NCBI GenBank assembly: GCA_001777665.1
Contig: MFEQ01000004.1
Location: 129,331 to 193,330, forward strand
Length of the DNA: 64,000 nucleotides
Source: Candidatus Doudnabacteria bacterium RIFCSPHIGHO2_02_FULL_42_25
GTDB taxonomy: Bacteria; Patescibacteriota; Doudnabacteria; UBA920; O2-02-FULL-48-8
Direction of reading: 5' to 3'
Of the stretch, positions 1 through 64,000 are shown one piece after another. A model generated the notes under the pieces. That model saw nothing but the letters and a program-made list of their open reading frames with translations, was not told where the DNA came from and ran no database searches. The position numbers and the translations under genes were made by a program. Numbering within the stretch: the first letter of the stretch is position 1; every line of letters begins with the position of its first letter.

Positions 1-1143
1 CTCCATCTAAAAACCCAAGAAGATAAACTGAAAAAACAACGTGCTGAATACCAAAAAACTTTTAGCCGCAAAGGAGTCGGTACTCCAAACATGCAGATTA
101 CTTCCGAAGATATCGGTCGTACCGTTTCAAACATCACGAAAATTCCATTGACCAAACTTCTCAAGTCCGAAAGCAAAAAACTGATTGGCCTCGAAAAAAT
201 CATGCAAGCACGAATCGTCGGTCAGGACGATGCCATCAAAATCATTGCTTCTGCCATCCGACGTTCCCGTGCAGGCATTACCTCTCCGAAACGTCCTATC
301 GCCTCTTTCCTATTCTTGGGCCCTACTGGAGTGGGGAAAACAGAAACCGCAAAAGTTTTAGCGGAAGAAGTGTTTGAAAACAAAGACGCCTTGATCCGCG
401 TCGATATGTCTGAATTCATGGAACGCCACAATGTCGCGAGACTGATCGGTGCACCTGCTGGATACGTAGGCTATGAAGAAGGCGGACGTCTGACCGAAGA
501 AATTCGCAAAAAACCGTATGCTGTGATTCTCTTCGATGAAATCGAAAAAGCTCATCCAGATGTGTTCAATATTCTGTTACAAATTCTCGAAGAAGGCGAA
601 CTGACTGATGCCGCAGGTAAACGAGTCAATTTCAGAAATACTTTAATTATCATGACGTCTAATATTGGGTTGAGTGATCTGACGAAACAAGCTGGTAGCA
701 TTGGATTTAGCTCTTCCGAAGATGCCAGGTCAAAGGCTGAAACTGAATACGATCGGGTCAAAGAACGAGTATTGGAATCACTACGACAAACGATGCGACC
801 AGAGTTGCTCAATCGAATTGATAAATCAGTGGTGTTTCGACCATTGGGTATCGAAGAAATCAAAAAAATTGTACTCCTGGAACTCAACAATCTCGTAGCT
901 AGAATCATGAAGCATCAAAGCATTTCCCTGTCATACGATAAAGATGTTCTGAAGTTTATCGCAGATAAAAGCTACGACCCCGCCCAAGGTGCTAGACTTA
1001 TTCGCCGCAACGTCCAAGAGTTGATCGAAGATGTCGTTGCCGAAAAAATCATTACTGGTGAAGTAGTAGAAATGTCGGAAGCTAAAATTGCTCTCGAAAA
1101 CGACAAGATCCAAATCAAAGTAGTGGAGTTAGCAAAAGTTTAG
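1..1143 (+). CDS. Hsp100/Clp-family AAA+ chaperone ATPase (ClpC/ClpB-like), C-terminal portion; 5' end lies outside the window
   Basis: Frame 1 is open from nt 1. It contains the second AAA+ module (Walker A GPTGVGKT, RVDMSEF...GYVGY, ILFDEIEKAHPDVFNILLQILEEG) and a C-terminal D2-small domain. Confidence 0.8.
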   Translation, partial: LHLKTQEDKLKKQRAEYQKTFSRKGVGTPNMQITSEDIGRTVSNITKIPLTKLLKSESKKLIGLEKIMQARIVGQDDAIKIIASAIRRSRAGITSPKRPIASFLFLGPTGVGKTETAKVLAEEVFENKDALIRVDMSEFMERHNVARLIGAPAGYVGYEEGGRLTEEIRKKPYAVILFDEIEKAHPDVFNILLQILEEGELTDAAGKRVNFRNTLIIMTSNIGLSDLTKQAGSIGFSSSEDARSKAETEYDRVKERVLESLRQTMRPELLNRIDKSVVFRPLGIEEIKKIVLLELNNLVARIMKHQSISLSYDKDVLKFIADKSYDPAQGARLIRRNVQELIEDVVAEKIITGEVVEMSEAKIALENDKIQIKVVELAKV

Positions 1144-1177
1144 AAATTAGGTCAATTAGGTTAATTAGAAAATTCAC

Positions 1178-1888
1178 ATGAGAGTAATAGAGGATCTTAA
1201 AAAGCTAGGCAGCAGCATAGTTGACCTAGTCTTTCCTGTTTCTTGCATTGTTTGTGGTAAAGATGGAAGCTACCTCTGTGAAGAAAGTAAAAATAAATTA
1301 ACGAGACTAGAATTCCAGCAATGTTTAGTCTGTCAGCAGCCGGCTCCATTTGGAAAAACCCATCCGCAATGCGTGACCAGGAATTCTGTGGATGGAGCGC
1401 TTTCAGCACTGACTCACAAAAATAAACATGTTCATAAAGTTATCGAAGTATTCAAGTATAATTTTGTTTCGAGTTTAGCTAATCCTCTTTCGGAATTGAT
1501 CGTGAAAACTATCAACAAACAAGGACTCGAAGGCTACTTCGAAGATTTTATTGTCGTACCAATTCCCCTACATCGACGACGTCACAATTGGCGAGGATTC
1601 AACCAAGCTCTCCTACTCGCCGAAACTCTTGCCTCTAAACTTGGGCTTAAAATAGACAACCGAATGGTCGTCAGATCAAAGTTCACCAAACCTCAAGTTA
1701 AACTCAAAGCTGATGAACGAAAACGTAATATCGAAAATGCTTTTTCATTAATTGGCGATGTTACAAACAAAAAAATTCTGTTAGTCGACGATGTCATCAC
1801 TTCAGGATCGACAGCGAATGAGTTAGCTAAATTACTTAAACGCGCTCATGCCAGCGAAGTCTGGATCGCCAGTGCTGCGCATGGATAA
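1178..1888 (+). CDS. comFC: ComF-family phosphoribosyltransferase (ComFC-like competence protein)
   Basis: N-terminal Cys-rich zinc-finger-like segment (CIVCG...C) followed by a PRTase fold with the LLVDDVITSGST motif. Confidence 0.7.
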   Translation: MRVIEDLKKLGSSIVDLVFPVSCIVCGKDGSYLCEESKNKLTRLEFQQCLVCQQPAPFGKTHPQCVTRNSVDGALSALTHKNKHVHKVIEVFKYNFVSSLANPLSELIVKTINKQGLEGYFEDFIVVPIPLHRRRHNWRGFNQALLLAETLASKLGLKIDNRMVVRSKFTKPQVKLKADERKRNIENAFSLIGDVTNKKILLVDDVITSGSTANELAKLLKRAHASEVWIASAAHG

Positions 1889-1916
1889 TCGCCTCCGGGG
1901 CGATTAATCATGATGC

Positions 1917-1944
1917 TTGACAAATTCTGCCAATTTGCTATTAT
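1917..1944 (+). promoter_or_regulatory. Promoter-like TTGACA-16nt-TATTAT in the convergent comFC/recQ gap
   Basis: Near-consensus -35 and -10 hexamers read directly from the sequence. Confidence 0.35.
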
Positions 1945-1950
1945 TGTTTT

Positions 1951-2058
1951 GTCCGAATACTTCCGTATGGTGGGTGCCTACTCCTTTTGACGGGTAGGAT
2001 AGGAACAGCCAACCTCTTTACAATGTTGGGTTGCCGAGCCATTGACAGCTCGGTTTTA
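1951..2058 (+). ncRNA. Candidate small RNA of about 105 nt (unassigned) between the promoter-like site and a stem-loop plus T-run
   Basis: Three hairpins: cctac...gtagg, ccaac...gttgg and ccgagc-N7-gctcgg followed by tttt. No ORF. Lies in a convergent gap. Confidence 0.2.
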
Positions 2059-2144
2059 AATTTCTCTGATGATGTTTCTTTTGCTGAATTTCTCAAATAT
2101 TATTTGAGCATACTCTTGATCTAAAGTTTTTGCATTTTATCAGG

Positions 2145-3929
2145 TTATTTTTGTAAAAAAATTCTAGCTAAACGCAACTCGTCAAAAGAGAACTCATCCC
2201 CTAGCAAATCTCTGGCGGGTGTCAAATTCCAGGTTTGAGACTTTTCGAAAGCCTCTTTAATTTTATCGAGACGTTTTAAATCAGGTCTTAGATACTCTAT
2301 ATCTAAATCTGGGTTTTTCTTTACAATTTTCTCTATATGATCAATGATTGTTCCAGGAACACAAGTGCGTCGGTTTGCGATTTCCTCGATACTCAACTTT
2401 TGATTCAACAAATCTAATGTTTGATAATGAGTCATGCCTAAATTCAACTCTCGCTTTGGCAATTCTTCTTTATACCCTTTGCGTAATGAATATTGTTTTA
2501 TCAAATCTAAAAATATTTGACCAAATTGCGCCAGCTTCTGATTGCCCACCCCTGTGATCCTTAGCAGGGTCGTTGAGCTTTGCGGAAAATAAGTCGACAT
2601 TTCTTGCAAGGTTTTATTACCAAAAATAACATAAGGTGGCATACCTAATTGATCAGCGATCTGTTTCCGTAGTTCTTTCAGTAAATCAAATAACTCGTGG
2701 TCGTATTTTTTGTCTTCTATGGCGGAAGCTAATTTCAAACATAAATCGCAAGCATTACAATTTTTATTCTGATAATTTTCTCCAAAATATTGTAATAGAT
2801 ACTTTCGGCGGCAATCTCTAAGCTCGCCAAACTTCAGAACTTGCTCCAATTTCTCCCAGGCTTTTTCCTGTTCTAATTCATCTTCCATCATATTAATAAA
2901 GTATTCATGCTTGCGCTGATCAGCCGGATCAAAAAATAAAACACACTCTGAAGGCAAACTATCTCGACCTGCCCTGCCGGTTTCCTGATAATAACTCTCG
3001 ATGGATCTCGGAAGATCGGTATGGACCACCATTCGCACATCTGGCTTATCTATCCCCATTCCAAACGCTATAGTAGCCGCAATAACATTAATCTTATCTT
3101 TGATAAATAAATCTTGAATTTGTGTTCGATCTGCAGATTCCATTCCGGCATGATAAGCTCTAGCCTTAAATCCTCTTATAGTCAAAACTTGTGCCATTTT
3201 TTCTGTGTCTTTGCGCGAAAAACAATAAATAATGACACTTTCATTTCGATGCTTCTCAAGTAAGTCAAAGAGTTGCCCATATAAATCCCGTTTATCTAAC
3301 ACACGATAAGTCAAGTTGGGACGATCGAAACTGGAGATAAATACTTTAGCATCTTCTAAAGATAATTGGCCTAGAATATCAGTTCGCACTTGCTCTGTAG
3401 CCGTTGCGGTCAAAGCAATCACAGGAATATCAGGAAACAGCTCTCGAAGAATAGTTAAATTTCTGTAGTCGGGACGGAAATCGTGCCCCCACTCCGAGAT
3501 GCAATGCGCCTCATCAATCGCGATTAGATTTACATTTATCAACTGCAGAAAATCAGTAAATCCAGGAAGCAATATTCTTTCTGGTGCTACATACAAAATT
3601 TTAACCACGCCACTAATCACCCTCTTTTCAATTTCAGAAATTTCTTGAGGAGCCAGGGAACTATTGATAAAATCTGCCGAAATCCCGTTCGCGCGCAATT
3701 GATCCACTTGGTCTTTCATCAAGGAAATTAACGGAGAAACAACAACTGTTAATCCTTCAAAAACTATGGCTGGTAGCTGGTAGCAAAGTGACTTACCTCC
3801 ACCAGTAGGCATAAGCACCAAGGAATTCTCTTTATTCAAAACACGCTTGATAATTTCTTCTTGCAGTGGTCTAAACTGCTCATATCCAAAATGTTTTTTA
3901 AGTAAATCTTGCATAAATAAAAGCGGCAA
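2145..3929 (-). CDS. recQ: ATP-dependent DNA helicase RecQ
   Basis: Helicase motifs (MPTGGGKSLCYQLP, DEAHCISEWGHDFR) plus the RecQ C-terminal and HRDC region. The true start is probably MQDLLKK, a few codons inside the ORF. Confidence 0.9.
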   Translation of the reverse strand: MPLLFMQDLLKKHFGYEQFRPLQEEIIKRVLNKENSLVLMPTGGGKSLCYQLPAIVFEGLTVVVSPLISLMKDQVDQLRANGISADFINSSLAPQEISEIEKRVISGVVKILYVAPERILLPGFTDFLQLINVNLIAIDEAHCISEWGHDFRPDYRNLTILRELFPDIPVIALTATATEQVRTDILGQLSLEDAKVFISSFDRPNLTYRVLDKRDLYGQLFDLLEKHRNESVIIYCFSRKDTEKMAQVLTIRGFKARAYHAGMESADRTQIQDLFIKDKINVIAATIAFGMGIDKPDVRMVVHTDLPRSIESYYQETGRAGRDSLPSECVLFFDPADQRKHEYFINMMEDELEQEKAWEKLEQVLKFGELRDCRRKYLLQYFGENYQNKNCNACDLCLKLASAIEDKKYDHELFDLLKELRKQIADQLGMPPYVIFGNKTLQEMSTYFPQSSTTLLRITGVGNQKLAQFGQIFLDLIKQYSLRKGYKEELPKRELNLGMTHYQTLDLLNQKLSIEEIANRRTCVPGTIIDHIEKIVKKNPDLDIEYLRPDLKRLDKIKEAFEKSQTWNLTPARDLLGDEFSFDELRLARIFLQK

Positions 3930-3956
3930 CGCCGCCTTAATAATATTTAGATATCT

Positions 3957-4268
3957 TTAAGTTGCTATGGGACGATTTAGTTTCAAATCTTTAACATCTT
4001 TTTCTAACTTGTCCACACGTCCACCCAACCCATCCATAACCATTTCAAAACCCTCATTCATATAATCCTTTAGGTCTGATTTCATATCCAAAAGCTCTTC
4101 TTTCTTCGCTAAAACAGCAGTTTGCTTATCCAAAAGATCAGCAATCGCTTGTAAACTTTCTTCATCTAAGTTAACTTTTGGCTTATCTAACATAAAATTA
4201 TTATAAATTTTTAAAAATAAAACGGCAAACAATTGCCGACTCAATGTTTTTCTTACTTTATTATCCAC
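3957..4268 (-). CDS. Hypothetical coiled-coil protein
   Basis: ORF only. Acidic/basic heptad-like sequence. Start uncertain. Confidence 0.3.
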   Translation of the reverse strand: MDNKVRKTLSRQLFAVLFLKIYNNFMLDKPKVNLDEESLQAIADLLDKQTAVLAKKEELLDMKSDLKDYMNEGFEMVMDGLGGRVDKLEKDVKDLKLNRPIAT

Positions 4269-4311
4269 ATCGTAAACCCTAGCAATTATTTTGTCAAGAT
4301 TGTCTGCTTGC

Positions 4312-4941
4312 CTAAATTTCTGTTTCTTGTCCTAACTGTAAAACTCGATATTTAATTCCAGTGCCTTCCAAAAATTTATCCATGGCATTATTCATGAATG
4401 CTGGAAAGAGCCAAACCCCGTCATGAACAGGAAAGCAAACCCGGGGTTTGATCTGGCGAGCATAATCTATGGCTTCAGATAATTTCAGCCACGGTCCAGA
4501 TGTTGGTACAGCCAAAATTTCCACTGGCTTATTTGGATTTGTAAAATTATCCCCCGGATAAAACAACTGGTTGTTTATAAAATATCCGGTGTTTTCAGTT
4601 TCAGGAAAATTTCCATAAACTGCACCATGTTTGGTCCCGATGCCTTCGATCAAAATTCCCTGCTCTGCTATTGATTGACCATTGCCGACGACTGATACTT
4701 TTATATCTTCCGTTAACTTCGCTACCGAAGAATTAGTTATAACTTTTGCCCGCGGATTGTTTTTGAGAATAACTTTCAGTGCATCGAGATGAAAATGATC
4801 CGGATGTTCGTGGGTTATCAAAACAATATCAATGTTAATCAAACTTTCGTAGCCTTTCGAAAACAATCCCGGATCAGTCAAAATCCGAACGCCTTTTACA
4901 TCAATCAGCAAACAACAATGCCCAAACTTTGTAATTTTCAT
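4312..4941 (-). CDS. MBL-fold metallo-hydrolase
   Basis: HxHxDH motif (ITHEHPDHF) with downstream His/Asp ligands. Confidence 0.7.
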   Translation of the reverse strand: MKITKFGHCCLLIDVKGVRILTDPGLFSKGYESLINIDIVLITHEHPDHFHLDALKVILKNNPRAKVITNSSVAKLTEDIKVSVVGNGQSIAEQGILIEGIGTKHGAVYGNFPETENTGYFINNQLFYPGDNFTNPNKPVEILAVPTSGPWLKLSEAIDYARQIKPRVCFPVHDGVWLFPAFMNNAMDKFLEGTGIKYRVLQLGQETEI

Positions 4942-4947
4942 ATGGGA

Positions 4948-5373
4948 TTATGATGGAAAATCAGAAAGTAATTGAACAGCTGGCGATCCAATTACTTTAG
5001 CTAATTTTTCGTCGGCCGTAACAAGTGTTGCGTCGGATAAGATGGCAAGAGCCACATAAATTGCGTCATAAACCGAGATGTGATTTTGATGCGCAATTCG
5101 GACTGCTTCTTCTAAAACAGTATGGATAACTTCGACCACTTGAAAGGGCAGATTTTCCAAAATTTGATGAGCATTTATAACTTCCTCAATTTCTGAACCC
5201 GACTTCATCGTCAGCACGTTGGCAACTTCATAAAACAAAAGAGGAGGTACTAGCGTTCGTACCTCTCCCTGAGCGATCTGTTCTTGTAATATTATGGCGC
5301 GATCAGTATCTTTTTCCTCGTGGAACCACTTTATCACTACTGACGCATCGAGAACAATTAGATTAGCGGGCAT
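4948..5373 (-). CDS. PIN-domain ribonuclease (VapC-like toxin)
   Basis: N-terminal LIVLDASVVIKW with conserved acidic residues of the PIN fold. A small overlapping ORF lies upstream. Confidence 0.7.
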   Translation of the reverse strand: MPANLIVLDASVVIKWFHEEKDTDRAIILQEQIAQGEVRTLVPPLLFYEVANVLTMKSGSEIEEVINAHQILENLPFQVVEVIHTVLEEAVRIAHQNHISVYDAIYVALAILSDATLVTADEKLAKVIGSPAVQLLSDFPS

Positions 5374-5530
5374 AACGTATATCTCGAAGCACTTTCACTC
5401 CGTCCCAATCGCCGGTATCTTTAGTAATCTTCTTTCTGATTTCTTGAGTTTTTTTTAAAATTTCAACAGACCGAATTTGGCGTCGGTTTTGGATACTTTC
5501 CTTGACTTGTTGCTGTTTGGATTCCTTCAT
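5366..5530 (-). CDS. Small (about 54 aa) putative antitoxin ORF overlapping the PIN gene start
   Basis: MKESKQQQVKESIQNRRQIRSVEIL... Its stop overlaps the PIN ATG by 8 nt, the usual VapBC arrangement. It is below the 60-aa cutoff of the ORF track. Confidence 0.4.
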
Positions 5531-5618
5531 TTTTTTATTATAACTTTAAGGATTATTAAGGTCAATGTTGCGTGTTGACAACATTTCTAAAACAAAATCG
5601 GCTCGAACCATATTTTAT

Positions 5619-5711
5619 TGGCGGAGGCGGCAGGATTCGAACCTGCGGACCACTTTTAAGGCGGTCAACTCATTAGCAGTGAGCTGCTTTCGGCCACTCA
5701 GCCACGCCTCC
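5619..5711 (-). tRNA. tRNA-Ser (anticodon GCT)
   Basis: Reverse-complement cloverleaf: acceptor GGAGGCG, anticodon loop CUGCUAA, long variable arm, T-loop GGTTCGAATCC, CCA encoded. Confidence 0.9.
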
Positions 5712-5807
5712 ACACAGCTCATTTTAGCCCAAATTTGGGTCTTTAGTCAATTATGTTACAATCAATTTGACATTGTAACAGTTTATTGGAATAATGCGTC
5801 TTAACTT

Positions 5808-6353
5808 ATGAAAGAAGAACTATTAAAAGACATATTCAAGAAAGCTCAAAGCGGTGACGACGAAGCCTTCGGGTTGATTTATGACCACTTTGCTGGTAAG
5901 ATTTATAAATTCATCTTCTTTCGGGTCAGCCATACCCAAGTAGCTGAAGATATTTTGGCTGACACTTTTATTAAAGGCTGGCAGAAATTAACGCAAGTTA
6001 ATTCCCCTGCTGCCCTCTCTGCCTGGCTATACCAAATAGCCAAAAATAATATCATCGATTACTACCGTATCAAGAAAGATTCCGTGGACCTAGCGGAAGT
6101 CGAAAACTTTCTGGAAGACGAAACTGATATTGTCGATGAAGCTAACTTAACCATTGACCAGCAGAAAATTTTAGTGCTGATCGAGGAACTACCGGAAGAA
6201 CAAAAGCAGATAATTAAATACAAATTTTTAGAAGAATTAGAAAACGAAGAGATCGCATACATCACTGGTAAAAGCGAAGGTGCGATTCGAGTCATTCAAC
6301 ACAGAGCAATCAGCAAACTGAAAGAGTTGCTAAATAAAAAATATGCCCAATAA
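5808..6353 (+). CDS. RNA polymerase sigma-70 family (ECF-type) sigma factor
   Basis: Region 2 (ADTFIKGWQKL) and region 4 helix-turn-helix (EIAYITGKSEGAIRVIQHRAISKL). Confidence 0.8.
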   Translation: MKEELLKDIFKKAQSGDDEAFGLIYDHFAGKIYKFIFFRVSHTQVAEDILADTFIKGWQKLTQVNSPAALSAWLYQIAKNNIIDYYRIKKDSVDLAEVENFLEDETDIVDEANLTIDQQKILVLIEELPEEQKQIIKYKFLEELENEEIAYITGKSEGAIRVIQHRAISKLKELLNKKYAQ

Positions 6354-6361
6354 TACAACTT

Positions 6362-7279
6362 ATGGCAATTGATGAACATCAAATTGAAAAGCTTCTAAAA
6401 TCTCTGCCGAAAAATCAGGTGCCGCTTTTTGATACTAAAAAAATCAGGACCTATGTTCTGGATCACATTGCCCTTCCTCAACCCGAACCTTCCAAGTCCT
6501 GGGGCTTTATGCCTATTCTTCGATTCGGAGCTGGAACGATTGCAGGCTTATTCATTGTCATGAGTTTGATGATGGGCACTGCGGTTGCCGCTTTAGAAAG
6601 TGTCCCTGGTTCTGCGATCTACCCTCTGAAAAGAGTGGTGGAAAACATTCAACTGAAACTCACGCCGAATGATCAGAAAACAAACCTTCAGCTGAAATTT
6701 GCTAACAACCGAATTGTAGAATTGCAAGAAGTTTTGGAACAGAAAGAGGAAGGAAAAATTTCGGACGAGCAGGCGTCCACAATTGTCGCCAATACTGTGA
6801 AAGATATTCAAAAAACCACTGCTGCTGCAGTAGCCAATTCCACTACAACCAAGTCGGCTTCCGTCGCGAATAAATTAGCTGATATTAGTAACAAACTCCT
6901 TGCCGCATCCGTTAAAAGTGAAGGACAAGTAAAAATTGAGCTGGAAAAAGCCATAGAATCAACACAGATTAGCCAAGCCGAAGCTATTGCAAATATAGAA
7001 AATGCCGGTTTAAAAGTTGAAAATTCCCCAATCGCTATTGAAGAGACTATAACAGCTTCAGGCAAGCTCACTGCGGTAACCACGGATTCAGTAAGCATCG
7101 GTACAGCCAAATTTTTACTCGATGATGAAACAAAATTTGTCGGCTTTACTCAAATTGAGTTGAAAGCTGGGTTGGTCGTTGACATTGTAGGAAAAATTGA
7201 AGATAATATTACTTACGCGACCGAAATTAAATTGGTAATCGAAATTCCAGAATCTGATACCACAGACGAAACTCAGTAA
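6362..7279 (+). CDS. Membrane-anchored DUF5667-like protein, putative anti-sigma partner
   Basis: Lies immediately after the sigma factor. Single TM segment (AGTIAGLFIVMSLMMGTAV) followed by a coiled-coil extracytoplasmic part. Confidence 0.45.
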   Translation: MAIDEHQIEKLLKSLPKNQVPLFDTKKIRTYVLDHIALPQPEPSKSWGFMPILRFGAGTIAGLFIVMSLMMGTAVAALESVPGSAIYPLKRVVENIQLKLTPNDQKTNLQLKFANNRIVELQEVLEQKEEGKISDEQASTIVANTVKDIQKTTAAAVANSTTTKSASVANKLADISNKLLAASVKSEGQVKIELEKAIESTQISQAEAIANIENAGLKVENSPIAIEETITASGKLTAVTTDSVSIGTAKFLLDDETKFVGFTQIELKAGLVVDIVGKIEDNITYATEIKLVIEIPESDTTDETQ

Positions 7280-7282
7280 GCG

Positions 7283-7316
7283 CCTGCCTGCCGGTAGGCA
7301 GGTATTCACTTTTATA
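7283..7316 (+). terminator. Rho-independent terminator hairpin CCTGCCTGCCGGTAGGCAGG plus a T-rich tail
   Basis: Perfect GC-rich stem directly after the stop codon. It is one copy of a recurring palindrome family also seen at 62678 and 63107. Confidence 0.6.
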
Positions 7317-7381
7317 ATTATGGTTTAATTCCATAATTAAAATCAGCCAAGAAATAAAGCTGAAAGTTCATATGCGGACAA

Positions 7382-7410
7382 AGACCGTAGCGAAAGCTAC
7401 GGTCTTTTCC
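7382..7410 (+). terminator. Terminator-like hairpin agaccgtagc-gaaa-gctacggtct followed by tttt
   Basis: 10-bp stem, GAAA loop, T-run. Confidence 0.5.
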
Positions 7411-7444
7411 GAGATTAAGAAAAATGCTAGAATAATAACATTGC

Positions 7445-7534
7445 GGAGAGGTGCGAGAGTGGTTTAATCGGACAGTCTTGAAAACTGTTGAGGATTCACG
7501 TCCTCCGTGGGTTCGAATCCCACCCTCTCCGCCA
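7445..7534 (+). tRNA. tRNA-Ser (anticodon TGA)
   Basis: Acceptor GGAGAGG / CCTCTCC-G-CCA, anticodon loop CUUGAAA, long variable arm, T-loop GGTTCGAATCC. Confidence 0.9.
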
Positions 7535-7648
7535 ATAAAAAAATATGGATCCCGTTAGAATTTGTGCATAGCAAACTTGTTCAAAAAATAATATCTGACG
7601 CGGAACTATAATTATTTAAACTATTAACTAATCATTAATTCTAACGGG

Positions 7649-8125
7649 ATGGACAAAAAAATTCCTGACACAATAACTTGGCAAGCTCCAAGTCATCAAG
7701 AGCACAAACGATCTCCAGCCTGGTATCTCTTTTTATTCTTAGTTGGATTTGGCTTAATCGCTTACGCTATTTATTCTCAAAGCATTCTTACAGGAATTAC
7801 CTTTGGTTTGATTATCCTGGTAATATTAGTAATTTCTACCCAAAAACCTCGAGCAGTTACTTACAAAATTACGAAGACTGGAATTGCGGCCGATAAACTT
7901 GTGTACCCGTTTAAAGTTATCAAGAAGTTTTGGATAATTTACGAACCGCCGCATGTCAAAACTTTAAATTTGGAAACCTCGGCCTATTTGAATAATCGTG
8001 TAATAATCCAATTGGGTAAAGAAGATCCGATGATTATAAAATTATTTTTAAGTCAATTTTTAAAAGAAGACCTGGATAAAGAAGAAACGTTTTCTGATAA
8101 ACTAGCTAGAAGTCTGAAAATCTGA
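7649..8125 (+). CDS. Hypothetical membrane protein (two TM helices)
   Basis: ORF with hydrophobic segments LFLFLVGFGLIAYAIY and ITFGLIILVILVI. Confidence 0.5.
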   Translation: MDKKIPDTITWQAPSHQEHKRSPAWYLFLFLVGFGLIAYAIYSQSILTGITFGLIILVILVISTQKPRAVTYKITKTGIAADKLVYPFKVIKKFWIIYEPPHVKTLNLETSAYLNNRVIIQLGKEDPMIIKLFLSQFLKEDLDKEETFSDKLARSLKI

Positions 8126-8243
8126 TATTATATATTGCAGTTTTCAAATCAAAATGCCAACGAAGTGCATTTTGATTTGAGAGGAGCAATAGATGTTCGC
8201 AGCAGCCGTCAGAACGGATGCGAAGATCAGCTAATTGCGACGA

Positions 8244-8318
8244 GCACCCGTCGTTCAATGGATAGGACACGAGATTGCGGATCTTGTAATCGAGGTTCGA
8301 TTCCTCGCGGGTGCACCA
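8244..8318 (+). tRNA. tRNA-Arg with the unusual anticodon GCG
   Basis: Cloverleaf GCACCCG...CGGGTGC-A-CCA, D-loop AATGGATA, anticodon stem CGAGA/TCTTG with loop TTGCGGA, T-arm CGAGGTTCGATTCCTCG. It closely resembles E. coli tRNA-Arg(ACG) but has G34. Confidence 0.75.
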
Positions 8319-8361
8319 AAAGAGCGGCAAGAATTTGCTGTTTTTTTGTTATAATAAGTCC

Positions 8362-10392
8362 ATGCTCAAAACACCTGTTGAACAACTATATCTAGTCGGG
8401 CCGGCTAGGGCTAAGCTATTCAAAAAGCTTGGAATTTTGACTTTGGAAGATTTGCTTTTTTACTTCCCTCGGGCCCATCACGATCTTTCTAAATTTTCCG
8501 AGATCAAAGATCTCAAAATGGGTGAAATGGTAAATATAAAAGCCAAAATTCTCGAAGTAAAAACTTTTCGGACAAAAGTCAGACGGTTTACGCTAACCCA
8601 AGCCCTCGTCGAAGATGGAACTGATAGCATTGTTTGTATTTGGTTTAACCAGCCCTTTCTGACCAAAATTCTGAAGCCCCATGAAGAATTCGTATTTAGC
8701 GGTAAAACCGTGGTGGCCAAAAACAAACTGCAGCTGCAAAACCCTGTTTATGAACCGGTAAAAACCGAGCAAATCCACACTTCGCGATTGGTCCCTTTAT
8801 ATTCTTTGACCTCGAGTTTGACGCAGAAGCAATTGCGATCAATTATAAAAACTTACTTGGACAAAGTCGTGCTTCCGGATTATTTACCATCTGATATTAT
8901 GCGAAAAGAAAAATTATTTAGCGAAGATCGGGCTGTAAAAACTTTTCATTTCCCCGATGATTATGCATCATTGAAAATGGCCCAGAATAGACTAGCCTTT
9001 GATGAAATATTTCAAACCCAACTCCGGGTTTTAAAATACAAATTCCAACGCCAACAAAAAAATAGTTTCCAGGTAAAAATTCCTGACAATTTAAATGAAA
9101 AAATCGCTTCCCTACCCTTTCAATTAACCGCCGGCCAAACACAAGCGCTAACAGTAATTCTCGAAGACTTTGATAAATCCTTTCCTGCCAACAGGTTATT
9201 AGAGGGCGATGTTGGCAGTGGCAAAACAATTGTCGCCGCACTAGCTTTATGGGTGTTGGCCAGAAACAATCTGCAATGCGTATTGCTCTCCCCGACTGAA
9301 GTTTTAGCCACCCAACACTACCAAACGCTGTTGAAATTTTTTGAAGAAGATGGTATTAACGTAGCCTTGCTTACCTCTACACAATCTCGTATAAATAATA
9401 ATCCGGTGACGAAAGCAACTCTGATATCCCAAATCAAATCAGGAACAATCCCGATAATCATCGGGACTCATGCCCTGCTAGAGAAACAAGTTAAATTTAA
9501 AAAACTGGCGATGATTGTGATAGACGAACAACATCGATTTGGAGTGGAGCAGCGGTCAATTCTTAAATCGATGAGTAACGCCCATTTACTTACCATGAGT
9601 GCCACCCCCATTCCTCGGACTTTGGCTCTGACTCTTTATGGTGATTTGGACTTATCAATTTTAAAAGAATTGCCTGCTGGTCGCCTTAAAATAGTTACTA
9701 AAATTGTCGCAGAAGAAAACCGAGCCAAGGCTTATAAATTTATTTCAGATCAGATCGAATCTGGCAGACAAGTGTTTGTGATATGTCCCCTAATTGAAGA
9801 GTCCGACAAGCTCGGTGTAAAATCGGCAACTTCAGAACATAAAAAGTTGTCTGACCTATTTCCACAATTTCAAATTGGTTTACTGCATGGCAAACTCAAA
9901 CCCGCCCAGAAGGAATCGGCCATGCAAGATTTTAAGGATAATAAATTGCAGATCCTGGTTGCTACTTCTGTGATCGAAGTCGGAGTCGATGTGCCGAATG
10001 CCAGTGTGATGATGATCGAAGGGGCGGAACGATTTGGGCTGGCCCAACTTCATCAATTTCGGGGACGCGTCGGGCGAGGTGAACATAAATCATATTGCTT
10101 CCTTTTTTCTGATGACCCACAAGCCTTAAGCAATCCGCGTCTGAAGGCTATTGAAGAAAACAGTAACGGGTTTGAATTGGCAGAAAAAGACCTGCAAATT
10201 CGAGGCAGTGGCGATCTCTATGGCACCAAGCAGAGCGGCTATGACTTCAAAATTGCCACTCTCAACAACTTAGACCTAGTCGAGCGGACTCGAGGCTATG
10301 CCGAGGAATTGCTGTACCAAGACCTAAATTTGAATCACTATCCCCTTTTGAAACAAAAAATCGAAGCAAAACCTCTGGTGCACTTGGAGTAG
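8362..10392 (+). CDS. recG: ATP-dependent DNA helicase RecG
   Basis: N-terminal wedge/OB domain, helicase motifs (GDVGSGKT, DEQHRFG, QFRGRVGRG). The start at MLKTPVEQ is chosen because the longer ORF overlaps tRNA-Arg. Confidence 0.9.
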   Translation: MLKTPVEQLYLVGPARAKLFKKLGILTLEDLLFYFPRAHHDLSKFSEIKDLKMGEMVNIKAKILEVKTFRTKVRRFTLTQALVEDGTDSIVCIWFNQPFLTKILKPHEEFVFSGKTVVAKNKLQLQNPVYEPVKTEQIHTSRLVPLYSLTSSLTQKQLRSIIKTYLDKVVLPDYLPSDIMRKEKLFSEDRAVKTFHFPDDYASLKMAQNRLAFDEIFQTQLRVLKYKFQRQQKNSFQVKIPDNLNEKIASLPFQLTAGQTQALTVILEDFDKSFPANRLLEGDVGSGKTIVAALALWVLARNNLQCVLLSPTEVLATQHYQTLLKFFEEDGINVALLTSTQSRINNNPVTKATLISQIKSGTIPIIIGTHALLEKQVKFKKLAMIVIDEQHRFGVEQRSILKSMSNAHLLTMSATPIPRTLALTLYGDLDLSILKELPAGRLKIVTKIVAEENRAKAYKFISDQIESGRQVFVICPLIEESDKLGVKSATSEHKKLSDLFPQFQIGLLHGKLKPAQKESAMQDFKDNKLQILVATSVIEVGVDVPNASVMMIEGAERFGLAQLHQFRGRVGRGEHKSYCFLFSDDPQALSNPRLKAIEENSNGFELAEKDLQIRGSGDLYGTKQSGYDFKIATLNNLDLVERTRGYAEELLYQDLNLNHYPLLKQKIEAKPLVHLE

Positions 10393-10421
10393 TTGACATT
10401 AGGCAATGCTGGCGGTAAAAT
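10393..10421 (+). promoter_or_regulatory. Near-consensus sigma70 promoter TTGACA-17nt-TAAAAT abutting the recG stop codon
   Basis: Read directly. A palindrome GGTCACG-ATCTC-CGTGACC follows at about 10434-10452, before the SD AAGGAGG. Confidence 0.6.
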
Positions 10422-10469
10422 TATCCTGATATAGGTCACGATCTCCGTGACCGCACCAAGGAGGTGCAT

Positions 10470-10658
10470 ATGCCCCAAGCGACTTCAGCGCCAGCAACAC
10501 GTCAGGATATCCACCAGGCAACAGTGTTTTTGTGCCTGAAGGGTCTTCGAACACGGCGACAAGCCGAACGCTGGATGAAGCGCAATCCCCACGACCCAAG
10601 TCACGCCACGGTCAGCCAGGCGAAAAAACTGGCATTCGATCGCAACCGCCGCGGGTAG
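10470..10658 (+). CDS. Small basic protein (62 aa), unknown function, in the GC-rich island
   Basis: SD AAGGAGG 5 nt upstream of ATG. GC3-rich codons unlike the flanking genes. MPQATSAPATRQDIHQATVFLCLKGLRTRRQAERWMKRNPH... Confidence 0.5.
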   Translation: MPQATSAPATRQDIHQATVFLCLKGLRTRRQAERWMKRNPHDPSHATVSQAKKLAFDRNRRG

Positions 10659-10747
10659 CAACAATGTCCCGGCGTCCGAGACCACCGCCTTGCTAGTCTC
10701 TGCAACGTCCACTCGATTTATCAATACGACGTCGTAGGAGAACAGCA

Positions 10748-10942
10748 ATGCGAGCATTTACTCTTCGTGAACCGATCACTGCCAGAGAAAAAGAAAACGG
10801 AAACCAGGTCTGCCTGACCAGGGCAACGGTCAACGGCAAACTGGTGCTTTCTCAAGGACACACGATATTCCGACCGATCGACCATTTCGAGCTCAGTCGG
10901 CGTGACCTAACTTCTTTGCAGATACAGGCGTCGAGCGCGTAA
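10748..10942 (+). CDS. Small protein (64 aa), unknown function, second ORF of the GC-rich island
   Basis: SD AGGAG 7 nt upstream of ATG. Same strand and composition as ORF A. MRAFTLREPITAREKENGNQVCLTRATVNGKLVLSQGHTIFRPIDHF... Confidence 0.5.
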   Translation: MRAFTLREPITAREKENGNQVCLTRATVNGKLVLSQGHTIFRPIDHFELSRRDLTSLQIQASSA

Positions 10943-11081
10943 CCTAGGTATTTCGGTGGTCAAAGTTAGGGATGTTTCCCACATCCAAGATGATGGACTT
11001 CCGAAGGACCAAAGGTCTCACGGGGCTGTTCACATAGCGGCAGACTAACTTCATCATTTTTCTGCGCCAGCAGCGAACAGT

Positions 11082-11120
11082 GGGATTGACGATCACCGCG
11101 ATCGTCAATCCCGTTTTTTT
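11082..11120 (+). terminator. Strong intrinsic terminator GGGATTGACGATC-accgc-GATCGTCAATCCC followed by T7
   Basis: Perfect 13-bp stem followed by TTTTTTT. Composition drops to AT-rich immediately after it. Confidence 0.85.
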
Positions 11121-11128
11121 ATGATAAA

Positions 11129-12118
11129 TTATTTACTTATTGAATAAAGTCTATTATTTGATTTGTCGACGAAGTAAACCGTGTTCCCTACCAAGAGCAT
11201 GATCTTAGTCTCAATCCTCTTACCAGGGTCGAAATAGATCTCGCTAGTATTAGTAGTCAGATCAATTTTTTTAAACAACCCACTGACATTAGCATAAATT
11301 AACTTTCCACTGCTATCTGCAACGAGTTGATCTAATGAAGTATTTAAATTCAAATTAGTTATTTGTTTTTTTGTCAGATCATAAAGGTAAATAGAAGTAT
11401 CCGTGGAGTATAAAAATTTATCAGCTGCAATCCATTTCGCGGATATATTTTTGCCCTGATCGACTAAGGTCGTTATCTGCCCAGTTTCCAAATTTACTGA
11501 ATAAATTTTGTTCGTGTCCCCCACAATATTTGACCTATAGATTAAAGCGGTCTTGCCGTCTGGATCGGGTTTTATAACCAAATCAGGCCAGAACACTGGA
11601 GTGATAGTTTTAAATCCCGACCCGTCAGCGTTGGCCATAGCCAATGAACTGGATTTATCTGTAGCTTCCCAAATATAAATAATTCTTTTGTTGTCTGGAA
11701 GCCATGATAAATATCGAATATTTTTTGGTAAATTGATATAAACCTTAAGCTTGCTATCGTAGTAGCTTTTTTGAATTTCCAGGTCTCCTGAAATCGTGAT
11801 AAAATCCGAACCTTCATTCGGCCACAAAACGGTACGCAAACTCTTTCCTGGTAAAATAGGAATTGAGGCTTCAGAGAGACCGGTCGATTTGACTTCAAAC
11901 AAATGACCATCTGAATTAAAGTACCAGATGACGTTATTCGCTCTGTCTGTTACTGGCGAAATTACTTCCTCTTCAGAAATTTGCTTAATTTGAAGCACCG
12001 GTACTATTTTTTCAACTTCCTTCTCTCGTTGTTTTTTTGTCGCATAATAAAGCACACCTCCAGCAACGAAAATTAACAAAATAATAATTGCGATTAAAAT
12101 AAAAAATCGTTTTCTCAT
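11129..12118 (-). CDS. Membrane-anchored TolB-like beta-propeller (PD40 repeat) protein; last gene of the secretion locus
   Basis: N-terminal TM segment (FFILIAIIILLIFVAGGVLYY). Repeated ADGSG/DPDGK motifs typical of PD40 propeller blades. Start set at MRKRFF to avoid overlap with the upstream gene. Confidence 0.5.
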   Translation of the reverse strand: MRKRFFILIAIIILLIFVAGGVLYYATKKQREKEVEKIVPVLQIKQISEEEVISPVTDRANNVIWYFNSDGHLFEVKSTGLSEASIPILPGKSLRTVLWPNEGSDFITISGDLEIQKSYYDSKLKVYINLPKNIRYLSWLPDNKRIIYIWEATDKSSSLAMANADGSGFKTITPVFWPDLVIKPDPDGKTALIYRSNIVGDTNKIYSVNLETGQITTLVDQGKNISAKWIAADKFLYSTDTSIYLYDLTKKQITNLNLNTSLDQLVADSSGKLIYANVSGLFKKIDLTTNTSEIYFDPGKRIETKIMLLVGNTVYFVDKSNNRLYSISK

Positions 12119-12119
12119 A

Positions 12120-13013
12120 TTATGCGCACCCCACAACAATATCCCAGTGATTTGATTCACGTGCATAAACTGCCCCAGAACTGTTCGTATATAGAGCTGC
12201 CCCATCACTAGCTCTAGCGCCACTGGGTTTGAAATTTGACGTTATATAAGTATTCACATTCGCTGTATCATCGATATCAATTTTAAAACCATTGGCATGA
12301 CTACAAGCCCCAGGTTCGTGTCCAGGTTCAGTGCCTCCTGTTACGACTATACTGCAGGAAGGACAAACAGTTTTCAGTGCTATAACTTCGTCAACGGTTG
12401 CGCGATTTATTCCCACCAGACATGTTTGTCCTGGAGGATTGGCAACCAATGTTGTTACATCAGTACAAACTTTATTTATCGGTATGCCAGCCACGCTGAA
12501 CAAATTTCTGGCTTCGAATTCAGTGAGTTTCCCAGTTACAGGAGGTGAGAAACCGCCACCGCCGCCACCGCCGCCGCTAGAAGAATCGCTAAGGTCGAAA
12601 GGTTCACAAAAATCTCCCAGGCCAGCAAGCCAACCAAGGTTGCTCAAAGTATTCACCGCGAACCCTTTTAATCCACCTTGGTTACAATAAGCTACTGTGG
12701 TGACTGCAATAAACATTAACAGTCCCATGAATAAGCCAATGCCTACTAAAACCGCAAGTGCTGTACCCCAATAAGGAGCAGTCGCCGCAATCGCACTTTT
12801 TGCAACCCCTTTTACGGCTTCCTTGCCAATCTGTTTCGCTTTGTCTTTAGCTGCATCGAGGATAGGATTACTAGGGCTGTTTTGATTTTGATTCTGCTGT
12901 TGTGAAGCCTCTTCTTCTGCTCTTCTTTCTTCCTCAAGTCGCTGTTGCTGATTGAAAGCATCTAAATCATCTTTAAACTCCTGGTCTTTATTTTCATCAA
13001 CTGCGTTGGCCAT
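12120..13013 (-). CDS. Membrane protein with Gly8 linker and Cys-rich C-terminal domain (possible cell-wall-active domain), secretion-locus associated
   Basis: TM segment ALAVLVGIGLFMGLLMFIAV, then GGGGGGGG (about 12553-12578), then a C-terminal domain with about 8 Cys. Confidence 0.45.
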   Translation of the reverse strand: MANAVDENKDQEFKDDLDAFNQQQRLEEERRAEEEASQQQNQNQNSPSNPILDAAKDKAKQIGKEAVKGVAKSAIAATAPYWGTALAVLVGIGLFMGLLMFIAVTTVAYCNQGGLKGFAVNTLSNLGWLAGLGDFCEPFDLSDSSSGGGGGGGGFSPPVTGKLTEFEARNLFSVAGIPINKVCTDVTTLVANPPGQTCLVGINRATVDEVIALKTVCPSCSIVVTGGTEPGHEPGACSHANGFKIDIDDTANVNTYITSNFKPSGARASDGAALYTNSSGAVYARESNHWDIVVGCA

Positions 13014-13016
13014 TTG

Positions 13017-14846
13017 TTATTGTCCTTGGGATTTCAGCTGCTTTTTGGCTTCTTCAATTGCCAAAGTTTGTTTCGGATCAGTGGTTATGATCTGATCTTC
13101 GATGTATGAAGCAATGATTTTTACTGCTACATGCTTCATACCGGCAAAGAAAATACCTTCTCCGACATCAGATTCCAACAGCAAATACTTTTCCCCATCA
13201 GTCAGATGGAAAGCCCGAGTAACTTCGTCGATTGCTGCTGGTGATTGCTTCAGTAATAATTGAATAGACGAGTTGTTCACGATTGGAGCACCATAGGGTG
13301 ATCGTAAAAAGTCGGAAACGTCTTGGGTGATCGTCGTCAATCCTAAATAGTATTTTCTGGCTCGTTTAGCCATGTTTGATAAAAACTGGCCAGAGTCTTC
13401 GTGCTGCATCATCCACCAGGCTTCGTCGATAACTAAAATACGTTTCTTCAAACTTGACCTGACCACATTCCAGATATAGTTCAAAATAACATAAATTGCG
13501 ATTGGGCGTAGAGTGTCTTCTAAGTCTCTGACTGAAAAGACCACACATTGATTATTTAAATTGATATTGGTGGGCTGATTGAAAATCCCAGAAAAAGTTC
13601 CAGCCGTATACTTGGTTAATCTTTGCGCTAAACTCTCCCCACCGACCATACCACCCAAAATCTCGACTAAATCCTGCATCAATGGTGGCTCTACATTGCT
13701 CAAATTTGAATTAGCACTGATATCTTTTTTGGCATAAGTTTCCCAAATCGCCCGATCCATGATCGCCTCTTCTGTGGGATCTAATTTCCCTAGCATCAAA
13801 TTCATGAGACCCAAAAGGTTAATCACTGCAGAGCGCAAAATATCTTCGTTCGACTCCCCTTCTACGCCTGGTGGCAAATCAAATGGATTAACTCTGGAAT
13901 CAGAATTTAGCGAAATATCCAGGAATGATCCGCCGACTGCGTCCGACAAATGCTTGTATTCATTTTCTGGATCGATAATGATGACATCGGTGCCAATCAT
14001 CATGGAACGCAAAATTTCCAATTTCACGGCATAACTTTTTCCACTTCCAGATTTCGCGAATACTACTGAATTGGCATTTTCCATTTGGAACCGATCAAAC
14101 AAAATCAAACCATTATTATGTCGATTGATGCCATACAATATCCCGTCGTTTGAAGTCAATTCAGAACTGACAAATGGAAAAGTCGTAGACAGTGGTTCAG
14201 TGTTCATGTTCGTAGCGACTGCCAGTTCGTCATTGCCCAGAGGCAGAGTAGAATTAAAACCTTGCTCCATTTGGAGTACTGCCGGTTTGGCTACGATTAA
14301 TTTCGAACCCAAAATAGATTCCAAGGTTGCAGTAACTTGGTCTAATTCTTTCTGGTCATTTCCATAAAGCGTAAAGTAGAGAGAAAAACGAAAGTAGCGC
14401 TCCGTCCCCTGCTGCAGACGATTCCGTAAACCCTCCACATCTTGAAACGCAGTTTCGAGCATCGGGTCACGGACATTGCCTTTTTCCTGACTCATGCGCA
14501 TCGATGATTCGAGCTGCCCAACTTTATTCCTTAATTTCTTCATAATCTCGCCAGTATCCATGGAATAAATAAACATCGACATATCCATCGGTACATCCAA
14601 ACTAATAATTGAGGACAGCCAATCGACAGAAAGAAATCTTGGGTAAGACAAAACAAAGAATGAACGGGCTAGTTTGCCGGAAACCTCCACAGAATTAGTG
14701 TTAACACGAAAGGCCGCCGGAGCAATTATATCCCGAAGTGTGTTTAACCCCTGCTTATACTCTTTTTCTTTCTGCAGAACTTCGCGCTGTAATTCCCGCT
14801 CCGGACTCGATCCTTTATTTGTCATTGGTAGTTTGAAGTTTGGCAT
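13017..14846 (-). CDS. VirB4/TrbE/TraC-family type IV secretion ATPase
   Basis: Walker A AKSGSGKS, Walker B ILVIDEAW, overall CagE/TrbE/VirB4 architecture, about 610 aa. Confidence 0.85.
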   Translation of the reverse strand: MPNFKLPMTNKGSSPERELQREVLQKEKEYKQGLNTLRDIIAPAAFRVNTNSVEVSGKLARSFFVLSYPRFLSVDWLSSIISLDVPMDMSMFIYSMDTGEIMKKLRNKVGQLESSMRMSQEKGNVRDPMLETAFQDVEGLRNRLQQGTERYFRFSLYFTLYGNDQKELDQVTATLESILGSKLIVAKPAVLQMEQGFNSTLPLGNDELAVATNMNTEPLSTTFPFVSSELTSNDGILYGINRHNNGLILFDRFQMENANSVVFAKSGSGKSYAVKLEILRSMMIGTDVIIIDPENEYKHLSDAVGGSFLDISLNSDSRVNPFDLPPGVEGESNEDILRSAVINLLGLMNLMLGKLDPTEEAIMDRAIWETYAKKDISANSNLSNVEPPLMQDLVEILGGMVGGESLAQRLTKYTAGTFSGIFNQPTNINLNNQCVVFSVRDLEDTLRPIAIYVILNYIWNVVRSSLKKRILVIDEAWWMMQHEDSGQFLSNMAKRARKYYLGLTTITQDVSDFLRSPYGAPIVNNSSIQLLLKQSPAAIDEVTRAFHLTDGEKYLLLESDVGEGIFFAGMKHVAVKIIASYIEDQIITTDPKQTLAIEEAKKQLKSQGQ

Positions 14847-14847
14847 T

Positions 14848-15540
14848 TTATTTGTTTATATCCAGTTCCTCGACACTTTTAATTTTTATTGGGGCCGCAC
14901 TATCCATATTGTAACTATTATAAACCAGCTCAATTAATTCTTCGGTGTTCAAGGCAATAGTTTTTAAACCCATAGAACCCAGGGTGTTCGTAACTTGACT
15001 GATCCGCTTCTGAAGTTCTTCGCGAGCCTTTTCAAATTCCCGACTTTTCACAGAAATCTCCCGCACCGGATTTAGTAAATTACTAATCTGTTGAAGAAAA
15101 CCAGTTTTCACTGCGGCAGTGCCGAGTGGGATAATGATGTAGAAGGTCTTGTTCATAATGCTGGCAAACTCAATAAGTTTACCGACGTATTCGATATATT
15201 CCTGCGTCTGCATACGTAACAGTTCGTTCGTCTGCTGCTGCATGATCCCATGCAAACGATCGAGATAGGTGTTGATCTCTAATTTTCTCGATTGCATCAA
15301 AATCTGAATTGGAAACTCTAATGCATTTAAGAAATTTTGATAACTTGCAATAATCGCATTTTGTTCATCAATGCTCTTCAAAGAAAAATTAGTCGAAGAA
15401 ACAACTACCACTGCGCGCAGTGAACCGTCGCGCATGATGATCGTGCCCTCTTTGATTTCGGAAATATCCAAATACGCCTGCGTGGACGCAGTTGGTTTAT
15501 TTCCAGAAAGCGAGCCTGATTGCATTTCGTTTTTAGCCAT
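14848..15540 (-). CDS. Hypothetical protein, secretion-locus associated
   Basis: ORF immediately upstream of virB4 with a 1-nt gap. No recognisable motifs. Confidence 0.4.
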   Translation of the reverse strand: MAKNEMQSGSLSGNKPTASTQAYLDISEIKEGTIIMRDGSLRAVVVVSSTNFSLKSIDEQNAIIASYQNFLNALEFPIQILMQSRKLEINTYLDRLHGIMQQQTNELLRMQTQEYIEYVGKLIEFASIMNKTFYIIIPLGTAAVKTGFLQQISNLLNPVREISVKSREFEKAREELQKRISQVTNTLGSMGLKTIALNTEELIELVYNSYNMDSAAPIKIKSVEELDINK

Positions 15541-15972
15541 CTATTCTTTGTTTAAAAGTTGCTTTTCTTCAGATGTCTTTTGATCTAACAAATAAGCTAA
15601 TTTTTTTAACCGACTTTCGCTGGCAACATCAGTTTTCGGGGCTACAGGCTCTTCTTTTTTTTCAACTTTAAACGTCATGTTGGTATTCAGTTCTTCTCGT
15701 TTGAAAACTCTGACTTGCGGCTTTAAATAAAAACTAATAAAAGCTGGAAAGTAGCTAAGCATGGGTAACCCGTTAAATTTCCCGAATGCCATAAGTAACC
15801 CGAGAAGACCTATTGGAATAGCAAAAAAGAAAAAGAACACTGACAGCTTAAGCAGAGAAAAAAACATCAAAATCAATCCACCAGTCACGAGCAGGACTAA
15901 AAATTGCTTCAATGTTAAAGGACCGATCAGTTTATCTTCAACGTCAGTGAATTGTGGGACTCCAAACTGCAT
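15541..15972 (-). CDS. Small two-TM membrane protein (VirB3/PrgI-like position)
   Basis: Two hydrophobic helices. Its position before the virB4-like gene matches VirB3-like proteins. Confidence 0.4.
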   Translation of the reverse strand: MQFGVPQFTDVEDKLIGPLTLKQFLVLLVTGGLILMFFSLLKLSVFFFFFAIPIGLLGLLMAFGKFNGLPMLSYFPAFISFYLKPQVRVFKREELNTNMTFKVEKKEEPVAPKTDVASESRLKKLAYLLDQKTSEEKQLLNKE

Positions 15973-15983
15973 AGTATGCGATC

Positions 15984-16024
15984 CGAATCTACGAATTCCA
16001 TGCGAATGACACGAATATGCGAAT
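15984..16024. promoter_or_regulatory. Five phased CGAAT copies (8-11 nt spacing) 12-52 nt upstream of the 15972 start codon
   Basis: tcCGAATc, taCGAATt, tgCGAATg, caCGAATa, tgCGAATt read directly from the sequence. Confidence 0.5.
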
Positions 16025-16129
16025 TTCTGTAGATTTTTTTGTTTCTAAATGATTAAACTTGATAATATTATAACACAAGTGGCACTGAAAGGCAAAATTT
16101 GTCCATTCTTTGTCACTGATGACAATGCG

Positions 16130-16567
16130 TTAGTGTATAAAATTCCGCAGCCATTTCGTCCAGCCTTCGCCTTCATCTTCCCAAATTGACCAAAATCGGG
16201 CAGGGGTCACAATCTTTACCCCTTTAAATTTCTCTACTTTCAATAGATGCTTATCCGACGTAACCAAAAAATCAGCTTCCGAAGCAACTGCTGATTCCAG
16301 AATTTTATTATCCTCTCTATCCTCTACAATATTTAGATGCACGGAATTCTCAATTGGCCTAACTAACTCAAAAAAATATTCTAGTTTTTTTTGAAAACCC
16401 TCATCAAGAATTTTTTTATCGGCCAGAAATTTATTTTCTCTCAAAGTTGCCTTATTCGCGTAAGCTTCTATCCGGCCTGCTATTACCAAATCTAAAATGC
16501 GGTTGGCATAATGGTAAAAATCTTCCGAGGCATCGATAAGCGCATTGGTATCTATAACAACTTTCAT
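16130..16567 (-). CDS. PIN-domain nuclease family protein
   Basis: N-terminal VVIDTNALIDA and C-terminal DFLVTSDKHLL, both PIN-type motifs. Confidence 0.6.
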   Translation of the reverse strand: MKVVIDTNALIDASEDFYHYANRILDLVIAGRIEAYANKATLRENKFLADKKILDEGFQKKLEYFFELVRPIENSVHLNIVEDREDNKILESAVASEADFLVTSDKHLLKVEKFKGVKIVTPARFWSIWEDEGEGWTKWLRNFIH

Positions 16568-17313
16568 AGAGTAACAGAATTCTTATCTTTCTTATCATCC
16601 CTATCGTCCTTATCATCCCTATCATTCTTATTGTTCTTATCATTCCTACTTAACCTATTATCCTTCAAAAATTGCTGCAACCATTTTTCTCCTTCATCAA
16701 TTTGTTTTTGTCTCTGTTTAATTTTGCTAGCTACCGTTACCTCGTCTGATTGGCTATAAGATTTTTCAACAGCACGTAGTTGTTGATCGACCAAAAAAGC
16801 AGCCTGATGAATCAAGCAAATCACACAATTCGCCGCTTTTTCCCGGTCATTTAAATAGGATAAATAAGGATAATAAGTCGGATAGGTCCGATAGGTCGGG
16901 GAGTTATCATCCTTATTGTCCCTATCATCTCTATTGTTCCTATTATCCCTATCATTCTTATCTTTCCTATCATCCTTATTATTCTTATTGTCCTTATAAT
17001 ATACAATCTTTCTCACTGCTATAGATTCGGGATGATTTTTGTCCCACTGATTCAAATTTCTCTGCCTCAAAAAGTCCTCATAATCCCCTAAAAGTTCGCC
17101 CAAGGAAAATCTTGATGCGCCAAGCAAATTAATTTTAATTTTTTCTGAGGTTTTATTTTCTGATGCCTCGACAATATTTTGTTTCCCGTCGCGAGCAGCG
17201 CCAATCATTTGGGTGGTAATTTTATGGTTGGTAATATATTTTTGACAAAATTCCACAGTGTAATCATAAACAATTGTTGCTTGCTGATAAGATTTTAAAT
17301 CTTTATAGGACAT
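16564..17313 (-). CDS. Four-helix-bundle protein (TIGR02436-like) with long low-complexity K/D/N/R extensions
   Basis: N-terminal 90 aa resemble the four-helix-bundle family (MSYKDLKSYQQA...QMIGAARDGKQNIVEASE...INLLGASRFSLGELLGDYEDF). Two K/D/N/R tracts are encoded by the 9-nt repeats. Confidence 0.5.
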   Translation of the reverse strand: MSYKDLKSYQQATIVYDYTVEFCQKYITNHKITTQMIGAARDGKQNIVEASENKTSEKIKINLLGASRFSLGELLGDYEDFLRQRNLNQWDKNHPESIAVRKIVYYKDNKNNKDDRKDKNDRDNRNNRDDRDNKDDNSPTYRTYPTYYPYLSYLNDREKAANCVICLIHQAAFLVDQQLRAVEKSYSQSDEVTVASKIKQRQKQIDEGEKWLQQFLKDNRLSRNDKNNKNDRDDKDDRDDKKDKNSVTL

Positions 17314-26318: not shown

Positions 26319-28347
26319 GGATTTGTAACAATTCCTCTGGAATGGCTTTTAAGAATCTAGAAGGAATAGAAATATTTCTGCTCCCAAATTGTTTGCGGGT
26401 CTGGGCGCATACAAGAAACAGCTGTTGCTTCGCTCTCGTAATCCCCACATAAGTCAGTCTCACTTCTTCGGCAATGTCTTTTGGATCCATCATTGATCTG
26501 GCATGTGGCAAGATCCCCTCTTCCAGTCCGACCAAAAATACTGTCTCGAATTCCAGACCTTTGGCCTGGTGCAGGGTCATCAGTGTTACTTTCGGAGAAT
26601 GTAAATCCATTTCATCTACTGATGTCATGAGCGCTACCTCTTCTAAAAATTTAGTCAGGCCTTCCTTCCAATTCATTTTACGGAAACTTCCAGCGACATT
26701 GAAAAGTTCCTGAATGTTTTCCCAACGTGTTTCTCCCTCTTCCGAACCATCACGCAGAAATGCTTCGTACCCAGTCAGCTTTAAAACTTGACGCAAGATA
26801 TCCAGTAGGTCTGCACTCTCATCTAAATTTTGAATCAAATTAACAGTTTCAAAAAAATGTTTAACAGATGGTTTGAGGTCCATCAATTTCGCTAATTCTT
26901 TCTCATCCTGTTCAATCAAAGCTTCCTTCAGCAGATCAAAACTTTTCGGCCCTATTCCCCGAGGTGGTACATTAATCACTCGTTTCAAACTTACCAAATC
27001 ATTTGGATTAATCAAAAGTCTTAGGTAACTTAAAATATCCTTGATTTCTTTGCGTTCATAGAACTTTAATCCGCCAACTATTTGATAAGGGATAGAGGCT
27101 TCAATCATAACTTCTTCCAAAACCCGGGATTGGGCATGAGTTCGATAAAGTATCGCGATATTGTTCAAACGCTGTCGATTTTTGAGTTTTGGGAGAATTT
27201 TTGACCGGGCACCTGCCCGCCACGCAAGCCAGCTTGCTGGCGTTGCAGGCGGGTGACGCATAATTCGGCCAAGAATCGTGTCGTCCGTATCCTCTATCTC
27301 ATATTGCAGCTCATTCGATTTACCATCCTGGATCTCGATAATTTTGGAAGCAACAAAATAGGCTTCTGCTAATTCATCCGGGGCAGAATAAAACATCGGA
27401 ATCATGCCTTTTTCATTTTCGGTCCACAAAGTTTTTTTGTGCTGTCTCGGACTAAGTTCAATAACTTTCTGGGCGATGGATAAAATCGGTTGAGTCGATC
27501 GGTAATTTTGCTCTAACCGAATAATTTTGGTTTCCGGATAATCTTTTTCAAAATCTAAAATATTTTGGAGGTTCGCCCCTCGAAAACCATAAATAGCTTG
27601 CGCATCGTCCCCCACCACAAAAATATTCTGATGATTGGCAACCAACATTTTCGTGAAAATATACTGGACGTGATTCGTATCCTGATATTCGTCGACCAAA
27701 ACATACTGCCAAAGATTTTGGTATTTCAAAAGCACGTCATCATGTTCTTGAAAAATTCTCACTGGTAACACCAAAAGATCTCCGAAATCGACGGCATTGT
27801 TTTTTCGAAGTTCAGTCTGATACATTTCGTAAACTTTTTTTACATTCAAATCAAAAGTAGTTTGGGTTGGTAAATCATCCGGCTCTTCTAAATTATTTTT
27901 GGCTCGATCTATAAGATGCGCAAACAATGATGGCTTAAATTTCGTCGGATCAATTCTTAAACGTAACAAAATATCTTTCAGCAAACTTTCTTGGTCATCA
28001 CTGTCATAAATGAGGAAATCCCTATCCAAACCAACTAAGGCACATTCTTGCCTTAGAATTCGGACACCTATTGAATGAAAAGTTCCCATCGTAGGGAGTT
28101 CCGATTTTCCGATCAATCCGATTATCCGAGTTTTCATTTCCCCAGCCGCCTTATTAGTAAAAGTTACAGCTAAAATACTATGTGGTTTTAACCCCAATTT
28201 TTTAATCAAATATACTATGCGCATAGTCAAAGCCCTAGTTTTACCACTGCCCGCACCAGCCAAAATTAACACCGGCCCTAGCGGCGCCTTTACAGCTTCT
28301 AATTGAGCTTGATTTAAACCGATTTGTTCAGCAGAATTTTTAGTCAT
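26305..28347 (-). CDS. uvrD: ATP-dependent DNA helicase UvrD/PcrA, carrying an in-frame GC-rich insertion
   Basis: Walker A AGAGSGKT, DEYQDT, motif IV ILYRTHAQSR, motif VI. The extra segment MRHPPATPASWLAWRAGARS is encoded by the element at 27205-27254. Confidence 0.9.
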   Translation of the reverse strand: MTKNSAEQIGLNQAQLEAVKAPLGPVLILAGAGSGKTRALTMRIVYLIKKLGLKPHSILAVTFTNKAAGEMKTRIIGLIGKSELPTMGTFHSIGVRILRQECALVGLDRDFLIYDSDDQESLLKDILLRLRIDPTKFKPSLFAHLIDRAKNNLEEPDDLPTQTTFDLNVKKVYEMYQTELRKNNAVDFGDLLVLPVRIFQEHDDVLLKYQNLWQYVLVDEYQDTNHVQYIFTKMLVANHQNIFVVGDDAQAIYGFRGANLQNILDFEKDYPETKIIRLEQNYRSTQPILSIAQKVIELSPRQHKKTLWTENEKGMIPMFYSAPDELAEAYFVASKIIEIQDGKSNELQYEIEDTDDTILGRIMRHPPATPASWLAWRAGARSKILPKLKNRQRLNNIAILYRTHAQSRVLEEVMIEASIPYQIVGGLKFYERKEIKDILSYLRLLINPNDLVSLKRVINVPPRGIGPKSFDLLKEALIEQDEKELAKLMDLKPSVKHFFETVNLIQNLDESADLLDILRQVLKLTGYEAFLRDGSEEGETRWENIQELFNVAGSFRKMNWKEGLTKFLEEVALMTSVDEMDLHSPKVTLMTLHQAKGLEFETVFLVGLEEGILPHARSMMDPKDIAEEVRLTYVGITRAKQQLFLVCAQTRKQFGSRNISIPSRFLKAIPEELLQIHEDF
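27205..27254. repeat. GC-rich palindromic element, family 1, in frame inside uvrD
   Basis: Its reverse complement shares 32 identical nt with the 24667 copy. The CDS reads through it without a stop. Confidence 0.7.
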
Positions 28348-28370
28348 GCAATGTATTATCGCACAGTATC

Positions 28371-28448
28371 TACGAACTTACGAAATTATTACGAAAATAC
28401 GAAAAAAATTATCCCTTTCGTACTTTCGTAGGCTTTCGTATTTCGTAG
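28371..28448. promoter_or_regulatory. Palindromic array of four TACGAA(A) repeats followed by four TTCGTA repeats, 24-100 nt upstream of the uvrD start
   Basis: TACGAAc tTACGAAa ttatTACGAAaaTACGAAa aaaattatccc TTTCGTAc TTTCGTAggc TTTCGTAt TTCGTAg, read directly. Confidence 0.6.
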
Positions 28449-28864
28449 ATTGAACTTGTGGATATTCCCACAAATAATCTCCTTTAAAAATAGACTTTTT
28501 TGAACTTATATACAAATGTCAGGGTTAAGAGTGTTGACGAGATAACTCAATTTTGGTAACATACGGACTATCGGTTGAAATGATAGTCGAACGAATATTA
28601 GCCCAAAAATTGATTAATTTTTCAAAAAATCCTCCCGCTAGTTTTCTGAAAAATCTGACCAAAAATTGGAGTTTATAAGGAGTTCTTATTTCCCCCCTTT
28701 CTTCCTTCAAGCGAAAGTTCTCTAAGTCCACGAAAGAAATTTCCTCTACGTGGAAATCAAACAGTAAGTTTACAATCCACCCCTTCAAGTCTTTACACTC
28801 AAGACATCTTCTTCCCCTCTCCCTTTCAGACTATTTCGCCAGATTTAGTTTTGAATTCATTGTC

Positions 28865-29968
28865 TTGGGCGTAGCTTGTTTAGCGGTATTCATGAATCTC
28901 TCCCTAAATCGCACCAACCTCATCTCCACCTCGGATGAAAGTGTGATTTTTTCATTCCTCAAAAATAATCCAAACCTCAACCACGCCCTTCTGGCGACTT
29001 CTGACACCACGACTATTTTGGCTAAGTCAGATCAATTGGTTTCCAGAGCCTTGGCTTCTACCTCTGGAATCCTTCTGACTTCTTCGAGAGCTAGTGCTTC
29101 TTCTTCGGCGGTAGTAGACCCGACGACCATCCAAGAAGACGTAATAGTCAAAACTAACCCCGCCGACACTGACAATTTTTATCGACATGGTCTGACACAA
29201 TATACTGTGCAACCCGGCGACACTTTGAGCACTATTGCTTCAAACTTTGGAATTTCTCCTTCCACGATCATGACTGAAAATAAGTTGACGACAAGTTCAA
29301 CGCTGCGAGCTGGAGCGGTGCTCACCATTCTTCCAACGACTGGAATCACATATACAATTAAAGATGGCGATACCATGGAGGCCCTTATCAAAAAATACAA
29401 AGTTACAGAAGATGATTTCTTGGACGCCAACAATTTAGAATCTTTTGAAGATTTGTCATCTGGCGCTGTAGTTGTCGTTCCGATGATCAATGTCGCGGTA
29501 CCACAGGCTCCAAGAACATCAACATTCGTAAAAAGTGAAGCTGGCAAAGTGGCTCTTAGAACTGCTTCAGCTCCAACTGACTTAGTAAATAGTGCTGTGA
29601 GCTTCATCTGGCCAACTGCTGTTAGAACAATTACTCAAGGTTATTCCAAACGTCACAGTGGTTTGGATATCTCCAACAGCCAAAAAGTCCCGATCTATGC
29701 AGCATCTGACGGATTCGTCGAAATCTCCGGATATCAATCCAATGGTTACGGTAACACTATAGTGATTAACCATGGTAACGGCTACAAAACCCGATATGCC
29801 CATGCTTCTACATTAAATGTTTCAGCAGGAGATTATGTGAAACAAGGGCAAGAAATCGCTAAACAGGGCAATACCGGCCGTGTCCGAGGTGCCACTGGTA
29901 TTCACTTACACTTTGAAATAACTAAGAATGGCGCCAAGGTCAACCCTCTCTCTTACGTCAGACCGTAA
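28865..29968 (+). CDS. Secreted LysM-domain / M23-family peptidoglycan metalloendopeptidase
   Basis: Two LysM repeats (YTVQPGDTLSTIA, YTIKDGDTMEALI) and an M23 domain (HSGLDI...HLHFEI). Confidence 0.8.
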   Translation: MGVACLAVFMNLSLNRTNLISTSDESVIFSFLKNNPNLNHALLATSDTTTILAKSDQLVSRALASTSGILLTSSRASASSSAVVDPTTIQEDVIVKTNPADTDNFYRHGLTQYTVQPGDTLSTIASNFGISPSTIMTENKLTTSSTLRAGAVLTILPTTGITYTIKDGDTMEALIKKYKVTEDDFLDANNLESFEDLSSGAVVVVPMINVAVPQAPRTSTFVKSEAGKVALRTASAPTDLVNSAVSFIWPTAVRTITQGYSKRHSGLDISNSQKVPIYAASDGFVEISGYQSNGYGNTIVINHGNGYKTRYAHASTLNVSAGDYVKQGQEIAKQGNTGRVRGATGIHLHFEITKNGAKVNPLSYVRP

Positions 29969-30014
29969 GTCAAAGAACAAAGATCAGTTAACAGTTAACA
30001 TAACCCGAAATAAC

Positions 30015-30041
30015 AAAACCCAGAGTGTCTGGGTTTTTTTG
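30015..30041 (+). terminator. Intrinsic terminator cccag-agtgt-ctggg followed by T7
   Basis: Hairpin plus T-run, 47 nt after the stop codon. Confidence 0.7.
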
Positions 30042-30063
30042 TTATCTGATAGCTGTTATCTGA

Positions 30064-31836
30064 TTACTGAACAGTACCGCCACCCCGACTATCTAGAACA
30101 TCATCATTAATTGTCGATGTCGTGACTTCGTTGACAGTATTGGTTTCTATTAATTGAGAAGTGAAGACATCTGTTCCCATGGCTTTTATATTTGAAAGTA
30201 AGTTCATGGCTTTGTTTCGATCGACTTCACTTGGTGTCACGGCTATTTGAAATGAAACTCGTGCCACTGGAATAAATTTTCCTGTAAACGCTGGAATGTC
30301 TCCGATGTTCCATGTTATTTTTCCAGAATTCGGATCGTACGTTAGTCGATTTTTTTCTGCATCTGGGACGACAACATTTTTCCAAGATTGAGATGGTAGT
30401 GGCAATGACGCAACTACTTTTGTATTTGATAAATCATTACTGCCGTTGGAAAGCATTAGGGTCATGTTAAATAATGTTGTTTTTCCAACTTGCAGCGGAG
30501 CAGCACCTGAAACGTAATCACCGTGGACGTTCAAAGTCAACTCTGATCCCAATTTCAAAACCACATCACCGGCTCTGGTTGGTTTCTGGATTTCATCGGA
30601 AGAAATTTGTGCAGTAGCTTTAATAGTTTGATTTTTTAGATTAGTACTATAACTGTCCACAATTGGAATGCGAAAATCAATTTCACCACGCTCCATTGGT
30701 GATAAAACACTTAATCCTGGAAGGGTGGCTGCTTTCCACGTCAGAGTTCGATCAGACAGAATGGCATTGTCAGCTTGCAATCTGGGTATATCCAACGAAG
30801 CACCTTCCAAATTGACGACAACAACAATATTATTCAAACCGATAGATCCTTGATTCGCATAGTTGAGAGTAAAACTAATTGTTTGATCGAGATTTACAAT
30901 ACCATCCTCTACGTCTGAACTAAGTGTTAATGCCAAAGCAGAAGGCATAATTTGAAAAGTCCCAGTAGAAATTAGCTGTGAAGCAAAAATGTTATTTATA
31001 ATTTGACCCAGCTCTGCTTTCACTAATTTAACCTCGGAATTTTCTCCAGTAAAACTCCCGGTGATTTCTAAAGATAACGAGCTTCCCGTAGCAATTTTGG
31101 GTAATTTCCAATAATTGTTATCTTTGGTCACAGGAATATTACTGCTCGTGTAATTAAATCCTTCAGGATAAGTCATGATTAATACCAAATTATCAAAATC
31201 CTGACTCGTGACGTTAGTAAAATTGACTGAAAAAGTCGTATCCTGTCCCCCGACGACATCTATCGGACCGTTGATTTCCATGGTCAGATTTGGAGGCAAA
31301 ATACTAGTCTGGATAGTTGTTTCAGCTGCGAATTCTGAATTAAAGTTCGACAATCGATAATGCATGACAGCTTTGATCTGTTTGCTCTCGCCTGTCCCGC
31401 CAGTTAATTTCCCGCGAATAATTATCTCGGCTTCCTTGCCTTCTTTCAAAACCGGTAAATTAAATATATTCCCTACCGATGAAGTCGCCTGCGGTGTTGA
31501 TGATTTAAATTTAAATCCGGTTGGGTAAAACAATTGCAGCGAAATATTAGTCAAGTCAGCGTTTTCGTCATTTTTATAAACTACTCGATATTCAGCTTCA
31601 TTACCTGAAACCAGTTGATCCGGTCCTTCGATGACTAGGGACACGCTATCTGGTGTCTGGACTGCTGGTTGTTTATTTCCAAAAATAACGTAGGCTCCCA
31701 CGCCCAGCAACAGTAAAACACAACCGATGGCGACATATATCAATCCCTTGCCTTTAAAAAAGCTCGGCTGTTGGGGTTGAGTAATTTCCATCGGTAACTC
31801 TGACCGAGTATTGGGGTCTAAAATTTGGTCGTCCAT
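30064..31836 (-). CDS. Membrane-anchored surface protein with repeated beta-sandwich domains
   Basis: N-terminal TM segment (LIYVAIGCVLLLLGVGAYVIF). Large Thr/Ser/Asn-rich ectodomain with internal repeats. Confidence 0.45.
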   Translation of the reverse strand: MDDQILDPNTRSELPMEITQPQQPSFFKGKGLIYVAIGCVLLLLGVGAYVIFGNKQPAVQTPDSVSLVIEGPDQLVSGNEAEYRVVYKNDENADLTNISLQLFYPTGFKFKSSTPQATSSVGNIFNLPVLKEGKEAEIIIRGKLTGGTGESKQIKAVMHYRLSNFNSEFAAETTIQTSILPPNLTMEINGPIDVVGGQDTTFSVNFTNVTSQDFDNLVLIMTYPEGFNYTSSNIPVTKDNNYWKLPKIATGSSLSLEITGSFTGENSEVKLVKAELGQIINNIFASQLISTGTFQIMPSALALTLSSDVEDGIVNLDQTISFTLNYANQGSIGLNNIVVVVNLEGASLDIPRLQADNAILSDRTLTWKAATLPGLSVLSPMERGEIDFRIPIVDSYSTNLKNQTIKATAQISSDEIQKPTRAGDVVLKLGSELTLNVHGDYVSGAAPLQVGKTTLFNMTLMLSNGSNDLSNTKVVASLPLPSQSWKNVVVPDAEKNRLTYDPNSGKITWNIGDIPAFTGKFIPVARVSFQIAVTPSEVDRNKAMNLLSNIKAMGTDVFTSQLIETNTVNEVTTSTINDDVLDSRGGGTVQ

Positions 31837-32354
31837 ACGGGCCTTTCTAATATATATTCAATAAATTTATTAATGGTGGTGTGATCAACCTCTTTCTCTT
31901 CTGGAAACCTGAACCCGAGTGTATCTAATAAATCCAAAGAAAATTTATCTAAGATCTTATAGTCAGCTGGGTAATAATCAGGATGGTTCAAGTTATGCAA
32001 AAAATCGATCAGTAAATCAAAAGCAACAGAATTTGGATGTTCATCAGCAGTCATTTTCAGCATCAATTCTGCTCCATAAAGCCCGATCGCCATTTTCTGC
32101 AAGTCTTGATGAATACTGTTGTATTGTTTGACAGGTTTGGCTCCAATCAGAACTGGGAAATTCCCACCGGCGACATCAACTTCACAAAGCGATAGATCCT
32201 GTAAAGCAAACGCCAGTTTACTTTTGGGTAAACGAATAGACTTAGCCAAAATCCGTACTTTACCTAAATCTTTAGTCCATAATGTCAGGATCTGGTCCGC
32301 TTCTTTATAGTTTTGTTTTTTGAGGATTACTCCGGTGTGTTTGCGATATTTCAT
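31818..32354 (-). CDS. recO: DNA repair protein RecO (short form, 178 aa)
   Basis: The N-terminal OB-fold segment resembles RecO (GVILKKQNYKEADQILTLWTKDLGKVRILAKSIR). It lacks the usual C-terminal zinc finger. Confidence 0.55.
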   Translation of the reverse strand: MKYRKHTGVILKKQNYKEADQILTLWTKDLGKVRILAKSIRLPKSKLAFALQDLSLCEVDVAGGNFPVLIGAKPVKQYNSIHQDLQKMAIGLYGAELMLKMTADEHPNSVAFDLLIDFLHNLNHPDYYPADYKILDKFSLDLLDTLGFRFPEEKEVDHTTINKFIEYILERPVWTTKF

Positions 32355-35300
32355 TCTAATTTTATGGAGATTTTTTTACCTTCTATTTCCACTTCCTGCC
32401 CACCCTGACCCTTTTGTATTTCTTTCACATATGTCTTTTTACGATCAAATAACTCAAAGGCAACACTTAGTTCACCATCATTAGTATCATAAGTCAAATT
32501 TATGACTTCGCCAACCTTTAATCCTGATTTTTTGCGCATATCTTGGACCAATCGTTCTAATTCCGCTGCCAAGCCTTCTTTCTTGAGTTCAGGAGATATA
32601 GTCGAATCAAACTTTACAGTGTACGCATCTTTAACATTATCAAACTCAGCTTGTTTGAAATTCAACTCATCTAGTAAAATCTGTTCGAGCTCAGGAGTGA
32701 GTTGATTTTTCCCAACCGTTGAATATTTAAGAACGCCCAATGGTTGACGAAGCTTTATATTTGCAGCTTTTCTAGCACTCAATCCTTCGACAACTAATGT
32801 TCTCACCTGCTCCATAAAGTACAAAACGCTTGGCTGTGAAATTTGGTCTTTAGTTTCAGGCCAACTTGCTAAGTGTACTGATTCTTTATCTCCCTCAGCT
32901 TTTAACTCCTGCCACAATGACTCGGCCACGAAAGGGACAAATGGTGCAAGTAAAATGCTTAAAGTTTTTAAAACTTTATTTAGCGTCTGATAAAAAGCCG
33001 GGCCTTTACGATCTCTTGAACGTCGAACATACCAAGTCGACAGTTCGTTTATAAATACTTCAATTTCCCGAGAAGCATGGAAAGCATCATAAGCCTGAAG
33101 ATACTCCGTGACCTGGTTCACCAACTTCTGTGTTCGCGTTAACATCCACTGATCTAAAATATCTAATTCTTTAACTTCTTTACTTGCATCCCACTGGTCA
33201 TGGTTAGCATAAGTAACGAAAAACGAAAGTACATTCCAAAGAATTACGAAATTTTTTCGCAAGACTAATTCAGCATCCCTTTCTCCAAATCGTTTATCAT
33301 CACCTGGTTGATTCACTGAATACATATACCAACGTAGAGAATCAACACCATATTTGTTAATCACAGACCAAGGATCGATGACGTTCCCTTTAGACTTGCT
33401 CATCTTTTGACCCTTTGAGTCTAATAAGAATCCTAAGCTAATAACATTTTTATAAGATGGCCCTTTATCAAGTAATGTCGAAACTGCAAGTAATGTATAA
33501 AACCAACCACGGGTTTGATCAATGGCTTCTGAAATAAAATCGGCAGGAAATTGTTCTTTGTTCTCAATCTTCTCTTTATTCTCCATCGGATAATGCCACT
33601 GGGCAAAAGGCATAGATCCGGAGTCAAACCAGACATCCATAACTGCTGGGACTCTTTTAGCATCCTTATTACATTCTTTGCATTTTAAAACTACCTCATC
33701 GATATAAGGTCTATGAATATCAATAATAGCAACGTTCATTTCAAATGCTTGACCTTTGTGTGGATATGAGCGATCAGATCCAAAGTGTTTCTGCAAAGAA
33801 TACAAAGGATCCCCATGGCTAACTATGAGAATATTTTTTCCCTGATGTTTTTCATTCAAATCATTTATTAAACTAAGCATTCTGTCTCTTGCCTGAGTCC
33901 AAGTTTCTCCGCCTTTTGGAGCATCAGACCAGCGAATAGCATGCGGAAAATCGCGGTCGAACTCATCGTAGGTTCGACCATCATATTCACCACAATTCAG
34001 CTCATTTAAGCGTGGATCGATAATTAGTTCGACTTTGAGTTTTTTGTTAACAATTTCCGCAGTCTGCATCGTTCGGTTAAATTCAGAGCAGACGATCAAA
34101 TCGAATTTATCTAGCTTAGCTAATTCATCAGCTGTTGCTTGAACCAGCTTTTGACCTTTTTCAGTTAGCTGATCCATTTCGCTACCTGGTTTGGAACTAC
34201 AAACTCGTTTAACATTTGTATAAGCCTCGCCGTGTCGTAGGAAATAAAAATTATTTTTGGCGAGCCCTAAGTCCTTAATGCTACCTGGAACCGTAAGATG
34301 CTCTTGATCACATGTCCAGATTGGTAAAGGTGTCCCCCAATATCGTTCTCTAGAAATAGCCCAATCTTTCACCCCATCCAACCATTCTCCGAATCGTCCA
34401 TGTTTGATATAGTCGGGTGTCCAATTTATTTGTTCGTTATTTGCCTTTAGTTGATCTCGCAATTTACTCATAGCAATAAACCATGAATCTCTAGCGTAAT
34501 ACAGAAGTGGTGTGCCACATCGCCAACAATGAGGATATTCGTGTTTATATTTTTCAATCTTAAGCACCCGGTCCCCTAACAATTCAAAAATCTTTTGATC
34601 AGTTTTGTGATCTTTAACATACATTCCTGCCAAACCTGCGACTTCAGGAGTAAATCTTCCAGTTTCGTCCACCGTGTGATGCTTGGGTAATCCTAACTCT
34701 TCACCTAATTGATAGTCATCCTCACCATACATAACTGCTGTATGCACAACACCTGTTCCATCTTCAGTATTTACAAAATCTGCAGCATAAACTTTATAGG
34801 ATTTATCCGATTTGAGTTCAGGAATATCAAATAGTGGTTCGTATTCCAAACCTACAAGATCCTTACCCTTATATTGCTGTTTTGTGCGATCGTCAATTTT
34901 AGTAATATCCGAAAAAGTAGAATTCACTCGGTCTTTCGCAACAATATAAAATTCTCCATCCTTTTCGACTTTGAAATAATCAATATCTCCCCCCACTGCT
35001 AACGCAACATTCCCAGGCAGAGTCCAAGGAGTTGTGGTCCAAGACAAAATATAAGTGTTGGGTTCACTCCTTAACTTAAACTTAACGTAAACAGATTGAT
35101 CAGAGACAGTTTGATAACCCTGTGCAACTTCATGCGAAGAAAGTGCTGTGCCACATCTTGGGCAATAAGGCACGACTTTGTGGCCTAGATAAATTAATTT
35201 TTTATCGTTAATCTCCTTTACTATCGACCACACGGATTCGATATAGGAATTAGAGTAAGTAATATAGGGATTATCCAAATCAACCCAAAAGCCCATTCGC

Positions 35301-35725
35301 TTAGTGAGTTTTTCCCAATCCTCTTTGTATTGCCACACAGATTCTCTGCAAAGTCGATTAAATTCAATAATGCTGTCACGCACATTTGGTTTAATCGATT
35401 CGATTTGTTTTTTTCCCGAAATTCCAAGTTTTTTTTCAACTTCTAATTCGACTGGGAGTCCGTGTGTGTCCCAACCACCTTTACGAGAAACGAATTTCCC
35501 AAGCATTGTCTGGAATCTTGGAAATAAATCTTTAAATGCTCTTGCTTCTACGTGGTGAATGCCTGGTTTGCCATTTGCTGTGGGAGGACCTTCAAAAAAC
35601 ACAAACCTTTCACCGTTTTTGGTTTGCTCCAAAGATTTGGCAAAAATTTGGTTCTCTTCCCAAAATTTTAAAATCTCTTCCTCTAGCTCTGGAAACTTTG
35701 GTTTGGGCTCTATAGGCTTAAACAT
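32351..35725 (-). CDS. ileS: Isoleucine--tRNA ligase with an inserted histidine-phosphatase (PGAM-like) domain
   Basis: Catalytic signatures (PPTANGKPGIHHV, KMSKS), CP1 editing domain, WCxxC...HRPYID zinc region. Residues about 491-661 (nt about 33745-34255) carry the RHGE and SHGD motifs of histidine phosphatases. Confidence 0.9.
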   Translation of the reverse strand: MFKPIEPKPKFPELEEEILKFWEENQIFAKSLEQTKNGERFVFFEGPPTANGKPGIHHVEARAFKDLFPRFQTMLGKFVSRKGGWDTHGLPVELEVEKKLGISGKKQIESIKPNVRDSIIEFNRLCRESVWQYKEDWEKLTKRMGFWVDLDNPYITYSNSYIESVWSIVKEINDKKLIYLGHKVVPYCPRCGTALSSHEVAQGYQTVSDQSVYVKFKLRSEPNTYILSWTTTPWTLPGNVALAVGGDIDYFKVEKDGEFYIVAKDRVNSTFSDITKIDDRTKQQYKGKDLVGLEYEPLFDIPELKSDKSYKVYAADFVNTEDGTGVVHTAVMYGEDDYQLGEELGLPKHHTVDETGRFTPEVAGLAGMYVKDHKTDQKIFELLGDRVLKIEKYKHEYPHCWRCGTPLLYYARDSWFIAMSKLRDQLKANNEQINWTPDYIKHGRFGEWLDGVKDWAISRERYWGTPLPIWTCDQEHLTVPGSIKDLGLAKNNFYFLRHGEAYTNVKRVCSSKPGSEMDQLTEKGQKLVQATADELAKLDKFDLIVCSEFNRTMQTAEIVNKKLKVELIIDPRLNELNCGEYDGRTYDEFDRDFPHAIRWSDAPKGGETWTQARDRMLSLINDLNEKHQGKNILIVSHGDPLYSLQKHFGSDRSYPHKGQAFEMNVAIIDIHRPYIDEVVLKCKECNKDAKRVPAVMDVWFDSGSMPFAQWHYPMENKEKIENKEQFPADFISEAIDQTRGWFYTLLAVSTLLDKGPSYKNVISLGFLLDSKGQKMSKSKGNVIDPWSVINKYGVDSLRWYMYSVNQPGDDKRFGERDAELVLRKNFVILWNVLSFFVTYANHDQWDASKEVKELDILDQWMLTRTQKLVNQVTEYLQAYDAFHASREIEVFINELSTWYVRRSRDRKGPAFYQTLNKVLKTLSILLAPFVPFVAESLWQELKAEGDKESVHLASWPETKDQISQPSVLYFMEQVRTLVVEGLSARKAANIKLRQPLGVLKYSTVGKNQLTPELEQILLDELNFKQAEFDNVKDAYTVKFDSTISPELKKEGLAAELERLVQDMRKKSGLKVGEVINLTYDTNDGELSVAFELFDRKKTYVKEIQKGQGGQEVEIEGKKISIKLE

Positions 35726-35742
35726 CTATATGATCCTAATAT

Positions 35743-35774
35743 GCGAATTAATGCTAATCAGCGAATTTGCGAAT
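35743..35774. promoter_or_regulatory. Three GCGAAT copies 18-50 nt upstream of the ileS start
   Basis: atGCGAATta ... caGCGAATttGCGAATct. Same motif family as the 28371 and 15984 arrays. Confidence 0.4.
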
Positions 35775-36170
35775 CTAATCTTTTCCCTGAGAGTTTAGAA
35801 CTCTTTTTGCTTTTAAATATTGATCTCTAAAATTTACAAGCAATCCCAATCTTTTGTTATATGCAACTAAATATCTTTTAACTTGATAATACTCTTCTCT
35901 CCCAAGAACTCTTGTACACTTAATCTCTAAAATTATTTTATCTTCGATAATGAAATCTACTTTATTTCTCCCGGGCATTTCACCGGCAAAACTCGGTGGC
36001 AACAATTTTTCTCGCTCGTATTTAATAGAAGCATTTTTAAATTTCGCTTCAATTGCATCAGCATATTGCTTCTCATTACACGATCTTCCAAGCTCGTTGT
36101 GAACCGTAAACAAAATACCCGTTATTTTATATGACAGTTCAGGATATATTAATCCAGTACTTATTGGCAT
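35775..36170 (-). CDS. GxxExxY-family protein
   Basis: ELSYKITGILFTVHNELG...GEMPGRNKVDFIIEDKIILEIKC...GLLVNF matches the GxxExxY (TIGR04256-like) pattern. Confidence 0.65.
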   Translation of the reverse strand: MPISTGLIYPELSYKITGILFTVHNELGRSCNEKQYADAIEAKFKNASIKYEREKLLPPSFAGEMPGRNKVDFIIEDKIILEIKCTRVLGREEYYQVKRYLVAYNKRLGLLVNFRDQYLKAKRVLNSQGKD

Positions 36171-36453
36171 ATTAGTAGATTAGCATATCATTCGTAGATT
36201 TGGATCATGTTAAAAATAAAAAGCAGATTCTTGCGACTCCTCGCGGAGGGTACCATCGCAATTCTCTTGCTCTCAATTATGCCTGTTACGTTAGGCTTAC
36301 GGACAGTTCTAGTTTTACCCCATCTCGAACGGATGTGAGAGATCCCTCTTAAGAGCGATTTCTCGCTGTGCTCGAAATGGTTATTAAATTTTTCTGTCAG
36401 CTTCACACCCGGCTTGATTTGCCGGTATCGCTTTCACTTATTATACCATAAAA

Positions 36454-38133
36454 TCACATTTCCTCTAAGGGATCAATGCCGAGTAGCTGGAGTCCTTTGG
36501 AAAGCGTGTTTTTTGATAGATTTATCAGAGCCAATCGGGAATTTTTTATTTGTTCATCCGGTTCCGCTATTACTGGGCTCTCATGATAAAACTTGTTAAT
36601 CAGACCGGCTAAGTCATAGAGATAGTTAGCCAACACATTCGGCATGTATTCTTTCATAGCATCAACCACGACCTCATCAAAGGTCGAGATCTTGAACAAA
36701 ATCTCTCTCTCTGTTGGAGTTAAGGATGTAGAATGTAGTACGTAGGATGTAGGGCCAACCTTGCGGAGAATACTTGCCAATCGTGCGTATGAATATTGAA
36801 TATACGGACCGCTGTTTCCTTCGAAGTCCAGTGCTTTGTCCCAATCAAACTCTATATCACTGTGTCGGTTGTGTGATAAATCAAAATATTTAATCGCTCC
36901 GATGGCCACAGCATTCACGACATCTTTCGCTTTTGCTAATTCTGGATTTTTATCTGCAATAATTTTTGCGACTTTTTCTTTCGCTGCCGCCAGCACTTCC
37001 TCTACCAGAACCATGTTACCCTTTCTAGTAGACAGCGCTTGGCCTTTGAAACTCATAAATCCATAATCCACATGCACGCCCTCATCATCTTTCATGTATC
37101 CTAGTTTATGCAGAATGGCGAACAGTTGTTTGAACGCATGAGACTGCCTGACATCCACGACATATAATTGTTTGGTAAACCCTTGGCTTTGACGAAAAAT
37201 AAAAGTCGCCAAATCGCGCAACAAATATGTGGTGCCACGATCCGACTTCACTATCAACCCTATCCCCAATCCTTCTGGTTCCAAATCTACAATTTGCGCG
37301 CCTTGAGATTCTTTCAAAAGATTTTTTGATTTGAGATCCATCAGAACTTTGGGCATTTTGTCGTGATAGAAACTTTCGGGCCAATGGTTATCGAACGGTT
37401 CTATGTTCATCAATTCGTTGATAGTCAAAAATTTCTTCATACTCAAATCCACAAACTTTGTCCAAAGTGCGTGGTTCTGAGTATCACCATGTTCTAATTT
37501 GACAAACTCTTGTTTTGCCTCTTCTCGAAGTTTAGGGTCTGCTTCAGCTTCTTCATTAATCTTTACATATAATTTATTTAACTCACCGATTGGATCATTT
37601 TCCAGTAATCCTTCATTGCCATATTTTTTGTAAGCCAGCAAAATCAATCCGAACTGCGTACCCCAATCTCCCATATGAGTATCGGATTGAACTTGATAAC
37701 CTAAATATCGGAGCATCCGCAAAATAGCGTCACCGATGATAGCAGTGCGCAAATGCCCAATATGCAAAGGCTTCGCAATATTTGGCTGGAAATATTCGAC
37801 TAACACGCGTTCTTTTGTTACGTGTTCCATGTTACGTGCCACATGTTCAACCAAATAATCATTCTTCAAAGTAAAGTTAATAAAACCAGGGGCAGCGACT
37901 TCTACTTTTTCAAACTCTTGGCTTTTTAATTTTTCCGCCAAAGTCCGCGCTAAGTCCATTGGCTTTAAGTCCGCGTTTTTTGCTAAAATCAAAGCCGCGT
38001 TGGTGGCATAGTCCCCCAACCTCGATTCGGCAACAGAAACTGTAATTTTCGATTTCTGATCCTCACCAACTGTAATACCCGCAGATTGCACTGCGCTTAT
38101 AATCATTTCTAGTATCTTATCTTTCATTAGCAT
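36454..38133 (-). CDS. argS: Arginine--tRNA ligase
   Basis: Class I HIGH (PLHIGHLR) and MSTR (KMSK-like) motifs, N-terminal add-1 domain, C-terminal DALR anticodon-binding domain. Confidence 0.9.
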   Translation of the reverse strand: MLMKDKILEMIISAVQSAGITVGEDQKSKITVSVAESRLGDYATNAALILAKNADLKPMDLARTLAEKLKSQEFEKVEVAAPGFINFTLKNDYLVEHVARNMEHVTKERVLVEYFQPNIAKPLHIGHLRTAIIGDAILRMLRYLGYQVQSDTHMGDWGTQFGLILLAYKKYGNEGLLENDPIGELNKLYVKINEEAEADPKLREEAKQEFVKLEHGDTQNHALWTKFVDLSMKKFLTINELMNIEPFDNHWPESFYHDKMPKVLMDLKSKNLLKESQGAQIVDLEPEGLGIGLIVKSDRGTTYLLRDLATFIFRQSQGFTKQLYVVDVRQSHAFKQLFAILHKLGYMKDDEGVHVDYGFMSFKGQALSTRKGNMVLVEEVLAAAKEKVAKIIADKNPELAKAKDVVNAVAIGAIKYFDLSHNRHSDIEFDWDKALDFEGNSGPYIQYSYARLASILRKVGPTSYVLHSTSLTPTEREILFKISTFDEVVVDAMKEYMPNVLANYLYDLAGLINKFYHESPVIAEPDEQIKNSRLALINLSKNTLSKGLQLLGIDPLEEM

Positions 38134-38195
38134 ACGGCTATTTTATCAGATATAATAAGCTAGAACAATAAAAAAACTGAACCACCCAAAGCGAT

Positions 38196-38378
38196 TCAGC
38201 GATGACCAGCCAAGCGGAAAGAATTCAGAAACAACACAGCCGCTCCGGCCCAGCTCAGTAGGCCCGCAATTGCGGACACCAGAAGAGAAAATCCTCCATG
38301 AACATGCCAGTCACCGAATGAGAGCAGGCCCACCAAGGCGCCTGATGTGATCGACTCACGGATGAAAACTCTGTTCAT
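38196..38378 (-). CDS. GC-rich small membrane peptide (60 aa) with strong SD and its own terminator
   Basis: GGAGGTGGTT-ATG start context. MNRVFIRESITSGALVGLLSF... Downstream hairpin ctgaa...ttcag followed by T7 at about 38165-38195. About 55% GC in an AT-rich setting. Confidence 0.4.
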   Translation of the reverse strand: MNRVFIRESITSGALVGLLSFGDWHVHGGFSLLVSAIAGLLSWAGAAVLFLNSFRLAGHR

Positions 38379-38406
38379 AACCACCTCCATACTATTTTAT
38401 CCAAAT

Positions 38407-38859
38407 ATGCCGACACTTGCAAACAACAGAAAAGCACTACACAACTACTCGATTGAAGACTCAATCGAGGCCGGTTTGGTATTGCTCGGCCACGAGGTCA
38501 AAAGTATCAGAAACGGCCAGGCTAGCTTGGACGGCGCTTTTGTTTCTGTACGCGGTGGCGAAGCTTGGCTGAAAAATGCTTACATCGGGAAATACAAACA
38601 AGCTTCTAATCTCGAAGGTCATAACGAATCCAGAGAACGAAAGTTGCTGCTGAATAAAAAAGAGCTACTACAGCTGGAAAATCAAACCAAAGAAAAGGGA
38701 CTAACTCTAGTTCCTCTCCAACTCTATACTGCCAAGCATAACATCAAATTGAAAATCGGCCTGGCTCGCGGCAAGAAACGTTTCGACAAACGCGAGACTA
38801 TCAAGAAAAAAGAGATGAAACGCAAACTGGACCGAACAATCAGGACTAGGGTTAAATAG
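38407..38859 (+). CDS. smpB: SsrA-binding protein SmpB
   Basis: LANNRKALHNYSIED...GLVLLGHEVKS...GKKRFDKRE conserved SmpB sequence. Start set at MPTLANN. Confidence 0.85.
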   Translation: MPTLANNRKALHNYSIEDSIEAGLVLLGHEVKSIRNGQASLDGAFVSVRGGEAWLKNAYIGKYKQASNLEGHNESRERKLLLNKKELLQLENQTKEKGLTLVPLQLYTAKHNIKLKIGLARGKKRFDKRETIKKKEMKRKLDRTIRTRVK

Positions 38860-38903
38860 ATATTACTATTTTGGACGATCGTCAATTTTAGTAAGCATAG
38901 CTC

Positions 38904-38932
38904 TTGCGAAAGATTCAATTTTCGTATATAAT
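38904..38932 (+). promoter_or_regulatory. Promoter TTGCGA-17nt-TATAAT for ssrA
   Basis: The hexamers sit 10 nt upstream of the mature tmRNA 5' end. Confidence 0.5.
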
Positions 38933-38941
38933 ATTCGTCCT

Positions 38942-39335
38942 GGGGCTGATTGATTCGACAAGTGTTCTTTCAAATTTACTGCAAGTCCGATTAGCCTACT
39001 CTTTCGGTTAAAAAGAAAAGGTAAATCATAATTGCCACCTCATTGGTAAACAAAGTTAAAACAGCTTTTGCTGCTTTCAGCTTTGCTCCAGCTCTCGCTT
39101 AACTGTGAGGCTGCACCGACCCCTCGTCGTCTGCTAGAGGACCTCCGGTGTTATATTTGTAGACTTACTTTGACTGACGCTCGACATTCAAAGGACATCC
39201 GCCAGTTGGCGGAAGAGCAAACTTAAACCGTTTTGGTCCTGCTTCTATGGTTTAAGCCAAACAAGCAGGTCTAAACTTGTAGATGTGGATTTGAAAAATA
39301 TTTGGACGGGAGTTCACTACTCCCCAGCTCCACCA
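38942..39335 (+). ncRNA. ssrA: tmRNA (SsrA)
   Basis: 5' GGGGCTGATTGATTCGACA pairs with 3' GGACGGGAGTTCACTACTCCCCAGCTCCACCA, giving a tRNA-Ala-like acceptor with the G3:U pair. Internal tag reading frame ends ...GCT CCA GCT CTC GCT TAA (..APALA*). Adjacent to smpB. Confidence 0.85.
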
Positions 39336-39369
39336 ATAAAACATTTAGGCAATCAAATTAAACAAATAA

Positions 39370-39600
39370 ATGCAAATAAAGTCCATATATGCAGCTGCTA
39401 AAGATACTCAAACCAGGCCGGTTTTGAAGACCTTTTCTTGGAGGATTCTAGCCACAATTATTACTGGAATAGTTGTATATTTATATACAGGCAAAATCGG
39501 CGAATCTAGTAAGATTACTTTAACCGCAGCCGTGATACTAACCGTTTCTTACTACTTACACGAAAGATTGTGGATTTGGATACGGGGTCGGAGAAATTAG
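39370..39600 (+). CDS. Small two-TM membrane protein
   Basis: ORF with hydrophobic helices. Confidence 0.4.
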   Translation: MQIKSIYAAAKDTQTRPVLKTFSWRILATIITGIVVYLYTGKIGESSKITLTAAVILTVSYYLHERLWIWIRGRRN

Positions 39601-39690
39601 AATACTGTAAATTTGGCTCACTAGAGCCAAAGCAGTTTGCCACCAGTTGACCAAACAGGGAAAAATCATTATAATTAGTTTGCTTCTAAC

Positions 39691-40224
39691 ATTAAATAAA
39701 CTGCGATAGCACAGAAAACTCGCATCAACAACCAAATACGTGTTCCTGAAGTTCGGGTCATCGATGACGGCGGCAAAATGGTCGGCATCATGAAAATCGA
39801 GGACGCTTTGGCTCTAGCCAAAGAAAGAGAAGTCGATTTAGTCGAAATCTCCCCTCAAGCCCGCCCTCCAGTAGTCAAACTTCTGAACTACGACAAATAC
39901 CGCTACCAACAGGAAAAATTGGCCCAGGATGCCAAAAAAAAGGCCAAAAAGATCATGGTTAAAGGGATCCGACTTTCGGTCCGGATTGGCGAACACGATT
40001 TGAACTTCAAATCCAAGCAAACTATCGAGTTTATCGGTGAAGGTAATAAAGTCAAAGTAGATGTAGTGATGCGCGGCCGCGAACAGGCCCACCCTGAATT
40101 AGCCTTTGAATTAATTAAGAAATTTCAATCATTAATCAGTGTCCCCTTTATCACGGAAACTGGACCCACTAGAATGGGCAACACCGTCTCGATCATTGTC
40201 GGACCACAGACGAAAGGCGTCTAG
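39691..40224 (+). CDS. infC: Translation initiation factor IF-3, probably starting at a non-AUG (ATT/ATA) codon
   Basis: The frame is open upstream of the first ATG and encodes conserved IF-3 N-terminal sequence (...TRINNQIRVPEVRVIDDGGKMVGIMKIEDA...). C-terminal domain present. The exact start is uncertain. Confidence 0.75.
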
Positions 40225-40228
40225 CGTT

Positions 40229-40283
40229 AAACGGCAGCGCAACGCGTATCGGTAAACGTGAGACGATACGCGCGGCGCCGACG
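40229..40283. repeat. GC-rich palindromic element, family 2, intergenic copy (infC-rpmI)
   Basis: aacggcagcgcaacgcgtatcggtaaacgtgagacgatacgcgcggcgccgacg. Related to the in-frame copy inside rsmA. Confidence 0.6.
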
Positions 40284-40306
40284 AATAACGACTAACGCAT
40301 AAATAC

Positions 40307-40498
40307 ATGCCCAAGCAGAAAACCAATAAAAGAGTGGCCAAAACTTTCTGGAGAACGGGAAGCGGCAAAATCATGCACCGCAAATCCGGCCAGGCTCATT
40401 TTAATTCTAGAGAATCCGGTAAAACCACCAAGAATAAACGTCGAGATTTAGTAATGCACAAGACCAACATAAAGCTTGGTCTAATCATGGGAAAATAG
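40307..40498 (+). CDS. rpmI: 50S ribosomal protein L35
   Basis: MPKQKTNKRVAKTF...KIMHRKSG pattern; 63 aa. Confidence 0.9.
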   Translation: MPKQKTNKRVAKTFWRTGSGKIMHRKSGQAHFNSRESGKTTKNKRRDLVMHKTNIKLGLIMGK

Positions 40499-40560
40499 AT
40501 TTACGAAATACGAATCAGTACGAATATACTAATGGTTTACCGATTCGTATATTAGTAACA
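40497..40560. promoter_or_regulatory. TACGAA x3 plus an inverted TTCGTA in the rpmI-rplT spacer
   Basis: tTTACGAAATACGAAtcagTACGAAtatactaatggtttaccgaTTCGTAtatt, read directly. Confidence 0.45.
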
Positions 40561-40580
40561 ATTAGTAATTAGTAAAATTT

Positions 40581-40925
40581 ATGACGAGAATAAAAAGAGG
40601 CGTCGCTGCTTCAAAGAGACGCAAATACATCTTAAAAAGAACCAAGGGTTTCACTAACCGCCGACGCACCAATGCGATCGCGGCAAAAGAAGCTCTACTT
40701 CACGCTGACTCATATGCATATGCTCATCGTAGACTTCGCAAACGAGACTTCCGAAAACTCTGGACCATCCGTATCAACGCTGTTGCTCACGAACAAGGAT
40801 TGTCTTACAGCAAGCTCATGAATAAACTTCACAAAAATAAAGTTGGCATCAACCGCAAGATGCTCGCTGAATTAGCAGTCCGCAATCCTAAGGCATTTGA
40901 AAAAATCGTTGCTGCGATAAAGTAG
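40581..40925 (+). CDS. rplT: 50S ribosomal protein L20
   Basis: MTRIKRGVAASKRRK...RRLRKRDFRKLWI conserved L20 sequence. Confidence 0.9.
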   Translation: MTRIKRGVAASKRRKYILKRTKGFTNRRRTNAIAAKEALLHADSYAYAHRRLRKRDFRKLWTIRINAVAHEQGLSYSKLMNKLHKNKVGINRKMLAELAVRNPKAFEKIVAAIK

Positions 40926-40926
40926 C

Positions 40927-41613
40927 ATGGATAAAGTTCGAGCAATCACAAAGGGCTCCCAGATCATAGACCAAATCTACTGGGAGCTTTTAAATATCCT
41001 GAAATCAAAATCAGTTCAGACAGAAATTTCTCTCGCGAACTTCATCAAACGACGAGCAAAAAAATTAGGAGCACAAGGCATGGCCTTCCCCCCCATCGTC
41101 TCCTTCGGAGTGAGCGCAGTTGAAATTCATCATAAGCCTTCCAATAAAAAAATTAACAAAAATAATTTCCTAATGTTAGACTTCGGTGTCAAGGTTTCAC
41201 AATACTGTTCTGATTTCACACGCACGCTTTTTTTAGGCCGACCAAATTCTTTTCATGAAAAAATTTACAATATTGTATTGAATGCGCAGAGAAAAAGTAT
41301 CCGCCTAGTTGCCATTGGAAAATTCGGAGATGAAATAGATTTTGCAGCGAGACACATCATCAACCAAGCTGGTTACGGAAAGTTTTACATCCATGGAACA
41401 GGACATGGAGTGGGTAAAAAAATTCACGAACTCCCCAACTTCAAACCAAACTCGGGTGATGTCGTTAAGAAAAACGATATAGTCACAGTCGAACCTGGAA
41501 TTTACCTCCCTAAAAAATTCGGGATCAGAATCGAAGATATGGTCTGGGTCAAAAACAAACCAAAAATACTTTCAAAAATTCCGACAGATTTCAAATCAAT
41601 GATTATCAAATAG
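40927..41613 (+). CDS. M24-family metallopeptidase (Xaa-Pro/Met aminopeptidase-like catalytic domain)
   Basis: Pita-bread fold motifs: HGTGHGVG, EPGIYLP, RIEDMV. Confidence 0.7.
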   Translation: MDKVRAITKGSQIIDQIYWELLNILKSKSVQTEISLANFIKRRAKKLGAQGMAFPPIVSFGVSAVEIHHKPSNKKINKNNFLMLDFGVKVSQYCSDFTRTLFLGRPNSFHEKIYNIVLNAQRKSIRLVAIGKFGDEIDFAARHIINQAGYGKFYIHGTGHGVGKKIHELPNFKPNSGDVVKKNDIVTVEPGIYLPKKFGIRIEDMVWVKNKPKILSKIPTDFKSMIIK

Positions 41614-41648
41614 AAAAAACTAGGTGAGAGAGCCTAGTTTTTTCTTTT
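41614..41648 (+). terminator. Terminator ctagg-tgagagag-cctag followed by a T-run (an A-run precedes it, so it may act in both directions)
   Basis: Hairpin directly after the stop codon. Confidence 0.6.
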
Positions 41649-42306
41649 GTCTCTTACGAGACGATCAGTCTGTCAGTATTTTGATAAGGCTAATCACGAT
41701 TTTAGTGACGCCCTACGAACTGGCAAACTGGATTCTATCCCCTGTCCAGAACAAATCTTCGGTGGTTAAGCCTAGTGATTGTGTTCCAGGCCGGAAATAA
41801 GCAACGTTTAAATATCTTTCTATCGATACAACATTAAACCATCCTTCATATGCTAGGATTGTTTAACCTCCTAAACTCGCTGCTTATTTGTCATTTATTT
41901 TTGTTTCTTGAAGCCTTGATATATCGCTGGTTTGATCCGTTTGGACCGGATGCTATGCGAAACTCAACTCTCTACATATATTATAGCATATATTACTCCG
42001 ACGCGCAAGAGCTTCAGTGGATTTTCATTCCAAATCTTGCGGTCGGAGCCCCGACTTCAATAAAAAATTAATTACAGACGTCGGGGTAGCAAATTTTTCG
42101 AGATTTGTCTAGTACTTGACACTCGTTTCTTGTAAGAATAGTATTAGCTTACGATCTTTAAAGTTTTTAACTAATCATTTCTAGTGCAAGCAGGGTGGAA
42201 TTCCCTCACTGTGCCGCAACCGTAAAGTCGGGACCGAAAAATGATTATCAACGCTTTACACACTCCCGAGCAGGGGTGGGCGGATTTTTTGTTCAAAAAA
42301 AATTCT

Positions 42307-42340
42307 ACCCTCTTCTGTTCGGAAGAGGGTTTTCTTTTTT
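42307..42340 (+). terminator. Terminator ccctcttc-tgttcg-gaagaggg followed by ttttctttttt
   Basis: 8-bp stem plus T-run, immediately before the SD of the Tat-signal gene. Confidence 0.6.
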
Positions 42341-42367
42341 CCGTACATGAGTTCCAAGGAGGACACC

Positions 42368-42685
42368 GTGAATCGACGTCAGTTCGTCAAAATCGGCGTG
42401 GCTGCTGGTGTTACAGTTGCCACTGCATCGTGTGGGAGTTCCGTCACCGGACCGATCGCGGCCAGCACTGTTCCGTTGCTAACCAGGCTAAAGCAGCTGG
42501 GCCACACCTCTGCAAAAACAGTGCAATACAAGAACACTAACGCGTACATGATCGAGATCGGTGGCACTGTCAACAAAACCTTCAAGGTCGGCAATGTGCT
42601 GCTTGGCGAAGGCCCTGTCGTCTCACCTACTCTGGACATGGCGAGATTCGAGGTTCCTATCGACGCCGAAGTAATCGTCTCTTAG
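42368..42685 (+). CDS. GC-rich gene for a small Tat-signal (twin-arginine) secreted protein of about 105 aa, unknown function
   Basis: SD AAGGAGG 5 nt before GTG. NRRQFVKIGVAAGVTVATA-S matches the Tat motif plus an AxA cleavage site. About 55% GC. Terminators on both sides. Confidence 0.5.
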   Translation: MNRRQFVKIGVAAGVTVATASCGSSVTGPIAASTVPLLTRLKQLGHTSAKTVQYKNTNAYMIEIGGTVNKTFKVGNVLLGEGPVVSPTLDMARFEVPIDAEVIVS

Positions 42686-42716
42686 GGGGAGCCTGTCTTC
42701 CCCATTTTCTTTTTTA
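42685..42716 (+). terminator. Terminator gggggag-cctgt-cttcccc followed by a T-run
   Basis: Overlaps the stop codon of the Tat-signal gene. Confidence 0.7.
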
Positions 42717-42729
42717 AAATTATAATTCC

Positions 42730-44016
42730 ATGAAAAAAATATTTATCCCTATCGTTTCTGGTTTGGTCGTAGCAATTCTAGTTACGACGAATTTAGTTAG
42801 TGCTGCCAATTTATCGCAAGCGATTTCCACTCTACCATCAGACGAAGAATGGTCGATCATGGCGAGAGCTGTAGTCGGACAAAATTCTGGTGCTACGTAT
42901 TTGCGTTCCCCTATTTCAGATGGAGTGGCAACTGATTATGAAAAACGAATTTTGGCGATCACAGCGATCGGAGAAAACCCATCAACTTTTGGTTCGGAAA
43001 ATTTTGTAGCGAAACTTGAAGGTTTTTTTGATGGCAATCAAATAGGAGATGCGCAACTGCTGAACGATGATATCTTCGGAGTTCTCGCACTAGCTTCAGC
43101 TGGAATTTCCGACAATGCCGTTTCCAAATCAAGACAATTTATTTTGTCCCATCAAAATTCTGATGGTGGTTGGGGCTATGCCACTGGCATAGGTTCTGAT
43201 TCAAACATGACCGCGATGGCAATAGCTGCACTTTCACATACTGGTAGCGTTCCGTCGAATGCATTTAATTATTTAAGCAGCACGCAGCATTCATCTGGTG
43301 GTTACGGATTTATTCCAGGACAAACTCCAGATGGAGCATCCACAGCCTGGGTAGTGATGGGTTTGAATTCTGCGAATCGCACAGTTCCTTCAAATGCGAT
43401 CCAGTTTCTCGATAGTCTTCAAACTTCCAATGGTTCTTTCAAATGGAAGCCTACCGACGCCACAGGATCCGGCCTTGTCACAGCTTATGCGGTCATCGCA
43501 CTTTCAGGACACGGGATACCGGTCAAAATTACCACAAATCCAACCCCTCCACCACCACCTATACCAACGCCTTCTCCAGCTCCCAATCCCGCCCCAACAC
43601 CAGCACCGTCTCCTGCACCCTCTCCAACACCTAGTCCGAGCCCTAGTCCAGCTCCAAGCCCATCCCCATCTCCTGCCCCTTCACCTACTCCGCCACCAAT
43701 TTCCAATCAAGTCCACATCACGATTACTTTTCCAGGAAATTATATTATTAACAGCAATATACCTTATAGCTCTAACCTTTCCGTTCTTCAATCATTGGTT
43801 GCAGCCAGCGATCAAATCAATTTGCTCTATGAAATAAAACAGACTGGACTAGGCCAGTTTGTATATAGTATCGATGGTTATAAACCAACAGGAACTTCCG
43901 GTTGGCAGTACGCTGTAAACGGATCAGCCCCCGATGTCGGAGCTGCTGATTATATATTATCCAATCAAGATCATGTCCAATGGTTCTTCGGCTCCCCCGG
44001 CAGTACCCCTTATTAA
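42730..44016 (+). CDS. Secreted protein with prenyltransferase/terpene-cyclase-like repeats, Pro/Ser/Ala-rich linker and C-terminal DUF4430-like domain
   Basis: Signal peptide. SDGGWGY and SSGGYGF repeats. Linker (PSPAPSPT)n. C-terminal YSIDGYKPTG...WQYAVNG. Confidence 0.55.
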   Translation: MKKIFIPIVSGLVVAILVTTNLVSAANLSQAISTLPSDEEWSIMARAVVGQNSGATYLRSPISDGVATDYEKRILAITAIGENPSTFGSENFVAKLEGFFDGNQIGDAQLLNDDIFGVLALASAGISDNAVSKSRQFILSHQNSDGGWGYATGIGSDSNMTAMAIAALSHTGSVPSNAFNYLSSTQHSSGGYGFIPGQTPDGASTAWVVMGLNSANRTVPSNAIQFLDSLQTSNGSFKWKPTDATGSGLVTAYAVIALSGHGIPVKITTNPTPPPPPIPTPSPAPNPAPTPAPSPAPSPTPSPSPSPAPSPSPSPAPSPTPPPISNQVHITITFPGNYIINSNIPYSSNLSVLQSLVAASDQINLLYEIKQTGLGQFVYSIDGYKPTGTSGWQYAVNGSAPDVGAADYILSNQDHVQWFFGSPGSTPY

Positions 44017-44300
44017 ACTCGGAGCGAGGACTGATTTTTTGGACGCTTTGCGGATTTCCTCAGAAATCGCAACGCGAATAAAAATCCACTTCAAAGGCAA
44101 TTTGCAATAGAGATTTTTATGTTCACAAAAAATCCGGTCCGAGCGATATTCCGGATAAAGGTCTAGTCTAGTATTGGTAATCCTCAACCAAACTAAACCT
44201 AAATCCATCTGTTATTAATCTATCCTTTAGCAATTTAAAACAGAACTAGCATTATATACAAATAAAACCAAAAATTCTTGTAAATTTTTGGCACCAACTC

Positions 44301-44333
44301 AAAACCCCGTGATAAACGGGGTTTTGCTCTTTT
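44301..44333. terminator. Hairpin aaaaccccgt-gataa-acggggtttt (likely bidirectional)
   Basis: Inside a 600-nt non-coding stretch. Confidence 0.45.
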
Positions 44334-44621
44334 CATCCTGATCTGAGATTTCAGATTTTTTCCGTCCCGATAAATCGGAACCGAAATACTAGCCACTCGT
44401 AGTCATCTTTATAAGCCCACTATAATTCTTAACGAAGATGACTATTAAATTTTATGTCCCTCACTCCTTTCCTCTGAAATCTTATTCGCTTCCCCAAACG
44501 GACAAGATTTTTAATGGAGTGACTTTATTCTGTCTTATTGACCTTTTTTCCGCAATGTACAAACTCAACAATTTTAGTTAGGTTATAAACACAATAATTT
44601 GACAAACTATGCACATTGGGC

Positions 44622-45962
44622 TCAAGTAACATGTGTAAACGCAATTGCATCGGGAGCAAAGTCAGAAGTTTTCGTCAGTAATCCAGAGCGAATAGCAAAT
44701 TCTCCGTATTTATTATTAATGGAATCCAGGACTGGGGTTAATGTCGCATTTCTATCGACAAAGAGAGACAACTGCTTGACTTTTGGAGATAAATATGTGA
44801 ATCCTACGGCGATATGCATAACTTCACTAGGAAACTTCCATGCATCCCAAACTTTCAATGATTGTTCATACAACTCGAATCCGGTTTCTATAAATCCCTT
44901 TATTTTTCTGGATTTATGAAAATAACTACCCCGCCCGCCATCGCAAGCCTGATTACAAACATGCCCCGTGCTCAGGCGTTGCGGGCAGGCATCAGTCAAC
45001 GATACCGATAAATAAATACCAGAAGCCATCAACCCCTCTCTCCGCATCCTGCGCGATGCTTTTTCAGCTAATCGCAGTATAACTGATTTTAATTTCTCTT
45101 TGTCAGTGGTGCGAAAGTTCAAAACCCAAGAATTCCCAAAGGATTTCTGAGATGTCTCTTTCAGATTGTCCCTCTCCCCTTGCGGGAGAGGGTGGCGCGA
45201 AGCGCCGGGTGAGGGGTAACCCAAGAACCCACCCTCATCTGTCACTAACGTGACATCTTCTCCCGTCAAGGGAGAAGATTCTATAGAATCAATCTCTAAC
45301 CCATTTACGCGCTGCCATATATCAAATCCGGGTTTGCCAAACAAACTAATTAAATTTTGCACGGGATAATCCAACAACTGCAATGGGCTGGTGATATTCA
45401 ATTTTGCCAATCTTTTTTGCCAGCCTCGCGCAATACCCCATAAATCTGAAAGCTGCTTGTGTTTATAAATTTCTGGTAACTGATCGCGCCAGATCACGGT
45501 GAGTCCATCGGGTTTTTGCATGGCTCCGGCTAATTTAGCCAGGAATTTATTTTCTCCTATCCCGATGGAGCAAGTCAACCATTCCCCTATCTCTGATTTA
45601 ATCCGTCTTTTAATTTCAGCAGCTATCAACAATCCTTTGTCATCTGGAATTTCTAAAAAAGATTCATCAATACTATAAGGCTCGACTGACGGACTATAAT
45701 CCCGAAAAATTCTATTCATCTGATCATTCACTTCTCGATATTTATCGGGATCTGACCTAGTTACGATAATATTTGGATAAATTCTTTTGGCTTTATAAAT
45801 CGAGGTCCCTGTCCCTATCCCCAGTTTCTTGGCTTCTTTCGAAGTTCCGATCAGACAACTGGTTTCATGCAAAGAATTTCCCACACCTAAAGGACGGCCT
45901 CGCCAGAGCGGATTTGCTTGCTGCTCTACTGAAGCAAAAAAAGAATTCATATCGATAAGCAT
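44622..45962 (-). CDS. dinB: Y-family DNA polymerase IV (DinB-like) with two in-frame GC-rich insertions
   Basis: MLIDMNSFFASVEQ start, Y-family palm/fingers motifs, little-finger domain. Extra segments LTDACPQRLSTGHVCNQACDGGRGSY and PSPGASRHPLPQGERDNLKE are encoded by GC-rich palindromes. The ORF track's longer N-terminal extension is judged spurious. Confidence 0.8.
   Translation of the reverse strand: MLIDMNSFFASVEQQANPLWRGRPLGVGNSLHETSCLIGTSKEAKKLGIGTGTSIYKAKRIYPNIIVTRSDPDKYREVNDQMNRIFRDYSPSVEPYSIDESFLEIPDDKGLLIAAEIKRRIKSEIGEWLTCSIGIGENKFLAKLAGAMQKPDGLTVIWRDQLPEIYKHKQLSDLWGIARGWQKRLAKLNITSPLQLLDYPVQNLISLFGKPGFDIWQRVNGLEIDSIESSPLTGEDVTLVTDEGGFLGYPSPGASRHPLPQGERDNLKETSQKSFGNSWVLNFRTTDKEKLKSVILRLAEKASRRMRREGLMASGIYLSVSLTDACPQRLSTGHVCNQACDGGRGSYFHKSRKIKGFIETGFELYEQSLKVWDAWKFPSEVMHIAVGFTYLSPKVKQLSLFVDRNATLTPVLDSINNKYGEFAIRSGLLTKTSDFAPDAIAFTHVT
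44929..44992. repeat. GC-rich palindromic element (family 1-related) in frame inside dinB
   Basis: ccccgcccgccatcgcaagcctg...caggcgttgcgggcagg. The arm matches the reverse complement of the family-1 arm. Confidence 0.6.
45170..45222. repeat. Second GC-rich hairpin element in frame inside dinB (a different family)
   Basis: ccctctcccc-ttgc-gggagaggg and ggcgcgaagcgcc hairpins, then ggtgaggggtaaccc. Confidence 0.55.
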
Positions 45963-45975
45963 GGTGCGAGGAAGT

Positions 45976-46221
45976 CTAGTCGGCATAGGATTCGAGTAGT
46001 GTCCAAGATAAATTATCCGAGTTAAATTGGAGTTTAAAGTAATTAGTGTTATCGGAAACTGCGAAAAAATAGTACTTACTCCGACCTTCGAAGTTGGACC
46101 ACGATAAATTAATCTTTTTGATAGGAATTTCCCGGCCATGCCAAAGAAACTTGAGTGGCAAAGTTTGATTCTCGCCGAATTTAACGATTACTTCGATTGG
46201 TTCATTAATTTCTTCCAACAT
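45976..46221 (-). CDS. Small protein (81 aa) 14 nt upstream of dinB, possibly YolD-like
   Basis: ORF with a convincing hydrophobic core. Its position upstream of a Y-family polymerase is as in the B. subtilis yqjX-yqjW pair (inference). Confidence 0.35.
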   Translation of the reverse strand: MLEEINEPIEVIVKFGENQTLPLKFLWHGREIPIKKINLSWSNFEGRSKYYFFAVSDNTNYFKLQFNSDNLSWTLLESYAD

Positions 46222-46256
46222 AAAAAGCGGCTTTCAGCCGCCTTAAATATTGTTTA

Positions 46257-46550
46257 CTATTTCGGGAACACTACTAAATTGCCTAATTCTTTAATGTCAT
46301 TATCAGAAATCACATCTTTCTCTCTTAAAATCTCAGCCAACTTATTGACCTTCTCATCTTCCTTGCGAAGTTTGGTAATTAAACCGCCTTCCATGTCCGC
46401 CACTTTATCTGTTAAAAAGGTCTTAGTAACCATCTGGGTTTGGATCTGATTTAAAACCGGCTCCAAATTATTTTCCCAAACTTGTCCAAAACCTCCTATA
46501 ACCTCTTCTCTTACTACTTGTTTTATTTGTTCTAAGTCTTTTTTGTCCAT
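46257..46550 (-). CDS. Hypothetical protein (97 aa)
   Basis: ORF only. Confidence 0.4.
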   Translation of the reverse strand: MDKKDLEQIKQVVREEVIGGFGQVWENNLEPVLNQIQTQMVTKTFLTDKVADMEGGLITKLRKEDEKVNKLAEILREKDVISDNDIKELGNLVVFPK

Positions 46551-46759
46551 ATTGTTCTTTCTGCCGCCGAAATTAGTGTCTTTTAATTCTAAAACTTAGT
46601 TACTTCAACGTCAAGTTATTAAAAAGCAGCTCTTGCGAGCCGCCTTTCGTTGCGTCCCGACTTTCGTCGAGGACAAGTATTTATTTTAGTGTCCCAACAT
46701 TGTTGAAGACCCTTTCATTAATACATTTCTATTCTAAAAGGCCGGAAATCTTTTGTCAA

Positions 46760-46788
46760 TAAAAAAACCCAATAGCAAGCTACTGGGT
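46760..46788 (-). terminator. Minus-strand terminator accca-atagcaagctact-tgggt followed by T7
   Basis: Starts 8 nt after the stop of the 36-aa ORF. Confidence 0.55.
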
Positions 46789-46796
46789 CACGATTT

Positions 46797-46907
46797 TTAG
46801 TCGCCAGCGAGGGTTTCCCAAAGAATGTCAATGTCTTCCTTGCTCCAGGGCTTCGGAGTCTTCGGCTTTTCCGCGCCTTTTTTCGGACGTCCTTGCTTCT
46901 TTTCCAT
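46797..46907 (-). CDS. Small lysine-rich protein (36 aa) with GGAGG SD and its own terminator
   Basis: MEKKQGRPKKGAEKPKTPKPWSKEDIDILWETLAGD. The overlapping 66-aa ORF (46718-46918) reads through the terminator and lacks an SD. Confidence 0.35.
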   Translation of the reverse strand: MEKKQGRPKKGAEKPKTPKPWSKEDIDILWETLAGD

Positions 46908-47140
46908 ATTTCCTCCATTCGTAATTCGTTAAATTCGTAGTTTGTAGAAGATTGCCAACCATGGATCTGTTCTCGGCAATCAAAAAACCGCCTTTTCTAT
47001 AGCGGCAGTGGAAACTTCTACAAACTCGAAACTACCGCTTTAGGTGGTAAGGCGGCTAAGCAACAAACCTGAATTTGTCACATATTTCGTGTTCATAAAA
47101 AGATTATATAATGTTCTGTTTTAATGGTCAAGAGTTAGGA

Positions 47141-47254
47141 TTCCTCCCCTGGAACAGGGGAGGTTAGGTGGGGTAGATACTAGAATTAGATAGCAGTTTT
47201 TATTCTCAAACCGTACCTCCCCTAACCCCTCCTATCCTAGGAGGGGAATAACTG
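47141..47254. repeat. GC-rich multi-hairpin element directly 3' of msrB
   Basis: cctcccctg-gaa-caggggagg and cccctccta-tc-ctaggagggg perfect stems, plus ggaggttaggtgggg with its near-complement. Confidence 0.55.
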
Positions 47255-47258
47255 CGGA

Positions 47259-47681
47259 CTAACCCTTCTTCAGCATTAAACACGCAGAATTAATACAGTA
47301 CCTTTTGCCTCCCTGATCCTTAGGGCCGTCGTCGAAGACGTGACCCAAATGCGAGCCACAGTTTTTACAAGTGACTTCGATCCGATGCACCTGCCCGCCA
47401 ATGCCTGCGGCATCAGGCGTTGGCAGGCGGGTCCCATGATCATCATCATCGCGAAGTTCGATATTTTTTAAATTAGCTGGCTCGGTAAATGATGGCCAGC
47501 CAGTTCCTGAATCAAATTTCGTATCAGATGAAAACAACTCATTATTACACACAGCGCAAACATACATACCTTTATCTTTGGTATGCACGTACTGGCCGCT
47601 GAAAGGAGCTTCAGTCCCCTTCTTCCTCATAATCTCGTACTGTTCTGGCGTGAGTTTTTTCTTTAGTTCTTCATCATTCAT
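47259..47681 (-). CDS. msrB: Peptide-methionine (R)-S-oxide reductase MsrB with an in-frame GC-rich insertion
   Basis: CxxC...CxxC zinc site and catalytic GHVF/RYCINS motifs. The extra segment TRLPTPDAAGIGGQV is encoded by the element at 47388-47433. Confidence 0.85.
   Translation of the reverse strand: MNDEELKKKLTPEQYEIMRKKGTEAPFSGQYVHTKDKGMYVCAVCNNELFSSDTKFDSGTGWPSFTEPANLKNIELRDDDDHGTRLPTPDAAGIGGQVHRIEVTCKNCGSHLGHVFDDGPKDQGGKRYCINSACLMLKKG
47388..47433. repeat. GC-rich palindromic element, family 1, in frame inside msrB
   Basis: cacctgcccgccaatgcctgcggcatcaggcgttggcaggcgggtccc. Confidence 0.65.
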
Positions 47682-48658
47682 ATATTTTTTAGTCCTAACT
47701 TCTTAATTCTACCATTCTGAATCCAATTATCAATGCTGTATTTGCCGCCATTATTAATAATTAAATACAAAGCTAACGCGAGTAATATATAGTGTGGCCA
47801 TACTGCTTCTTTGAAATAAATTATAGATAATATATACAAAATCAAAGTCAAAAAGGCATTAAATCTAGTAGCAAATCCGAAAATTATGGCTAATCCTACT
47901 ACCACTTGCATAGCTCCAGTCCCGAGGGAAATCAATAGAGGATCAGACGGAAATAACCATCGAATCTCGGTTAAATTATATCTTTCCACAATCTCGATCA
48001 TGATAACAGGATGAAGAATCTTGATCGTAATCGCGGGATATAAGACAGAAATTCCATATGTGATTCGAATAAGGGGAATTTCCCAATCTTTAATTGAATT
48101 AACCCAACCATTAGCCTTGCGTAACAACCCATCTAAAGACATAAATTTTGAACCCCAAAAAATCAAAACCAACAATTCTCCGAAATAGTTAAAATAAGTA
48201 ACAATGTAATCTTTATAAATAAGTGTGGTAAGAATTAAAATAATTAAGCCGATGACGCTAGCTATTTCTGTAAATAGGCCTAACAAAATTAAACTACCGA
48301 TTATATATAATACGGGCTTTAAAACTTCACCTAGGGGAATTGAAGTTAAAGAAATTTCAGGCCCTAAAAAAGAATTAAAATATGCTGAAGCTAAAAATGA
48401 TAAGGCCAGAGCAACTCGTAGTATTACGTGTCCAAATGGCTCAAGACGCTCGAGCTTACGATTAAATATAATCCCGGTCTTCGATACAGCAAATAAATAA
48501 TAAAGTCCTATAACTGCAAAAAAGCTTAGAATAACAACCAGACTTAAGAAAAGATTGTGAGGATTTTTTATTGCATCAAAAACATTTATGCTCCAATCAC
48601 GCATGCCACTATCTATTACTTGAGGTGGCACTACGTAATTTTCATGAGCTATCCGCAT
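47678..48658 (-). CDS. Polytopic membrane protein (about 9 TM), unknown function
   Basis: ORF with many hydrophobic helices. Confidence 0.5.
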   Translation of the reverse strand: MRIAHENYVVPPQVIDSGMRDWSINVFDAIKNPHNLFLSLVVILSFFAVIGLYYLFAVSKTGIIFNRKLERLEPFGHVILRVALALSFLASAYFNSFLGPEISLTSIPLGEVLKPVLYIIGSLILLGLFTEIASVIGLIILILTTLIYKDYIVTYFNYFGELLVLIFWGSKFMSLDGLLRKANGWVNSIKDWEIPLIRITYGISVLYPAITIKILHPVIMIEIVERYNLTEIRWLFPSDPLLISLGTGAMQVVVGLAIIFGFATRFNAFLTLILYILSIIYFKEAVWPHYILLALALYLIINNGGKYSIDNWIQNGRIKKLGLKNI

Positions 48659-50299
48659 TTATTTAAAATCCAAATGCTTCATGGAGTAGTCAAATGATGC
48701 ATTGGCTTTCTTGTGAGGATTAAAAATTCCTTCTGAGTCAAAAATCTTTTTGGTTTGCTTAAATAAATGATAAACTTCCGCTCCAAACATTTGTTCAAGA
48801 TAAGGTCCTCTGACCATACCGTCGTTGTGTTCCCCCGTCATCGAGCCTTCGTACTCAAACACCAAATCATAAACTTCTTTGCCTAACTTTTTGATTATGC
48901 CCGCAACTTTGGGATCGCCGACTTTCATCAGTGGGATGATATGGAAATTACCATCTCCGACGTGTCCAGCCACTGTATATAATAGATTATACTTATCTAG
49001 AATTTTGTAAAGCTTAGGGAGAAATTCGCCCAAGACTTCTGGCCTGACCACAAAGTCATCGATAAACGGAGCTGTGCGCATGCCCTGGACGTGATGCCGA
49101 AGCATACTGAAACTTTCACGCCTTATGACCCAGTATTTTTCTGCACCGCTATCTGACAAAATCAATTTCGTCTTTAAATTAAACTCTTGCAAGCTTTTCT
49201 GGGCATCGCGAGCTAATTTAATCGCTTCAGCGTCTTTGTCAGAAGAAAACTCGACCAACATGACTAATTTCGGAATCCCACCTGTGAGCACCATCCAGGC
49301 TTCTGGAATGAAACTCAAAAATAATTTAATCGCATTGCCTTTGAGTTTAGCGATAATATCTGGAAGTAATTTCAAAGCGACTTTAAAGGTATGATCATCA
49401 TACGATTCGATGCTTTGCGGTTTAAATTTCAATAAATGATTTACAATTCCTGGCAACTGGTGCATGTCATTTAGAAACACCACTAATAAATGTTCACGGG
49501 TCTTTGGTTTAACAAGCTTTAATTTAAATTCTGTCATCAAACCCAAAGTTCCTTGCGATCCTACGATCAATTTTGTCAGGTCAAAAATTCCTTTGGCTTT
49601 ATCATAGACATTCCACAAATAATAACCTGCCGAATTTTTCGAAACCTTAGGCTTGGCTGATTGAAGCAACGCATAATTCTGATCAATCAAATCAAACATT
49701 TTAGTATAAATCTCACCTTCCAATCCTGCCGCATGTTTTTTCTTTTCTAATTCGGCCATTGTCAGAGGTTTAAATGTGGTTTCCTGGCCATCAGCTAAAA
49801 CCATTTTTACTTCTTGAATATAGCGTTCGGTTTTACCATATAACAAATTTAATTCCCCACCAGAATTATTGGCCACGATTCCGCCTAGCGCTGCTAAATC
49901 TTTCGACGCCGGATAACTAGGCAAAAGCAATTTTTTCTTCTTTGCTGCTTTTTCAAAATCACGATAATACACTCCCGGTTCGACGACTGCATAATCTTTG
50001 CCGATTTTTCTGATGTGATTAAAATATTTGGTAAATGAAACGACGATTGATTCGCTTAAATCCCCACCACTCATGTCAGTGCCAGCAGCTCTCGGAGTGA
50101 GCGACAAATTAAAACCGTGGCTGACTTTTTCCGCAACAAAATTCACCAAAGCTTGGACGTCTTTGGAATCTTTGGGAAAAACAACTACCTGAGGTGAAAC
50201 TTTATAGACGCTGGCGTCTTTGCTAAAAGTGTCGAGGGTTTGCCGGTCAGTTTTAACCTCTCCTTTTATTATATTTTGTATTTGTTTCTTTAGATCCAT
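48659..50299 (-). CDS. FAD-binding oxidoreductase (GlcD / D-lactate dehydrogenase family)
   Basis: FAD_binding_4-type N-terminal domain (VVFPKDSKDVQALVNF, AAGTDMSGG) and FAD-oxidase C-terminal domain. Confidence 0.75.
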   Translation of the reverse strand: MDLKKQIQNIIKGEVKTDRQTLDTFSKDASVYKVSPQVVVFPKDSKDVQALVNFVAEKVSHGFNLSLTPRAAGTDMSGGDLSESIVVSFTKYFNHIRKIGKDYAVVEPGVYYRDFEKAAKKKKLLLPSYPASKDLAALGGIVANNSGGELNLLYGKTERYIQEVKMVLADGQETTFKPLTMAELEKKKHAAGLEGEIYTKMFDLIDQNYALLQSAKPKVSKNSAGYYLWNVYDKAKGIFDLTKLIVGSQGTLGLMTEFKLKLVKPKTREHLLVVFLNDMHQLPGIVNHLLKFKPQSIESYDDHTFKVALKLLPDIIAKLKGNAIKLFLSFIPEAWMVLTGGIPKLVMLVEFSSDKDAEAIKLARDAQKSLQEFNLKTKLILSDSGAEKYWVIRRESFSMLRHHVQGMRTAPFIDDFVVRPEVLGEFLPKLYKILDKYNLLYTVAGHVGDGNFHIIPLMKVGDPKVAGIIKKLGKEVYDLVFEYEGSMTGEHNDGMVRGPYLEQMFGAEVYHLFKQTKKIFDSEGIFNPHKKANASFDYSMKHLDFK

Positions 50300-50363
50300 T
50301 TATGTTCTAATTATACCATAAATGATAAAAATAGTGGTATAATAACCCTATTCGTAAGCCCTA

Positions 50364-51146
50364 ATGAAACTAAATTTCGAATTATTTAATCCCAAGGGAT
50401 TTATCTCTGAACAACAGACAGATTTGATTATCACTGTCGTGGCTTTATTGCTGATTGCAGTCATCCCAGCCCTAGTCTTAACTTTTACCTTTGCCTGGAA
50501 ATACCGTGCTAGCAAGCAGTCAAAATTCACACCCAATGTCTCCGGTAATACGAAGTTACAACTAGGCTGGTTAGGGTTTCTCATTCTCATCATCATATCG
50601 GTCGGCACTCTTGCTTTCAAAAATAGTCACGCTCTGGATCCTCGAAAACCGATTCAGTCTGAAAAACAGGCAATCACAATCCAAGTCGTAGCGCTGGAAT
50701 GGAAATGGTTGTTTATATATCCGAACTCAAGTATCGCTAGTGTAAACTTTTTACAATTCCCTGAAGATACCCCGATCAATTTGGAGATTACGGCTGATGC
50801 CCCGATGAATTCGTTTTTGATTCCACAGCTAGGAGGCCAGATGTATGCAATGAACGGGATGAAAACTTCACTCCATATCATGGCCAATGAAGTTGGCGAT
50901 TATCGAGGGTTTTCATCCAACATTAGTGGGGAGGGATTTTCTGGGATGAAATTTACCGCCAGGGCTAGTTCAGACCGAGATTTCAATGCTTGGGTAGAAA
51001 CAGCTAGAATTAGCAGTGGTAGTTTAAATTACAATGAACTGGCTAAACCAAGTAAAAATAATTTACCTACTACTTATCTGGTGGCACAAACCGATTTATT
51101 TGATTCAATTGTTATGAAATATGGGGAGCCAATACATGTTCGGTAG
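50364..51146 (+). CDS. cyoA: Cytochrome bo3 ubiquinol oxidase subunit II (CyoA-like)
   Basis: Two N-terminal TM helices, then the cupredoxin-like domain (VALEWKWLFIYPN, IPQLGGQMYAMNGM). Confidence 0.8.
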   Translation: MKLNFELFNPKGFISEQQTDLIITVVALLLIAVIPALVLTFTFAWKYRASKQSKFTPNVSGNTKLQLGWLGFLILIIISVGTLAFKNSHALDPRKPIQSEKQAITIQVVALEWKWLFIYPNSSIASVNFLQFPEDTPINLEITADAPMNSFLIPQLGGQMYAMNGMKTSLHIMANEVGDYRGFSSNISGEGFSGMKFTARASSDRDFNAWVETARISSGSLNYNELAKPSKNNLPTTYLVAQTDLFDSIVMKYGEPIHVR

Positions 51147-53004
51147 ACTAAGCCTAGAAGCTCTACCCCACGAATGGTATACGCTGGGAGCAGTGGTCTC
51201 TTTAGGGCTTGGTGGTTTAGTTGCGGCAATTTTTCTGTCCAAAAAAAAGCTATGGGGTTGGTTATGGAATGAATGGTTGACTAGTACTGATCCGAAAAAA
51301 ATCGGCATCATGTATATCATCGTTGCCCTACTAATGTTATTCCGAGGATTCTTAGATGCTGCTATGCTCTGGTTCCAGCAAGCAGTTCTCAATGGAACAT
51401 CGTATGGATTAAGCGCTGATCATTTCCAGGAAATTTTCACTGCGCACGGTGTGATCATGGTGATTTTCGTCACTATGGGGTTGATGTTTGGCCTCATGAA
51501 CTATATTATCCCACTCCAAATCGGAGCCAGAGATGTCGCGTTTCCTTTTATCAATTCTTTGAGTTTTTGGCTCTATGTCGCTGGGGCGATTTTCCTCAAT
51601 CTATTTTTCGTCCTAGGCGGAGATTTTTCTTCCGCTGGGTGGCTGGCTTATCCCCCATTATCTGGATTGGAATATAGTCCCGGGGTCGGGGTGGATTATT
51701 GGATTTGGAGTTTACAAATTTCAGGACTAGGTACGCTTCTCGGGGGCATCAACATTTTGGTGACTATTCTCAAAATGCGAGCGCCAGGTATGACACTGAT
51801 GAAAATGCCAATGTTTACCTGGGCCACACTTTGCAGCATGGTTTTGATTGTTTCGACTTTCCCTCTCCTCACAGCTACTCTTGTCTTATTATCGCTGGAT
51901 CGATTGATCGGGACGCATTTTTTCACTTCTACCATGGGAGGTAACCCCATGATGTACGTCAATTTAATCTGGATGTGGGGGCATCCGGAAGTCTATATCA
52001 TCATGATCCCGTCATTTGGAATTTTTGCCCAAGTTGTTAGCACGTTTAGCCGAAAAAAATTATTTGGGTATAGCTGGACCGTGGCAAGTTTGATCGCAGT
52101 GACTCTTCTCTCGATGTTGGTTTGGCTCCACCACTTCTTTACCATGGGAGCAGGTGCTAACGTCAATGCATTCTTTGGAATTATGACTATGATCATCGCG
52201 ATCCCGACTGGAATTATTGTTTTTAATTCGATCATGACTATGTACCAGGGTAGGATTACATTCGGAACCCCCATGCTTTGGTTTTTGGGATTTGTCAGTA
52301 CCTTTTCTTTTGGCGGGATGGCTGGGGTCATGCTGTCAGTACCAGCGATAGATTTTCAGGTTCATAACAGTTTGTTTCTAGTCGCTCACTTCCATACTAT
52401 GGCTATAGGTGGAGCGTTATTCGGGATCTTCGCTGGATTTAGTTTCTGGTTTTCCAAAATTACTGGATTCAAACTGAATGAAAAAATTGGTAAAGCGGCA
52501 TTCTGGTGCTGGATAGTTGGATTTTTTGTTAGCTTCGTCCCCCTTTACGTCTTAGGCTTTATGGGTGCAACTCGTCGATTAGATCAGTATGACCCATCGA
52601 CTGGTTGGCAATCCTTATTTATTATTTCCTTCGTTGGGTTATTAATTATTGCAACCGGAGCCTTCCTCCAAGTTCTACAACTCATCCATGGGTTTCTGAA
52701 ACGAAATGAAAATAAAGATCTCACTGGTAATCCCTGGGAAGCAGAAGGCCTAGAATGGTCAACCTCTTCCCCGCCGCCTGATTACAATTTTGCTGTAATT
52801 CCAGGAACGAATAAAATCGAAGAATTTCACATGCCGAAAAATACCCCAATTGGAATTTACGTCTCTGGATTTGTGTTTTTGGTTGGATTTGGTGCAGTGT
52901 GGCATATATATTGGCTCACTGCATTAGGAATTATCGGAGCAATTATTTGTGTCATCATTCGAGCACTCGATGAAGATACAGAATACAAGGTTATACTCAA
53001 ATGA
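51121..53004 (+). CDS. cyoB: Cytochrome bo3 ubiquinol oxidase subunit I (CyoB-like)
   Basis: Heme-copper oxidase subunit I signatures (WAHHMF-like HHFFTMG, 12+ TM helices, His ligands). Confidence 0.9.
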   Translation: MGSQYMFGRLSLEALPHEWYTLGAVVSLGLGGLVAAIFLSKKKLWGWLWNEWLTSTDPKKIGIMYIIVALLMLFRGFLDAAMLWFQQAVLNGTSYGLSADHFQEIFTAHGVIMVIFVTMGLMFGLMNYIIPLQIGARDVAFPFINSLSFWLYVAGAIFLNLFFVLGGDFSSAGWLAYPPLSGLEYSPGVGVDYWIWSLQISGLGTLLGGINILVTILKMRAPGMTLMKMPMFTWATLCSMVLIVSTFPLLTATLVLLSLDRLIGTHFFTSTMGGNPMMYVNLIWMWGHPEVYIIMIPSFGIFAQVVSTFSRKKLFGYSWTVASLIAVTLLSMLVWLHHFFTMGAGANVNAFFGIMTMIIAIPTGIIVFNSIMTMYQGRITFGTPMLWFLGFVSTFSFGGMAGVMLSVPAIDFQVHNSLFLVAHFHTMAIGGALFGIFAGFSFWFSKITGFKLNEKIGKAAFWCWIVGFFVSFVPLYVLGFMGATRRLDQYDPSTGWQSLFIISFVGLLIIATGAFLQVLQLIHGFLKRNENKDLTGNPWEAEGLEWSTSSPPPDYNFAVIPGTNKIEEFHMPKNTPIGIYVSGFVFLVGFGAVWHIYWLTALGIIGAIICVIIRALDEDTEYKVILK

Positions 53005-53570
53005 GTCATACTGAAACTCACGAAAGATCACTACTAGGATTCTGGATTTACCTCATGACAGATCTGTTGTCATTTGGAGTTTTGTTCGCGACTTACGCTG
53101 TGCTCTCTCCAAATACCGCAGGTGGGCCAAATGCCAAAGAACTTTTCAGTTTACCGTTTGTATTGATTGAAACTTTAATCTTACTGACGAGTAGTTTTAC
53201 TGTGGGGTTAGCGATGCTGGCTGTTTTCAAACAAGCCAAACAACAAGCATTGATTTGGTTTGGTGTCACATTTCTTTTAGGACTCACTTTCCTAGGCATG
53301 GAATTGTATGAGTTTAACAATCTCATTGCTGAAGGTGCGTCTTGGGAACGCAGCGCTTTTCTGTCTTCCTTCTTCACTTTAGTCGGAACTCACGGCTTGC
53401 ATATTTCCGTGGGCTTACTTTGGATGGCAGTTTCAATGGTCATGATTTGGAAAAGGGGGCTGACGCCGTTTATCAATTCCAAATTAACCAGACTCGCTCT
53501 GTTCTGGCATTTCTTGGACATCGTCTGGATTTTTATTTTTACAATTGTCTATCTTCTCTCTTATGTTTAA
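53001..53570 (+). CDS. cyoC: Cytochrome o ubiquinol oxidase subunit III
   Basis: Five-TM subunit III pattern (FWHFLDIVWIFIF). Confidence 0.85.
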   Translation: MSHTETHERSLLGFWIYLMTDLLSFGVLFATYAVLSPNTAGGPNAKELFSLPFVLIETLILLTSSFTVGLAMLAVFKQAKQQALIWFGVTFLLGLTFLGMELYEFNNLIAEGASWERSAFLSSFFTLVGTHGLHISVGLLWMAVSMVMIWKRGLTPFINSKLTRLALFWHFLDIVWIFIFTIVYLLSYV

Positions 53571-53892
53571 ATCATACTTATTAGGATTTATACTTTCGAT
53601 CCTCCTGACAGTCGCAGCTTATTTATTAGTAGTGAACAACATGCTGTCGCAGGGGGTTCTGATCATCGTCATTCTGGCCCTAGCTGTCATCCAATTATGG
53701 GTGCAACTAATTATGTTTTTACATTTAGGCCAGGAAACTGGCCCGCGATGGAAATTGATTAGTTGGATCTCGACTGCCTCCGTCCTTTTGATTGTCGTTA
53801 TCGGTTCCATAGTGATTATGAACAATTTAAATTATCACGTGCCATCAGACCAAGAAATTATTGAAAATGAAGGAATACATCAATCTCACTAA
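53545..53892 (+). CDS. cyoD: Cytochrome o ubiquinol oxidase subunit IV
   Basis: Three-TM small subunit in the cyoD position. Confidence 0.7.
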   Translation: MSIFSLMFKSYLLGFILSILLTVAAYLLVVNNMLSQGVLIIVILALAVIQLWVQLIMFLHLGQETGPRWKLISWISTASVLLIVVIGSIVIMNNLNYHVPSDQEIIENEGIHQSH

Positions 53893-54718
53893 ACCTGGAA
53901 TAATTCTAGGCAACGCTGTCACCGCTGTTGGCGGATTTTTTCTTGCTTCTAAAGGAGATGTTGATTTTATTTTACTGATTTCAATGCTAGTCGGGTTATC
54001 GCTGGTCATCGCCTCTGCTTGTGTCCTGAACAACGTGTTTGATCGCGAGATCGACTCGAGGATGGAACGAACTAAAAACCGAGCAATTGTTACAGGATCG
54101 ATTTCCAAACCTAAAGCTTTAATTTTTGGAATCATCCTTTTGCTGCCTGGGCTAGCCCTTTTGTTTCTACATACTACATACTACACACTACTTGCTGCTT
54201 TGTTAGCTTGGTTTGTTTACGTCGCGATTTACACACCTCTCAAACCCAAAACGAGCCATGCTACACTGATTGGCAGTATTGCAGGAGCAAGTCCAGTTGT
54301 GGCCGGGTATGTGGCTGTAACGAACAAATTTGACCTCGGTGCTATTCTATTATTTGTCATCCTCGTCTCGTGGCAGATGCCCCACTTTTATGCGATTGCT
54401 CTCTATAGGTTACATGAATACAAAGCCGCGGGAATTCCTGTGCTCCCGATAGTTAAGGGTTTGTTTACGACCAAACTAGCTATGACGATCTATATTATAT
54501 TTTTCATCCTCGCCCTAAGCCTATTGACTGTCTTTAACTATACAGGTTACGTATATTTCGGGATTATGCTACTTCTGGGCCTGACCTGGCTTCGGAAAAG
54601 CATTCGGGGATTTTCACCTCAAATCGATACCACAATTTGGGCCAGGAATATGTTTAAATTTTCACTGATGGTTCTGTTGGCGTTTAGTATTATGATTTCT
54701 TTAAATCCTGTTGTATAA
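53861..54718 (+). CDS. cyoE: Protoheme IX farnesyltransferase (heme O synthase)
   Basis: UbiA-family motifs (NxxxDxxxD: LNNVFDREIDSR) and polytopic topology. Confidence 0.85.
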   Translation: MKMKEYINLTKPGIILGNAVTAVGGFFLASKGDVDFILLISMLVGLSLVIASACVLNNVFDREIDSRMERTKNRAIVTGSISKPKALIFGIILLLPGLALLFLHTTYYTLLAALLAWFVYVAIYTPLKPKTSHATLIGSIAGASPVVAGYVAVTNKFDLGAILLFVILVSWQMPHFYAIALYRLHEYKAAGIPVLPIVKGLFTTKLAMTIYIIFFILALSLLTVFNYTGYVYFGIMLLLGLTWLRKSIRGFSPQIDTTIWARNMFKFSLMVLLAFSIMISLNPVV

Positions 54719-55016
54719 TTTATTCATGGCATTATTCACACACATTTCAATAGCAATACTAAGCCTGGTCTATACGGGATATCTTTATTATTCCCCGTCA
54801 AAAACGAAATTTTATATTACTTATATCCTGACAACGCTAGGTTTCATCACTGGTTTTTATTTAGTCTGGGGCAAGCCAGCTTATTTAATCAAGGCTTGTC
54901 TGGTAGGATTTGTTTATTTTGCAATTATTTTAGTAGGTATACTCGCAGCTAAGCATAAACAAAAACAAGCAGAAAAAAATCCTGACTTGATCGTCACTCC
55001 GACGATCAAGCAATAG
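54711..55016 (+). CDS. Small membrane protein (3 TM)
   Basis: ORF with hydrophobic helices. Confidence 0.4.
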   Translation: MYNLFMALFTHISIAILSLVYTGYLYYSPSKTKFYITYILTTLGFITGFYLVWGKPAYLIKACLVGFVYFAIILVGILAAKHKQKQAEKNPDLIVTPTIKQ

Positions 55017-55026
55017 TCAGGATTTT

Positions 55027-55701
55027 TTAAAGACTATTTAAAACACTCCTTGTTTTCGGTCCAATCCGGCCATAGCCTGTGGTGGCCTCATCACCACTAC
55101 AAACTATTTCTTTCGCACATTGAAATTTCCGCACCGCTTCCCGAGTCAGTGACCCGAAATACCTCGTTTCACTTCCTGGTGAGCCAGGACCAGAAACACT
55201 AATCGTAAATCCGGTTTTGTTTAAAATTTGTTGCAAAGTTAAAACTTGCGAACTGGTCATGCCCATACGCAAAATTGTCGTAATCGATCCTGTTACTGCC
55301 ACTGGAATAGGGCTCGGCGTGGAAACTTTGGGCAGGCAACCTTTCCAAGGATTGGTGCCACTATTCTCATACAAGTATCGGGTATAACGTAAATTACCAT
55401 CAATCGTCCTGACATCGAAACCCATCGCAGTTGCTTTCGGTGAATGAATCCTTTCTGCAATCTGAAAAATCCCGACATACGTTCCAGTTGGATCATAGAC
55501 TGGTGATCCATCTGCTTTGTATTGTCGAAATCCAGTTTCGCATCTGGCGATATCAATCATGATCGGCGCATCAGCAAAATAAAAACGCACCGCGTCTTCC
55601 ACGATAGCGTTGGGGTTGGTTTGAGCACTTACAGAAATAGGAGCGAAGATAGCAACTAAAACTATATATTTGATAAATTTCATGCTCCGAAATTCTATCA
55701 A
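55027..55701 (-). CDS. Secreted transglycosylase-like protein with C-terminal peptidoglycan-binding domain
   Basis: Signal peptide, IARCETGF transglycosylase-like motif, PG_binding_1-like C-terminus (LQQILNKTGF...REAVRKFQ). Confidence 0.55.
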   Translation of the reverse strand: MIEFRSMKFIKYIVLVAIFAPISVSAQTNPNAIVEDAVRFYFADAPIMIDIARCETGFRQYKADGSPVYDPTGTYVGIFQIAERIHSPKATAMGFDVRTIDGNLRYTRYLYENSGTNPWKGCLPKVSTPSPIPVAVTGSITTILRMGMTSSQVLTLQQILNKTGFTISVSGPGSPGSETRYFGSLTREAVRKFQCAKEIVCSGDEATTGYGRIGPKTRSVLNSL

Positions 55702-55813
55702 ATTTAAACTCCGAACGGAAGCATTGACGATTCGGCGCTAATTTGGTAAACTAGTTGGAATATCCGGACACTCGCAACTCACGAACGAAAAAGTTTCAAG
55801 GAGGCCAATCGAA

Positions 55814-56509
55814 ATGCTGCTTCAGCAAATCGTCTATGACATGATGGGTTGGGGTATTACCATCGACATCGGAGTCCCCCTCTACATCAGCATCTGGACA
55901 CTGTTGCTCGCCCTGTTTCTGTTCTACGAAGCCAAGCGGTACATCTACCAACAACTCAAACCTCTCCGTACAGCTGTGTTCTTCAGTGAGAAAGGCATGA
56001 TCATCGGAGCAATCGTCGGATCCGTCCTGATGATTCTCTCGATCGCGGCTCACGAAGCCGGGCACGCCGTCGCGGCCAGCGCCTTCAACTTCCCTATTAC
56101 TGGCGCGGGGGTAACTGGCTGGGGTGCCTATGTTTCCTTGCCAGACGGGTATGCGAAGGGCACGCCGTGGGCAATGATTATTGTCTCCTTCGCCGGACCT
56201 ATCACGAATATTCTCCTCGCTCTGGTCTGCTACGTCATCGTGCGCTTGATGGATGAGTCGCTGGCGGAAAATACGATTCAGTTCGTGGCTCACATGAACT
56301 ACCGACTAGGGGTCTTCAACTTTGCACCGTTCATTGTTCTGGACGGAGGCAAGTTCGTCCTCGGAGTAATGCGACTGTTCTTCAGTGAGGACTTGGCCTT
56401 CACCATCACGATGACGATTTCGGGAGTGATGCTGGGTTGGTTCCTGTTCTTCCGCAAATCCGAAAAGGATTCCCGAAATTTCATCGAACGTGAGCTCGAG
56501 AAAGCCTAA
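55814..56509 (+). CDS. GC-rich gene for an M50-family (site-2-protease-like) membrane metalloprotease
   Basis: SD AAGGAGG 9 nt upstream. HEAGH zinc motif in a TM helix. FNFAPFIVLDGG matches the LDG motif. About 55% GC. Confidence 0.6.
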   Translation: MLLQQIVYDMMGWGITIDIGVPLYISIWTLLLALFLFYEAKRYIYQQLKPLRTAVFFSEKGMIIGAIVGSVLMILSIAAHEAGHAVAASAFNFPITGAGVTGWGAYVSLPDGYAKGTPWAMIIVSFAGPITNILLALVCYVIVRLMDESLAENTIQFVAHMNYRLGVFNFAPFIVLDGGKFVLGVMRLFFSEDLAFTITMTISGVMLGWFLFFRKSEKDSRNFIERELEKA

Positions 56510-56538
56510 ACTCCCACCCCGACTAGTGGGTGTTCATG

Positions 56539-56568
56539 AGCGAATGGTTCTACCTTCGCTCTTTTTTT
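56539..56568 (+). terminator. Terminator agcgaa-N10-ttcgct followed by T7
   Basis: Hairpin plus T-run 30 nt after the stop codon. Confidence 0.6.
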
Positions 56569-56584
56569 ATTACCTTAACAATTA

Positions 56585-57100
56585 TTAACTGTTGAAAGCT
56601 TTTTCCAAATCAGAGATTACTAATTTCTTCATTTGGAGCATGGCTTGCATCGCTTTATCAGCTTTTTCTTTATTTGGATCAGTCAATAACTCTCCTAACC
56701 GTTTCGGTACTACTTGCCAGGAAAAACCGTATTTATCCTGGAGCCAGCCACATTGTTGAGCATTTGGATCACCGCCCTCACTCAATTTGGTCCAAAAATG
56801 ATCAACCTCTTCTTGAGTATCACAGCTTATTTCAAATGAGATAGCAGCGTTGGGTTTAAAAATAGGTCCGCCATCTAGTGCCATGAACTTTTGACCTTCC
56901 AGTTCAAAGATTGCTGTCAAAATTTTCCCTTCCAAACCATTCATGGGAAGATTTGGAACTGGTTTATCAGAATATCTTTGGATTAAAATAATTTTCGATT
57001 CGGACTTTTTCGCAGGATTAGTGTTGTAAATATTAATCCAATAATTAATTGCTTCCTCACACTTATTCTCGAACCATAAACATGGGGTTATTTTTTGCAT
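56585..57100 (-). CDS. VOC-family (PhnB-like glyoxalase-fold) protein
   Basis: MQKITPCLWFE...ALDGGP...QCGW..DKYG.SWQ matches the PhnB pattern. Confidence 0.65.
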   Translation of the reverse strand: MQKITPCLWFENKCEEAINYWINIYNTNPAKKSESKIILIQRYSDKPVPNLPMNGLEGKILTAIFELEGQKFMALDGGPIFKPNAAISFEISCDTQEEVDHFWTKLSEGGDPNAQQCGWLQDKYGFSWQVVPKRLGELLTDPNKEKADKAMQAMLQMKKLVISDLEKAFNS

Positions 57101-57171
57101 AAAGTCCTTAATTTAATCATCTCAATAAATAATACATGAACTCAACGACGTTAGCAATTGTTTAAATAAAT

Positions 57172-57212
57172 AAAAAAGAAACCTGCGCTACTTGTTAAGA
57201 ACTTTCGCGCAG
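57172..57212 (-). terminator. Minus-strand terminator ctgcgc-N18-gcgcag followed by T6
   Basis: Downstream of the deoxyhypusine-synthase-like gene. Confidence 0.5.
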
Positions 57213-57228
57213 ATTTCAGGAGTCTGAC

Positions 57229-58356
57229 CTACTTTCGCAACACCAATGCGGCGATGTCGGGAAAGTGTTCGGTAAAGTCGCCGAAGATCTGGACGCCGAA
57301 CGCGTTCTCTGCGAACTTCCCCCAAGTGATCTTTTCTTTGAACCCGGCTCCAGAGTAGGAACCAAAGCTCATGGGAGAAGAATGGATCTCGACGAATCCC
57401 GCCCAGGGTTGAATCAGCCGCTCCTGTTCCCCGAGTGACTCCTCGAACAGATAATCCTTCTTCAGGTGTGGGACGACGCAGATCGGAAAATCAGCAGCAA
57501 TTCCGCCGCCAAGCTGCAGAAAGGCCAGCGGAGTTTGTTCGGCATTGTCCATGTACCACTCAGCCAGTCGGTGCATGTATCCAGCGCCATGCTGAACCAC
57601 GCCCATACTGATCGGCTCATCCTGCCGGTATTGCTTCAAGAACGGATGATCGCCGCGGTAGCAGTAATAGGTGAAGATATTCCCCATCGTGGAATCTTCC
57701 CATCCAGGGACAAAGACCTCAACGTTGTTTCGCATGGCGGTAAGCAGCCAGCAGTCATCCGGATTCGCACCCGGATCGTTGACGACGTCCCTTCGCTTCA
57801 GCACTCGAAAGAAAAATTCGTGCCACAAAAGCGATTCGCCTTTTTTCTGAGCTGCCCGCCATTCTGCCTCGAGCAATGGCAGAATTACACGGACTGATTC
57901 GTCTTCCGGAAGGAACGTATCCGTAATCCTGCGAAGGCCAGCATCGTCGAGTTCCTTCTCCTGCGCCCGAGTCAGTTCAGTGTAGTCCGGAATGTAGGCG
58001 TAGTTGGAATGAGCAAGTAGCCGGTAAAGGCTTTCTTCCAGATTCGCACCAGTCACGGAAATCCCAGTGATGAGGCCTGCTCGGATCATCTCACTGATCA
58101 TGATCCCCATCTGAAATGATGAGCCAGCGCCGGACATGGTCAGAAAGATCTTGCCGCCGTCGTCGCAATGCTGGCGCAACCACAGACCGGCATCGATCGT
58201 TTTACCACCGTTGCAGTGACGCTTGTTGTGTACCAAAAAGTTAGAGACGGGAGTCAGTGGATCGGGTTCATACTTACGTTCGCTCGTGATGATTTGCGCG
58301 CGCAATGCCGAACTTAAGGATGCGAGCTTCTCGACAAAAGTCGGGGTTTCAGACAT
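57229..58356 (-). CDS. Deoxyhypusine synthase-like protein (DHS/homospermidine synthase family), GC-rich
   Basis: IFLTMSGAGSSF...SVTGANLEESL and C-terminal ITWGKF align with DHS signatures. SD AAGAGGA before MSETPTF. About 52% GC. Confidence 0.7.
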   Translation of the reverse strand: MSETPTFVEKLASLSSALRAQIITSERKYEPDPLTPVSNFLVHNKRHCNGGKTIDAGLWLRQHCDDGGKIFLTMSGAGSSFQMGIMISEMIRAGLITGISVTGANLEESLYRLLAHSNYAYIPDYTELTRAQEKELDDAGLRRITDTFLPEDESVRVILPLLEAEWRAAQKKGESLLWHEFFFRVLKRRDVVNDPGANPDDCWLLTAMRNNVEVFVPGWEDSTMGNIFTYYCYRGDHPFLKQYRQDEPISMGVVQHGAGYMHRLAEWYMDNAEQTPLAFLQLGGGIAADFPICVVPHLKKDYLFEESLGEQERLIQPWAGFVEIHSSPMSFGSYSGAGFKEKITWGKFAENAFGVQIFGDFTEHFPDIAALVLRK

Positions 58357-58472
58357 TGTATGGTCCTCTTGTAAGTTGTAACAGTATGAAGAGTATAACA
58401 AAAAAACATTACATATTAAAACGATAATAATATATTGACAAACGATAGACTATAAGTTACTATGACCGCTCA

Positions 58473-59912
58473 ATGCAAAAAGCTTTATATATAATTTTAG
58501 TAAGTTTGGGTCTGGGTTTAATTTTCAATTTCTTATTTTTCGAGAAATTGATTGGAGTTTCTTTAATTATTTTCACTCTTATTCTGTTGGGTGCAGCAGC
58601 TTTACTCAGCTGGCAGCAATTGCAATTCCGAAAAATCTGGTGGATAATTACACTCATTGGCTTCTTTGCTCTGATGCCTAGTATTCGGACGAATGAATTT
58701 CTGACTTTCTTAAATGTCTGTGCCACTTTGGGTTTATTGATATTATTGGCTCATGAAGTGGCCGGGACCCCAACACTTTTGATGAAGTTGTGGGATTATA
58801 TTTTGATGATGGTTTTAGTCCCACTCGGAATGCTCCGAAGTGCCCTATCTACTATCAATCTGGCGAGCAAGATCCAGAGCAGTGATAAACAACATGAGAT
58901 GTGGCTTCGAGTGTTCAAAGGTGTGCTTATGGCAATACCTGCCTTGATTATCTTCGGAGCCCTGTTTTCCCAAGCTGATTTGGCTTTCTCTAAATTTCTT
59001 AGAAGTATTGTTGATATAAATATTTCGGAAAGAACAATCCAGTACTTAGTTCTACTCGCTTTTTCTTCAGTAGCATCCTTAAGTTTTCTGTCTTATGTTT
59101 TTACCGACAAACGAGATAAAGTTGAGTCACTGCAAACACAATCTGAATCAGCACCTGCAGGGAGAAATATCGAGATCATGGTCTTTTTGGGTCTCATCGC
59201 CACTCTATTTTTGGTGTTTATCGGATTCCAAGTCACTTACCTCTTTGGTGGTGAATCCAACATCGTGAACGCTGGATTCACTTACGCTGAATATGCCAGA
59301 CGAGGTTTCTTTGAACTACTGGCAGTAGCAATACTATCATTGGTCGTACTCCTAGCTTCCGAAAAATATTCCCACGCTGAATCTAAAAAAGATAAACGAT
59401 TTCTCATCACTGCCCTGATACTCATCGTCGAAGTTGGAGTAGTAATTTTTTCCGCATGCAAACGCCTGTCACTTTACATCGATGCCTATGGTATGACCTT
59501 ACTCCGCTTTTACGTCACTGGATTCATCATCTTGCTCTCAGTATTGTTTATCCTGCTTGCTATTAAATTTGTAAAATCAAAACGGGAACAGTTCTTCGTT
59601 TTTGGTATGTTGCTTTCTATCATCGGATTTTTAGTTACCATAAACTTGATCAATCCTGATACTTATATCGCCAAATCAAATATTGATCAATTCAACCGGA
59701 CCGGCAAAATCGACGTCAGCTACTTTCGAGAACTCTCCGCTGACGCAACGCCTTTAAAAATTGAACTCTATAACAAATTGACAGGTGAAGACAAAGCAGT
59801 CTTACAAGAATTACTCCTGAAAGAAAAAGATAAATTACGAAAAACTAGCACTGACTGGCAATCAGCAAACTTTTCTCGTGCTCGGGCTTTGAAAATATTA
59901 CAGGGATTTTAA
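58473..59912 (+). CDS. Large polytopic membrane protein, unknown function
   Basis: About 12 TM helices. Confidence 0.5.
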   Translation: MQKALYIILVSLGLGLIFNFLFFEKLIGVSLIIFTLILLGAAALLSWQQLQFRKIWWIITLIGFFALMPSIRTNEFLTFLNVCATLGLLILLAHEVAGTPTLLMKLWDYILMMVLVPLGMLRSALSTINLASKIQSSDKQHEMWLRVFKGVLMAIPALIIFGALFSQADLAFSKFLRSIVDINISERTIQYLVLLAFSSVASLSFLSYVFTDKRDKVESLQTQSESAPAGRNIEIMVFLGLIATLFLVFIGFQVTYLFGGESNIVNAGFTYAEYARRGFFELLAVAILSLVVLLASEKYSHAESKKDKRFLITALILIVEVGVVIFSACKRLSLYIDAYGMTLLRFYVTGFIILLSVLFILLAIKFVKSKREQFFVFGMLLSIIGFLVTINLINPDTYIAKSNIDQFNRTGKIDVSYFRELSADATPLKIELYNKLTGEDKAVLQELLLKEKDKLRKTSTDWQSANFSRARALKILQGF

Positions 59913-59970
59913 GGAGACCTAACTTAGATTAATTGCTAATTTGAGCGATCGTCAAATTTAGCAAGTATTT

Positions 59971-60279
59971 TTATTTCAATTTTGATCGTCTAGCAAGTAC
60001 GGCTTGCACCGAGGGGCTTACTAGTTTATCTTTGCGATGAGAACAGCCATACCAACAGCAAGGTCTTCTCATCCCCTCTTTGAGTTCACTGCGAACCCGT
60101 TTGACATGATCTCTTCTGGTTTCTTCCCAAGTAACTGAAATCACCCAACAAATCCATTCGTTCCGGGCAAGTGGAGTTAGATCCTCCCATTTGGCCAAGG
60201 CTTTCGAATCAGAAGTCAGTTCCTTTCGTAAATCCGGAGGAACTTTGTGTACCGTACCGCTAGAAATCTGTTTAGTCAT
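59971..60279 (-). CDS. YdeI/OmpD-associated family protein
   Basis: C-terminal LTPLARNEWICWV...RRPCCW pattern. Confidence 0.5.
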   Translation of the reverse strand: MTKQISSGTVHKVPPDLRKELTSDSKALAKWEDLTPLARNEWICWVISVTWEETRRDHVKRVRSELKEGMRRPCCWYGCSHRKDKLVSPSVQAVLARRSKLK

Positions 60280-60283
60280 AATT

Positions 60284-60925
60284 TTATTTGTCCTTTAAGA
60301 TAGCCTCCCCTTTTACGAACCAAGAGATACCAAATAGGATGATAGCCAAAGATTCTAGCCAAAATACTGGTTGCCAATTAAAAATTAGTGAATCAACAGG
60401 CAAAAACGCAGTTAGAATAATCAGGGCGATACAAGTTAATATTCCGTAGCCGCACACTGTGTAAACCATATTGCGCTGGATTTTCTGTAGCGTTGGCTGT
60501 TGTTTGGGATTAGTTTTGCGAAATAACTTCAATGAATAAAAAGCCAGAGTCAAAAACAGACCCATGGCGAATACATAATGGAGTTGACCGATAAAAATTC
60601 GCAAAGTGTCGGCGTGCTGTGGACTAGTCGGAAATAAAGCTGTGCCGATGGCAAAAATAGTGCCAATTTTCCCCGCGACTTCATCTATCCATTCATAGCC
60701 ACGGTAAGACATCAGAAAAATACCAATCGCACAAAGACTTCCGACAAACACATCTCGCATTACAGTATAGTAATAAGCACTGATTGAAGACTCAATACCA
60801 GAATCCACTAGTATCGTTTTTCCAATAACCAAAACAAACGGAAGTAATATTCCGATCACTCCAATCGCTTTTCTTAAGCCCAGATAAGAAAGCACTAATG
60901 AATCATTTTGCGTCGAATGGCTCAT
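60284..60925 (-). CDS. Membrane protein (6 TM), unknown function
   Basis: ORF with many hydrophobic helices. Confidence 0.45.
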   Translation of the reverse strand: MSHSTQNDSLVLSYLGLRKAIGVIGILLPFVLVIGKTILVDSGIESSISAYYYTVMRDVFVGSLCAIGIFLMSYRGYEWIDEVAGKIGTIFAIGTALFPTSPQHADTLRIFIGQLHYVFAMGLFLTLAFYSLKLFRKTNPKQQPTLQKIQRNMVYTVCGYGILTCIALIILTAFLPVDSLIFNWQPVFWLESLAIILFGISWFVKGEAILKDK

Positions 60926-61119
60926 TCTTAAATTTTAGCACAAAAAAAGACTAAGAGTTTAAACTTAATCTCTTGAGGTCTTTCTATAGGGCAGCAACAT
61001 TCTGCCACAACCACAGTTATCTCGATGATCCTCTCTCCACTTGGTTTTTTCTTCTTCAGAAGCATTTTCCGGAAAAGAATTTTTACTATGCCATTCTTTA
61101 TTCATACTACCAATAATTC

Positions 61120-61476
61120 TTATTTGTTGAGCTCGTCGAGTTTAACTGCAGCTTCTGGAGTCGAAACATCTTTGCCCATAAAGAATAGTTTGACGATAGC
61201 TAGAGCGATCAGCCAGTAAACGAACATAGCCAGTAGTGTTGTCCACTCCATGATGCTGCCTTGAATCTTAGTCATGTGAAATACACTCAAGAAAGGTGCG
61301 ACAAACGGTTGCGTGACTGTATAAATCGCATTCGTAAATCCAGCAGTAGGATTCGCTGCTAAAAACTTTAAAACAAATCGAAAAGCAAGAAGCACTTCAA
61401 GCAGACCTAAAACATACCAAACGACTTGAGTCCCTCGATAGAGGGGTTTGGTTCGAACAGAGTTAGATGATTCCAT
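61120..61476 (-). CDS. YggT-family membrane protein
   Basis: YggT/Ycf19-like pattern: two TM segments, LEVLLAFRFVLKFL. Confidence 0.55.
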   Translation of the reverse strand: MESSNSVRTKPLYRGTQVVWYVLGLLEVLLAFRFVLKFLAANPTAGFTNAIYTVTQPFVAPFLSVFHMTKIQGSIMEWTTLLAMFVYWLIALAIVKLFFMGKDVSTPEAAVKLDELNK

Positions 61477-61835
61477 AAATTTTTCCTATATTAATTATTT
61501 TTCAATTCCGGCCTTTGACTAAAAAAACGACTCTAATTTTATAGACTCGTTCATAGGCACCCATATGGTTGATTCTCTCCTGCCCTATAGTTCTATAATA
61601 ATAGGACCAATAAGAGAATTACATGTTTCTGCGGTTCTACCTATAACCAGTATGGACCCTATTGGTACTCTTGTCAACACTGTGAGTTTGTCCATATCAC
61701 AACTTATCATTTAAGAATATGCTGAACTAAGGTCGGAACTCGATATTAAATAGAAAGACAAAATACCATGGATGATGTAAAAAAAGAAGATACGAAATCT
61801 AACCCCGCTACAGACTCGGTTACTAAATAGCGGAT

Positions 61836-61870
61836 AGAAAAAATCCTGACCATCAGTCAGGATTTTTTCT
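61836..61870. terminator. Bidirectional terminator atcctgac-catca-gtcaggat flanked by an A-run and a T-run
   Basis: 8-bp perfect stem between A5 and T6. Confidence 0.6.
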
Positions 61871-61883
61871 TATTTTGCATACG

Positions 61884-62651
61884 TTAGCGCTTACGTTTTA
61901 GCTCTGCCAATATTTCTTCGTGCAAAAATCCGTTTGATGCGAGGATATTTGTTGTATTTTTCTTAATTGGGTTTCCATCAAAGTCTGTAACTTTTCCTCC
62001 TGCCTCGGTGACTATAAGCGATGGTGCAGCTATATCCCAAATATTAGTTTTTGCTTCCATGATAACTTCTAATTTTCCTTGTGCGAGTAGATGGTACATC
62101 CAACAATCACCCGATCCACGTCTGCCTCGAGCTTTTCTTGTAATGTTACTCAAGTTATCAAGATAGCCTTTATCTACAAAATAATTAAAATTACCAAATG
62201 TCACATAGGATTCTTCAAGGTTTCTTACTTTAGAGACTGAAACTGGTTTTCTATTGACGAATGCACCTTTGCCTTTCTCTGCATACATCAACTCTTTCAT
62301 TAAGGGTAAGTTACTTACTCCAAGTATAACTTCGTTATTATGAAATAAAGATATTAAGGTACCAAAAAGAGGAATACCCCGAGAATAATCTTTGGTTCCA
62401 TCGATCGGATCAATTATCCAAGTATATTCCGTGTTATTATTTTGTTGTCCTAATTCCTCCCCTAAAAAGGAATGGTCAGGAAATATTTTCTTAATTGTTT
62501 CAACAATAGTTTTTTCTGCAAGCTGATCTGCAATTGTAACAGGGCTGTTATCAGATTTTAGAGAAATTTTAATATCAGGAGAGAGGTATTCTAAAATTAT
62601 CTTTTCTGCGTTTTTTGCTGCTTCAATTCCGACTTCTAAATATTTACTCAT
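61884..62651 (-). CDS. Inositol monophosphatase family protein (SuhB/CysQ-like)
   Basis: Metal-binding motifs WIIDPIDGT and DGTKDY, and GGK...DFDG. Start set at MSKYLEVG. The longer upstream extension has no homology. Confidence 0.8.
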   Translation of the reverse strand: MSKYLEVGIEAAKNAEKIILEYLSPDIKISLKSDNSPVTIADQLAEKTIVETIKKIFPDHSFLGEELGQQNNNTEYTWIIDPIDGTKDYSRGIPLFGTLISLFHNNEVILGVSNLPLMKELMYAEKGKGAFVNRKPVSVSKVRNLEESYVTFGNFNYFVDKGYLDNLSNITRKARGRRGSGDCWMYHLLAQGKLEVIMEAKTNIWDIAAPSLIVTEAGGKVTDFDGNPIKKNTTNILASNGFLHEEILAELKRKR

Positions 62652-62677
62652 GGTATTAATATAACAAAAAACACCAG

Positions 62678-62698
62678 CCTTGCCTACCGGCAGGCAGG
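62678..62698. repeat. Palindrome family 3 copy (reverse complement CCTGCCTGCCGGTAGGCAAGG)
   Basis: Near-identical to the terminator hairpin at 7283-7302. Confidence 0.6.
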
Positions 62699-62778
62699 CT
62701 TTCGCTAATGTGCTTCTGAAATTTTGAGCATAAAAATAACCTGTGCTACTCGTCCGTTGGGACTTCACGCAGGTTAAT

Positions 62779-63018
62779 TCAATCGTAGTCGTTCGGTTTG
62801 AACACACCTGCACCGAACGAGGACAACTCGTCGTCCTCCTTTGTTCGACCACGGTCTTCCCGTTCCGAGGAATCGCTCTCGACCTTGGCATCGTCATCAA
62901 ACGAATGCGGTCTCAGAATACTTCCGCCGAGAGACGAGGGATCCCAGTCGTCTGCCTTATCGGTTTTTCGTCTTCTACGCACAAACCCTCCAATCAAAAA
63001 TATAATAACAAAAAACAC
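62779..63018 (-). CDS. Small protein with N-terminal TM helix and acidic tail (GTG start)
   Basis: ORF only; richer in GC than the flanks. Confidence 0.3.
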   Translation of the reverse strand: MFFVIIFLIGGFVRRRRKTDKADDWDPSSLGGSILRPHSFDDDAKVESDSSEREDRGRTKEDDELSSFGAGVFKPNDYD

Positions 63019-63106
63019 TAGCTTTCGCTAATTTTTTCTTTGCTAGCCACTAATTTTCCCAAATCTATACATATGTGAAAATTTGGGAAATTGCCTTTCT
63101 CGCTTC

Positions 63107-63127
63107 CCGCCTGCCGGCGAGGCAGGC
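63107..63127. repeat. Palindrome family 3 variant GCCTGCC-GGCGA-GGCAGGC
   Basis: Read directly. Confidence 0.5.
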
Positions 63128-63194
63128 AACCCGTTCGAATCCTACGCTCAAAGAAATAGAAAAAATCCCGACCGAATGGTCAGGAATTTTTCTT

Positions 63195-63269
63195 TGGCTC
63201 CGACGGTAGGATTCGAACCTACGACCTGGGGATTAACAGTCCCTCGCTCTACCGCTGAGCTACGTCGGA
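63195..63269 (-). tRNA. tRNA-Asn (anticodon GTT)
   Basis: Reverse complement: acceptor TCCGACG...CGTCGGA-G-CCA, D-arm GCTCAGCGGTAGAGC, anticodon loop CUGUUAA, T-arm GTAGGTTCGAATCCTAC. Confidence 0.85.
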
Positions 63270-63515
63270 ACGTGGTGTAAATTTTTTCACAAACAATCTG
63301 CCTTGATAACTTTTTAATTGCTTTTCTCGTTTCAAAGCTTCTTGGCGTGTGCCAACCGTTTCAGAATAGATAAGTTGCCACTCGCCGTCAAACCTTGAAG
63401 TATAACCCTTAAAAGTTTTTGAATTATGGAGATTTAATCGCACTTCGAGATTTATGGTTTGACCGATATAGATTTTACTAGCAGATTTATTATAAATTGC
63501 GTAAACAGTATACAT
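63249..63515 (-). CDS. GIY-YIG nuclease family protein (88 aa)
   Basis: VYAIYNK...IYIGQT...LHNS GIY-YIG core. The 3' end overlaps the tRNA-Asn 5' end by about 20 nt. Flanked by a duplicated tRNA segment. Confidence 0.65.
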   Translation of the reverse strand: MYTVYAIYNKSASKIYIGQTINLEVRLNLHNSKTFKGYTSRFDGEWQLIYSETVGTRQEALKREKQLKSYQGRLFVKKFTPRSDVAQR

Positions 63516-63518
63516 AAG

Positions 63519-63575
63519 TCCCTCGCTCTACCTCCGCCAGCTGGCGGAGAGCTACGTCGGAATAATAAACGAATA
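63519..63575 (-). pseudogene. Partial duplicate (pseudo-tRNA) of the tRNA-Asn 5' half, interrupted by an 18-nt perfect palindrome
   Basis: agtccctcgctctacc + tccgccagctggcgga + gagctacgtcgga, against the intact copy agtccctcgctctaccgctgagctacgtcgga at 63238-63269. Confidence 0.6.
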
Positions 63576-63705
63576 CTGAACAATTTTAACAATTTTTTCT
63601 AAAATTATCAAGTAGCTAAACATGCTGATTTTTTCATTGTTTTTGGGCTGGACTCCCAATCAAGTTTTTGCTAAAATTGCTAGACAACTTCAAGGAGATA
63701 ATGCC

Positions 63706-64000
63706 GTGAACCGAGTGCTCGAACCCGAGGAATTGATGGATGAAGTAGCCCAGGCGGAGGCATACGCCACATCGGATTTCGCCGAACCCCACGAGGCGTT
63801 TGTCACGCGCTTCGCCGAAACCTTTCCAGATTTCAGTAGCGGTAAAGTAGCCGACCTGTGCTGCGGACCCGCGGATCCGACGATCCGGTTTGCTCGCAGG
63901 TACCCTGATACTTGTGTCGTGGGTTACGATGGCGCAGAGTCCATGCTCACTTTTGGGAGAAAGGCTGTGACGCAAGCGGGACTCGATTTTCGGATCAGCT
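63706..64000 (+). CDS. Class I SAM-dependent methyltransferase (GC-rich), 3' end outside the window
   Basis: SD AAGGAGA 7 nt before GTG. Motif I VADLCCGPADP. Open to the window edge, so it is absent from the ORF track. Confidence 0.5.
   Translation, partial: MNRVLEPEELMDEVAQAEAYATSDFAEPHEAFVTRFAETFPDFSSGKVADLCCGPADPTIRFARRYPDTCVVGYDGAESMLTFGRKAVTQAGLDFRIS

What the first reader, a model, noticed from the sequence alone, without database searches (positions are those of the whole stretch)
33745..34255. IleRS carrying an inserted histidine-phosphatase (PGAM-like) domain between the zinc-binding WCxxC segment and HRPYID
The 1124-aa IleRS has all the expected class-I features. Between ...WGTPLPIWTCDQEH... 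and ...HRPYIDEVVLKCKECNK... it contains an extra domain of about 170 aa. This domain starts FYFLRHGEAY (the RHG catalytic motif of the histidine phosphatase / phosphoglycerate mutase superfamily) and ends ILIVSHGDPLYSL (the second catalytic His motif). The insertion is in frame and sits in a surface-exposed connective region. No canonical IleRS I know of carries a phosphatase module here. It could supply a moonlighting activity or a regulatory nucleotide-phosphatase function, or be a domesticated intein-free insertion.
Basis: partly seen in the sequence, partly recalled or inferred. Interest (0 to 1): 0.75.

Follow-up and report, generated by a model that had tools for sequence, protein, structure and literature searches.

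The report
Phosphatase domain nested inside IleRS
The enzyme that charges tRNA with isoleucine in this Candidatus Doudnabacteria genome has a complete, apparently active histidine-phosphatase domain inserted in its catalytic core; the two proteins are paired across the candidate phyla radiation, fused or as adjacent genes, and I found no paper describing this.

Summary
The 1124-aa ORF at 32351-35725 (-) is a type-2 IleRS, passing the TIGR00392 equivalog. Residues ~488-668 are a His_Phos_1 domain (Pfam E=3.7e-35) inserted in the zinc-knuckle loop after WGTPLPIW; solved IleRS2 has ~10 residues there. It is not an artefact: the identical protein occurs on 22 contigs of Candidatus Doudnabacteria MAGs. 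It is not unique either: 110 of the 120 closest IleRS clusters carry the insert. In 282 insert-bearing segments the catalytic set R497/H498/R551/E575/H637 is kept in 281/281/281/270(+11 Asp)/281. New here: the closest free-standing homologues (~190 aa) are encoded directly upstream of insert-less ileS genes, between argS and ileS, in the same argS-ileS-recO synteny as the window. Other lineages carry a second intact copy, at a second knuckle hairpin or before the anticodon-binding domain. Several close relatives lost the insert cleanly. Best reading: an active PhoE-like phosphomonoesterase that is a dedicated partner of IleRS in Patescibacteria. Its substrate is unknown. A hidden metabolic phosphatase or mutase riding on IleRS is the main rival. 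Six literature searches found no description.

The parts
32351..35725 (-). ileS: 1124-aa type-2 isoleucyl-tRNA synthetase with nested phosphatase domain
   Evidence: ORF. TIGR00392 ileS equivalog 881 bits against cutoff 621. Pfam tRNA-synt_1, Anticodon_1, DUF5915 and His_Phos_1. Closest solved structures are PmIleRS2 8C8U-8C9D (35% id) and T. thermophilus 1ILE (39% id). 100% identical to OGE73766.1, Candidatus Doudnabacteria.
35552..35563 (-). Class I signature motif in its non-canonical form, G55-I-H-H58 (G/AxHH)
   Evidence: Sequence. 98 of 110 insert-bearing relatives have G/AxHH and 10 have HxGH. The motif class is described by Brkic et al. 2023, PMC10485003.
34298..35725 (-). N-terminal half of the catalytic (Rossmann/HUP) domain with the CP1 editing domain, up to the first half of the zinc knuckle (aa 1-476)
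   Evidence: tRNA-synt_1 stretch aa 18-484. The editing-site residues T230-T232, W234, T235, G323, G325, H328 and D337 are invariant in the 117-sequence alignment.
34298..34312 (-). First half of the zinc knuckle, C472-D-Q-E-H476 (relatives: CxxC)
   Evidence: Alignment: C472 in 105/110. The second Cys is present in 92/110 but is Q in the window.
33722..34264 (-). Nested histidine phosphatase (His_Phos_1, branch 1) domain, aa 488-668
   Evidence: Pfam E=1.5e-36 on the excised segment. PDB sequence hits: PhoE 1EBB/1H2E E about 1e-16, CobC, PspA, GpgP. Domain model pLDDT 94.1, TM 0.81 to PhoE. Below the cutoff of every specific NCBIfam phosphatase or mutase family.
34229..34237 (-). R497-H498-G499: catalytic RHG motif (H498 is the predicted phospho-acceptor)
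   Evidence: R and H are each present in 281 of 282 insert-bearing segments, and in 110/110 of the nearest set.
34073..34075 (-). R551, second phosphate-binding arginine
   Evidence: 281/282.
34001..34003 (-). E575, predicted proton donor (aligns to the LxE...G motif of PhoE)
   Evidence: 270 Glu + 11 Asp + 1 Ala of 282. Alignment to PhoE.
33815..33817 (-). H637 of the SHGD motif, second catalytic histidine
   Evidence: 281/282.
33671..33715 (-). Second half of the zinc knuckle: H671-RPYID ... C682-K-E-C685
   Evidence: C682 and C685 each in 106/110. Aligns to PmIleRS2 486-500.
33392..33406 (-). KMSKS loop (aa 774-778)
   Evidence: K774, S776 and K777 are invariant in A1.
32351..33154 (-). Anticodon-binding and type-2 C-terminal domains (aa 858-1124)
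   Evidence: Anticodon_1 aa 858-998 and DUF5915 aa 1007-1124.
36454..38133 (-). argS (arginyl-tRNA synthetase), conserved upstream neighbour. In 'split' genomes the free-standing phosphatase gene lies between argS and ileS.
   Evidence: ORF. Synteny.
35775..36170 (-). PD-(D/E)XK (PDDEXK_3) gene occupying the argS-ileS gap in this genome
   Evidence: Pfam E=2.5e-26.
31818..32354 (-). recO, overlapping the ileS stop by 4 bases; conserved downstream neighbour
   Evidence: RecO_N and RecO_C. Synteny.

Best explanation
This is a complete, working type-2 IleRS of a Candidatus Doudnabacteria genome. A self-contained, catalytically competent PhoE-like histidine phosphatase is nested into the surface zinc-knuckle loop that follows the WGTPLPIW strand of the catalytic domain.

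**Shown**
- The synthetase keeps its signature, editing and KMSKS motifs.
- The phosphatase keeps the full catalytic set: H498 nucleophile, R497 and R551, E575 proton donor, H637.
- The same phosphatase family travels with IleRS throughout Patescibacteria. It occurs as one nested copy, as two nested copies at different loops, or as a separate gene immediately upstream of ileS.

**Inferred**
- The domain acts as a phosphomonoesterase through a phospho-His498 intermediate.
- It works as a dedicated physical partner of IleRS, in cis here and as a complex in 'split' genomes.
- It acts on a phosphomonoester that is made, used or encountered at IleRS. Candidates are a nucleotide-type small molecule or a phosphorylated tRNA(Ile) end.

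The substrate is not determined by anything I could compute.
For: - **Architecture and fold:**
- **IleRS integrity:** TIGR00392 scores 881 against a cutoff of 621. Editing and KMSKS residues are invariant.
- **Catalytic conservation despite fast divergence:** mean identity to the window is 38% in the insert and 58% in the body. Even so, R497, H498, R551 and H637 are each kept in 281 of 282 segments, and E575 is Glu or Asp in 281 of 282.
- **Breadth:** 110 of the 120 nearest IleRS clusters carry the insert. Most of the best 150 representatives span the junction query in one stretch. In the genome sample the 22 insert-bearing loci carry mostly Patescibacteria-type labels, while Firmicutes, Actinobacteria and archaeal loci have about 80 aa at the site.
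- **Split form:** all eight close free-standing homologues with usable context lie next to argS and/or ileS (P0007, P0001, P0002, P0004, P0005, P0349, P0383, P0377). hp and ileS are 5 bp apart in L096 and overlap by 4 bp in L097. The free-standing family is large, with 2771 proteins at E<=1e-10. It shares the domain boundaries and motifs of the insert.
- **Repeated capture:** a second intact copy sits in the second knuckle hairpin (Peribacteria L019, L021, L022, P0219) or before Anticodon_1 (P0142, P0240). All copies keep R-H-N-R-E-E-R-H except P0226_d1, which keeps the core R-H-N-R-E...H but has Gln at the E607 and R615 positions.
- **Two IleRS clades:** the association occurs in two separate CPR IleRS clades.
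- **Synteny:** argS-ileS-recO is shared by fused and split genomes.
Against: - No biochemical data exist for any member, and the substrate is unknown.
- The insert was lost cleanly in several close relatives. P0041, P0047/P0051, P0076, P0116 and P0130 are nested in the fused clade in 100/100 bootstraps. No phosphatase gene lies nearby in L081 or L082/L083. The function is therefore dispensable there, or supplied from elsewhere.
- The nearest characterised relatives (PhoE, CobC, PspA, GpgP) act on small metabolites unrelated to translation.
- I could not read model coordinates, so the position of the phosphatase pocket relative to the synthetic site or the tRNA path is unknown.
- Use of several insertion points argues against a need for precise geometry.
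- Conserved adjacency could reflect co-expression only.
- A few insert-bearing proteins carry non-CPR labels (Baltobacteraceae, Gammaproteobacteria, GC 0.57-0.62). I could not verify these labels.
Confidence: 0.6

Rival explanations
1. Hitch-hiking metabolic enzyme. The domain is an ordinary small-molecule enzyme of central metabolism, for example a divergent phosphoglycerate mutase or phosphatase, or a phosphoserine phosphatase. Its link to IleRS serves only co-expression, stability or stoichiometry in a streamlined genome, and its chemistry has nothing to do with aminoacylation.
For: The closest characterised relatives are metabolite phosphatases. The best NCBIfam hit is the short archaeal dPGM model. 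UniRef names a free-standing member 'Phosphoglycerate mutase' and JGI names others 'broad specificity phosphatase PhoE'. Jaffe et al. 2020 report PGM as apparently absent in several shallow Parcubacteria clades, possibly because the forms are too divergent for their HMM threshold. Clean losses of the insert show that IleRS does not need it.
Against: The insert scores far below every curated mutase or phosphatase cutoff: dPGM_arch 96 of 225, pgm_1 31.5 of 81.7, PspA 63 of 350, cobC 90 of 163. It is about 170 aa and matches the small phosphatases better than the 230-250 aa mutases (TM normalised to target 0.71 for PhoE against 0.50-0.62 for the dPGM/BPGM entries). An unrelated enzyme would not be expected to be captured by the same partner at three different loops, in two IleRS clades, and also to keep the immediately adjacent gene position.
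Confidence: 0.25
2. Protein-directed or regulatory module. The domain dephosphorylates IleRS itself or another translation factor, for example reversing an inhibitory kinase. Alternatively its phospho-histidine state senses a phosphorylated metabolite and tunes IleRS activity.
For: The superfamily includes protein phosphatases, and SixA gives a weak NCBIfam hit. Tight cis or adjacent linkage to a single target protein is what a dedicated regulator would show. The confident full-length model, pTM 0.88 with high pLDDT across the linker regions, is compatible with a fixed docking on IleRS.
Against: There is no kinase partner in the conserved neighbourhood. The best sequence and structure matches are small-molecule phosphatases, not SixA, Sts or PGAM5-type enzymes. 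No phosphosite is known.
Confidence: 0.1
3. Catalytically inert structural or tRNA-binding appendage, or an artefact or selfish insertion (assembly chimera, intein-like element).
For: Many synthetase appended domains are non-catalytic (general knowledge). The insertion site is a surface loop that tolerates length variation.
Against: The full catalytic set, including the proton donor, is retained in about 281 of 282 segments while the rest of the domain diverges to 30-45% identity. The fused insert is near-neutral (median pI 6.0), not basic. The identical protein is seen on 22 contigs, and homologous inserts occur in hundreds of independent assemblies. There are no intein or endonuclease domains. 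GC content across the insert (0.40-0.42) is close to that of the rest of the gene.
Confidence: 0.04

Closest known systems
Bacterial type-2 IleRS with the non-canonical G/AxHH signature (IleRS2; Brkic et al. 2023, PMC10485003; structures 8C8U-8C9D, 1ILE)
   Same: Overall architecture: catalytic domain with CP1 editing, KMSKS, Anticodon_1, DUF5915-type C-terminus, and no C-terminal zinc-binding domain. 35-39% identity to solved IleRS2. GIHH motif of the G/AxHH class.
   Different: None of the solved or described IleRS2 has a domain in the zinc-knuckle loop. PmIleRS2 has about 10 residues where this protein has about 180. IleRS-focused papers from 2023-2026 that I searched do not mention a phosphatase.
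PhoE / YhfR broad-specificity phosphatase of Bacillus stearothermophilus (1EBB, 1H2E), and other small branch-1 histidine phosphatases (CobC 6NRU/6E4B, PspA 4IJ5, GpgP 4PZ9)
   Same: Fold (TM 0.81, rmsd 2.8 A), size (about 170-200 aa) and catalytic residues. It works like these enzymes as far as sequence and model can show.
   Different: Only 23-27% identity. The loop after RHGxxxxN differs: the free-standing consensus is S-S-W-P-E and the window has SSKPGSE, against QGWQDSP in PhoE. It is below the cutoff of every curated subfamily. It is nested in, or encoded next to, IleRS.
Bifunctional RNase H / acid phosphatase (NCBIfam NF005567, PRK07238; the Rv2228c type, from my own knowledge)
   Same: A branch-1 histidine phosphatase domain joined to a nucleic-acid enzyme. 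It is the second-best NCBIfam match of the insert (92 bits).
   Different: That is a terminal fusion, not a nested insertion. The partner is RNase H. The score is far below the cutoff of 326, so the window domain is not a member.
IleRS with an N-acetyltransferase domain (NCBIfam NF040702, ileS_w_GNAT)
   Same: A precedent, in a curated library, for an IleRS that carries an extra enzymatic domain.
   Different: The added domain is of a different type. The window protein scores 323 against a cutoff of 1999, so it is not a member.

Membership tests
Isoleucyl-tRNA synthetase, type 2 (TIGR00392 ileS) | Scores above the curated equivalog cutoff | tested here: met
   881.4 bits against cutoff 621.4, in two stretches interrupted by the insert.
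Isoleucyl-tRNA synthetase, type 2 (TIGR00392 ileS) | Class I signature motifs (HxGH or its G/AxHH variant, and KMSKS) | tested here: met
   GIHH aa 55-58 and KMSKS aa 774-778. G/AxHH is documented as functional in IleRS2.
Isoleucyl-tRNA synthetase, type 2 (TIGR00392 ileS) | CP1 editing domain with the Thr-rich peptide and the GTGxVHxA...D motif | tested here: met
   WTTTPWT aa 229-235 and GTGVVHTA...D337 are present and invariant in 117 sequences. The assignment of these motifs to the editing site rests on my own knowledge.
Isoleucyl-tRNA synthetase, type 2 (TIGR00392 ileS) | Type-2 C-terminal organisation (Anticodon_1 plus DUF5915-type domains, no C-terminal zinc-binding domain) | tested here: met
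   Pfam Anticodon_1 aa 858-998 and DUF5915 aa 1007-1124. The best structural matches are IleRS2.
Isoleucyl-tRNA synthetase, type 2 (TIGR00392 ileS) | Charges tRNA(Ile) with isoleucine | not testable with these tools
   Needs an aminoacylation assay.
Histidine phosphatase superfamily, branch 1 (PF00300) | Scores above the Pfam gathering threshold | tested here: met
   121.8 bits against 21.7, E=3.7e-35.
Histidine phosphatase superfamily, branch 1 (PF00300) | Catalytic core: RHG histidine, two arginines, second histidine, acidic proton donor | tested here: met
   R497, H498, R551, E575 and H637 are present. They are conserved in 281/281/281/281 (Glu or Asp)/281 of 282 segments.
Histidine phosphatase superfamily, branch 1 (PF00300) | Alpha/beta fold of the superfamily | tested here: met
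   Domain model pLDDT 94.1. TM 0.81 to PhoE 1H2E and 0.80 to GpgP 4QIH.
Histidine phosphatase superfamily, branch 1 (PF00300) | Phosphatase or mutase activity through a phospho-histidine | not testable with these tools
   Needs an enzyme assay with an H498A control.
Cofactor-dependent phosphoglycerate mutase (dPGM) | Reaches a curated dPGM family cutoff, and has the full-length (230-250 aa) mutase architecture | tested here: not met
   dPGM_arch 96.2 of 225, pgm_1 31.5 of 81.7, GpmB 57 of 261. The domain is about 170 aa. Alignments to dPGM cover only the N-terminal ~100 residues by sequence and give TM (target-normalised) 0.50-0.62.
Specific small phosphatase families (CobC, PspA, PhoE-type acid phosphatase, SixA) | Reaches the curated equivalog cutoff | tested here: not met
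   cobC 89.8 of 162.9, PRK15004 72.9 of 250, PspA 62.7 of 350, PRK13462 54.6 of 226, sixA 33.1 of 74.5.
Intein or other selfish in-frame insertion | Hint/intein splicing blocks or a homing-endonuclease domain | tested here: not met
   Pfam reports no such domain in the whole protein at E<=0.01. The inserted sequence is an ordinary enzyme domain that also exists as a free-standing gene.

The most novel reading that the evidence does not exclude
The phosphatase is a new kind of synthetase-coupled activity specific to Patescibacteria. It acts on tRNA(Ile) or on a nucleotide at the IleRS active site, for example by removing a blocking 3'-(pyro)phosphate from the CCA end or by processing a phosphorylated reaction by-product. 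IleRS would then carry a third catalytic site, in addition to synthesis and editing, that repairs or conditions its own substrate.
Probability: 0.2. Interest if true: 0.9.

Novelty: new variant of a known kind. Interest (0 to 1): 0.7.

Why it matters
Aminoacyl-tRNA synthetases are among the most conserved enzymes known. In bacteria, added domains are rare and usually non-catalytic. Here a second, apparently active enzyme is built into the catalytic core of an essential synthetase. The pairing is maintained in several forms across a very large bacterial radiation: one nested copy, two nested copies, or an adjacent and sometimes overlapping gene. That pattern is a strong genomic signal that the two proteins work together, yet no known function of IleRS calls for a phosphatase.

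Resolving it could reveal either a new step in tRNA or IleRS biology in organisms with minimal genomes, or a hidden metabolic enzyme that current metabolic reconstructions of these organisms overlook because the protein is annotated only as a tRNA ligase. It is directly testable with one recombinant protein.

It also matters for annotation. GenBank names these proteins 'hypothetical protein' or 'class I tRNA ligase family protein'.

Tried and rejected
1. **Insert-only word-index search.** It returned only free-standing proteins and missed every fused homologue. The full-length and junction queries were needed.
2. **Charge argument for RNA binding.** Free-standing phosphatases are very basic (median pI 9.8) and fused inserts are near-neutral (pI 6.0). 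A same-genome control showed that neighbouring genes are just as basic in these low-GC Parcubacteria, and the L084 phosphatase is acidic. I rejected this as a composition effect.
3. **Direction of evolution (fusion or fission).** In an NJ tree of the domain, most free-standing forms make one clade nested among fused forms. The tree is star-like, has one distant outgroup and no bootstrap, so it is only suggestive. A first bootstrap attempt timed out.
4. **Remnant of a phosphatase gene** in the 340-bp argS-ileS gap of the insert-less L081: none found.
5. **A second phosphatase copy** elsewhere in the window: none found.
6. **Link between the G/AxHH motif and the insert:** none. All 10 insert-less relatives have GxHH, and 10 fused ones have HxGH.
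7. **Canonical PGM or pyrophosphatase genes in the window:** none among the 30 larger ORFs (156 aa and up) scanned. This is uninformative for a 64-kb fragment.
8. **AFDB fold search** for organism names: the library was unavailable.
9. **Literature:** six searches with different wording found no description of the architecture.
10. **Geometry:** I could not obtain model coordinates, so no distance between the phosphatase pocket and the synthetic site could be measured.
Full report
**The observation.** The minus-strand ORF 32351-35725 encodes a 1124-aa protein. The finding's coordinates correspond to residues 491-661. Pfam finds tRNA-synt_1 in two stretches, Anticodon_1, DUF5915, and His_Phos_1 (PF00300) at residues 493-649 with E=3.7e-35, 121.8 bits against a cutoff of 21.7. 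The whole protein passes NCBI's ileS equivalog, 881 bits against 621. Against solved IleRS2 from Priestia megaterium, the two flanks align to residues 403-475 and 486-565, so about 10 residues there are replaced by about 180 here.

AF2 models are confident. The full-length model has pLDDT 94.3 and pTM 0.88, with no dip across the insert or its linkers. The domain alone has pLDDT 94.1 and superposes on the phosphatase PhoE with TM 0.81 and rmsd 2.8 A. GC content across the insert is unremarkable. The identical protein is deposited from Candidatus Doudnabacteria MAGs (OGE73766.1 and three more accessions) and is seen on 22 contigs.

There are three small corrections. The class I signature is GIHH, not a canonical HxGH. 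The first half of the zinc knuckle has lost its second cysteine in this protein (CDQEH). The domain extends about 25 residues beyond SHGD to a final strand.

**How common it is.** A search with the insert alone found only free-standing phosphatases of about 190 aa. The full-length query showed that 110 of the 120 closest IleRS clusters (47-68% identity) carry PF00300 at the same place. In an exhaustive search with a junction-spanning query, most of the best 150 representatives of 50%-identity clusters cover the whole junction in one stretch.

In a sample of species-representative genomes, 22 loci had the long form. Nineteen of them carry Patescibacteria-type labels: Peregrinibacteria, Peribacteria, Yanofskybacteria, Wolfebacteria, Paceibacteria, Spechtbacterales and 'Saccharibacteria'. 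Type-2 IleRS from Firmicutes, Actinobacteria, Thermotogae and archaea have only about 80 residues between the flanking motifs. A few members carry other labels, such as Baltobacteraceae, and two high-GC 'Gammaproteobacteria' contigs. I could not verify these.

**Is the domain a live enzyme?** The insert evolves faster than the synthetase body: mean identity to the window is 38% against 58%. Across 282 insert-bearing segments the catalytic core is nonetheless almost untouched. R497, H498, R551 and H637 are each present in 281. E575 is Glu in 270 and Asp in 11. The few exceptions are fragments or single substitutions.

The closest solved relatives by sequence and by fold are small phosphomonoesterases: PhoE, CobC, metal-independent phosphoserine phosphatase and glucosyl-3-phosphoglycerate phosphatase. 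The longer phosphoglycerate mutases match less well. The domain reaches no curated subfamily cutoff in NCBIfam. It is therefore a member of the superfamily but of no characterised family.

The synthetase itself looks intact. The editing-site and KMSKS residues are invariant in the 117-sequence alignment. The GIHH motif belongs to the G/AxHH class, which Brkic et al. showed to be catalytically competent in IleRS2.

**The decisive context result.** The closest free-standing homologues are not scattered in their genomes.
- In L084 the order is argS, phosphatase, insert-less ileS (975 aa), a small ORF, recO, then a CLIPPER/DUF11 protein.
- In L096 (Parcubacteria) the order is argS, phosphatase, ileS and recO, with 5 bp between phosphatase and ileS.
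- In L097 (Portnoybacteria) the order is argS, an HTH gene, phosphatase, ileS and recO, with phosphatase and ileS overlapping by 4 bp.
- In L093-L095 the order is argS, a radical-SAM gene, phosphatase, a PALP gene, ileS and recO.
- P0001, P0002, P0004 and P0005 also sit directly after argS. Where the contig continues, they are followed by an IleRS N-terminus, or in L088 lie next to a convergently oriented, insert-less ileS.
- Only the two weakest hits, P0008 and P0009, are elsewhere.

The window has the same neighbourhood: SmpB and tmRNA, argS, ileS, recO (overlapping ileS by 4 bases), then a DUF11 protein. The same order surrounds many fused ileS genes. The free-standing family is large, with 2771 proteins at E<=1e-10 and names such as Staskawiczbacteria, Portnoybacteria and Parcubacteria. 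It shares with the insert its boundaries, the L-x-x-N-x-[YF] lead-in, SHGDPL and the terminal G-[ED]-x-x-x-L strand. The same protein pair therefore exists fused in some genomes and as adjacent, sometimes overlapping genes in others. This is the classic genomic signature of a functional partnership.

**Repeated capture and loss.** Some IleRS of 1380-1490 aa carry two phosphatase domains, and all copies keep the catalytic core. In Peribacteria the second copy sits in the second hairpin of the same knuckle, between DLHKxxID and R[IV]PEV, and replaces the CxxC. In P0142 and P0240 it sits in the loop that leads into the anticodon-binding domain. The two copies are only 22-32% identical to each other, so these are old events.

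In an NJ tree of the synthetase body, the split-genome IleRS and the Peregrinibacteria/Peribacteria fused IleRS form a clade separate from the window-type fused clade. Only 5-6 of 100 bootstraps join them to the exclusion of non-CPR IleRS. The partnership therefore spans two IleRS lineages. Conversely, six insert-less IleRS are nested inside the window-type clade in 100 of 100 bootstraps. They show a clean excision. In two cases with context, no phosphatase gene lies nearby. One of these, P0047, shares the window's gene order over more than 10 kb. The insert is thus not required for the synthetase to function.

**Mechanism.**
- Shown: a complete IleRS, a complete histidine-phosphatase active site under strong purifying selection, and a persistent physical or genetic link between the two.
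- Inferred: the domain hydrolyses, or transfers, a phosphomonoester through phospho-His498. R497, R551 and H637 would hold the phosphate, and E575 would protonate the leaving group, as in PhoE-type enzymes. This mechanism is established knowledge of the superfamily.
- From fold topology: the chain enters and leaves the domain at the edge opposite the RHG end of strand 1. The pocket should therefore point away from the attachment point and be solvent-accessible. I could not check this on coordinates.

I commit to the reading that it is an active phosphatase that works as a dedicated partner of IleRS (confidence 0.6). The substrate is open. Candidates are a nucleotide-type small molecule or a phosphorylated tRNA(Ile) end. 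The main rival (0.25) is a metabolic enzyme, for example a divergent PGM or phosphoserine phosphatase, that merely rides on IleRS. A report that PGM appears to be missing in several shallow Parcubacteria clades keeps this rival alive. It is weakened by the failure to reach any mutase or phosphatase family cutoff and by the repeated, partner-specific capture. A regulatory or protein-phosphatase role (0.1) and an inert or artefactual insertion (0.04) are less likely. An attempt to support RNA binding from the basic charge of the free-standing proteins failed its same-genome control.

**Comparison with what is known, and novelty.** The synthetase is a member of type-2 IleRS of the G/AxHH class. 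The insert is a member of histidine phosphatase branch 1 and works like PhoE-type phosphatases, but it belongs to no characterised subfamily. Curated precedents for related ideas exist: an IleRS with a GNAT domain (NF040702) and an RNase H/acid phosphatase fusion (NF005567). This protein is a member of neither.

The proteins are in public databases under generic names. Six full-text searches and three IleRS-focused papers from 2023-2026 gave no description of a phosphatase in or next to IleRS. My search covers open-access papers and bioRxiv only. I rate it a new variant of a known kind, with interest 0.7. A specialist would be surprised by an active enzyme nested in the catalytic core of an essential synthetase and conserved in several arrangements across a major radiation. 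The question is directly testable.

Noticed in passing
window 35552-35563 (-), aa 55-58 of IleRS: The class I HIGH signature is GIHH, the non-canonical G/AxHH form. Brkic et al. 2023 link this form to mupirocin hyper-resistance in IleRS2. Among relatives, 98 of 110 fused and 10 of 10 insert-less sequences have G/AxHH, so it is independent of the insert.
   Followed up: partly
window 34298-34312 (-), aa 472-476: This IleRS has lost the second cysteine of the first CxxC of the zinc knuckle (CDQEH; H476 might substitute). Across 282 insert-bearing segments each of the three knuckle Cys positions scored is Cys in only about 70% (196-199 of 282), and the Peribacteria double-insert forms have lost the second CxxC altogether. 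Zinc binding at this knuckle seems to be decaying where the phosphatase is inserted.
   Followed up: partly
window 50364-54718 (+): A heme-copper quinol/cytochrome oxidase cluster: a subunit II-like protein (COX_ARM), COX1 (E=5e-137), a 189-aa ORF that I did not scan, and a UbiA-family prenyltransferase that may be a heme O synthase. An FAD-linked oxidase lies at 48659-50299 (-). Respiratory oxidases are unusual in candidate phyla radiation genomes.
   Followed up: no
window 35775-36170 (-); L082 3149-3505: The argS-ileS gap, where 'split' genomes carry the phosphatase gene, holds a PD-(D/E)XK (PDDEXK_3) gene in the window. In the syntenic relative L082, a bAvd/23S-rRNA-IVP family gene lies immediately upstream of ileS. 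The position upstream of ileS seems to be a landing site for small accessory genes.
   Followed up: no
window 11129-24691 (-): A run of large ORFs with no Pfam match (364, 297, 230, 249, 436, 950 and 317 aa), together with a TraG/VirB4-like P-loop ATPase (13017-14846) and an SdrD_B-domain protein (21807-23741). This may be a secretion or surface-structure gene cluster.
   Followed up: no
L019, L021, L022; P0219, P0142, P0240: IleRS variants of 1380-1490 aa carry two intact phosphatase domains at different insertion points. Histidine phosphatases are often dimers, so a second copy might form an intramolecular pair. This is speculation.
   Followed up: partly
L093-L095, 4838-7600: In one Parcubacteria lineage a HydE/PylB-like radical-SAM gene and a PALP-family gene (weakly threonine-synthase-like) flank the free-standing phosphatase between argS and ileS. 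Both score below the curated cutoffs.
   Followed up: partly
P0043-P0052, P0056 compared with the window protein: In this subgroup the insert and its immediate flanks are more similar to the window (43-49%) than in closer relatives (36-41%), while the synthetase body is more divergent (52-54% against 64-74%). This hints at recombination or unequal rates between insert and body.
   Followed up: no
window 57229-58401 (-) and 61884-62900 (-): A deoxyhypusine-synthase-family protein (E=6e-26) and an inositol-monophosphatase-family protein (E=6e-60). The first is an uncommon family in bacteria.
   Followed up: no
public annotation of the protein family: GenBank names the window's exact protein 'hypothetical protein' and many homologues 'class I tRNA ligase family protein', although they pass the ileS equivalog model. 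The insert appears to defeat automatic naming.
   Followed up: partly

What the first reader, a model, noticed from the sequence alone, without database searches (positions are those of the whole stretch)
44929..45222. dinB carries two different GC-rich hairpin elements in frame within its little-finger domain
The Y-family polymerase gene is read through two unrelated GC-rich palindromes. One is 44929-44992, related to family 1. The other is 45170-45222, with perfect stems CCCTCTCCCC/GGGAGAGGG and GGCGC/GCGCC. Together they add about 45 aa (LTDACPQRLSTGHVCNQACDGGRGSY and PSPGASRHPLPQGERDNLKE) inside the DNA-binding little-finger region. Two independent insertions in one gene suggest either relaxed constraint or a preferred target.
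Basis: partly seen in the sequence, partly recalled or inferred. Interest (0 to 1): 0.55.

Follow-up and report, generated by a model that had tools for sequence, protein, structure and literature searches.

The report
Selfish hairpin repeats translated inside dinB
The translesion polymerase gene of this candidate-phyla-radiation bacterium is read straight through two unrelated GC-rich hairpin repeats, and the same repeats sit in frame in many other housekeeping genes of such bacteria, a Rickettsia-like phenomenon I found no description of for this group in four literature searches.

Summary
dinB (44622-45986, minus strand; Candidatus Doudnabacteria) is intact and carries two in-frame GC-rich inserts that most orthologs lack.

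Insert A (44931-44990, 60 nt, 20 aa) belongs to a 42-nt hairpin family, F1.
- F1 has 4 copies in this window against 0 expected by chance. Other copies are in frame in uvrD and msrB.
- The canonical 42-mer recurs exactly in at least 36 metagenome contigs. At least 25 of 54 distinct contexts lie inside long ORFs.
- Insert A maps to the beta2-beta3 loop of the little finger and occurs only in this species.

Insert B is twice as long as reported (about 45170-45279, about 38 aa). It lies in the thumb-little-finger linker, not inside the little finger.
- It is an inverted pair of BoxC/PIT/TMECO-like triplex-motif units.
- The same composite element occurs in Proteobacteria, Acidobacteriota and other phyla.
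- Its DNA is far more conserved than the rest of dinB.
- That linker holds inserts in 29 of 107 orthologs.

Best reading: non-autonomous selfish hairpin repeats, tolerated because they preserve the frame, lack stop codons and sit in loops. I found no sign of relaxed constraint on dinB. This is a known kind of event (Rickettsia palindromic elements), here in a new host clade with new families.

The parts
44622..45986 (-). dinB (DNA polymerase IV, Y family) CDS, 454 aa. The ORF stays open up to 46139, but orthologs and NCBI records start at MPTRL (45986).
   Evidence: ORF list; Pfam IMS and IMS_C; homologs named DNA polymerase IV from Candidatus Doudnabacteria; identical NCBI proteins OGE73774.1 and others; Foldseek and phmmer matches to solved DinB/Dpo4 structures.
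44931..44990 (-). Element A: a 60-nt variant of the F1 hairpin family, translated as ACPQRLSTGHVCNQACDGGR (20 aa). It is inserted between D and G of the beta2-beta3 turn of the little finger. The hairpin termini CCTGCCCGC...GGCGGGCGGG span 44930-44989.
   Evidence: Codon alignment with three orthologs shows a clean 60-nt gap. Only the window's own species has an insert here among 107 proteins. F1 pattern match. Fold -36.3 kcal/mol, z -3.5. AF2 pLDDT is below 50 at residues 337-353, between strands 319-330 and 356-366.
45170..45216 (+). Element B, unit 1 (reads on the plus strand): a BoxC/TMECO-like motif, CCCTCTCCC-CTTGC-GGGAGAGGG-[TGGCGCGAAGCGCC mini hairpin]-GGGTGAGGGG. On the coding strand it is translated as ...PSPGASRHPLPQGER.
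   Evidence: Sequence and inverted repeats. TMECO pattern from Holder et al. 2015 (PMC4666352). The 32-mer CCCTCACCCGGCGCTTCGCGCCACCCTCTCCC is found in more than 120 genome loci of other phyla. Pair covariation supports the stems.
45217..45227 (-). Element B, variable spacer between the two inverted units.
   Evidence: Alignment A6 shows this as the variable-length part of the composite element.
45228..45279 (-). Element B, unit 2 (reads on the minus, coding strand): TCTTCTCCC-TTGAC-GGGAGAAGA-[TGTCACGTTAGTGACA mini hairpin]-GATGAGGGTGGG. It is translated as SSPLTGEDVTLVTDEGG.
   Evidence: Inverted repeats I5 and the GTCAC/GTGAC stem. The unit is colinear with Acidobacteriota copies (CCTTCTCCC..GGGAGAAGG-TGCCCGAAGGGCG-GATGAGGGG), and the mini hairpin covaries.
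27212..27253 (-). F1 copy (42 nt) read in frame inside uvrD/pcrA (26305-28347, minus strand); peptide HPPATPASWLAWRAG.
   Evidence: Pfam finds UvrD-helicase, and UvrD_C is split into two stretches.
47390..47431 (-). F1 copy (42 nt) read in frame inside msrB (47259-47681, minus strand). It adds 14 aa (TRLPTPDAAGIGGQ) that three syntenic orthologs lack.
   Evidence: Pfam SelR.
24672..24713 (+). F1 copy, the canonical 42-mer. It is intergenic, or at the extreme 5' end of ORF 23738-24691.
   Evidence: It is identical to the 42-mer found in at least 36 metagenome contigs.
47143..47176 (+). A separate BoxC/TMECO-like unit (CCTCCCC-TGGAACA-GGGGAGG-TTA-GGTGGGG), intergenic and just downstream of msrB.
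   Evidence: Regex scan. The TTA second loop matches TMECO type A.

Best explanation
Two unrelated families of small, non-autonomous, GC-rich hairpin repeats have landed inside the dinB coding sequence of a Candidatus Doudnabacteria genome. Both are translated as extra surface segments.

Element A is a 60-nt variant of a 42-nt imperfect palindrome (F1). It was inserted recently, because it is found only in this species. It sits at the tip of the beta2-beta3 hairpin of the little finger.

Element B is a composite of about 110 nt made of two inverted BoxC/PIT/TMECO-like units. It sits in the thumb-little-finger linker. It is either older than this species or was inserted more than once.

The inserts persist for three reasons:
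- they keep the reading frame (60 nt for A, about 114 nt net for B);
- they contain no stop codon;
- they lie in a loop and a flexible linker, outside the catalytic core.

The sequence of each element is kept by constraint at the nucleotide and hairpin level. That constraint could come from the element's own propagation or from recognition by some protein. It does not come from selection on the encoded peptide.

Shown here: the inserts are insertions, the families have many copies, many copies elsewhere are read in frame, the inserts map to loop positions, and B is conserved at the DNA level. Inferred: the inserts are translated, they are near-neutral for DinB, and the mobility mechanism. My guess for the mechanism is a single-strand hairpin route like that of REP elements or IS200/IS605. 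No transposase was identified.
For: Insertion status:
- The alignment of 21 orthologs and the codon alignment show clean gaps at both sites.

F1 is a dispersed repeat:
- It has 4 copies in the window against 0 expected.
- Three of them are in frame, in dinB, uvrD and msrB. msrB orthologs lack the 14 aa.
36 carry the exact 42-mer, in 54 distinct AT-rich contexts.
- At least 25 of those 54 lie inside long read-through ORFs.
- In 10 of 10 ORFs tested, a Pfam domain of a housekeeping enzyme spans the element.
- An 86%-identical RF1 ortholog lacks the element.
- The 42-mer has no stop codon in any of the six frames.

B is a member of a cross-phylum element family:
- More than 120 genome loci match.
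- It is colinear with Acidobacteriota copies over its full length.
- Compensatory pairs support the stems. In hairpin 4 the middle pair is C-G 88, T-A 2, A-T 2. In hairpin 5 the outer pair is A-T 49, C-G 37, G-C 4.
- It matches the three 9-nt blocks of the published TMECO pattern.

Nucleotide-level constraint on B:
- Identity among four genomes is 80-92% in B against 64-70% in the rest of dinB.
- At third codon positions it is 77-94% against 38-50%.
- The raised identity is confined to the element.

Translation:
- All four length differences among B copies are multiples of 3.

Location:
- The only long AF2 low-confidence segments inside the protein are 241-280 (B) and 337-353 (A). The core is modelled with pLDDT mostly above 90.

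Integrity:
- The protein is identical on 18 contigs, and all invariant residues are retained.
Against: - There is no direct evidence of translation. I had no proteome or RNA data.
- No transposase or other mobilising enzyme was identified. F1 has no target-site duplication and no target consensus, so the mobility mechanism is conjecture.
- In about 483 kb of AT-rich, CPR-like sequence, strict BoxC-like units were found only in dinB, and one relaxed unit at 47143. B-type elements are therefore rare in these genomes, yet they recur in dinB. L004 has two in the same gene. A purely random-insertion model does not predict this.
- Whether B at the linker reflects one ancient insertion with losses or several insertions is not resolved.
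- Two database variants of this protein differ exactly at B's 3' unit: one frameshift (P0124) and one cluster of 16 substitutions (P0001). These may be assembly errors, or they may reflect real instability.
Confidence: 0.8

Rival explanations
1. The elements are functional cis-acting structures rather than passengers. The hairpin or triplex-forming DNA or RNA inside dinB might modulate its expression, stall transcription or replication, create a local mutation hot spot, or serve as a recognition site. Examples of recognition would be a DNA-uptake or recombination signal, or the site of a hairpin-binding enzyme. In that case selection maintains them at this position.
For: - B is far more conserved at the DNA level than the enzyme core, including at third codon positions.
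- Its stems are kept by compensatory changes across phyla.
- B-type units recur in dinB in several lineages, twice in L004, but are rare elsewhere in the CPR-like DNA sampled.
- The published TMECO motif forms a triplex in vitro and is associated with local genome instability (PMC4666352).
- Database variants of this very protein differ precisely at B's 3' unit.
- The F1 42-mer is identical across Doudnabacteria and Levybacteria-like contexts.
Against: - Conservation of the element's sequence is equally expected for a selfish element that must keep its own recognition features.
- Most DinB orthologs, including close ones such as P0004, lack any insert.
- At least three different peptide families occupy the same linker. 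This argues for tolerance rather than a specific function.
- F1 sits in unrelated genes and in intergenic DNA with no common context.
- Earlier work found no promoter, terminator or polymerase-blocking activity of PIT elements in vivo, as summarised in PMC4666352.
Confidence: 0.12
2. The elements are not translated. They would be removed from the mRNA (intron-like), skipped by the ribosome (programmed bypass, like the GC-rich 'byp' elements of yeast mitochondria), or excised from the protein.
For: - Both elements form very stable hairpins in the mRNA: -34.7 kcal/mol for A on the coding strand, and z -7 for B.
- Some F1 copies lie inside tRNA-like 5' fragments.
- From my own knowledge: CPR bacteria are known for insertions in their rRNA genes.
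Against: - Every genic copy examined preserves the frame and lacks stop codons.
- All indels among B copies are multiples of 3. A removed segment would not need this.
- No Rfam family, intron or otherwise, matches the region.
- No tRNA is recovered when the F1 element is deleted in silico.
- The inserts are only 20 and 38 aa long, far shorter than any self-splicing protein domain. No motif search for such domains was run.
Confidence: 0.04
3. dinB is decaying in this lineage under relaxed constraint, and the inserts are early steps of pseudogenisation. Alternatively, the inserts are assembly artefacts.
For: - There are two insertions in one non-essential gene.
- One ENA assembly of the same protein cluster is frameshifted inside element B (P0124). 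One read-level assembly has 16 clustered substitutions there (P0001).
Against: - The ORF is intact at 454 aa and identical on 18 contigs and in at least 5 NCBI records.
- All 75 invariant alignment columns are retained.
- The AF2 core is confident, and the fold matches solved DinB structures.
- B is present in independent assemblies of four other species.
- The same F1 element is tolerated in essential genes.
Confidence: 0.04

Closest known systems
Rickettsia palindromic elements (RPEs; Ogata et al. 2000, Science 290:347, as summarised in PMC10969869)
   Same: - Both are short palindromic repeats with no coding capacity of their own.
- Both are dispersed in a small AT-rich genome of a host-dependent bacterium.
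- Both are frequently inserted in frame into unrelated housekeeping genes and are read through as extra peptide segments.
- Both are placed where the fold tolerates them.
   Different: - The host clade differs: CPR/Patescibacteria (Doudnabacteria, Levybacteria-like) rather than Rickettsia.
- F1 is much shorter (42-60 nt against about 100-150 bp) and is GC-rich.
- The F1 42-mer is identical across distantly related CPR hosts.
- No sequence relationship to the RPE families was tested.
- F1 is read in all six frames, so it does not encode one conserved peptide.
BoxC / PIT / TMECO intrastrand-triplex motif repeats (Holder et al. 2015, PMC4666352)
   Same: - Element B unit 1 has the three diagnostic 9-nt blocks (CCCTCTCCC, GGGAGAGGG, GGGTGAGGG) and a 5-nt first loop.
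- The units occur as an inverted pair, as described for five E. coli loci.
- The family is widespread and highly conserved across bacteria.
- A canonical-looking unit with a TTA second loop lies at 47143 in the window.
   Different: - The second loop is a 14-nt mini hairpin (GGCGC-GAA-GCGCC) instead of 3 nt. This variant is the one shared with Alphaproteobacteria and Acidobacteriota.
- The E. coli copies are always intergenic, whereas this one is translated inside a gene.
- BLAST finds no significant similarity to E. coli genomes.
- Triplex formation by this variant is untested.
REP elements mobilised by RAYT transposases, and prokaryotic MITEs
   Same: Both classes are small, non-autonomous, hairpin-forming repeats present in many copies. 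Like REP elements, F1 has no target-site duplication.
   Different: - F1 carries no GTAG or CGTC tag (the criterion of PMC3733652; checked by inspection).
- REP elements are extragenic by definition.
- MITEs have target-site duplications and are usually longer than 50 bp.
- No RAYT or IS partner was looked for beyond this window.
GC-rich coding hairpins in organelle genomes (for example the coding palindromes of Nematomorpha mitochondria, PMC6649704, and the palindromic repeats of Volvox organelles, PMC2670323; both seen only as titles and abstracts)
   Same: GC-rich or palindromic selfish repeats invade protein-coding genes of AT-rich reduced genomes and are read through.
   Different: Those are organelle genomes with unrelated sequences. 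I did not read these papers beyond the abstracts.

Membership tests
Y-family DNA polymerase IV (DinB) | IMS (palm, fingers, thumb) and IMS_C (little finger) domains | tested here: met
   Pfam PF00817 E 1e-37 and PF11799 E 1e-10. phmmer matches solved DNA polymerase IV chains down to E 1e-49.
Y-family DNA polymerase IV (DinB) | Catalytic acidic residues and conserved motifs (D in DMNSFF, D-E in SIDE) | tested here: met
   D12 is nearly invariant, and D107 and E108 are invariant, in the 60-sequence alignment that includes the window protein.
Y-family DNA polymerase IV (DinB) | Right-hand fold with a little finger of beta-alpha-beta-beta-alpha-beta topology | tested here: met
   The AF2 model has pLDDT 79.5, with the secondary-structure order E283-288, H296-316, E319-330, E356-366, H369-381, E389-401. 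Foldseek matches DinB, Dpo4 and MsDpo4 at E 1e-26 to 1e-34.
Y-family DNA polymerase IV (DinB) | Translesion polymerase activity | not testable with these tools
   This needs biochemistry.
BoxC / PIT / TMECO triplex-motif repeat | Three blocks CCCTCNCCC, GGGNGAGGG, GGGNGAGGG in that order | tested here: met
   45170-45178, 45184-45192 and 45207-45215 on the plus strand, compared with the pattern quoted.
BoxC / PIT / TMECO triplex-motif repeat | First loop of 3-6 nt and second loop of 3 nt | tested here: not met
   The first loop is 5 nt, which fits. The second loop is 14 nt and contains a GGCGC/GCGCC mini hairpin. The element is therefore a variant, not a strict TMECO.
BoxC / PIT / TMECO triplex-motif repeat | Intergenic location | tested here: not met
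   The element lies inside the dinB reading frame. The E. coli copies are always intergenic.
BoxC / PIT / TMECO triplex-motif repeat | Occurrence as closely spaced inverted pairs | tested here: met
   Units at 45170-45216 (plus strand) and 45228-45279 (minus strand) are separated by 11 nt.
BoxC / PIT / TMECO triplex-motif repeat | Formation of an intrastrand triplex | not testable with these tools
   This needs CD or NMR on the oligonucleotide.
Rickettsia palindromic elements (works-like comparison) | Palindromic repeat inserted in frame in unrelated protein genes | tested here: met
   F1 is in frame in dinB, uvrD and msrB. In 10 of 10 metagenome ORFs tested, a Pfam domain spans the element.
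Rickettsia palindromic elements (works-like comparison) | Sequence homology to RPE families 1-10 and a Rickettsia host | not tested
   The host is a CPR bacterium. No RPE sequences were available for comparison. I claim an analogy only, not membership.
MITE | Target-site duplication flanking terminal inverted repeats | tested here: not met
   Among 51 F1a contexts, direct flank repeats occur no more often than chance: 4 observed against 4.0 expected for k=2, and none for k=4 or more.
REP (RAYT-associated) | GTAG or CGTC tetranucleotide tag, extragenic location, and a RAYT gene in the genome | tested here: inconclusive
   The F1a 42-mer shows no GTAG or CGTC tag on inspection, and many copies are intragenic. 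The presence of a RAYT gene in the host genomes was not tested.

The most novel reading that the evidence does not exclude
The hairpins may be more than tolerated junk. F1 is a 42-mer that stays identical across CPR hosts, and B is a BoxC-like composite shared across phyla. Both could be kept by nucleotide-level selection because a conserved cellular or mobile-element machinery recognises them. Candidates are a hairpin-specific HUH enzyme or a DNA-uptake or recombination system. In that reading the copy in the dinB linker acts as a structure-forming cis element that makes this mutator-polymerase gene a regulated or hypervariable locus.
Probability: 0.12. Interest if true: 0.8.

Novelty: new variant of a known kind. 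Interest (0 to 1): 0.6.

Why it matters
In-frame 'coding palindromes' have been treated as a peculiarity of Rickettsia. This case suggests the same phenomenon is pervasive in the candidate phyla radiation (CPR).

- A single 42-nt hairpin is found letter for letter inside enzymes such as RF1, MetRS, GatA/GatB, CarA, Fpg, UvrD, MsrB and DinB, in hosts as far apart as Doudnabacteria and Levybacteria-like bacteria.
- A BoxC-like element known only from intergenic DNA of Proteobacteria is translated inside dinB here.

This has three consequences:
1. **Annotation.** These 14-40 aa GC-rich inserts inflate and fragment CPR protein families and domain hits. UvrD_C, for example, is split into two stretches.
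2. **Mobile-element biology.** F1 is small, has no target-site duplication, is stop-free in all six frames, and appears to move horizontally, with no known mobilising enzyme.
3. **Protein evolution.** The inserts mark the loops and linkers that tolerate additions.

For dinB itself the practical conclusion is modest. The gene looks functional, and the inserts are probably passengers.

Tried and rejected
- **Rfam.** No family matched in or near dinB at E up to 1. Only tRNAs and the tmRNA were found in the window. Rfam on 15 loci carrying B-like elements gave nothing that overlapped the elements.
- **BLAST of element B against 5,426 E. coli genomes.** No match. The link to BoxC rests on the motif pattern, not on alignment significance.
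- **F1 interrupting tRNA genes.** ARAGORN finds no tRNA across any copy, even after deleting the element with offsets of +/-3 nt. The tRNA-like flanks are 5' fragments only. An exhaustive deletion scan of the GC island at 63083-63155 found no hidden tRNA.
- **Recombination tract as the cause of B's high identity between genomes.** Rejected, because the raised identity stops at the element borders.
- **Target-site duplication or a target motif for F1.** None found.
- **DNA for P0001 and P0024.** Neither could be retrieved. The clustered substitutions in P0001 could therefore not be examined at the nucleotide level. A DGR-like pattern of adenine-specific changes is not evident from the inferred codon changes, where only 7 of 16 are at A.
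- **Literature.** Four searches found nothing on such elements in CPR or Patescibacteria, nor on the F1 sequence or its peptides. Absence from this library is not proof of novelty.
Full report
**What is there**

The window is AT-rich, with about 40% GC. The ORF at 44622-46139 on the minus strand is a Y-family DNA polymerase. Pfam finds IMS at residues 62-204 and IMS_C at 332-459.
- Its closest database relatives are annotated DNA polymerase IV of Candidatus Doudnabacteria, a CPR/Patescibacteria lineage.
- The exact protein, starting at MPTRL (45986, 454 aa), is in NCBI as OGE73774.1 and four further accessions. It was seen on 18 contigs.
- The AF2 model (pLDDT 79.5) matches solved DinB, Dpo4 and MsDpo4 structures.
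- Typical orthologs are 388-400 aa long, so this protein is about 58 aa too long.

**Checking the observation**

Both GC-rich islands exist where stated.
- GC reaches 0.60 at 44925-44974 and 0.70 at 45175-45224.
- The stems CCCTCTCCC/GGGAGAGGG and GGCGC/GCGCC are perfect.
- Folding energies exceed dinucleotide shuffles: z is -3.5 for A and -4.7 for the 61-nt piece of B.
- The gene reads through both islands without a stop or frameshift.

Three corrections are needed.
1. B continues upstream on the coding strand through three more hairpins, to about 45279. The 121-nt stretch folds at -63.7 kcal/mol, z -7.0. Relative to orthologs the insert is about 38 aa, not 20.
2. B lies between the end of the thumb (about residue 237) and little-finger strand beta1 (283-288). 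That is the thumb-little-finger linker, not the little-finger domain.
3. Only A is inside the little finger. It sits between strands 319-330 and 356-366, where every other ortholog has a two-residue D-G turn.

**Element A and family F1**

A codon alignment with three syntenic orthologs shows a clean 60-nt gap (44931-44990) between GAT (D) and GGN (G). Among 107 full-length homologs, only this species has anything at that position.

The termini CCTGCCCGC...GGCGGGCGGG define a family.
- The pattern CCTGCCCGC-N20-50-GCRGGCRGG hits four times in the window and never in 100 shuffles.
- The other three copies are 42 nt long. One is intergenic (24672).
- One is in frame in uvrD/pcrA (27212, peptide HPPATPASWLAWRAG).
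- One is in frame in msrB (47390), where three orthologs lack exactly the 14 aa.

- 36 loci carry the identical 42-mer CCTGCCCGCAACGCCAGCAAGCTGGCTTGCGTGGCGGGCGGG.
- There are 54 distinct flanking contexts, and their flanks are AT-rich (GC 0.32-0.50).
- At least 25 copies lie deep inside long ORFs that read through them.
- Ten such ORFs were scanned with Pfam. All ten are ordinary enzymes with a domain spanning the element: purine nucleoside phosphorylase, RF1, GatB, CarA, GatA, cysteine desulfurase, MetRS, Fpg, Sua5 and a P-type ATPase.
- The RF1 host is Levybacteria-like. An 86%-identical ortholog lacks the segment.

Further properties of the 42-mer:
- It has no stop codon in any of six frames, and all six readings occur in genes.
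- There is no target-site duplication and no target consensus.
- Genic copies show an orientation bias of 21:4 (binomial p = 9e-4). I cannot explain this.

**Element B**

Its 3' half on the coding strand reads on the plus strand as CCCTCTCCC-CTTGC-GGGAGAGGG-TGGCGCGAAGCGCC-GGGTGAGGGG.
- These are the three blocks of the BoxC/PIT/'TMECO' intrastrand-triplex motif of Holder et al. 2015 (CCCTCNCCC-N3-6-GGGNGAGGG-N3-GGGNGAGGG).
- The difference is that the 3-nt second loop is replaced by a 14-nt mini hairpin.
- The other half is a second, more degenerate unit in inverted orientation: TCTTCTCCC-TTGAC-GGGAGAAGA-[GTCAC-GTTA-GTGAC]-GATGAGGGTGGG. This mirrors the inverted pairs described in E. coli.

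- The hits are in Bradyrhizobium, Devosia, Kaistia, Acidobacteriota, Gammaproteobacteria, Bacteroidota, Nitrospira and others.
- Several genomes have multiple copies, for example three contigs of one Acidobacteriota MAG.
- Acidobacteriota copies are colinear with the dinB element over its whole length (alignment A6).

The stems covary.
- The mini hairpin is GTCAC/GTGAC or GTCCCGCC/GGCGGGAC in Doudnabacteria, and GCCC/GGGC, GGCC/GGCC or GCCGC/GCGGC elsewhere.
- The middle pair of hairpin 4 is C-G in 88 copies, T-A in 2 and A-T in 2.
- The outer pair of hairpin 5 is A-T in 49, C-G in 37 and G-C in 4, out of 94 copies.

No Rfam family matches, and BLAST against E. coli genomes finds nothing. I therefore file B as a BoxC/TMECO-like variant, not a strict member.

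**B within the DinB family**

The same element sits at the same linker position in P0002, P0003, P0007 and P0024. P0001 also carries it, but that is a read-level variant of this same protein. L004 (the P0007 locus) has a second, diverged copy in its finger domain and an F1 copy near its C-terminus.

On a rough neighbour-joining tree the B carriers fall in at least three separate places. P0004, which lacks B, lies inside the clade formed by the window protein, P0002 and P0003. Either there were several insertions or several precise losses. I cannot tell which.

B's DNA is much better conserved than the gene around it.
- Identity is 80-92% in B against 64-70% elsewhere.
- At third codon positions it is 77-94% against 38-50%.
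- The excess stops at the element's borders, which argues against a recombination tract.
- All length differences among the four DNA copies (-6, -30, +6 and -3 nt) are multiples of three. This is what translation through the element predicts.

**dinB as a target**

Of 107 proteins, 29 have an insert of at least 8 aa at the linker (core columns 240-243).
- These belong to at least three recognisable peptide families: the B type, a second BoxC-like 'PSPRGRG...SPPKGE' type, and an 'FDGSAARIG' type.
- They are scattered over the tree.
- Other recurrent sites are after core column 38, after SIDESFLEL (116-119), and at columns 159, 328 and 353-356.
- The site of insert A is unique to this species.

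A flexible linker that tolerates anything explains the data equally well.

'Relaxed constraint' is not supported. The protein keeps all invariant columns, the core is confidently modelled, and the same F1 element sits inside essential genes.

**Mechanism**

Shown:
- the two segments are insertions;
- both families have many dispersed copies;
- the hairpins are under nucleotide-level constraint;
- the inserts preserve the frame and map to a loop and a linker.

Inferred: the elements are selfish, non-autonomous repeats that are translated and are near-neutral for DinB. The lack of a target-site duplication and the hairpin form suggest a single-strand, REP- or IS200/IS605-like mode of insertion. 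No enzyme was identified, so this step is conjecture.

Rivals:
- A cis-acting function as a structure or recognition site (about 0.12).
- Removal at the RNA, translation or protein level (about 0.04).
- Gene decay or artefact (about 0.04).

**Comparison with known systems and novelty**

The behaviour is that of the Rickettsia palindromic elements (PMC10969869). The sequence class of B is BoxC/PIT/TMECO (PMC4666352). New here are:
- the host clade;
- the very short F1 family, conserved across CPR hosts;
- a BoxC-like element inside a coding sequence.

Four literature searches found no description of this in CPR bacteria, but the library is incomplete. I rate it a new variant of a known kind, with interest 0.6.

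**Caveats**
- The metagenome contigs carry no taxonomy. Only one host was placed, by homology.
- The 'inside an ORF' calls rest on ORF length, except for the ten that were Pfam-checked.
- The tree is a quick distance tree.
- Two database variants of this protein differ exactly at B's 3' unit: P0124 is frameshifted and P0001 has 16 clustered substitutions. I could not distinguish assembly error from real instability.

Noticed in passing
window 25982-26057 and 40225-40300: A second GC-rich palindromic family ('F2', about 76 nt, 75% identity between copies; core GCGCGTATCGGTAA..CGATACGCG). One copy appears to be read in frame inside rsmA/ksgA (25440-26318, minus strand; peptide ...MRNTVNGSATRIVGRLPIRAAQTN...). 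The other is intergenic, between infC and rpmI.
   Followed up: partly
L158, L214, L146/L235, L131 (metagenome loci), at the F1a element: Several F1a copies sit inside sequences that look like the 5' half of a tRNA gene, with the element in the D-loop (for example GGGGCGTTAGCTCAGTGG[element]TAGAGCAG...). No complete tRNA is detectable, even after deleting the element in silico. In L135 the element abuts the 5' end of a complete tRNA-Lys-like gene.
   Followed up: partly
54 F1a contexts in the window and L125-L241: Genic F1a copies show a strong orientation bias relative to the host gene (21 against 4, binomial p about 9e-4). The commoner orientation gives the weaker mRNA hairpin (-25.1 against -29.7 kcal/mol). 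The dinB copy has the stronger orientation.
   Followed up: partly
window 45140-45215 (DinB residues 310-338): Two other database versions of this same protein differ only here. P0001 (a read-level assembly of SRR3989344) has 16 amino-acid substitutions, all within 29 residues, and these reach into the conserved KSFGxSW motif. P0124 (ENA) frameshifts right after PLPQ. This could be sequencing or assembly error at a strong structure, or real instability at the triplex motif.
   Followed up: partly
window 47143-47176: A canonical-looking BoxC/TMECO type-A unit (CCTCCCC-TGGAACA-GGGGAGG-TTA-GGTGGGG) lies in the intergenic region just downstream of msrB.
   Followed up: no
window 45976-46221 (minus strand): An 81-aa ORF with a weak DUF6504 match overlaps the dinB start. 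It is conserved in the same position, between msrB and dinB, in three related genomes (L001-L003).
   Followed up: no
window 16569-17623: Long arrays of a degenerate 9-nt tandem repeat (CTTATCATC-like, three blocks), presumably encoding a tripeptide-repeat protein on the minus strand.
   Followed up: no
L002 1547-6004 and L003 114-4594: In two relatives, the contigs carrying the dinB orthologs also carry a heme-copper oxidase gene set (COX1, COX3, COX4_pro, COX_ARM, UbiA).
   Followed up: no
L004 240-1826 (P0007 dinB): One dinB ortholog carries three separate repeat insertions: a B element in the linker, a second diverged B-like element in the finger domain, and an F1-like hairpin plus other hairpins near the C-terminus. 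Together they bring it to 528 aa.
   Followed up: partly
L136 (PrmC/HemK-like ORF): The same ORF that carries an F1a copy also contains a further GC-rich peptide, ISPLTKGGRGG. This resembles the '...GGRGSY' insert ends seen in DinB orthologs P0011 and P0092, and hints at yet another element family.
   Followed up: no

Follow-up and report, generated by a model that had tools for sequence, protein, structure and literature searches.

A minimal GIY-YIG nuclease cassette lodged in tRNA genes of Patescibacteria, a possible family of selfish, homing-type elements

Introduction

SegB, a GIY-YIG endonuclease of phages, cleaves within tRNA genes, even in the genome that encodes it; it is statistically associated with tRNAs across phages and drives recombination-dependent tandem amplification of segB together with a tRNA, and a C-terminally truncated SegB is mentioned as well (PMC13096335). 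By analogy, SegB is the closest known analogue of, and the best precedent for, the cassette that we describe here from a 64-kb stretch of a Candidatus Doudnabacteria genome (the whole stretch analysed is called the window). As in the Seg-type genes of T4-like phage tRNA clusters, a free-standing GIY-YIG gene adjoins a tRNA, and tandem arrays occur in both systems. Seg proteins are longer and possess a C-terminal DNA-binding part, whereas the cassette protein amounts to ~82 amino acids of catalytic domain only. Seg genes reside in phage and the cassette in a cellular chromosome, at a fixed position with the stop codon of its open reading frame (ORF) inside the tRNA, accompanied by a pseudo-copy of the tRNA 5′ half and by a conserved D-loop hairpin. 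The protein is not homologous to Seg proteins over its full length, the similarity to phage homing endonucleases being limited to the first ~35 residues.

Group I introns of tRNA genes likewise insert in the anticodon-loop region of an essential tRNA and leave the gene functional, and they occur in the same tRNA-Asn of relatives that carry the cassette. The cassette differs from them in lacking a ribozyme and in restoring the gene by duplication of its 5′ half, not by splicing. Collaborative homing, in which a free-standing endonuclease gene lies next to an intron, has reportedly been described by Bonocora and Shub and by Zeng and colleagues, 2009. Phages and islands of the integrase type also target tRNA genes and, through a partial tRNA copy, keep an intact gene; they duplicate the tRNA 3′ end, extend over kilobases and carry a gene for a tyrosine or serine recombinase, whereas the cassette duplicates the 5′ half, spans ~330 bp and has a GIY-YIG nuclease as its only gene. 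Neither a recombinase gene nor a duplicated tRNA 3′ end (att sites) is present between or at the repeats in the window.

No description of the cassette arrangement was found in the searchable literature. One source mentions tRNA group I introns of the Candidate Phyla Radiation in passing only (PMC8172020), and another reports GIY-YIG ORFs only in rRNA insertions (PMC11270868). We rate the cassette as a novel variation on a known kind, that of free-standing GIY-YIG endonuclease genes associated with tRNA genes.

Results

Organization of the locus

On the minus strand, the locus is ordered as promoter, partial tRNA-Asn copy, ORF, intact tRNA-Asn(GTT) and terminator, with the following features:

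63583-63611, minus strand: promoter-like site TTGATA-17 nt-(TG)TAAAAT, with 10/12 consensus matches and a TG ahead of the -10 element
63549-63561, minus strand: upstream copy of tRNA-Asn nucleotides 1-13, TCCGACGTAGCTC, an exact repeat of 63257-63269
63533-63548, no strand assigned: GC-rich 16-nt palindrome or hairpin TCCGCCAGCTGGCGGA, conserved, in place of the D-loop AGC
63517-63532, minus strand: upstream copy of tRNA-Asn nucleotides 17-32, GGTAGAGCGAGGGACT, an exact repeat of 63238-63253
63249-63515, minus strand: 88-aa GIY-YIG ORF (Pfam PF01541, E = 4.6e-18)
63195-63269, minus strand: intact tRNA-Asn(GTT) with an encoded CCA end (ARAGORN; Rfam RF00005, 72.3 bits against a gathering score of 29)
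63166-63185, minus strand: intrinsic-terminator-like hairpin and T run, closing the promoter-cassette-tRNA unit

Transcription is predicted to start ~14 nt upstream of the 5′ end of the pseudo-tRNA. The first repeated segment comprises the acceptor 5′ strand, U8, A9 and the 5′ strand of the D stem; the second comprises the remaining D arm and the 5′ strand of the anticodon stem, its last base being the U before the anticodon. Both are identical to the corresponding tRNA nucleotides and each occurs exactly twice in the 64 kb, as compared to mean counts of 0.00 and 0.06 in 100 shuffles, which bears out the original prediction of a duplicated tRNA-Asn 5′ segment. The second copy, which that prediction had placed at 63519-63575, does exist; its real span is 63517-63561, the upper coordinate having been set ~14 nt too far. 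The proposal that the palindrome replaces the D arm does not hold, as the D stem is retained and only the three D-loop bases AGC are swapped for TCCGCCAGCTGGCGGA. The palindrome itself is perfect over 16 nt, and it attains the 18 nt initially ascribed to it when the flanking C and G are counted (63532-63549).

The cassette measures ~330 bp, and the sole gene between the repeats is the GIY-YIG ORF, situated, as had been anticipated, between the two copies with its 3′ end overlapping the tRNA. The ORF starts one base past the end of the upstream tRNA-Asn copy, and the GAGGGA within that copy (63517-63532), 4 nt ahead of the ATG, could by inference serve as the ribosome-binding site. The stop codon (63249-63251, in the context GG-TAG-AGC) lies in the D arm, 21 nt inside the tRNA, and the final 7 codons, stop included, come from tRNA sequence. 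We presume that the intact tRNA-Asn(GTT) downstream of the cassette is the regenerated, functional gene. A Rfam search of window positions 62000-64000, at E up to 1, detected no group I ribozyme (RF00028) and no remnant of one between the pseudo-half and the tRNA.

The GIY-YIG protein is found with identical sequence on 24 contigs. In 6/6 contigs compared, the window region matches exactly at the DNA level over the stretch that each covers; the cassette being identical in all six, there is no presence/absence polymorphism within the window species. The inositol monophosphatase adjoining the cassette is 100% identical to a Candidatus Doudnabacteria RIFCSPLOWO2_02_FULL protein.

The cassette protein is a minimal GIY-YIG domain

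The protein matches PF01541 at 65.7 bits (cut-off 22.6), with the domain spanning residues 1-70, and the residues Y5, Y16-I17-G18, R26, H30 and E64 are invariant in 30 homologues. The AF2 model (pLDDT 92.8) consists of a three-stranded sheet and helices, followed by a tRNA-encoded tail that is disordered or of low confidence. Foldseek matches comprise UPF0213, Slx1, I-TevI and UvrC N-terminal domains, all of the GIY-YIG fold; the closest solved structures are those of the UPF0213 proteins BH0048 and EF2693 and of the Slx1 nuclease domain, which match better than I-TevI or UvrC (1ywl at E = 5.5e-4; 1zg2; Slx1 TM-scores up to 0.66). Like its best matches, the UPF0213/COG2827 proteins (EF2693, BH0048, YhbQ-like), the cassette protein is a single URI/GIY-YIG domain. 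To our knowledge, neither a function nor a tRNA linkage has been reported for UPF0213 proteins. Relative to Slx1, the cassette protein is without Slx4 and without the RING domain, both of which Slx1 needs.

A DNA-binding module typical of homing endonucleases was not found in the 82-88-aa protein; since only the ~82-residue catalytic domain is present, site specificity remains unexplained. The homing-endonuclease families of PHROG match residues 1-33 only (E = 6e-6), and the NCBIfam model for group I intron endonucleases reaches 23.8 bits, below its cut-off of 56. Cleavage by the nuclease, its target and its homing activity are inferred, in the absence of cleavage data.

The cassette is widespread in Patescibacteria

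A profile search returned 837 cluster representatives at E <= 1e-10 and 9644 at E <= 1e-3. Close homologues number in the hundreds in Patescibacteria and are typically 82 aa long; 29 aligned homologues are 64-81% identical to the window protein, and the homologue alignment contains 25 invariant columns. Between lineages, the ORFs share ~61% nucleotide and ~60% amino-acid identity, and 81/81 ORFs have no stop codon within their first 78 codons.

We fetched 80 homologous loci from genomes of different Patescibacteria species. The tRNA-Asn 5′ part lies directly downstream of the ORF in 75 of the 80, with an anticodon loop that is intact in 66 loci and interrupted after CTGT in 9; seven of these nine interruptions are group I introns (RF00028, 59-104 bits), and one group I intron in the downstream tRNA-Asn carries an HNH ORF. 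Among the five remaining loci, three end at a contig edge or a run of Ns, one (L067) is at tRNA-His and one (L034) is degenerate. The overlap between ORF and tRNA is exactly 10 nt in about 40 loci; the window falls into a less common class, in which 21 nt are shared. The conserved C-terminus is Ile-Pro-x-stop, encoded by aT-TCC-xxx-xTA-G, and the stop codon is therefore furnished by U8-A9-G10 of the tRNA. The ORF has no stop codon of its own, relying on U8-A9-G10 in most relatives and on the D arm in the window.

As far as can be judged from sequence alone, the family is widespread and old with a fixed architecture, and the window copy is not a recent insertion. With the cassette design recurring in dozens of related species and at other tRNAs, the cassettes seem to form a family of selfish elements, so far undescribed, that target tRNA genes.

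The pseudo-half resembles the tRNA of its own locus

The pseudo-half was compared with the tRNA across the 56 loci that share the main hairpin position. The tRNAs of these loci represent 17 different acceptor sequences. The pseudo-acceptor strand is identical to that of its own tRNA at 7/7 positions in 50/56 loci (89%), versus 8.8% of cross-locus pairs. Over nucleotides 1-13, identity to the own-locus tRNA is 98.8% as against 80% across loci, a value matched by 0/5000 permutations. The 3′ strand of the D stem follows the same trend (96.9% versus 88%), while nucleotides 26-35 reach just 50% identity to the own tRNA versus 34% across loci. Within this last stretch, a TATAAT box has evolved in many loci.

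Given that the pseudo-half matches the local tRNA while the ORFs are only ~61% identical in nucleotide sequence, simple retention from an ancient duplication does not account for the match; the identity requires that the copy arose from the gene at its own locus, or else gene conversion or selection. As a cause of the co-variation, pairing between the pseudo-acceptor and the 3′ strand of the tRNA was considered and discarded, as inspection indicated that most mismatching loci would break such pairing. The predicted fold of the entire precursor keeps the real cloverleaf together with a local hairpin, and pseudo-acceptor/tRNA 3′ pairing is unsupported. The dinucleotide AT ahead of TCC upstream of pseudo-halves was also considered as a relic of an ORF tail; this idea was rejected, except in true tandem arrays, because empty tRNA-Asn genes likewise show ...AT-TCC.

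A conserved GC-rich hairpin marks the pseudo-half

A palindrome-type hairpin lies in a tRNA-like 5′ fragment at most 140 nt upstream of the ORF in 80/80 Patescibacteria loci, and the 16-mer is identical to that of the window at 16/16 positions in 58/86 loci. All 39 distinct sequences (100%) keep the 7-bp stem paired; three pairs exhibit compensatory double changes (for example CCGCTGTACAGCGG and TTCGCT...AGCGAA), one U-G pair occurs, and the observed covariation score was reached by 0/500 shuffles. The palindrome is a conserved component of the family and not a local accident, its sequence conservation being far above what a mere spacer would need.

The position of the hairpin in the pseudo-half varies: it can follow nucleotide 8, nucleotide 13 or the D arm, or it can replace the D arm. 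In L024, L060 and L071 one hairpin is nested within another, and further copies are located in a group I intron (L019) and in pseudo 3′ tRNA fragments (L013, L073). The tmRNA gene of the window genome carries it at 39198-39213 with 15/16 bases matching; the other fetched loci, examined to test the generality of the hairpin in Patescibacteria tmRNAs, contained no tmRNA gene. Copy number is low, at about 2 per 64 kb in the window. A further palindrome with 3 mismatches at window position 22149 falls in a Pro/Gly-rich coding stretch and was attributed to chance, as were most of 55 exact matches in viral contigs, which are mostly GC-rich and none of which is in a tRNA context. Rfam searches of the hairpin elements matched no known RNA family, ribozymes included. 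Of all parts of the cassette, the hairpin is understood least. Three roles were considered, each inferred and without data: i) a means of blocking the nuclease site in the copy left behind, ii) a breaker of the direct repeat, and iii) a site for nuclease binding or cleavage.

Empty and filled sites, other tRNAs and a second clade

For an empty-site search, metagenomes were scanned for the tRNA-Asn anticodon arm and orthology was assigned via the conserved upstream rpoD. Comparison of orthologous loci via the inositol monophosphatase was uninformative, as its nearest homologues are 60% identical and synteny is lost; the rpoD-tRNA-Asn locus was used instead. Most tRNA-Asn genes in the metagenome sample, which come from many bacteria, are without a GIY-YIG gene upstream. 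The rpoD-tRNA-Asn locus is empty in L200 (Azambacteria GW2011_GWB2_46_37, an exact RpoD match), L213 (Parcubacteria GW2011_GWA2_47_26), L189, L177, L170, L205 and L190, and filled in L045 (another Azambacteria), L015 and L077.

The pair L200 and L045 supplies the comparison of empty and filled tRNA-Asn loci that had been suggested as a check at the outset. In L200, the tRNA lies 119 nt after rpoD. The L045 leader, homologous to the tRNA leader of L200, consists of TGYTCTTTTTATT, a hairpin and ATAT-TCC, then the pseudo-half; past the pseudo-half follow the palindrome, the ORF and the complete tRNA. Because the leader of the L045 pseudo-half aligns with that of the L200 tRNA, the pseudo-half sits where the original 5′ end was. 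This demonstrates, at the level of aligned loci, that the filled locus is an insertion relative to empty tRNA-Asn loci, in which the original promoter, leader and 5′ tRNA part stay upstream; the retained part extends from nucleotide 1 to about 32-35, with the GC hairpin in its D loop.

Further signs of movement were encountered. In L067, the cassette and the same palindrome reside in tRNA-His, and the pseudo-half is likewise that of tRNA-His. The tRNA of L052 and L041 is the one present in the empty L200, but their pseudo-halves bear the anticodon stem of another tRNA-Asn type. Tandem arrays occur in L012, L013, L023, L028 and L041, and tandem or decayed second units in these loci and L042. 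Near-identical ORF pairs across lineages labelled as different classes were not found; with the ORFs saturated at the nucleotide level, the spread is therefore old or slow, and mostly vertical inheritance of the cassette cannot be excluded from these comparisons.

A second Patescibacteria GIY-YIG clade, 30% identical, has the same cassette design. Its members are found at tRNA-Asn (L188 and L202, with an ORF end of IPG-stop or IPR-stop inside the tRNA), tRNA-Asp (L266, L270, L277), tRNA-Ile (L273) and tRNA-Phe (L265). The pseudo-copy is clearly derived from the same tRNA in several of them, such as L188, L270, L273 and L277; it is only a partial fragment in L265, and no obvious pseudo-half was seen in L275, which adjoins tRNA-Lys. 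The D-loop element of this clade, conserved and GC-rich but different from the palindrome, is ~80 nt long and possesses two hairpins, CCCGACG... and then CCGGGCCCGCC...GGCGGGGAG.

The empty and filled sites, the tRNA-His copy, the arrays and the second clade support the original prediction of a GIY-YIG cassette inserted in a tRNA gene with duplication of part of the target. As to its description as homing-endonuclease-like, the empty and filled sites agree with it, but the protein has no DNA-binding domain, and homing driven by the nuclease is inferred.

Discussion

A model for the cassette emerges in which the window locus is the resident copy of an old, selfish, homing-type element of ~330 bp that colonises tRNA genes of Patescibacteria, an explanation that we regard as probable without considering it secure. 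The promoter-cassette-tRNA unit would be transcribed as one precursor from the old tRNA promoter; with the complete tRNA immediately after the ORF, the essential gene is regenerated without splicing. The RNase P cut at the tRNA 5′ end would remove the stop codon of the ORF, from which we infer that full-length protein could come only from unprocessed precursor, keeping the nuclease scarce. The nuclease would break DNA in or next to tRNA genes, probably in the region of the D arm and hairpin, and recombinational repair would copy the cassette into cassette-free tRNA genes, the conserved tRNA sequence on both sides serving as homology arms; the tandem arrays may have been created by the same repair. 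The conserved hairpin would act as a cis element of the cassette. In the role that we prefer, it would mark and block the nuclease site in the leftover 5′ copy, and it would also split the 32-nt direct repeat, making it harder for the cassette to be lost precisely and for the 5′ copy to misfold with the 3′ half of the tRNA. The hairpin may instead be the binding site of the nuclease. Several points count against a selfish element. Classical homing immunity is absent, because a target situated inside the tRNA is restored along with the gene. The ~82-residue catalytic domain, for which there are no cleavage data, leaves site specificity unexplained. The primary ORFs are all intact, which also fits a host-beneficial gene, the copies in the window species are all identical, no recent transfer between classes is seen, and the hairpin is conserved well beyond the needs of a spacer.

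These observations bear on a rival explanation that we think unlikely, in which the locus is a domesticated, vertically inherited operon. Its GIY-YIG gene, transcribed together with tRNA-Asn, would have a host function such as repairing DNA or maintaining the genes for stable RNAs, and the leader that resembles a tRNA would, with its hairpin, form a regulatory 5′ UTR, as an operator or as an element of RNA stability or processing. The 25 invariant columns, the ~60% protein identity retained across Patescibacteria classes despite ~61% nucleotide identity, and the 81/81 ORFs free of stops over 78 codons agree with such an operon, as do the hairpin sequence identical in 58/86 loci, the fixation of the arrangement in the window species, and a fold nearer to the housekeeping-type UPF0213 and Slx1 than to I-TevI. 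A host operon accounts poorly, however, for the absence of the cassette from the orthologous site in related lineages, for the tRNA-His copy and the sister clade in tRNA-Asp, -Ile and -Phe, each with a matching tRNA pseudo-half, and for tandem arrays and decayed copies, which are typical of selfish DNA; nor is it evident why a regulatory leader should reproduce the acceptor strand of the tRNA that follows. Lacking recent inter-class transfer, intraspecies polymorphism and homing immunity, and with ORFs intact, the selfish cassette cannot displace domestication as a serious rival. Less credible still to us is descent from a homing endonuclease whose ORF once occupied the 5′ part of a group I intron, itself inserted in the anticodon loop of tRNA-Asn; it would have become an immobile relic when the ribozyme was lost and a duplication of the 5′ half rescued the gene. 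A group I intron is indeed often found right after CTGT in the downstream tRNA-Asn of relatives (7 loci, RF00028, 59-104 bits), one of them with an HNH ORF, and the pseudo-halves of the window, L015, L019, L035, L052, L058 and L059 run exactly to CTGT or to the U that precedes the anticodon, where the start codon comes next; but no ribozyme remnant separates pseudo-half and tRNA in the window (Rfam, E up to 1), many independent intron decays would be needed for the tRNA-His, -Asp, -Ile and -Phe cases, the pseudo-copy of L078 runs past the anticodon, and the conserved D-loop hairpin is left unexplained.

Two further proposals place the hairpin at the center. According to one, for which we see only a slim chance, what propagates is the GC hairpin, on which a structure-specific, Slx1-like nuclease acts, in the manner of REP elements and their RAYT transposase, and the tRNA duplication is a by-product of breaks at hairpins. 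The varied positions of the hairpin in the pseudo-half, its nested copies in L024, L060 and L071, and the copies in the L019 group I intron, in the pseudo 3′ tRNA fragments of L013 and L073 and in the tmRNA gene speak for such propagation, together with the possession of an own hairpin element by each GIY-YIG clade and the position of Slx1 among the closest folds. Weighing on the other side are the low copy number of about 2 per 64 kb, the 55 exact viral-contig matches that fit chance (mostly GC-rich, without tRNA context) and the lack of biochemical data, and we know of no precedent for hairpin transposition mediated by a GIY-YIG protein. The other proposal, speculative and in our estimate improbable, is that the cassette is a two-part mobile unit, a minimal, Slx1-like, structure-specific GIY-YIG nuclease with a cognate GC-rich hairpin as its recognition element. 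Insertion of the hairpin alone, at AGC(T/G)G sites that resemble the D loop in genes for stable RNAs, would explain the nested copies and its presence in the tmRNA gene, a group I intron and pseudo-tRNA fragments. Were this proposal true, few autonomous systems of DNA mobility would be as small, and the mechanism would be unlike classical homing. In a related possibility, the pseudo 5′ half of the precursor would pair with the tRNA 3′ half, yielding an mRNA capped by a tRNA in the manner of tmRNA.

Should the selfish cassette that we favor be confirmed, it would represent a third route into an essential tRNA gene, beside self-splicing introns and integrase elements that duplicate a 3′ fragment: a cassette of ~330 bp would borrow the promoter of the tRNA, and even its stop codon, while duplication of the 5′ half regenerates the gene. 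It would furnish a testable substrate hypothesis, tRNA-gene DNA or GC hairpins, for the uncharacterised UPF0213-like GIY-YIG proteins, and it would extend the story of phage SegB and tRNAs to the cellular genomes of the Candidate Phyla Radiation. For the annotation of Patescibacteria genomes, tRNA-Asn pseudo-halves and ORFs that overlap a tRNA would then be expected features, and not errors.

Repeats and GC-rich hairpins elsewhere in the window

The upstream partial copy of the tRNA-Asn 5′ end (the pseudo-half) carries a 16-nt GC-rich palindrome, and a search allowing three mismatches, for which shuffled sequences gave a mean of 0.10 matches, recovered a similar sequence in the tmRNA gene.

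39198–39213, plus strand: palindrome-like TCCGCCAGTTGGCGGA, within the tmRNA gene (38942–39335)

Fifteen of the 16 bases are shared with the cassette palindrome, and the position corresponds to the pseudoknot 3/4 region of the tmRNA, where the alignment is poor.

Nearer to the cassette, the intrinsic-terminator-like hairpin downstream of tRNA-Asn is flanked by an inverted partial copy that covers the tRNA T arm, 3′ end and trailer, and which resembles a pseudo 3′ fragment in reversed orientation.

63133–63173 and 63178–63218: 41-nt inverted partial copy pair, 78% complementary
63109–63127: GC hairpin GCCTGCCGGCGAGGCAGGC, adjoining the inverted copy

Further along, a direct repeat bounds a segment whose GC content is 0.49–0.54, relative to about 0.35 nearby, and which holds a short ORF. 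The GC hairpin CTTGCCTACCGGCAGGCAGG interrupts one repeat copy and recurs, almost unchanged, in a distant part of the window; the repeat region showed no differences across the covering contigs compared (L001–L004).

62661–62709 and 63005–63032: direct repeat ATAACAAAAAACACYAGC..TTTCGCTAAT
62779–63018, minus strand: 79-aa ORF
7283–7302: hairpin near-identical to CTTGCCTACCGGCAGGCAGG, immediately 3′ of a gene's stop codon

Variation and group I introns at related loci

Among the homologous GIY-YIG loci, the unit of pseudo-half, hairpin and GIY-YIG ORF is tandemly repeated at L012, L013, L023, L028, L041 and L042, with the second ORF decayed in some of them. The tRNA 3′ end is duplicated downstream at 6 of 58 loci. 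At L013 (1888, 2056) and L073 (1880), pseudo 3′ tRNA fragments that follow the tRNA contain copies of the palindrome, and at L024, L060 and L071 (about 1440–1490) one palindrome is nested within another.

Group I introns interrupt tRNA-Asn genes of related Patescibacteria at the anticodon, immediately past CTGT (RF00028, 59–104 bits); such introns lie downstream of the GIY-YIG ORF at L008, L010, L014, L036, L037, L058 and L064. Two more, at L019 and L039, were recognized by eye, the former containing a palindrome copy (1837). The L010 intron encloses a 110-aa HNH endonuclease-like ORF.

A second GIY-YIG clade

A second clade of small GIY-YIG genes (30% identical) was found at L188, L202, L265, L266, L270, L273, L275 and L277, each gene immediately upstream of a tRNA (tRNA-Asn, Phe, Asp, Ile or Lys). 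The tRNA-Phe cassette of L265 is separated by a few hundred bases from a 16S rRNA gene that contains a group I intron.

L265, 2054–3240, minus strand: 16S rRNA gene with group I intron (RF00028, 76 bits)

No obvious pseudo-copy was seen at L275, and that of L265 is reduced to a partial fragment. In most of the eight loci the 5′ part of the adjoining tRNA is repeated upstream as a pseudo-copy, and these copies are split by a conserved two-hairpin GC element.
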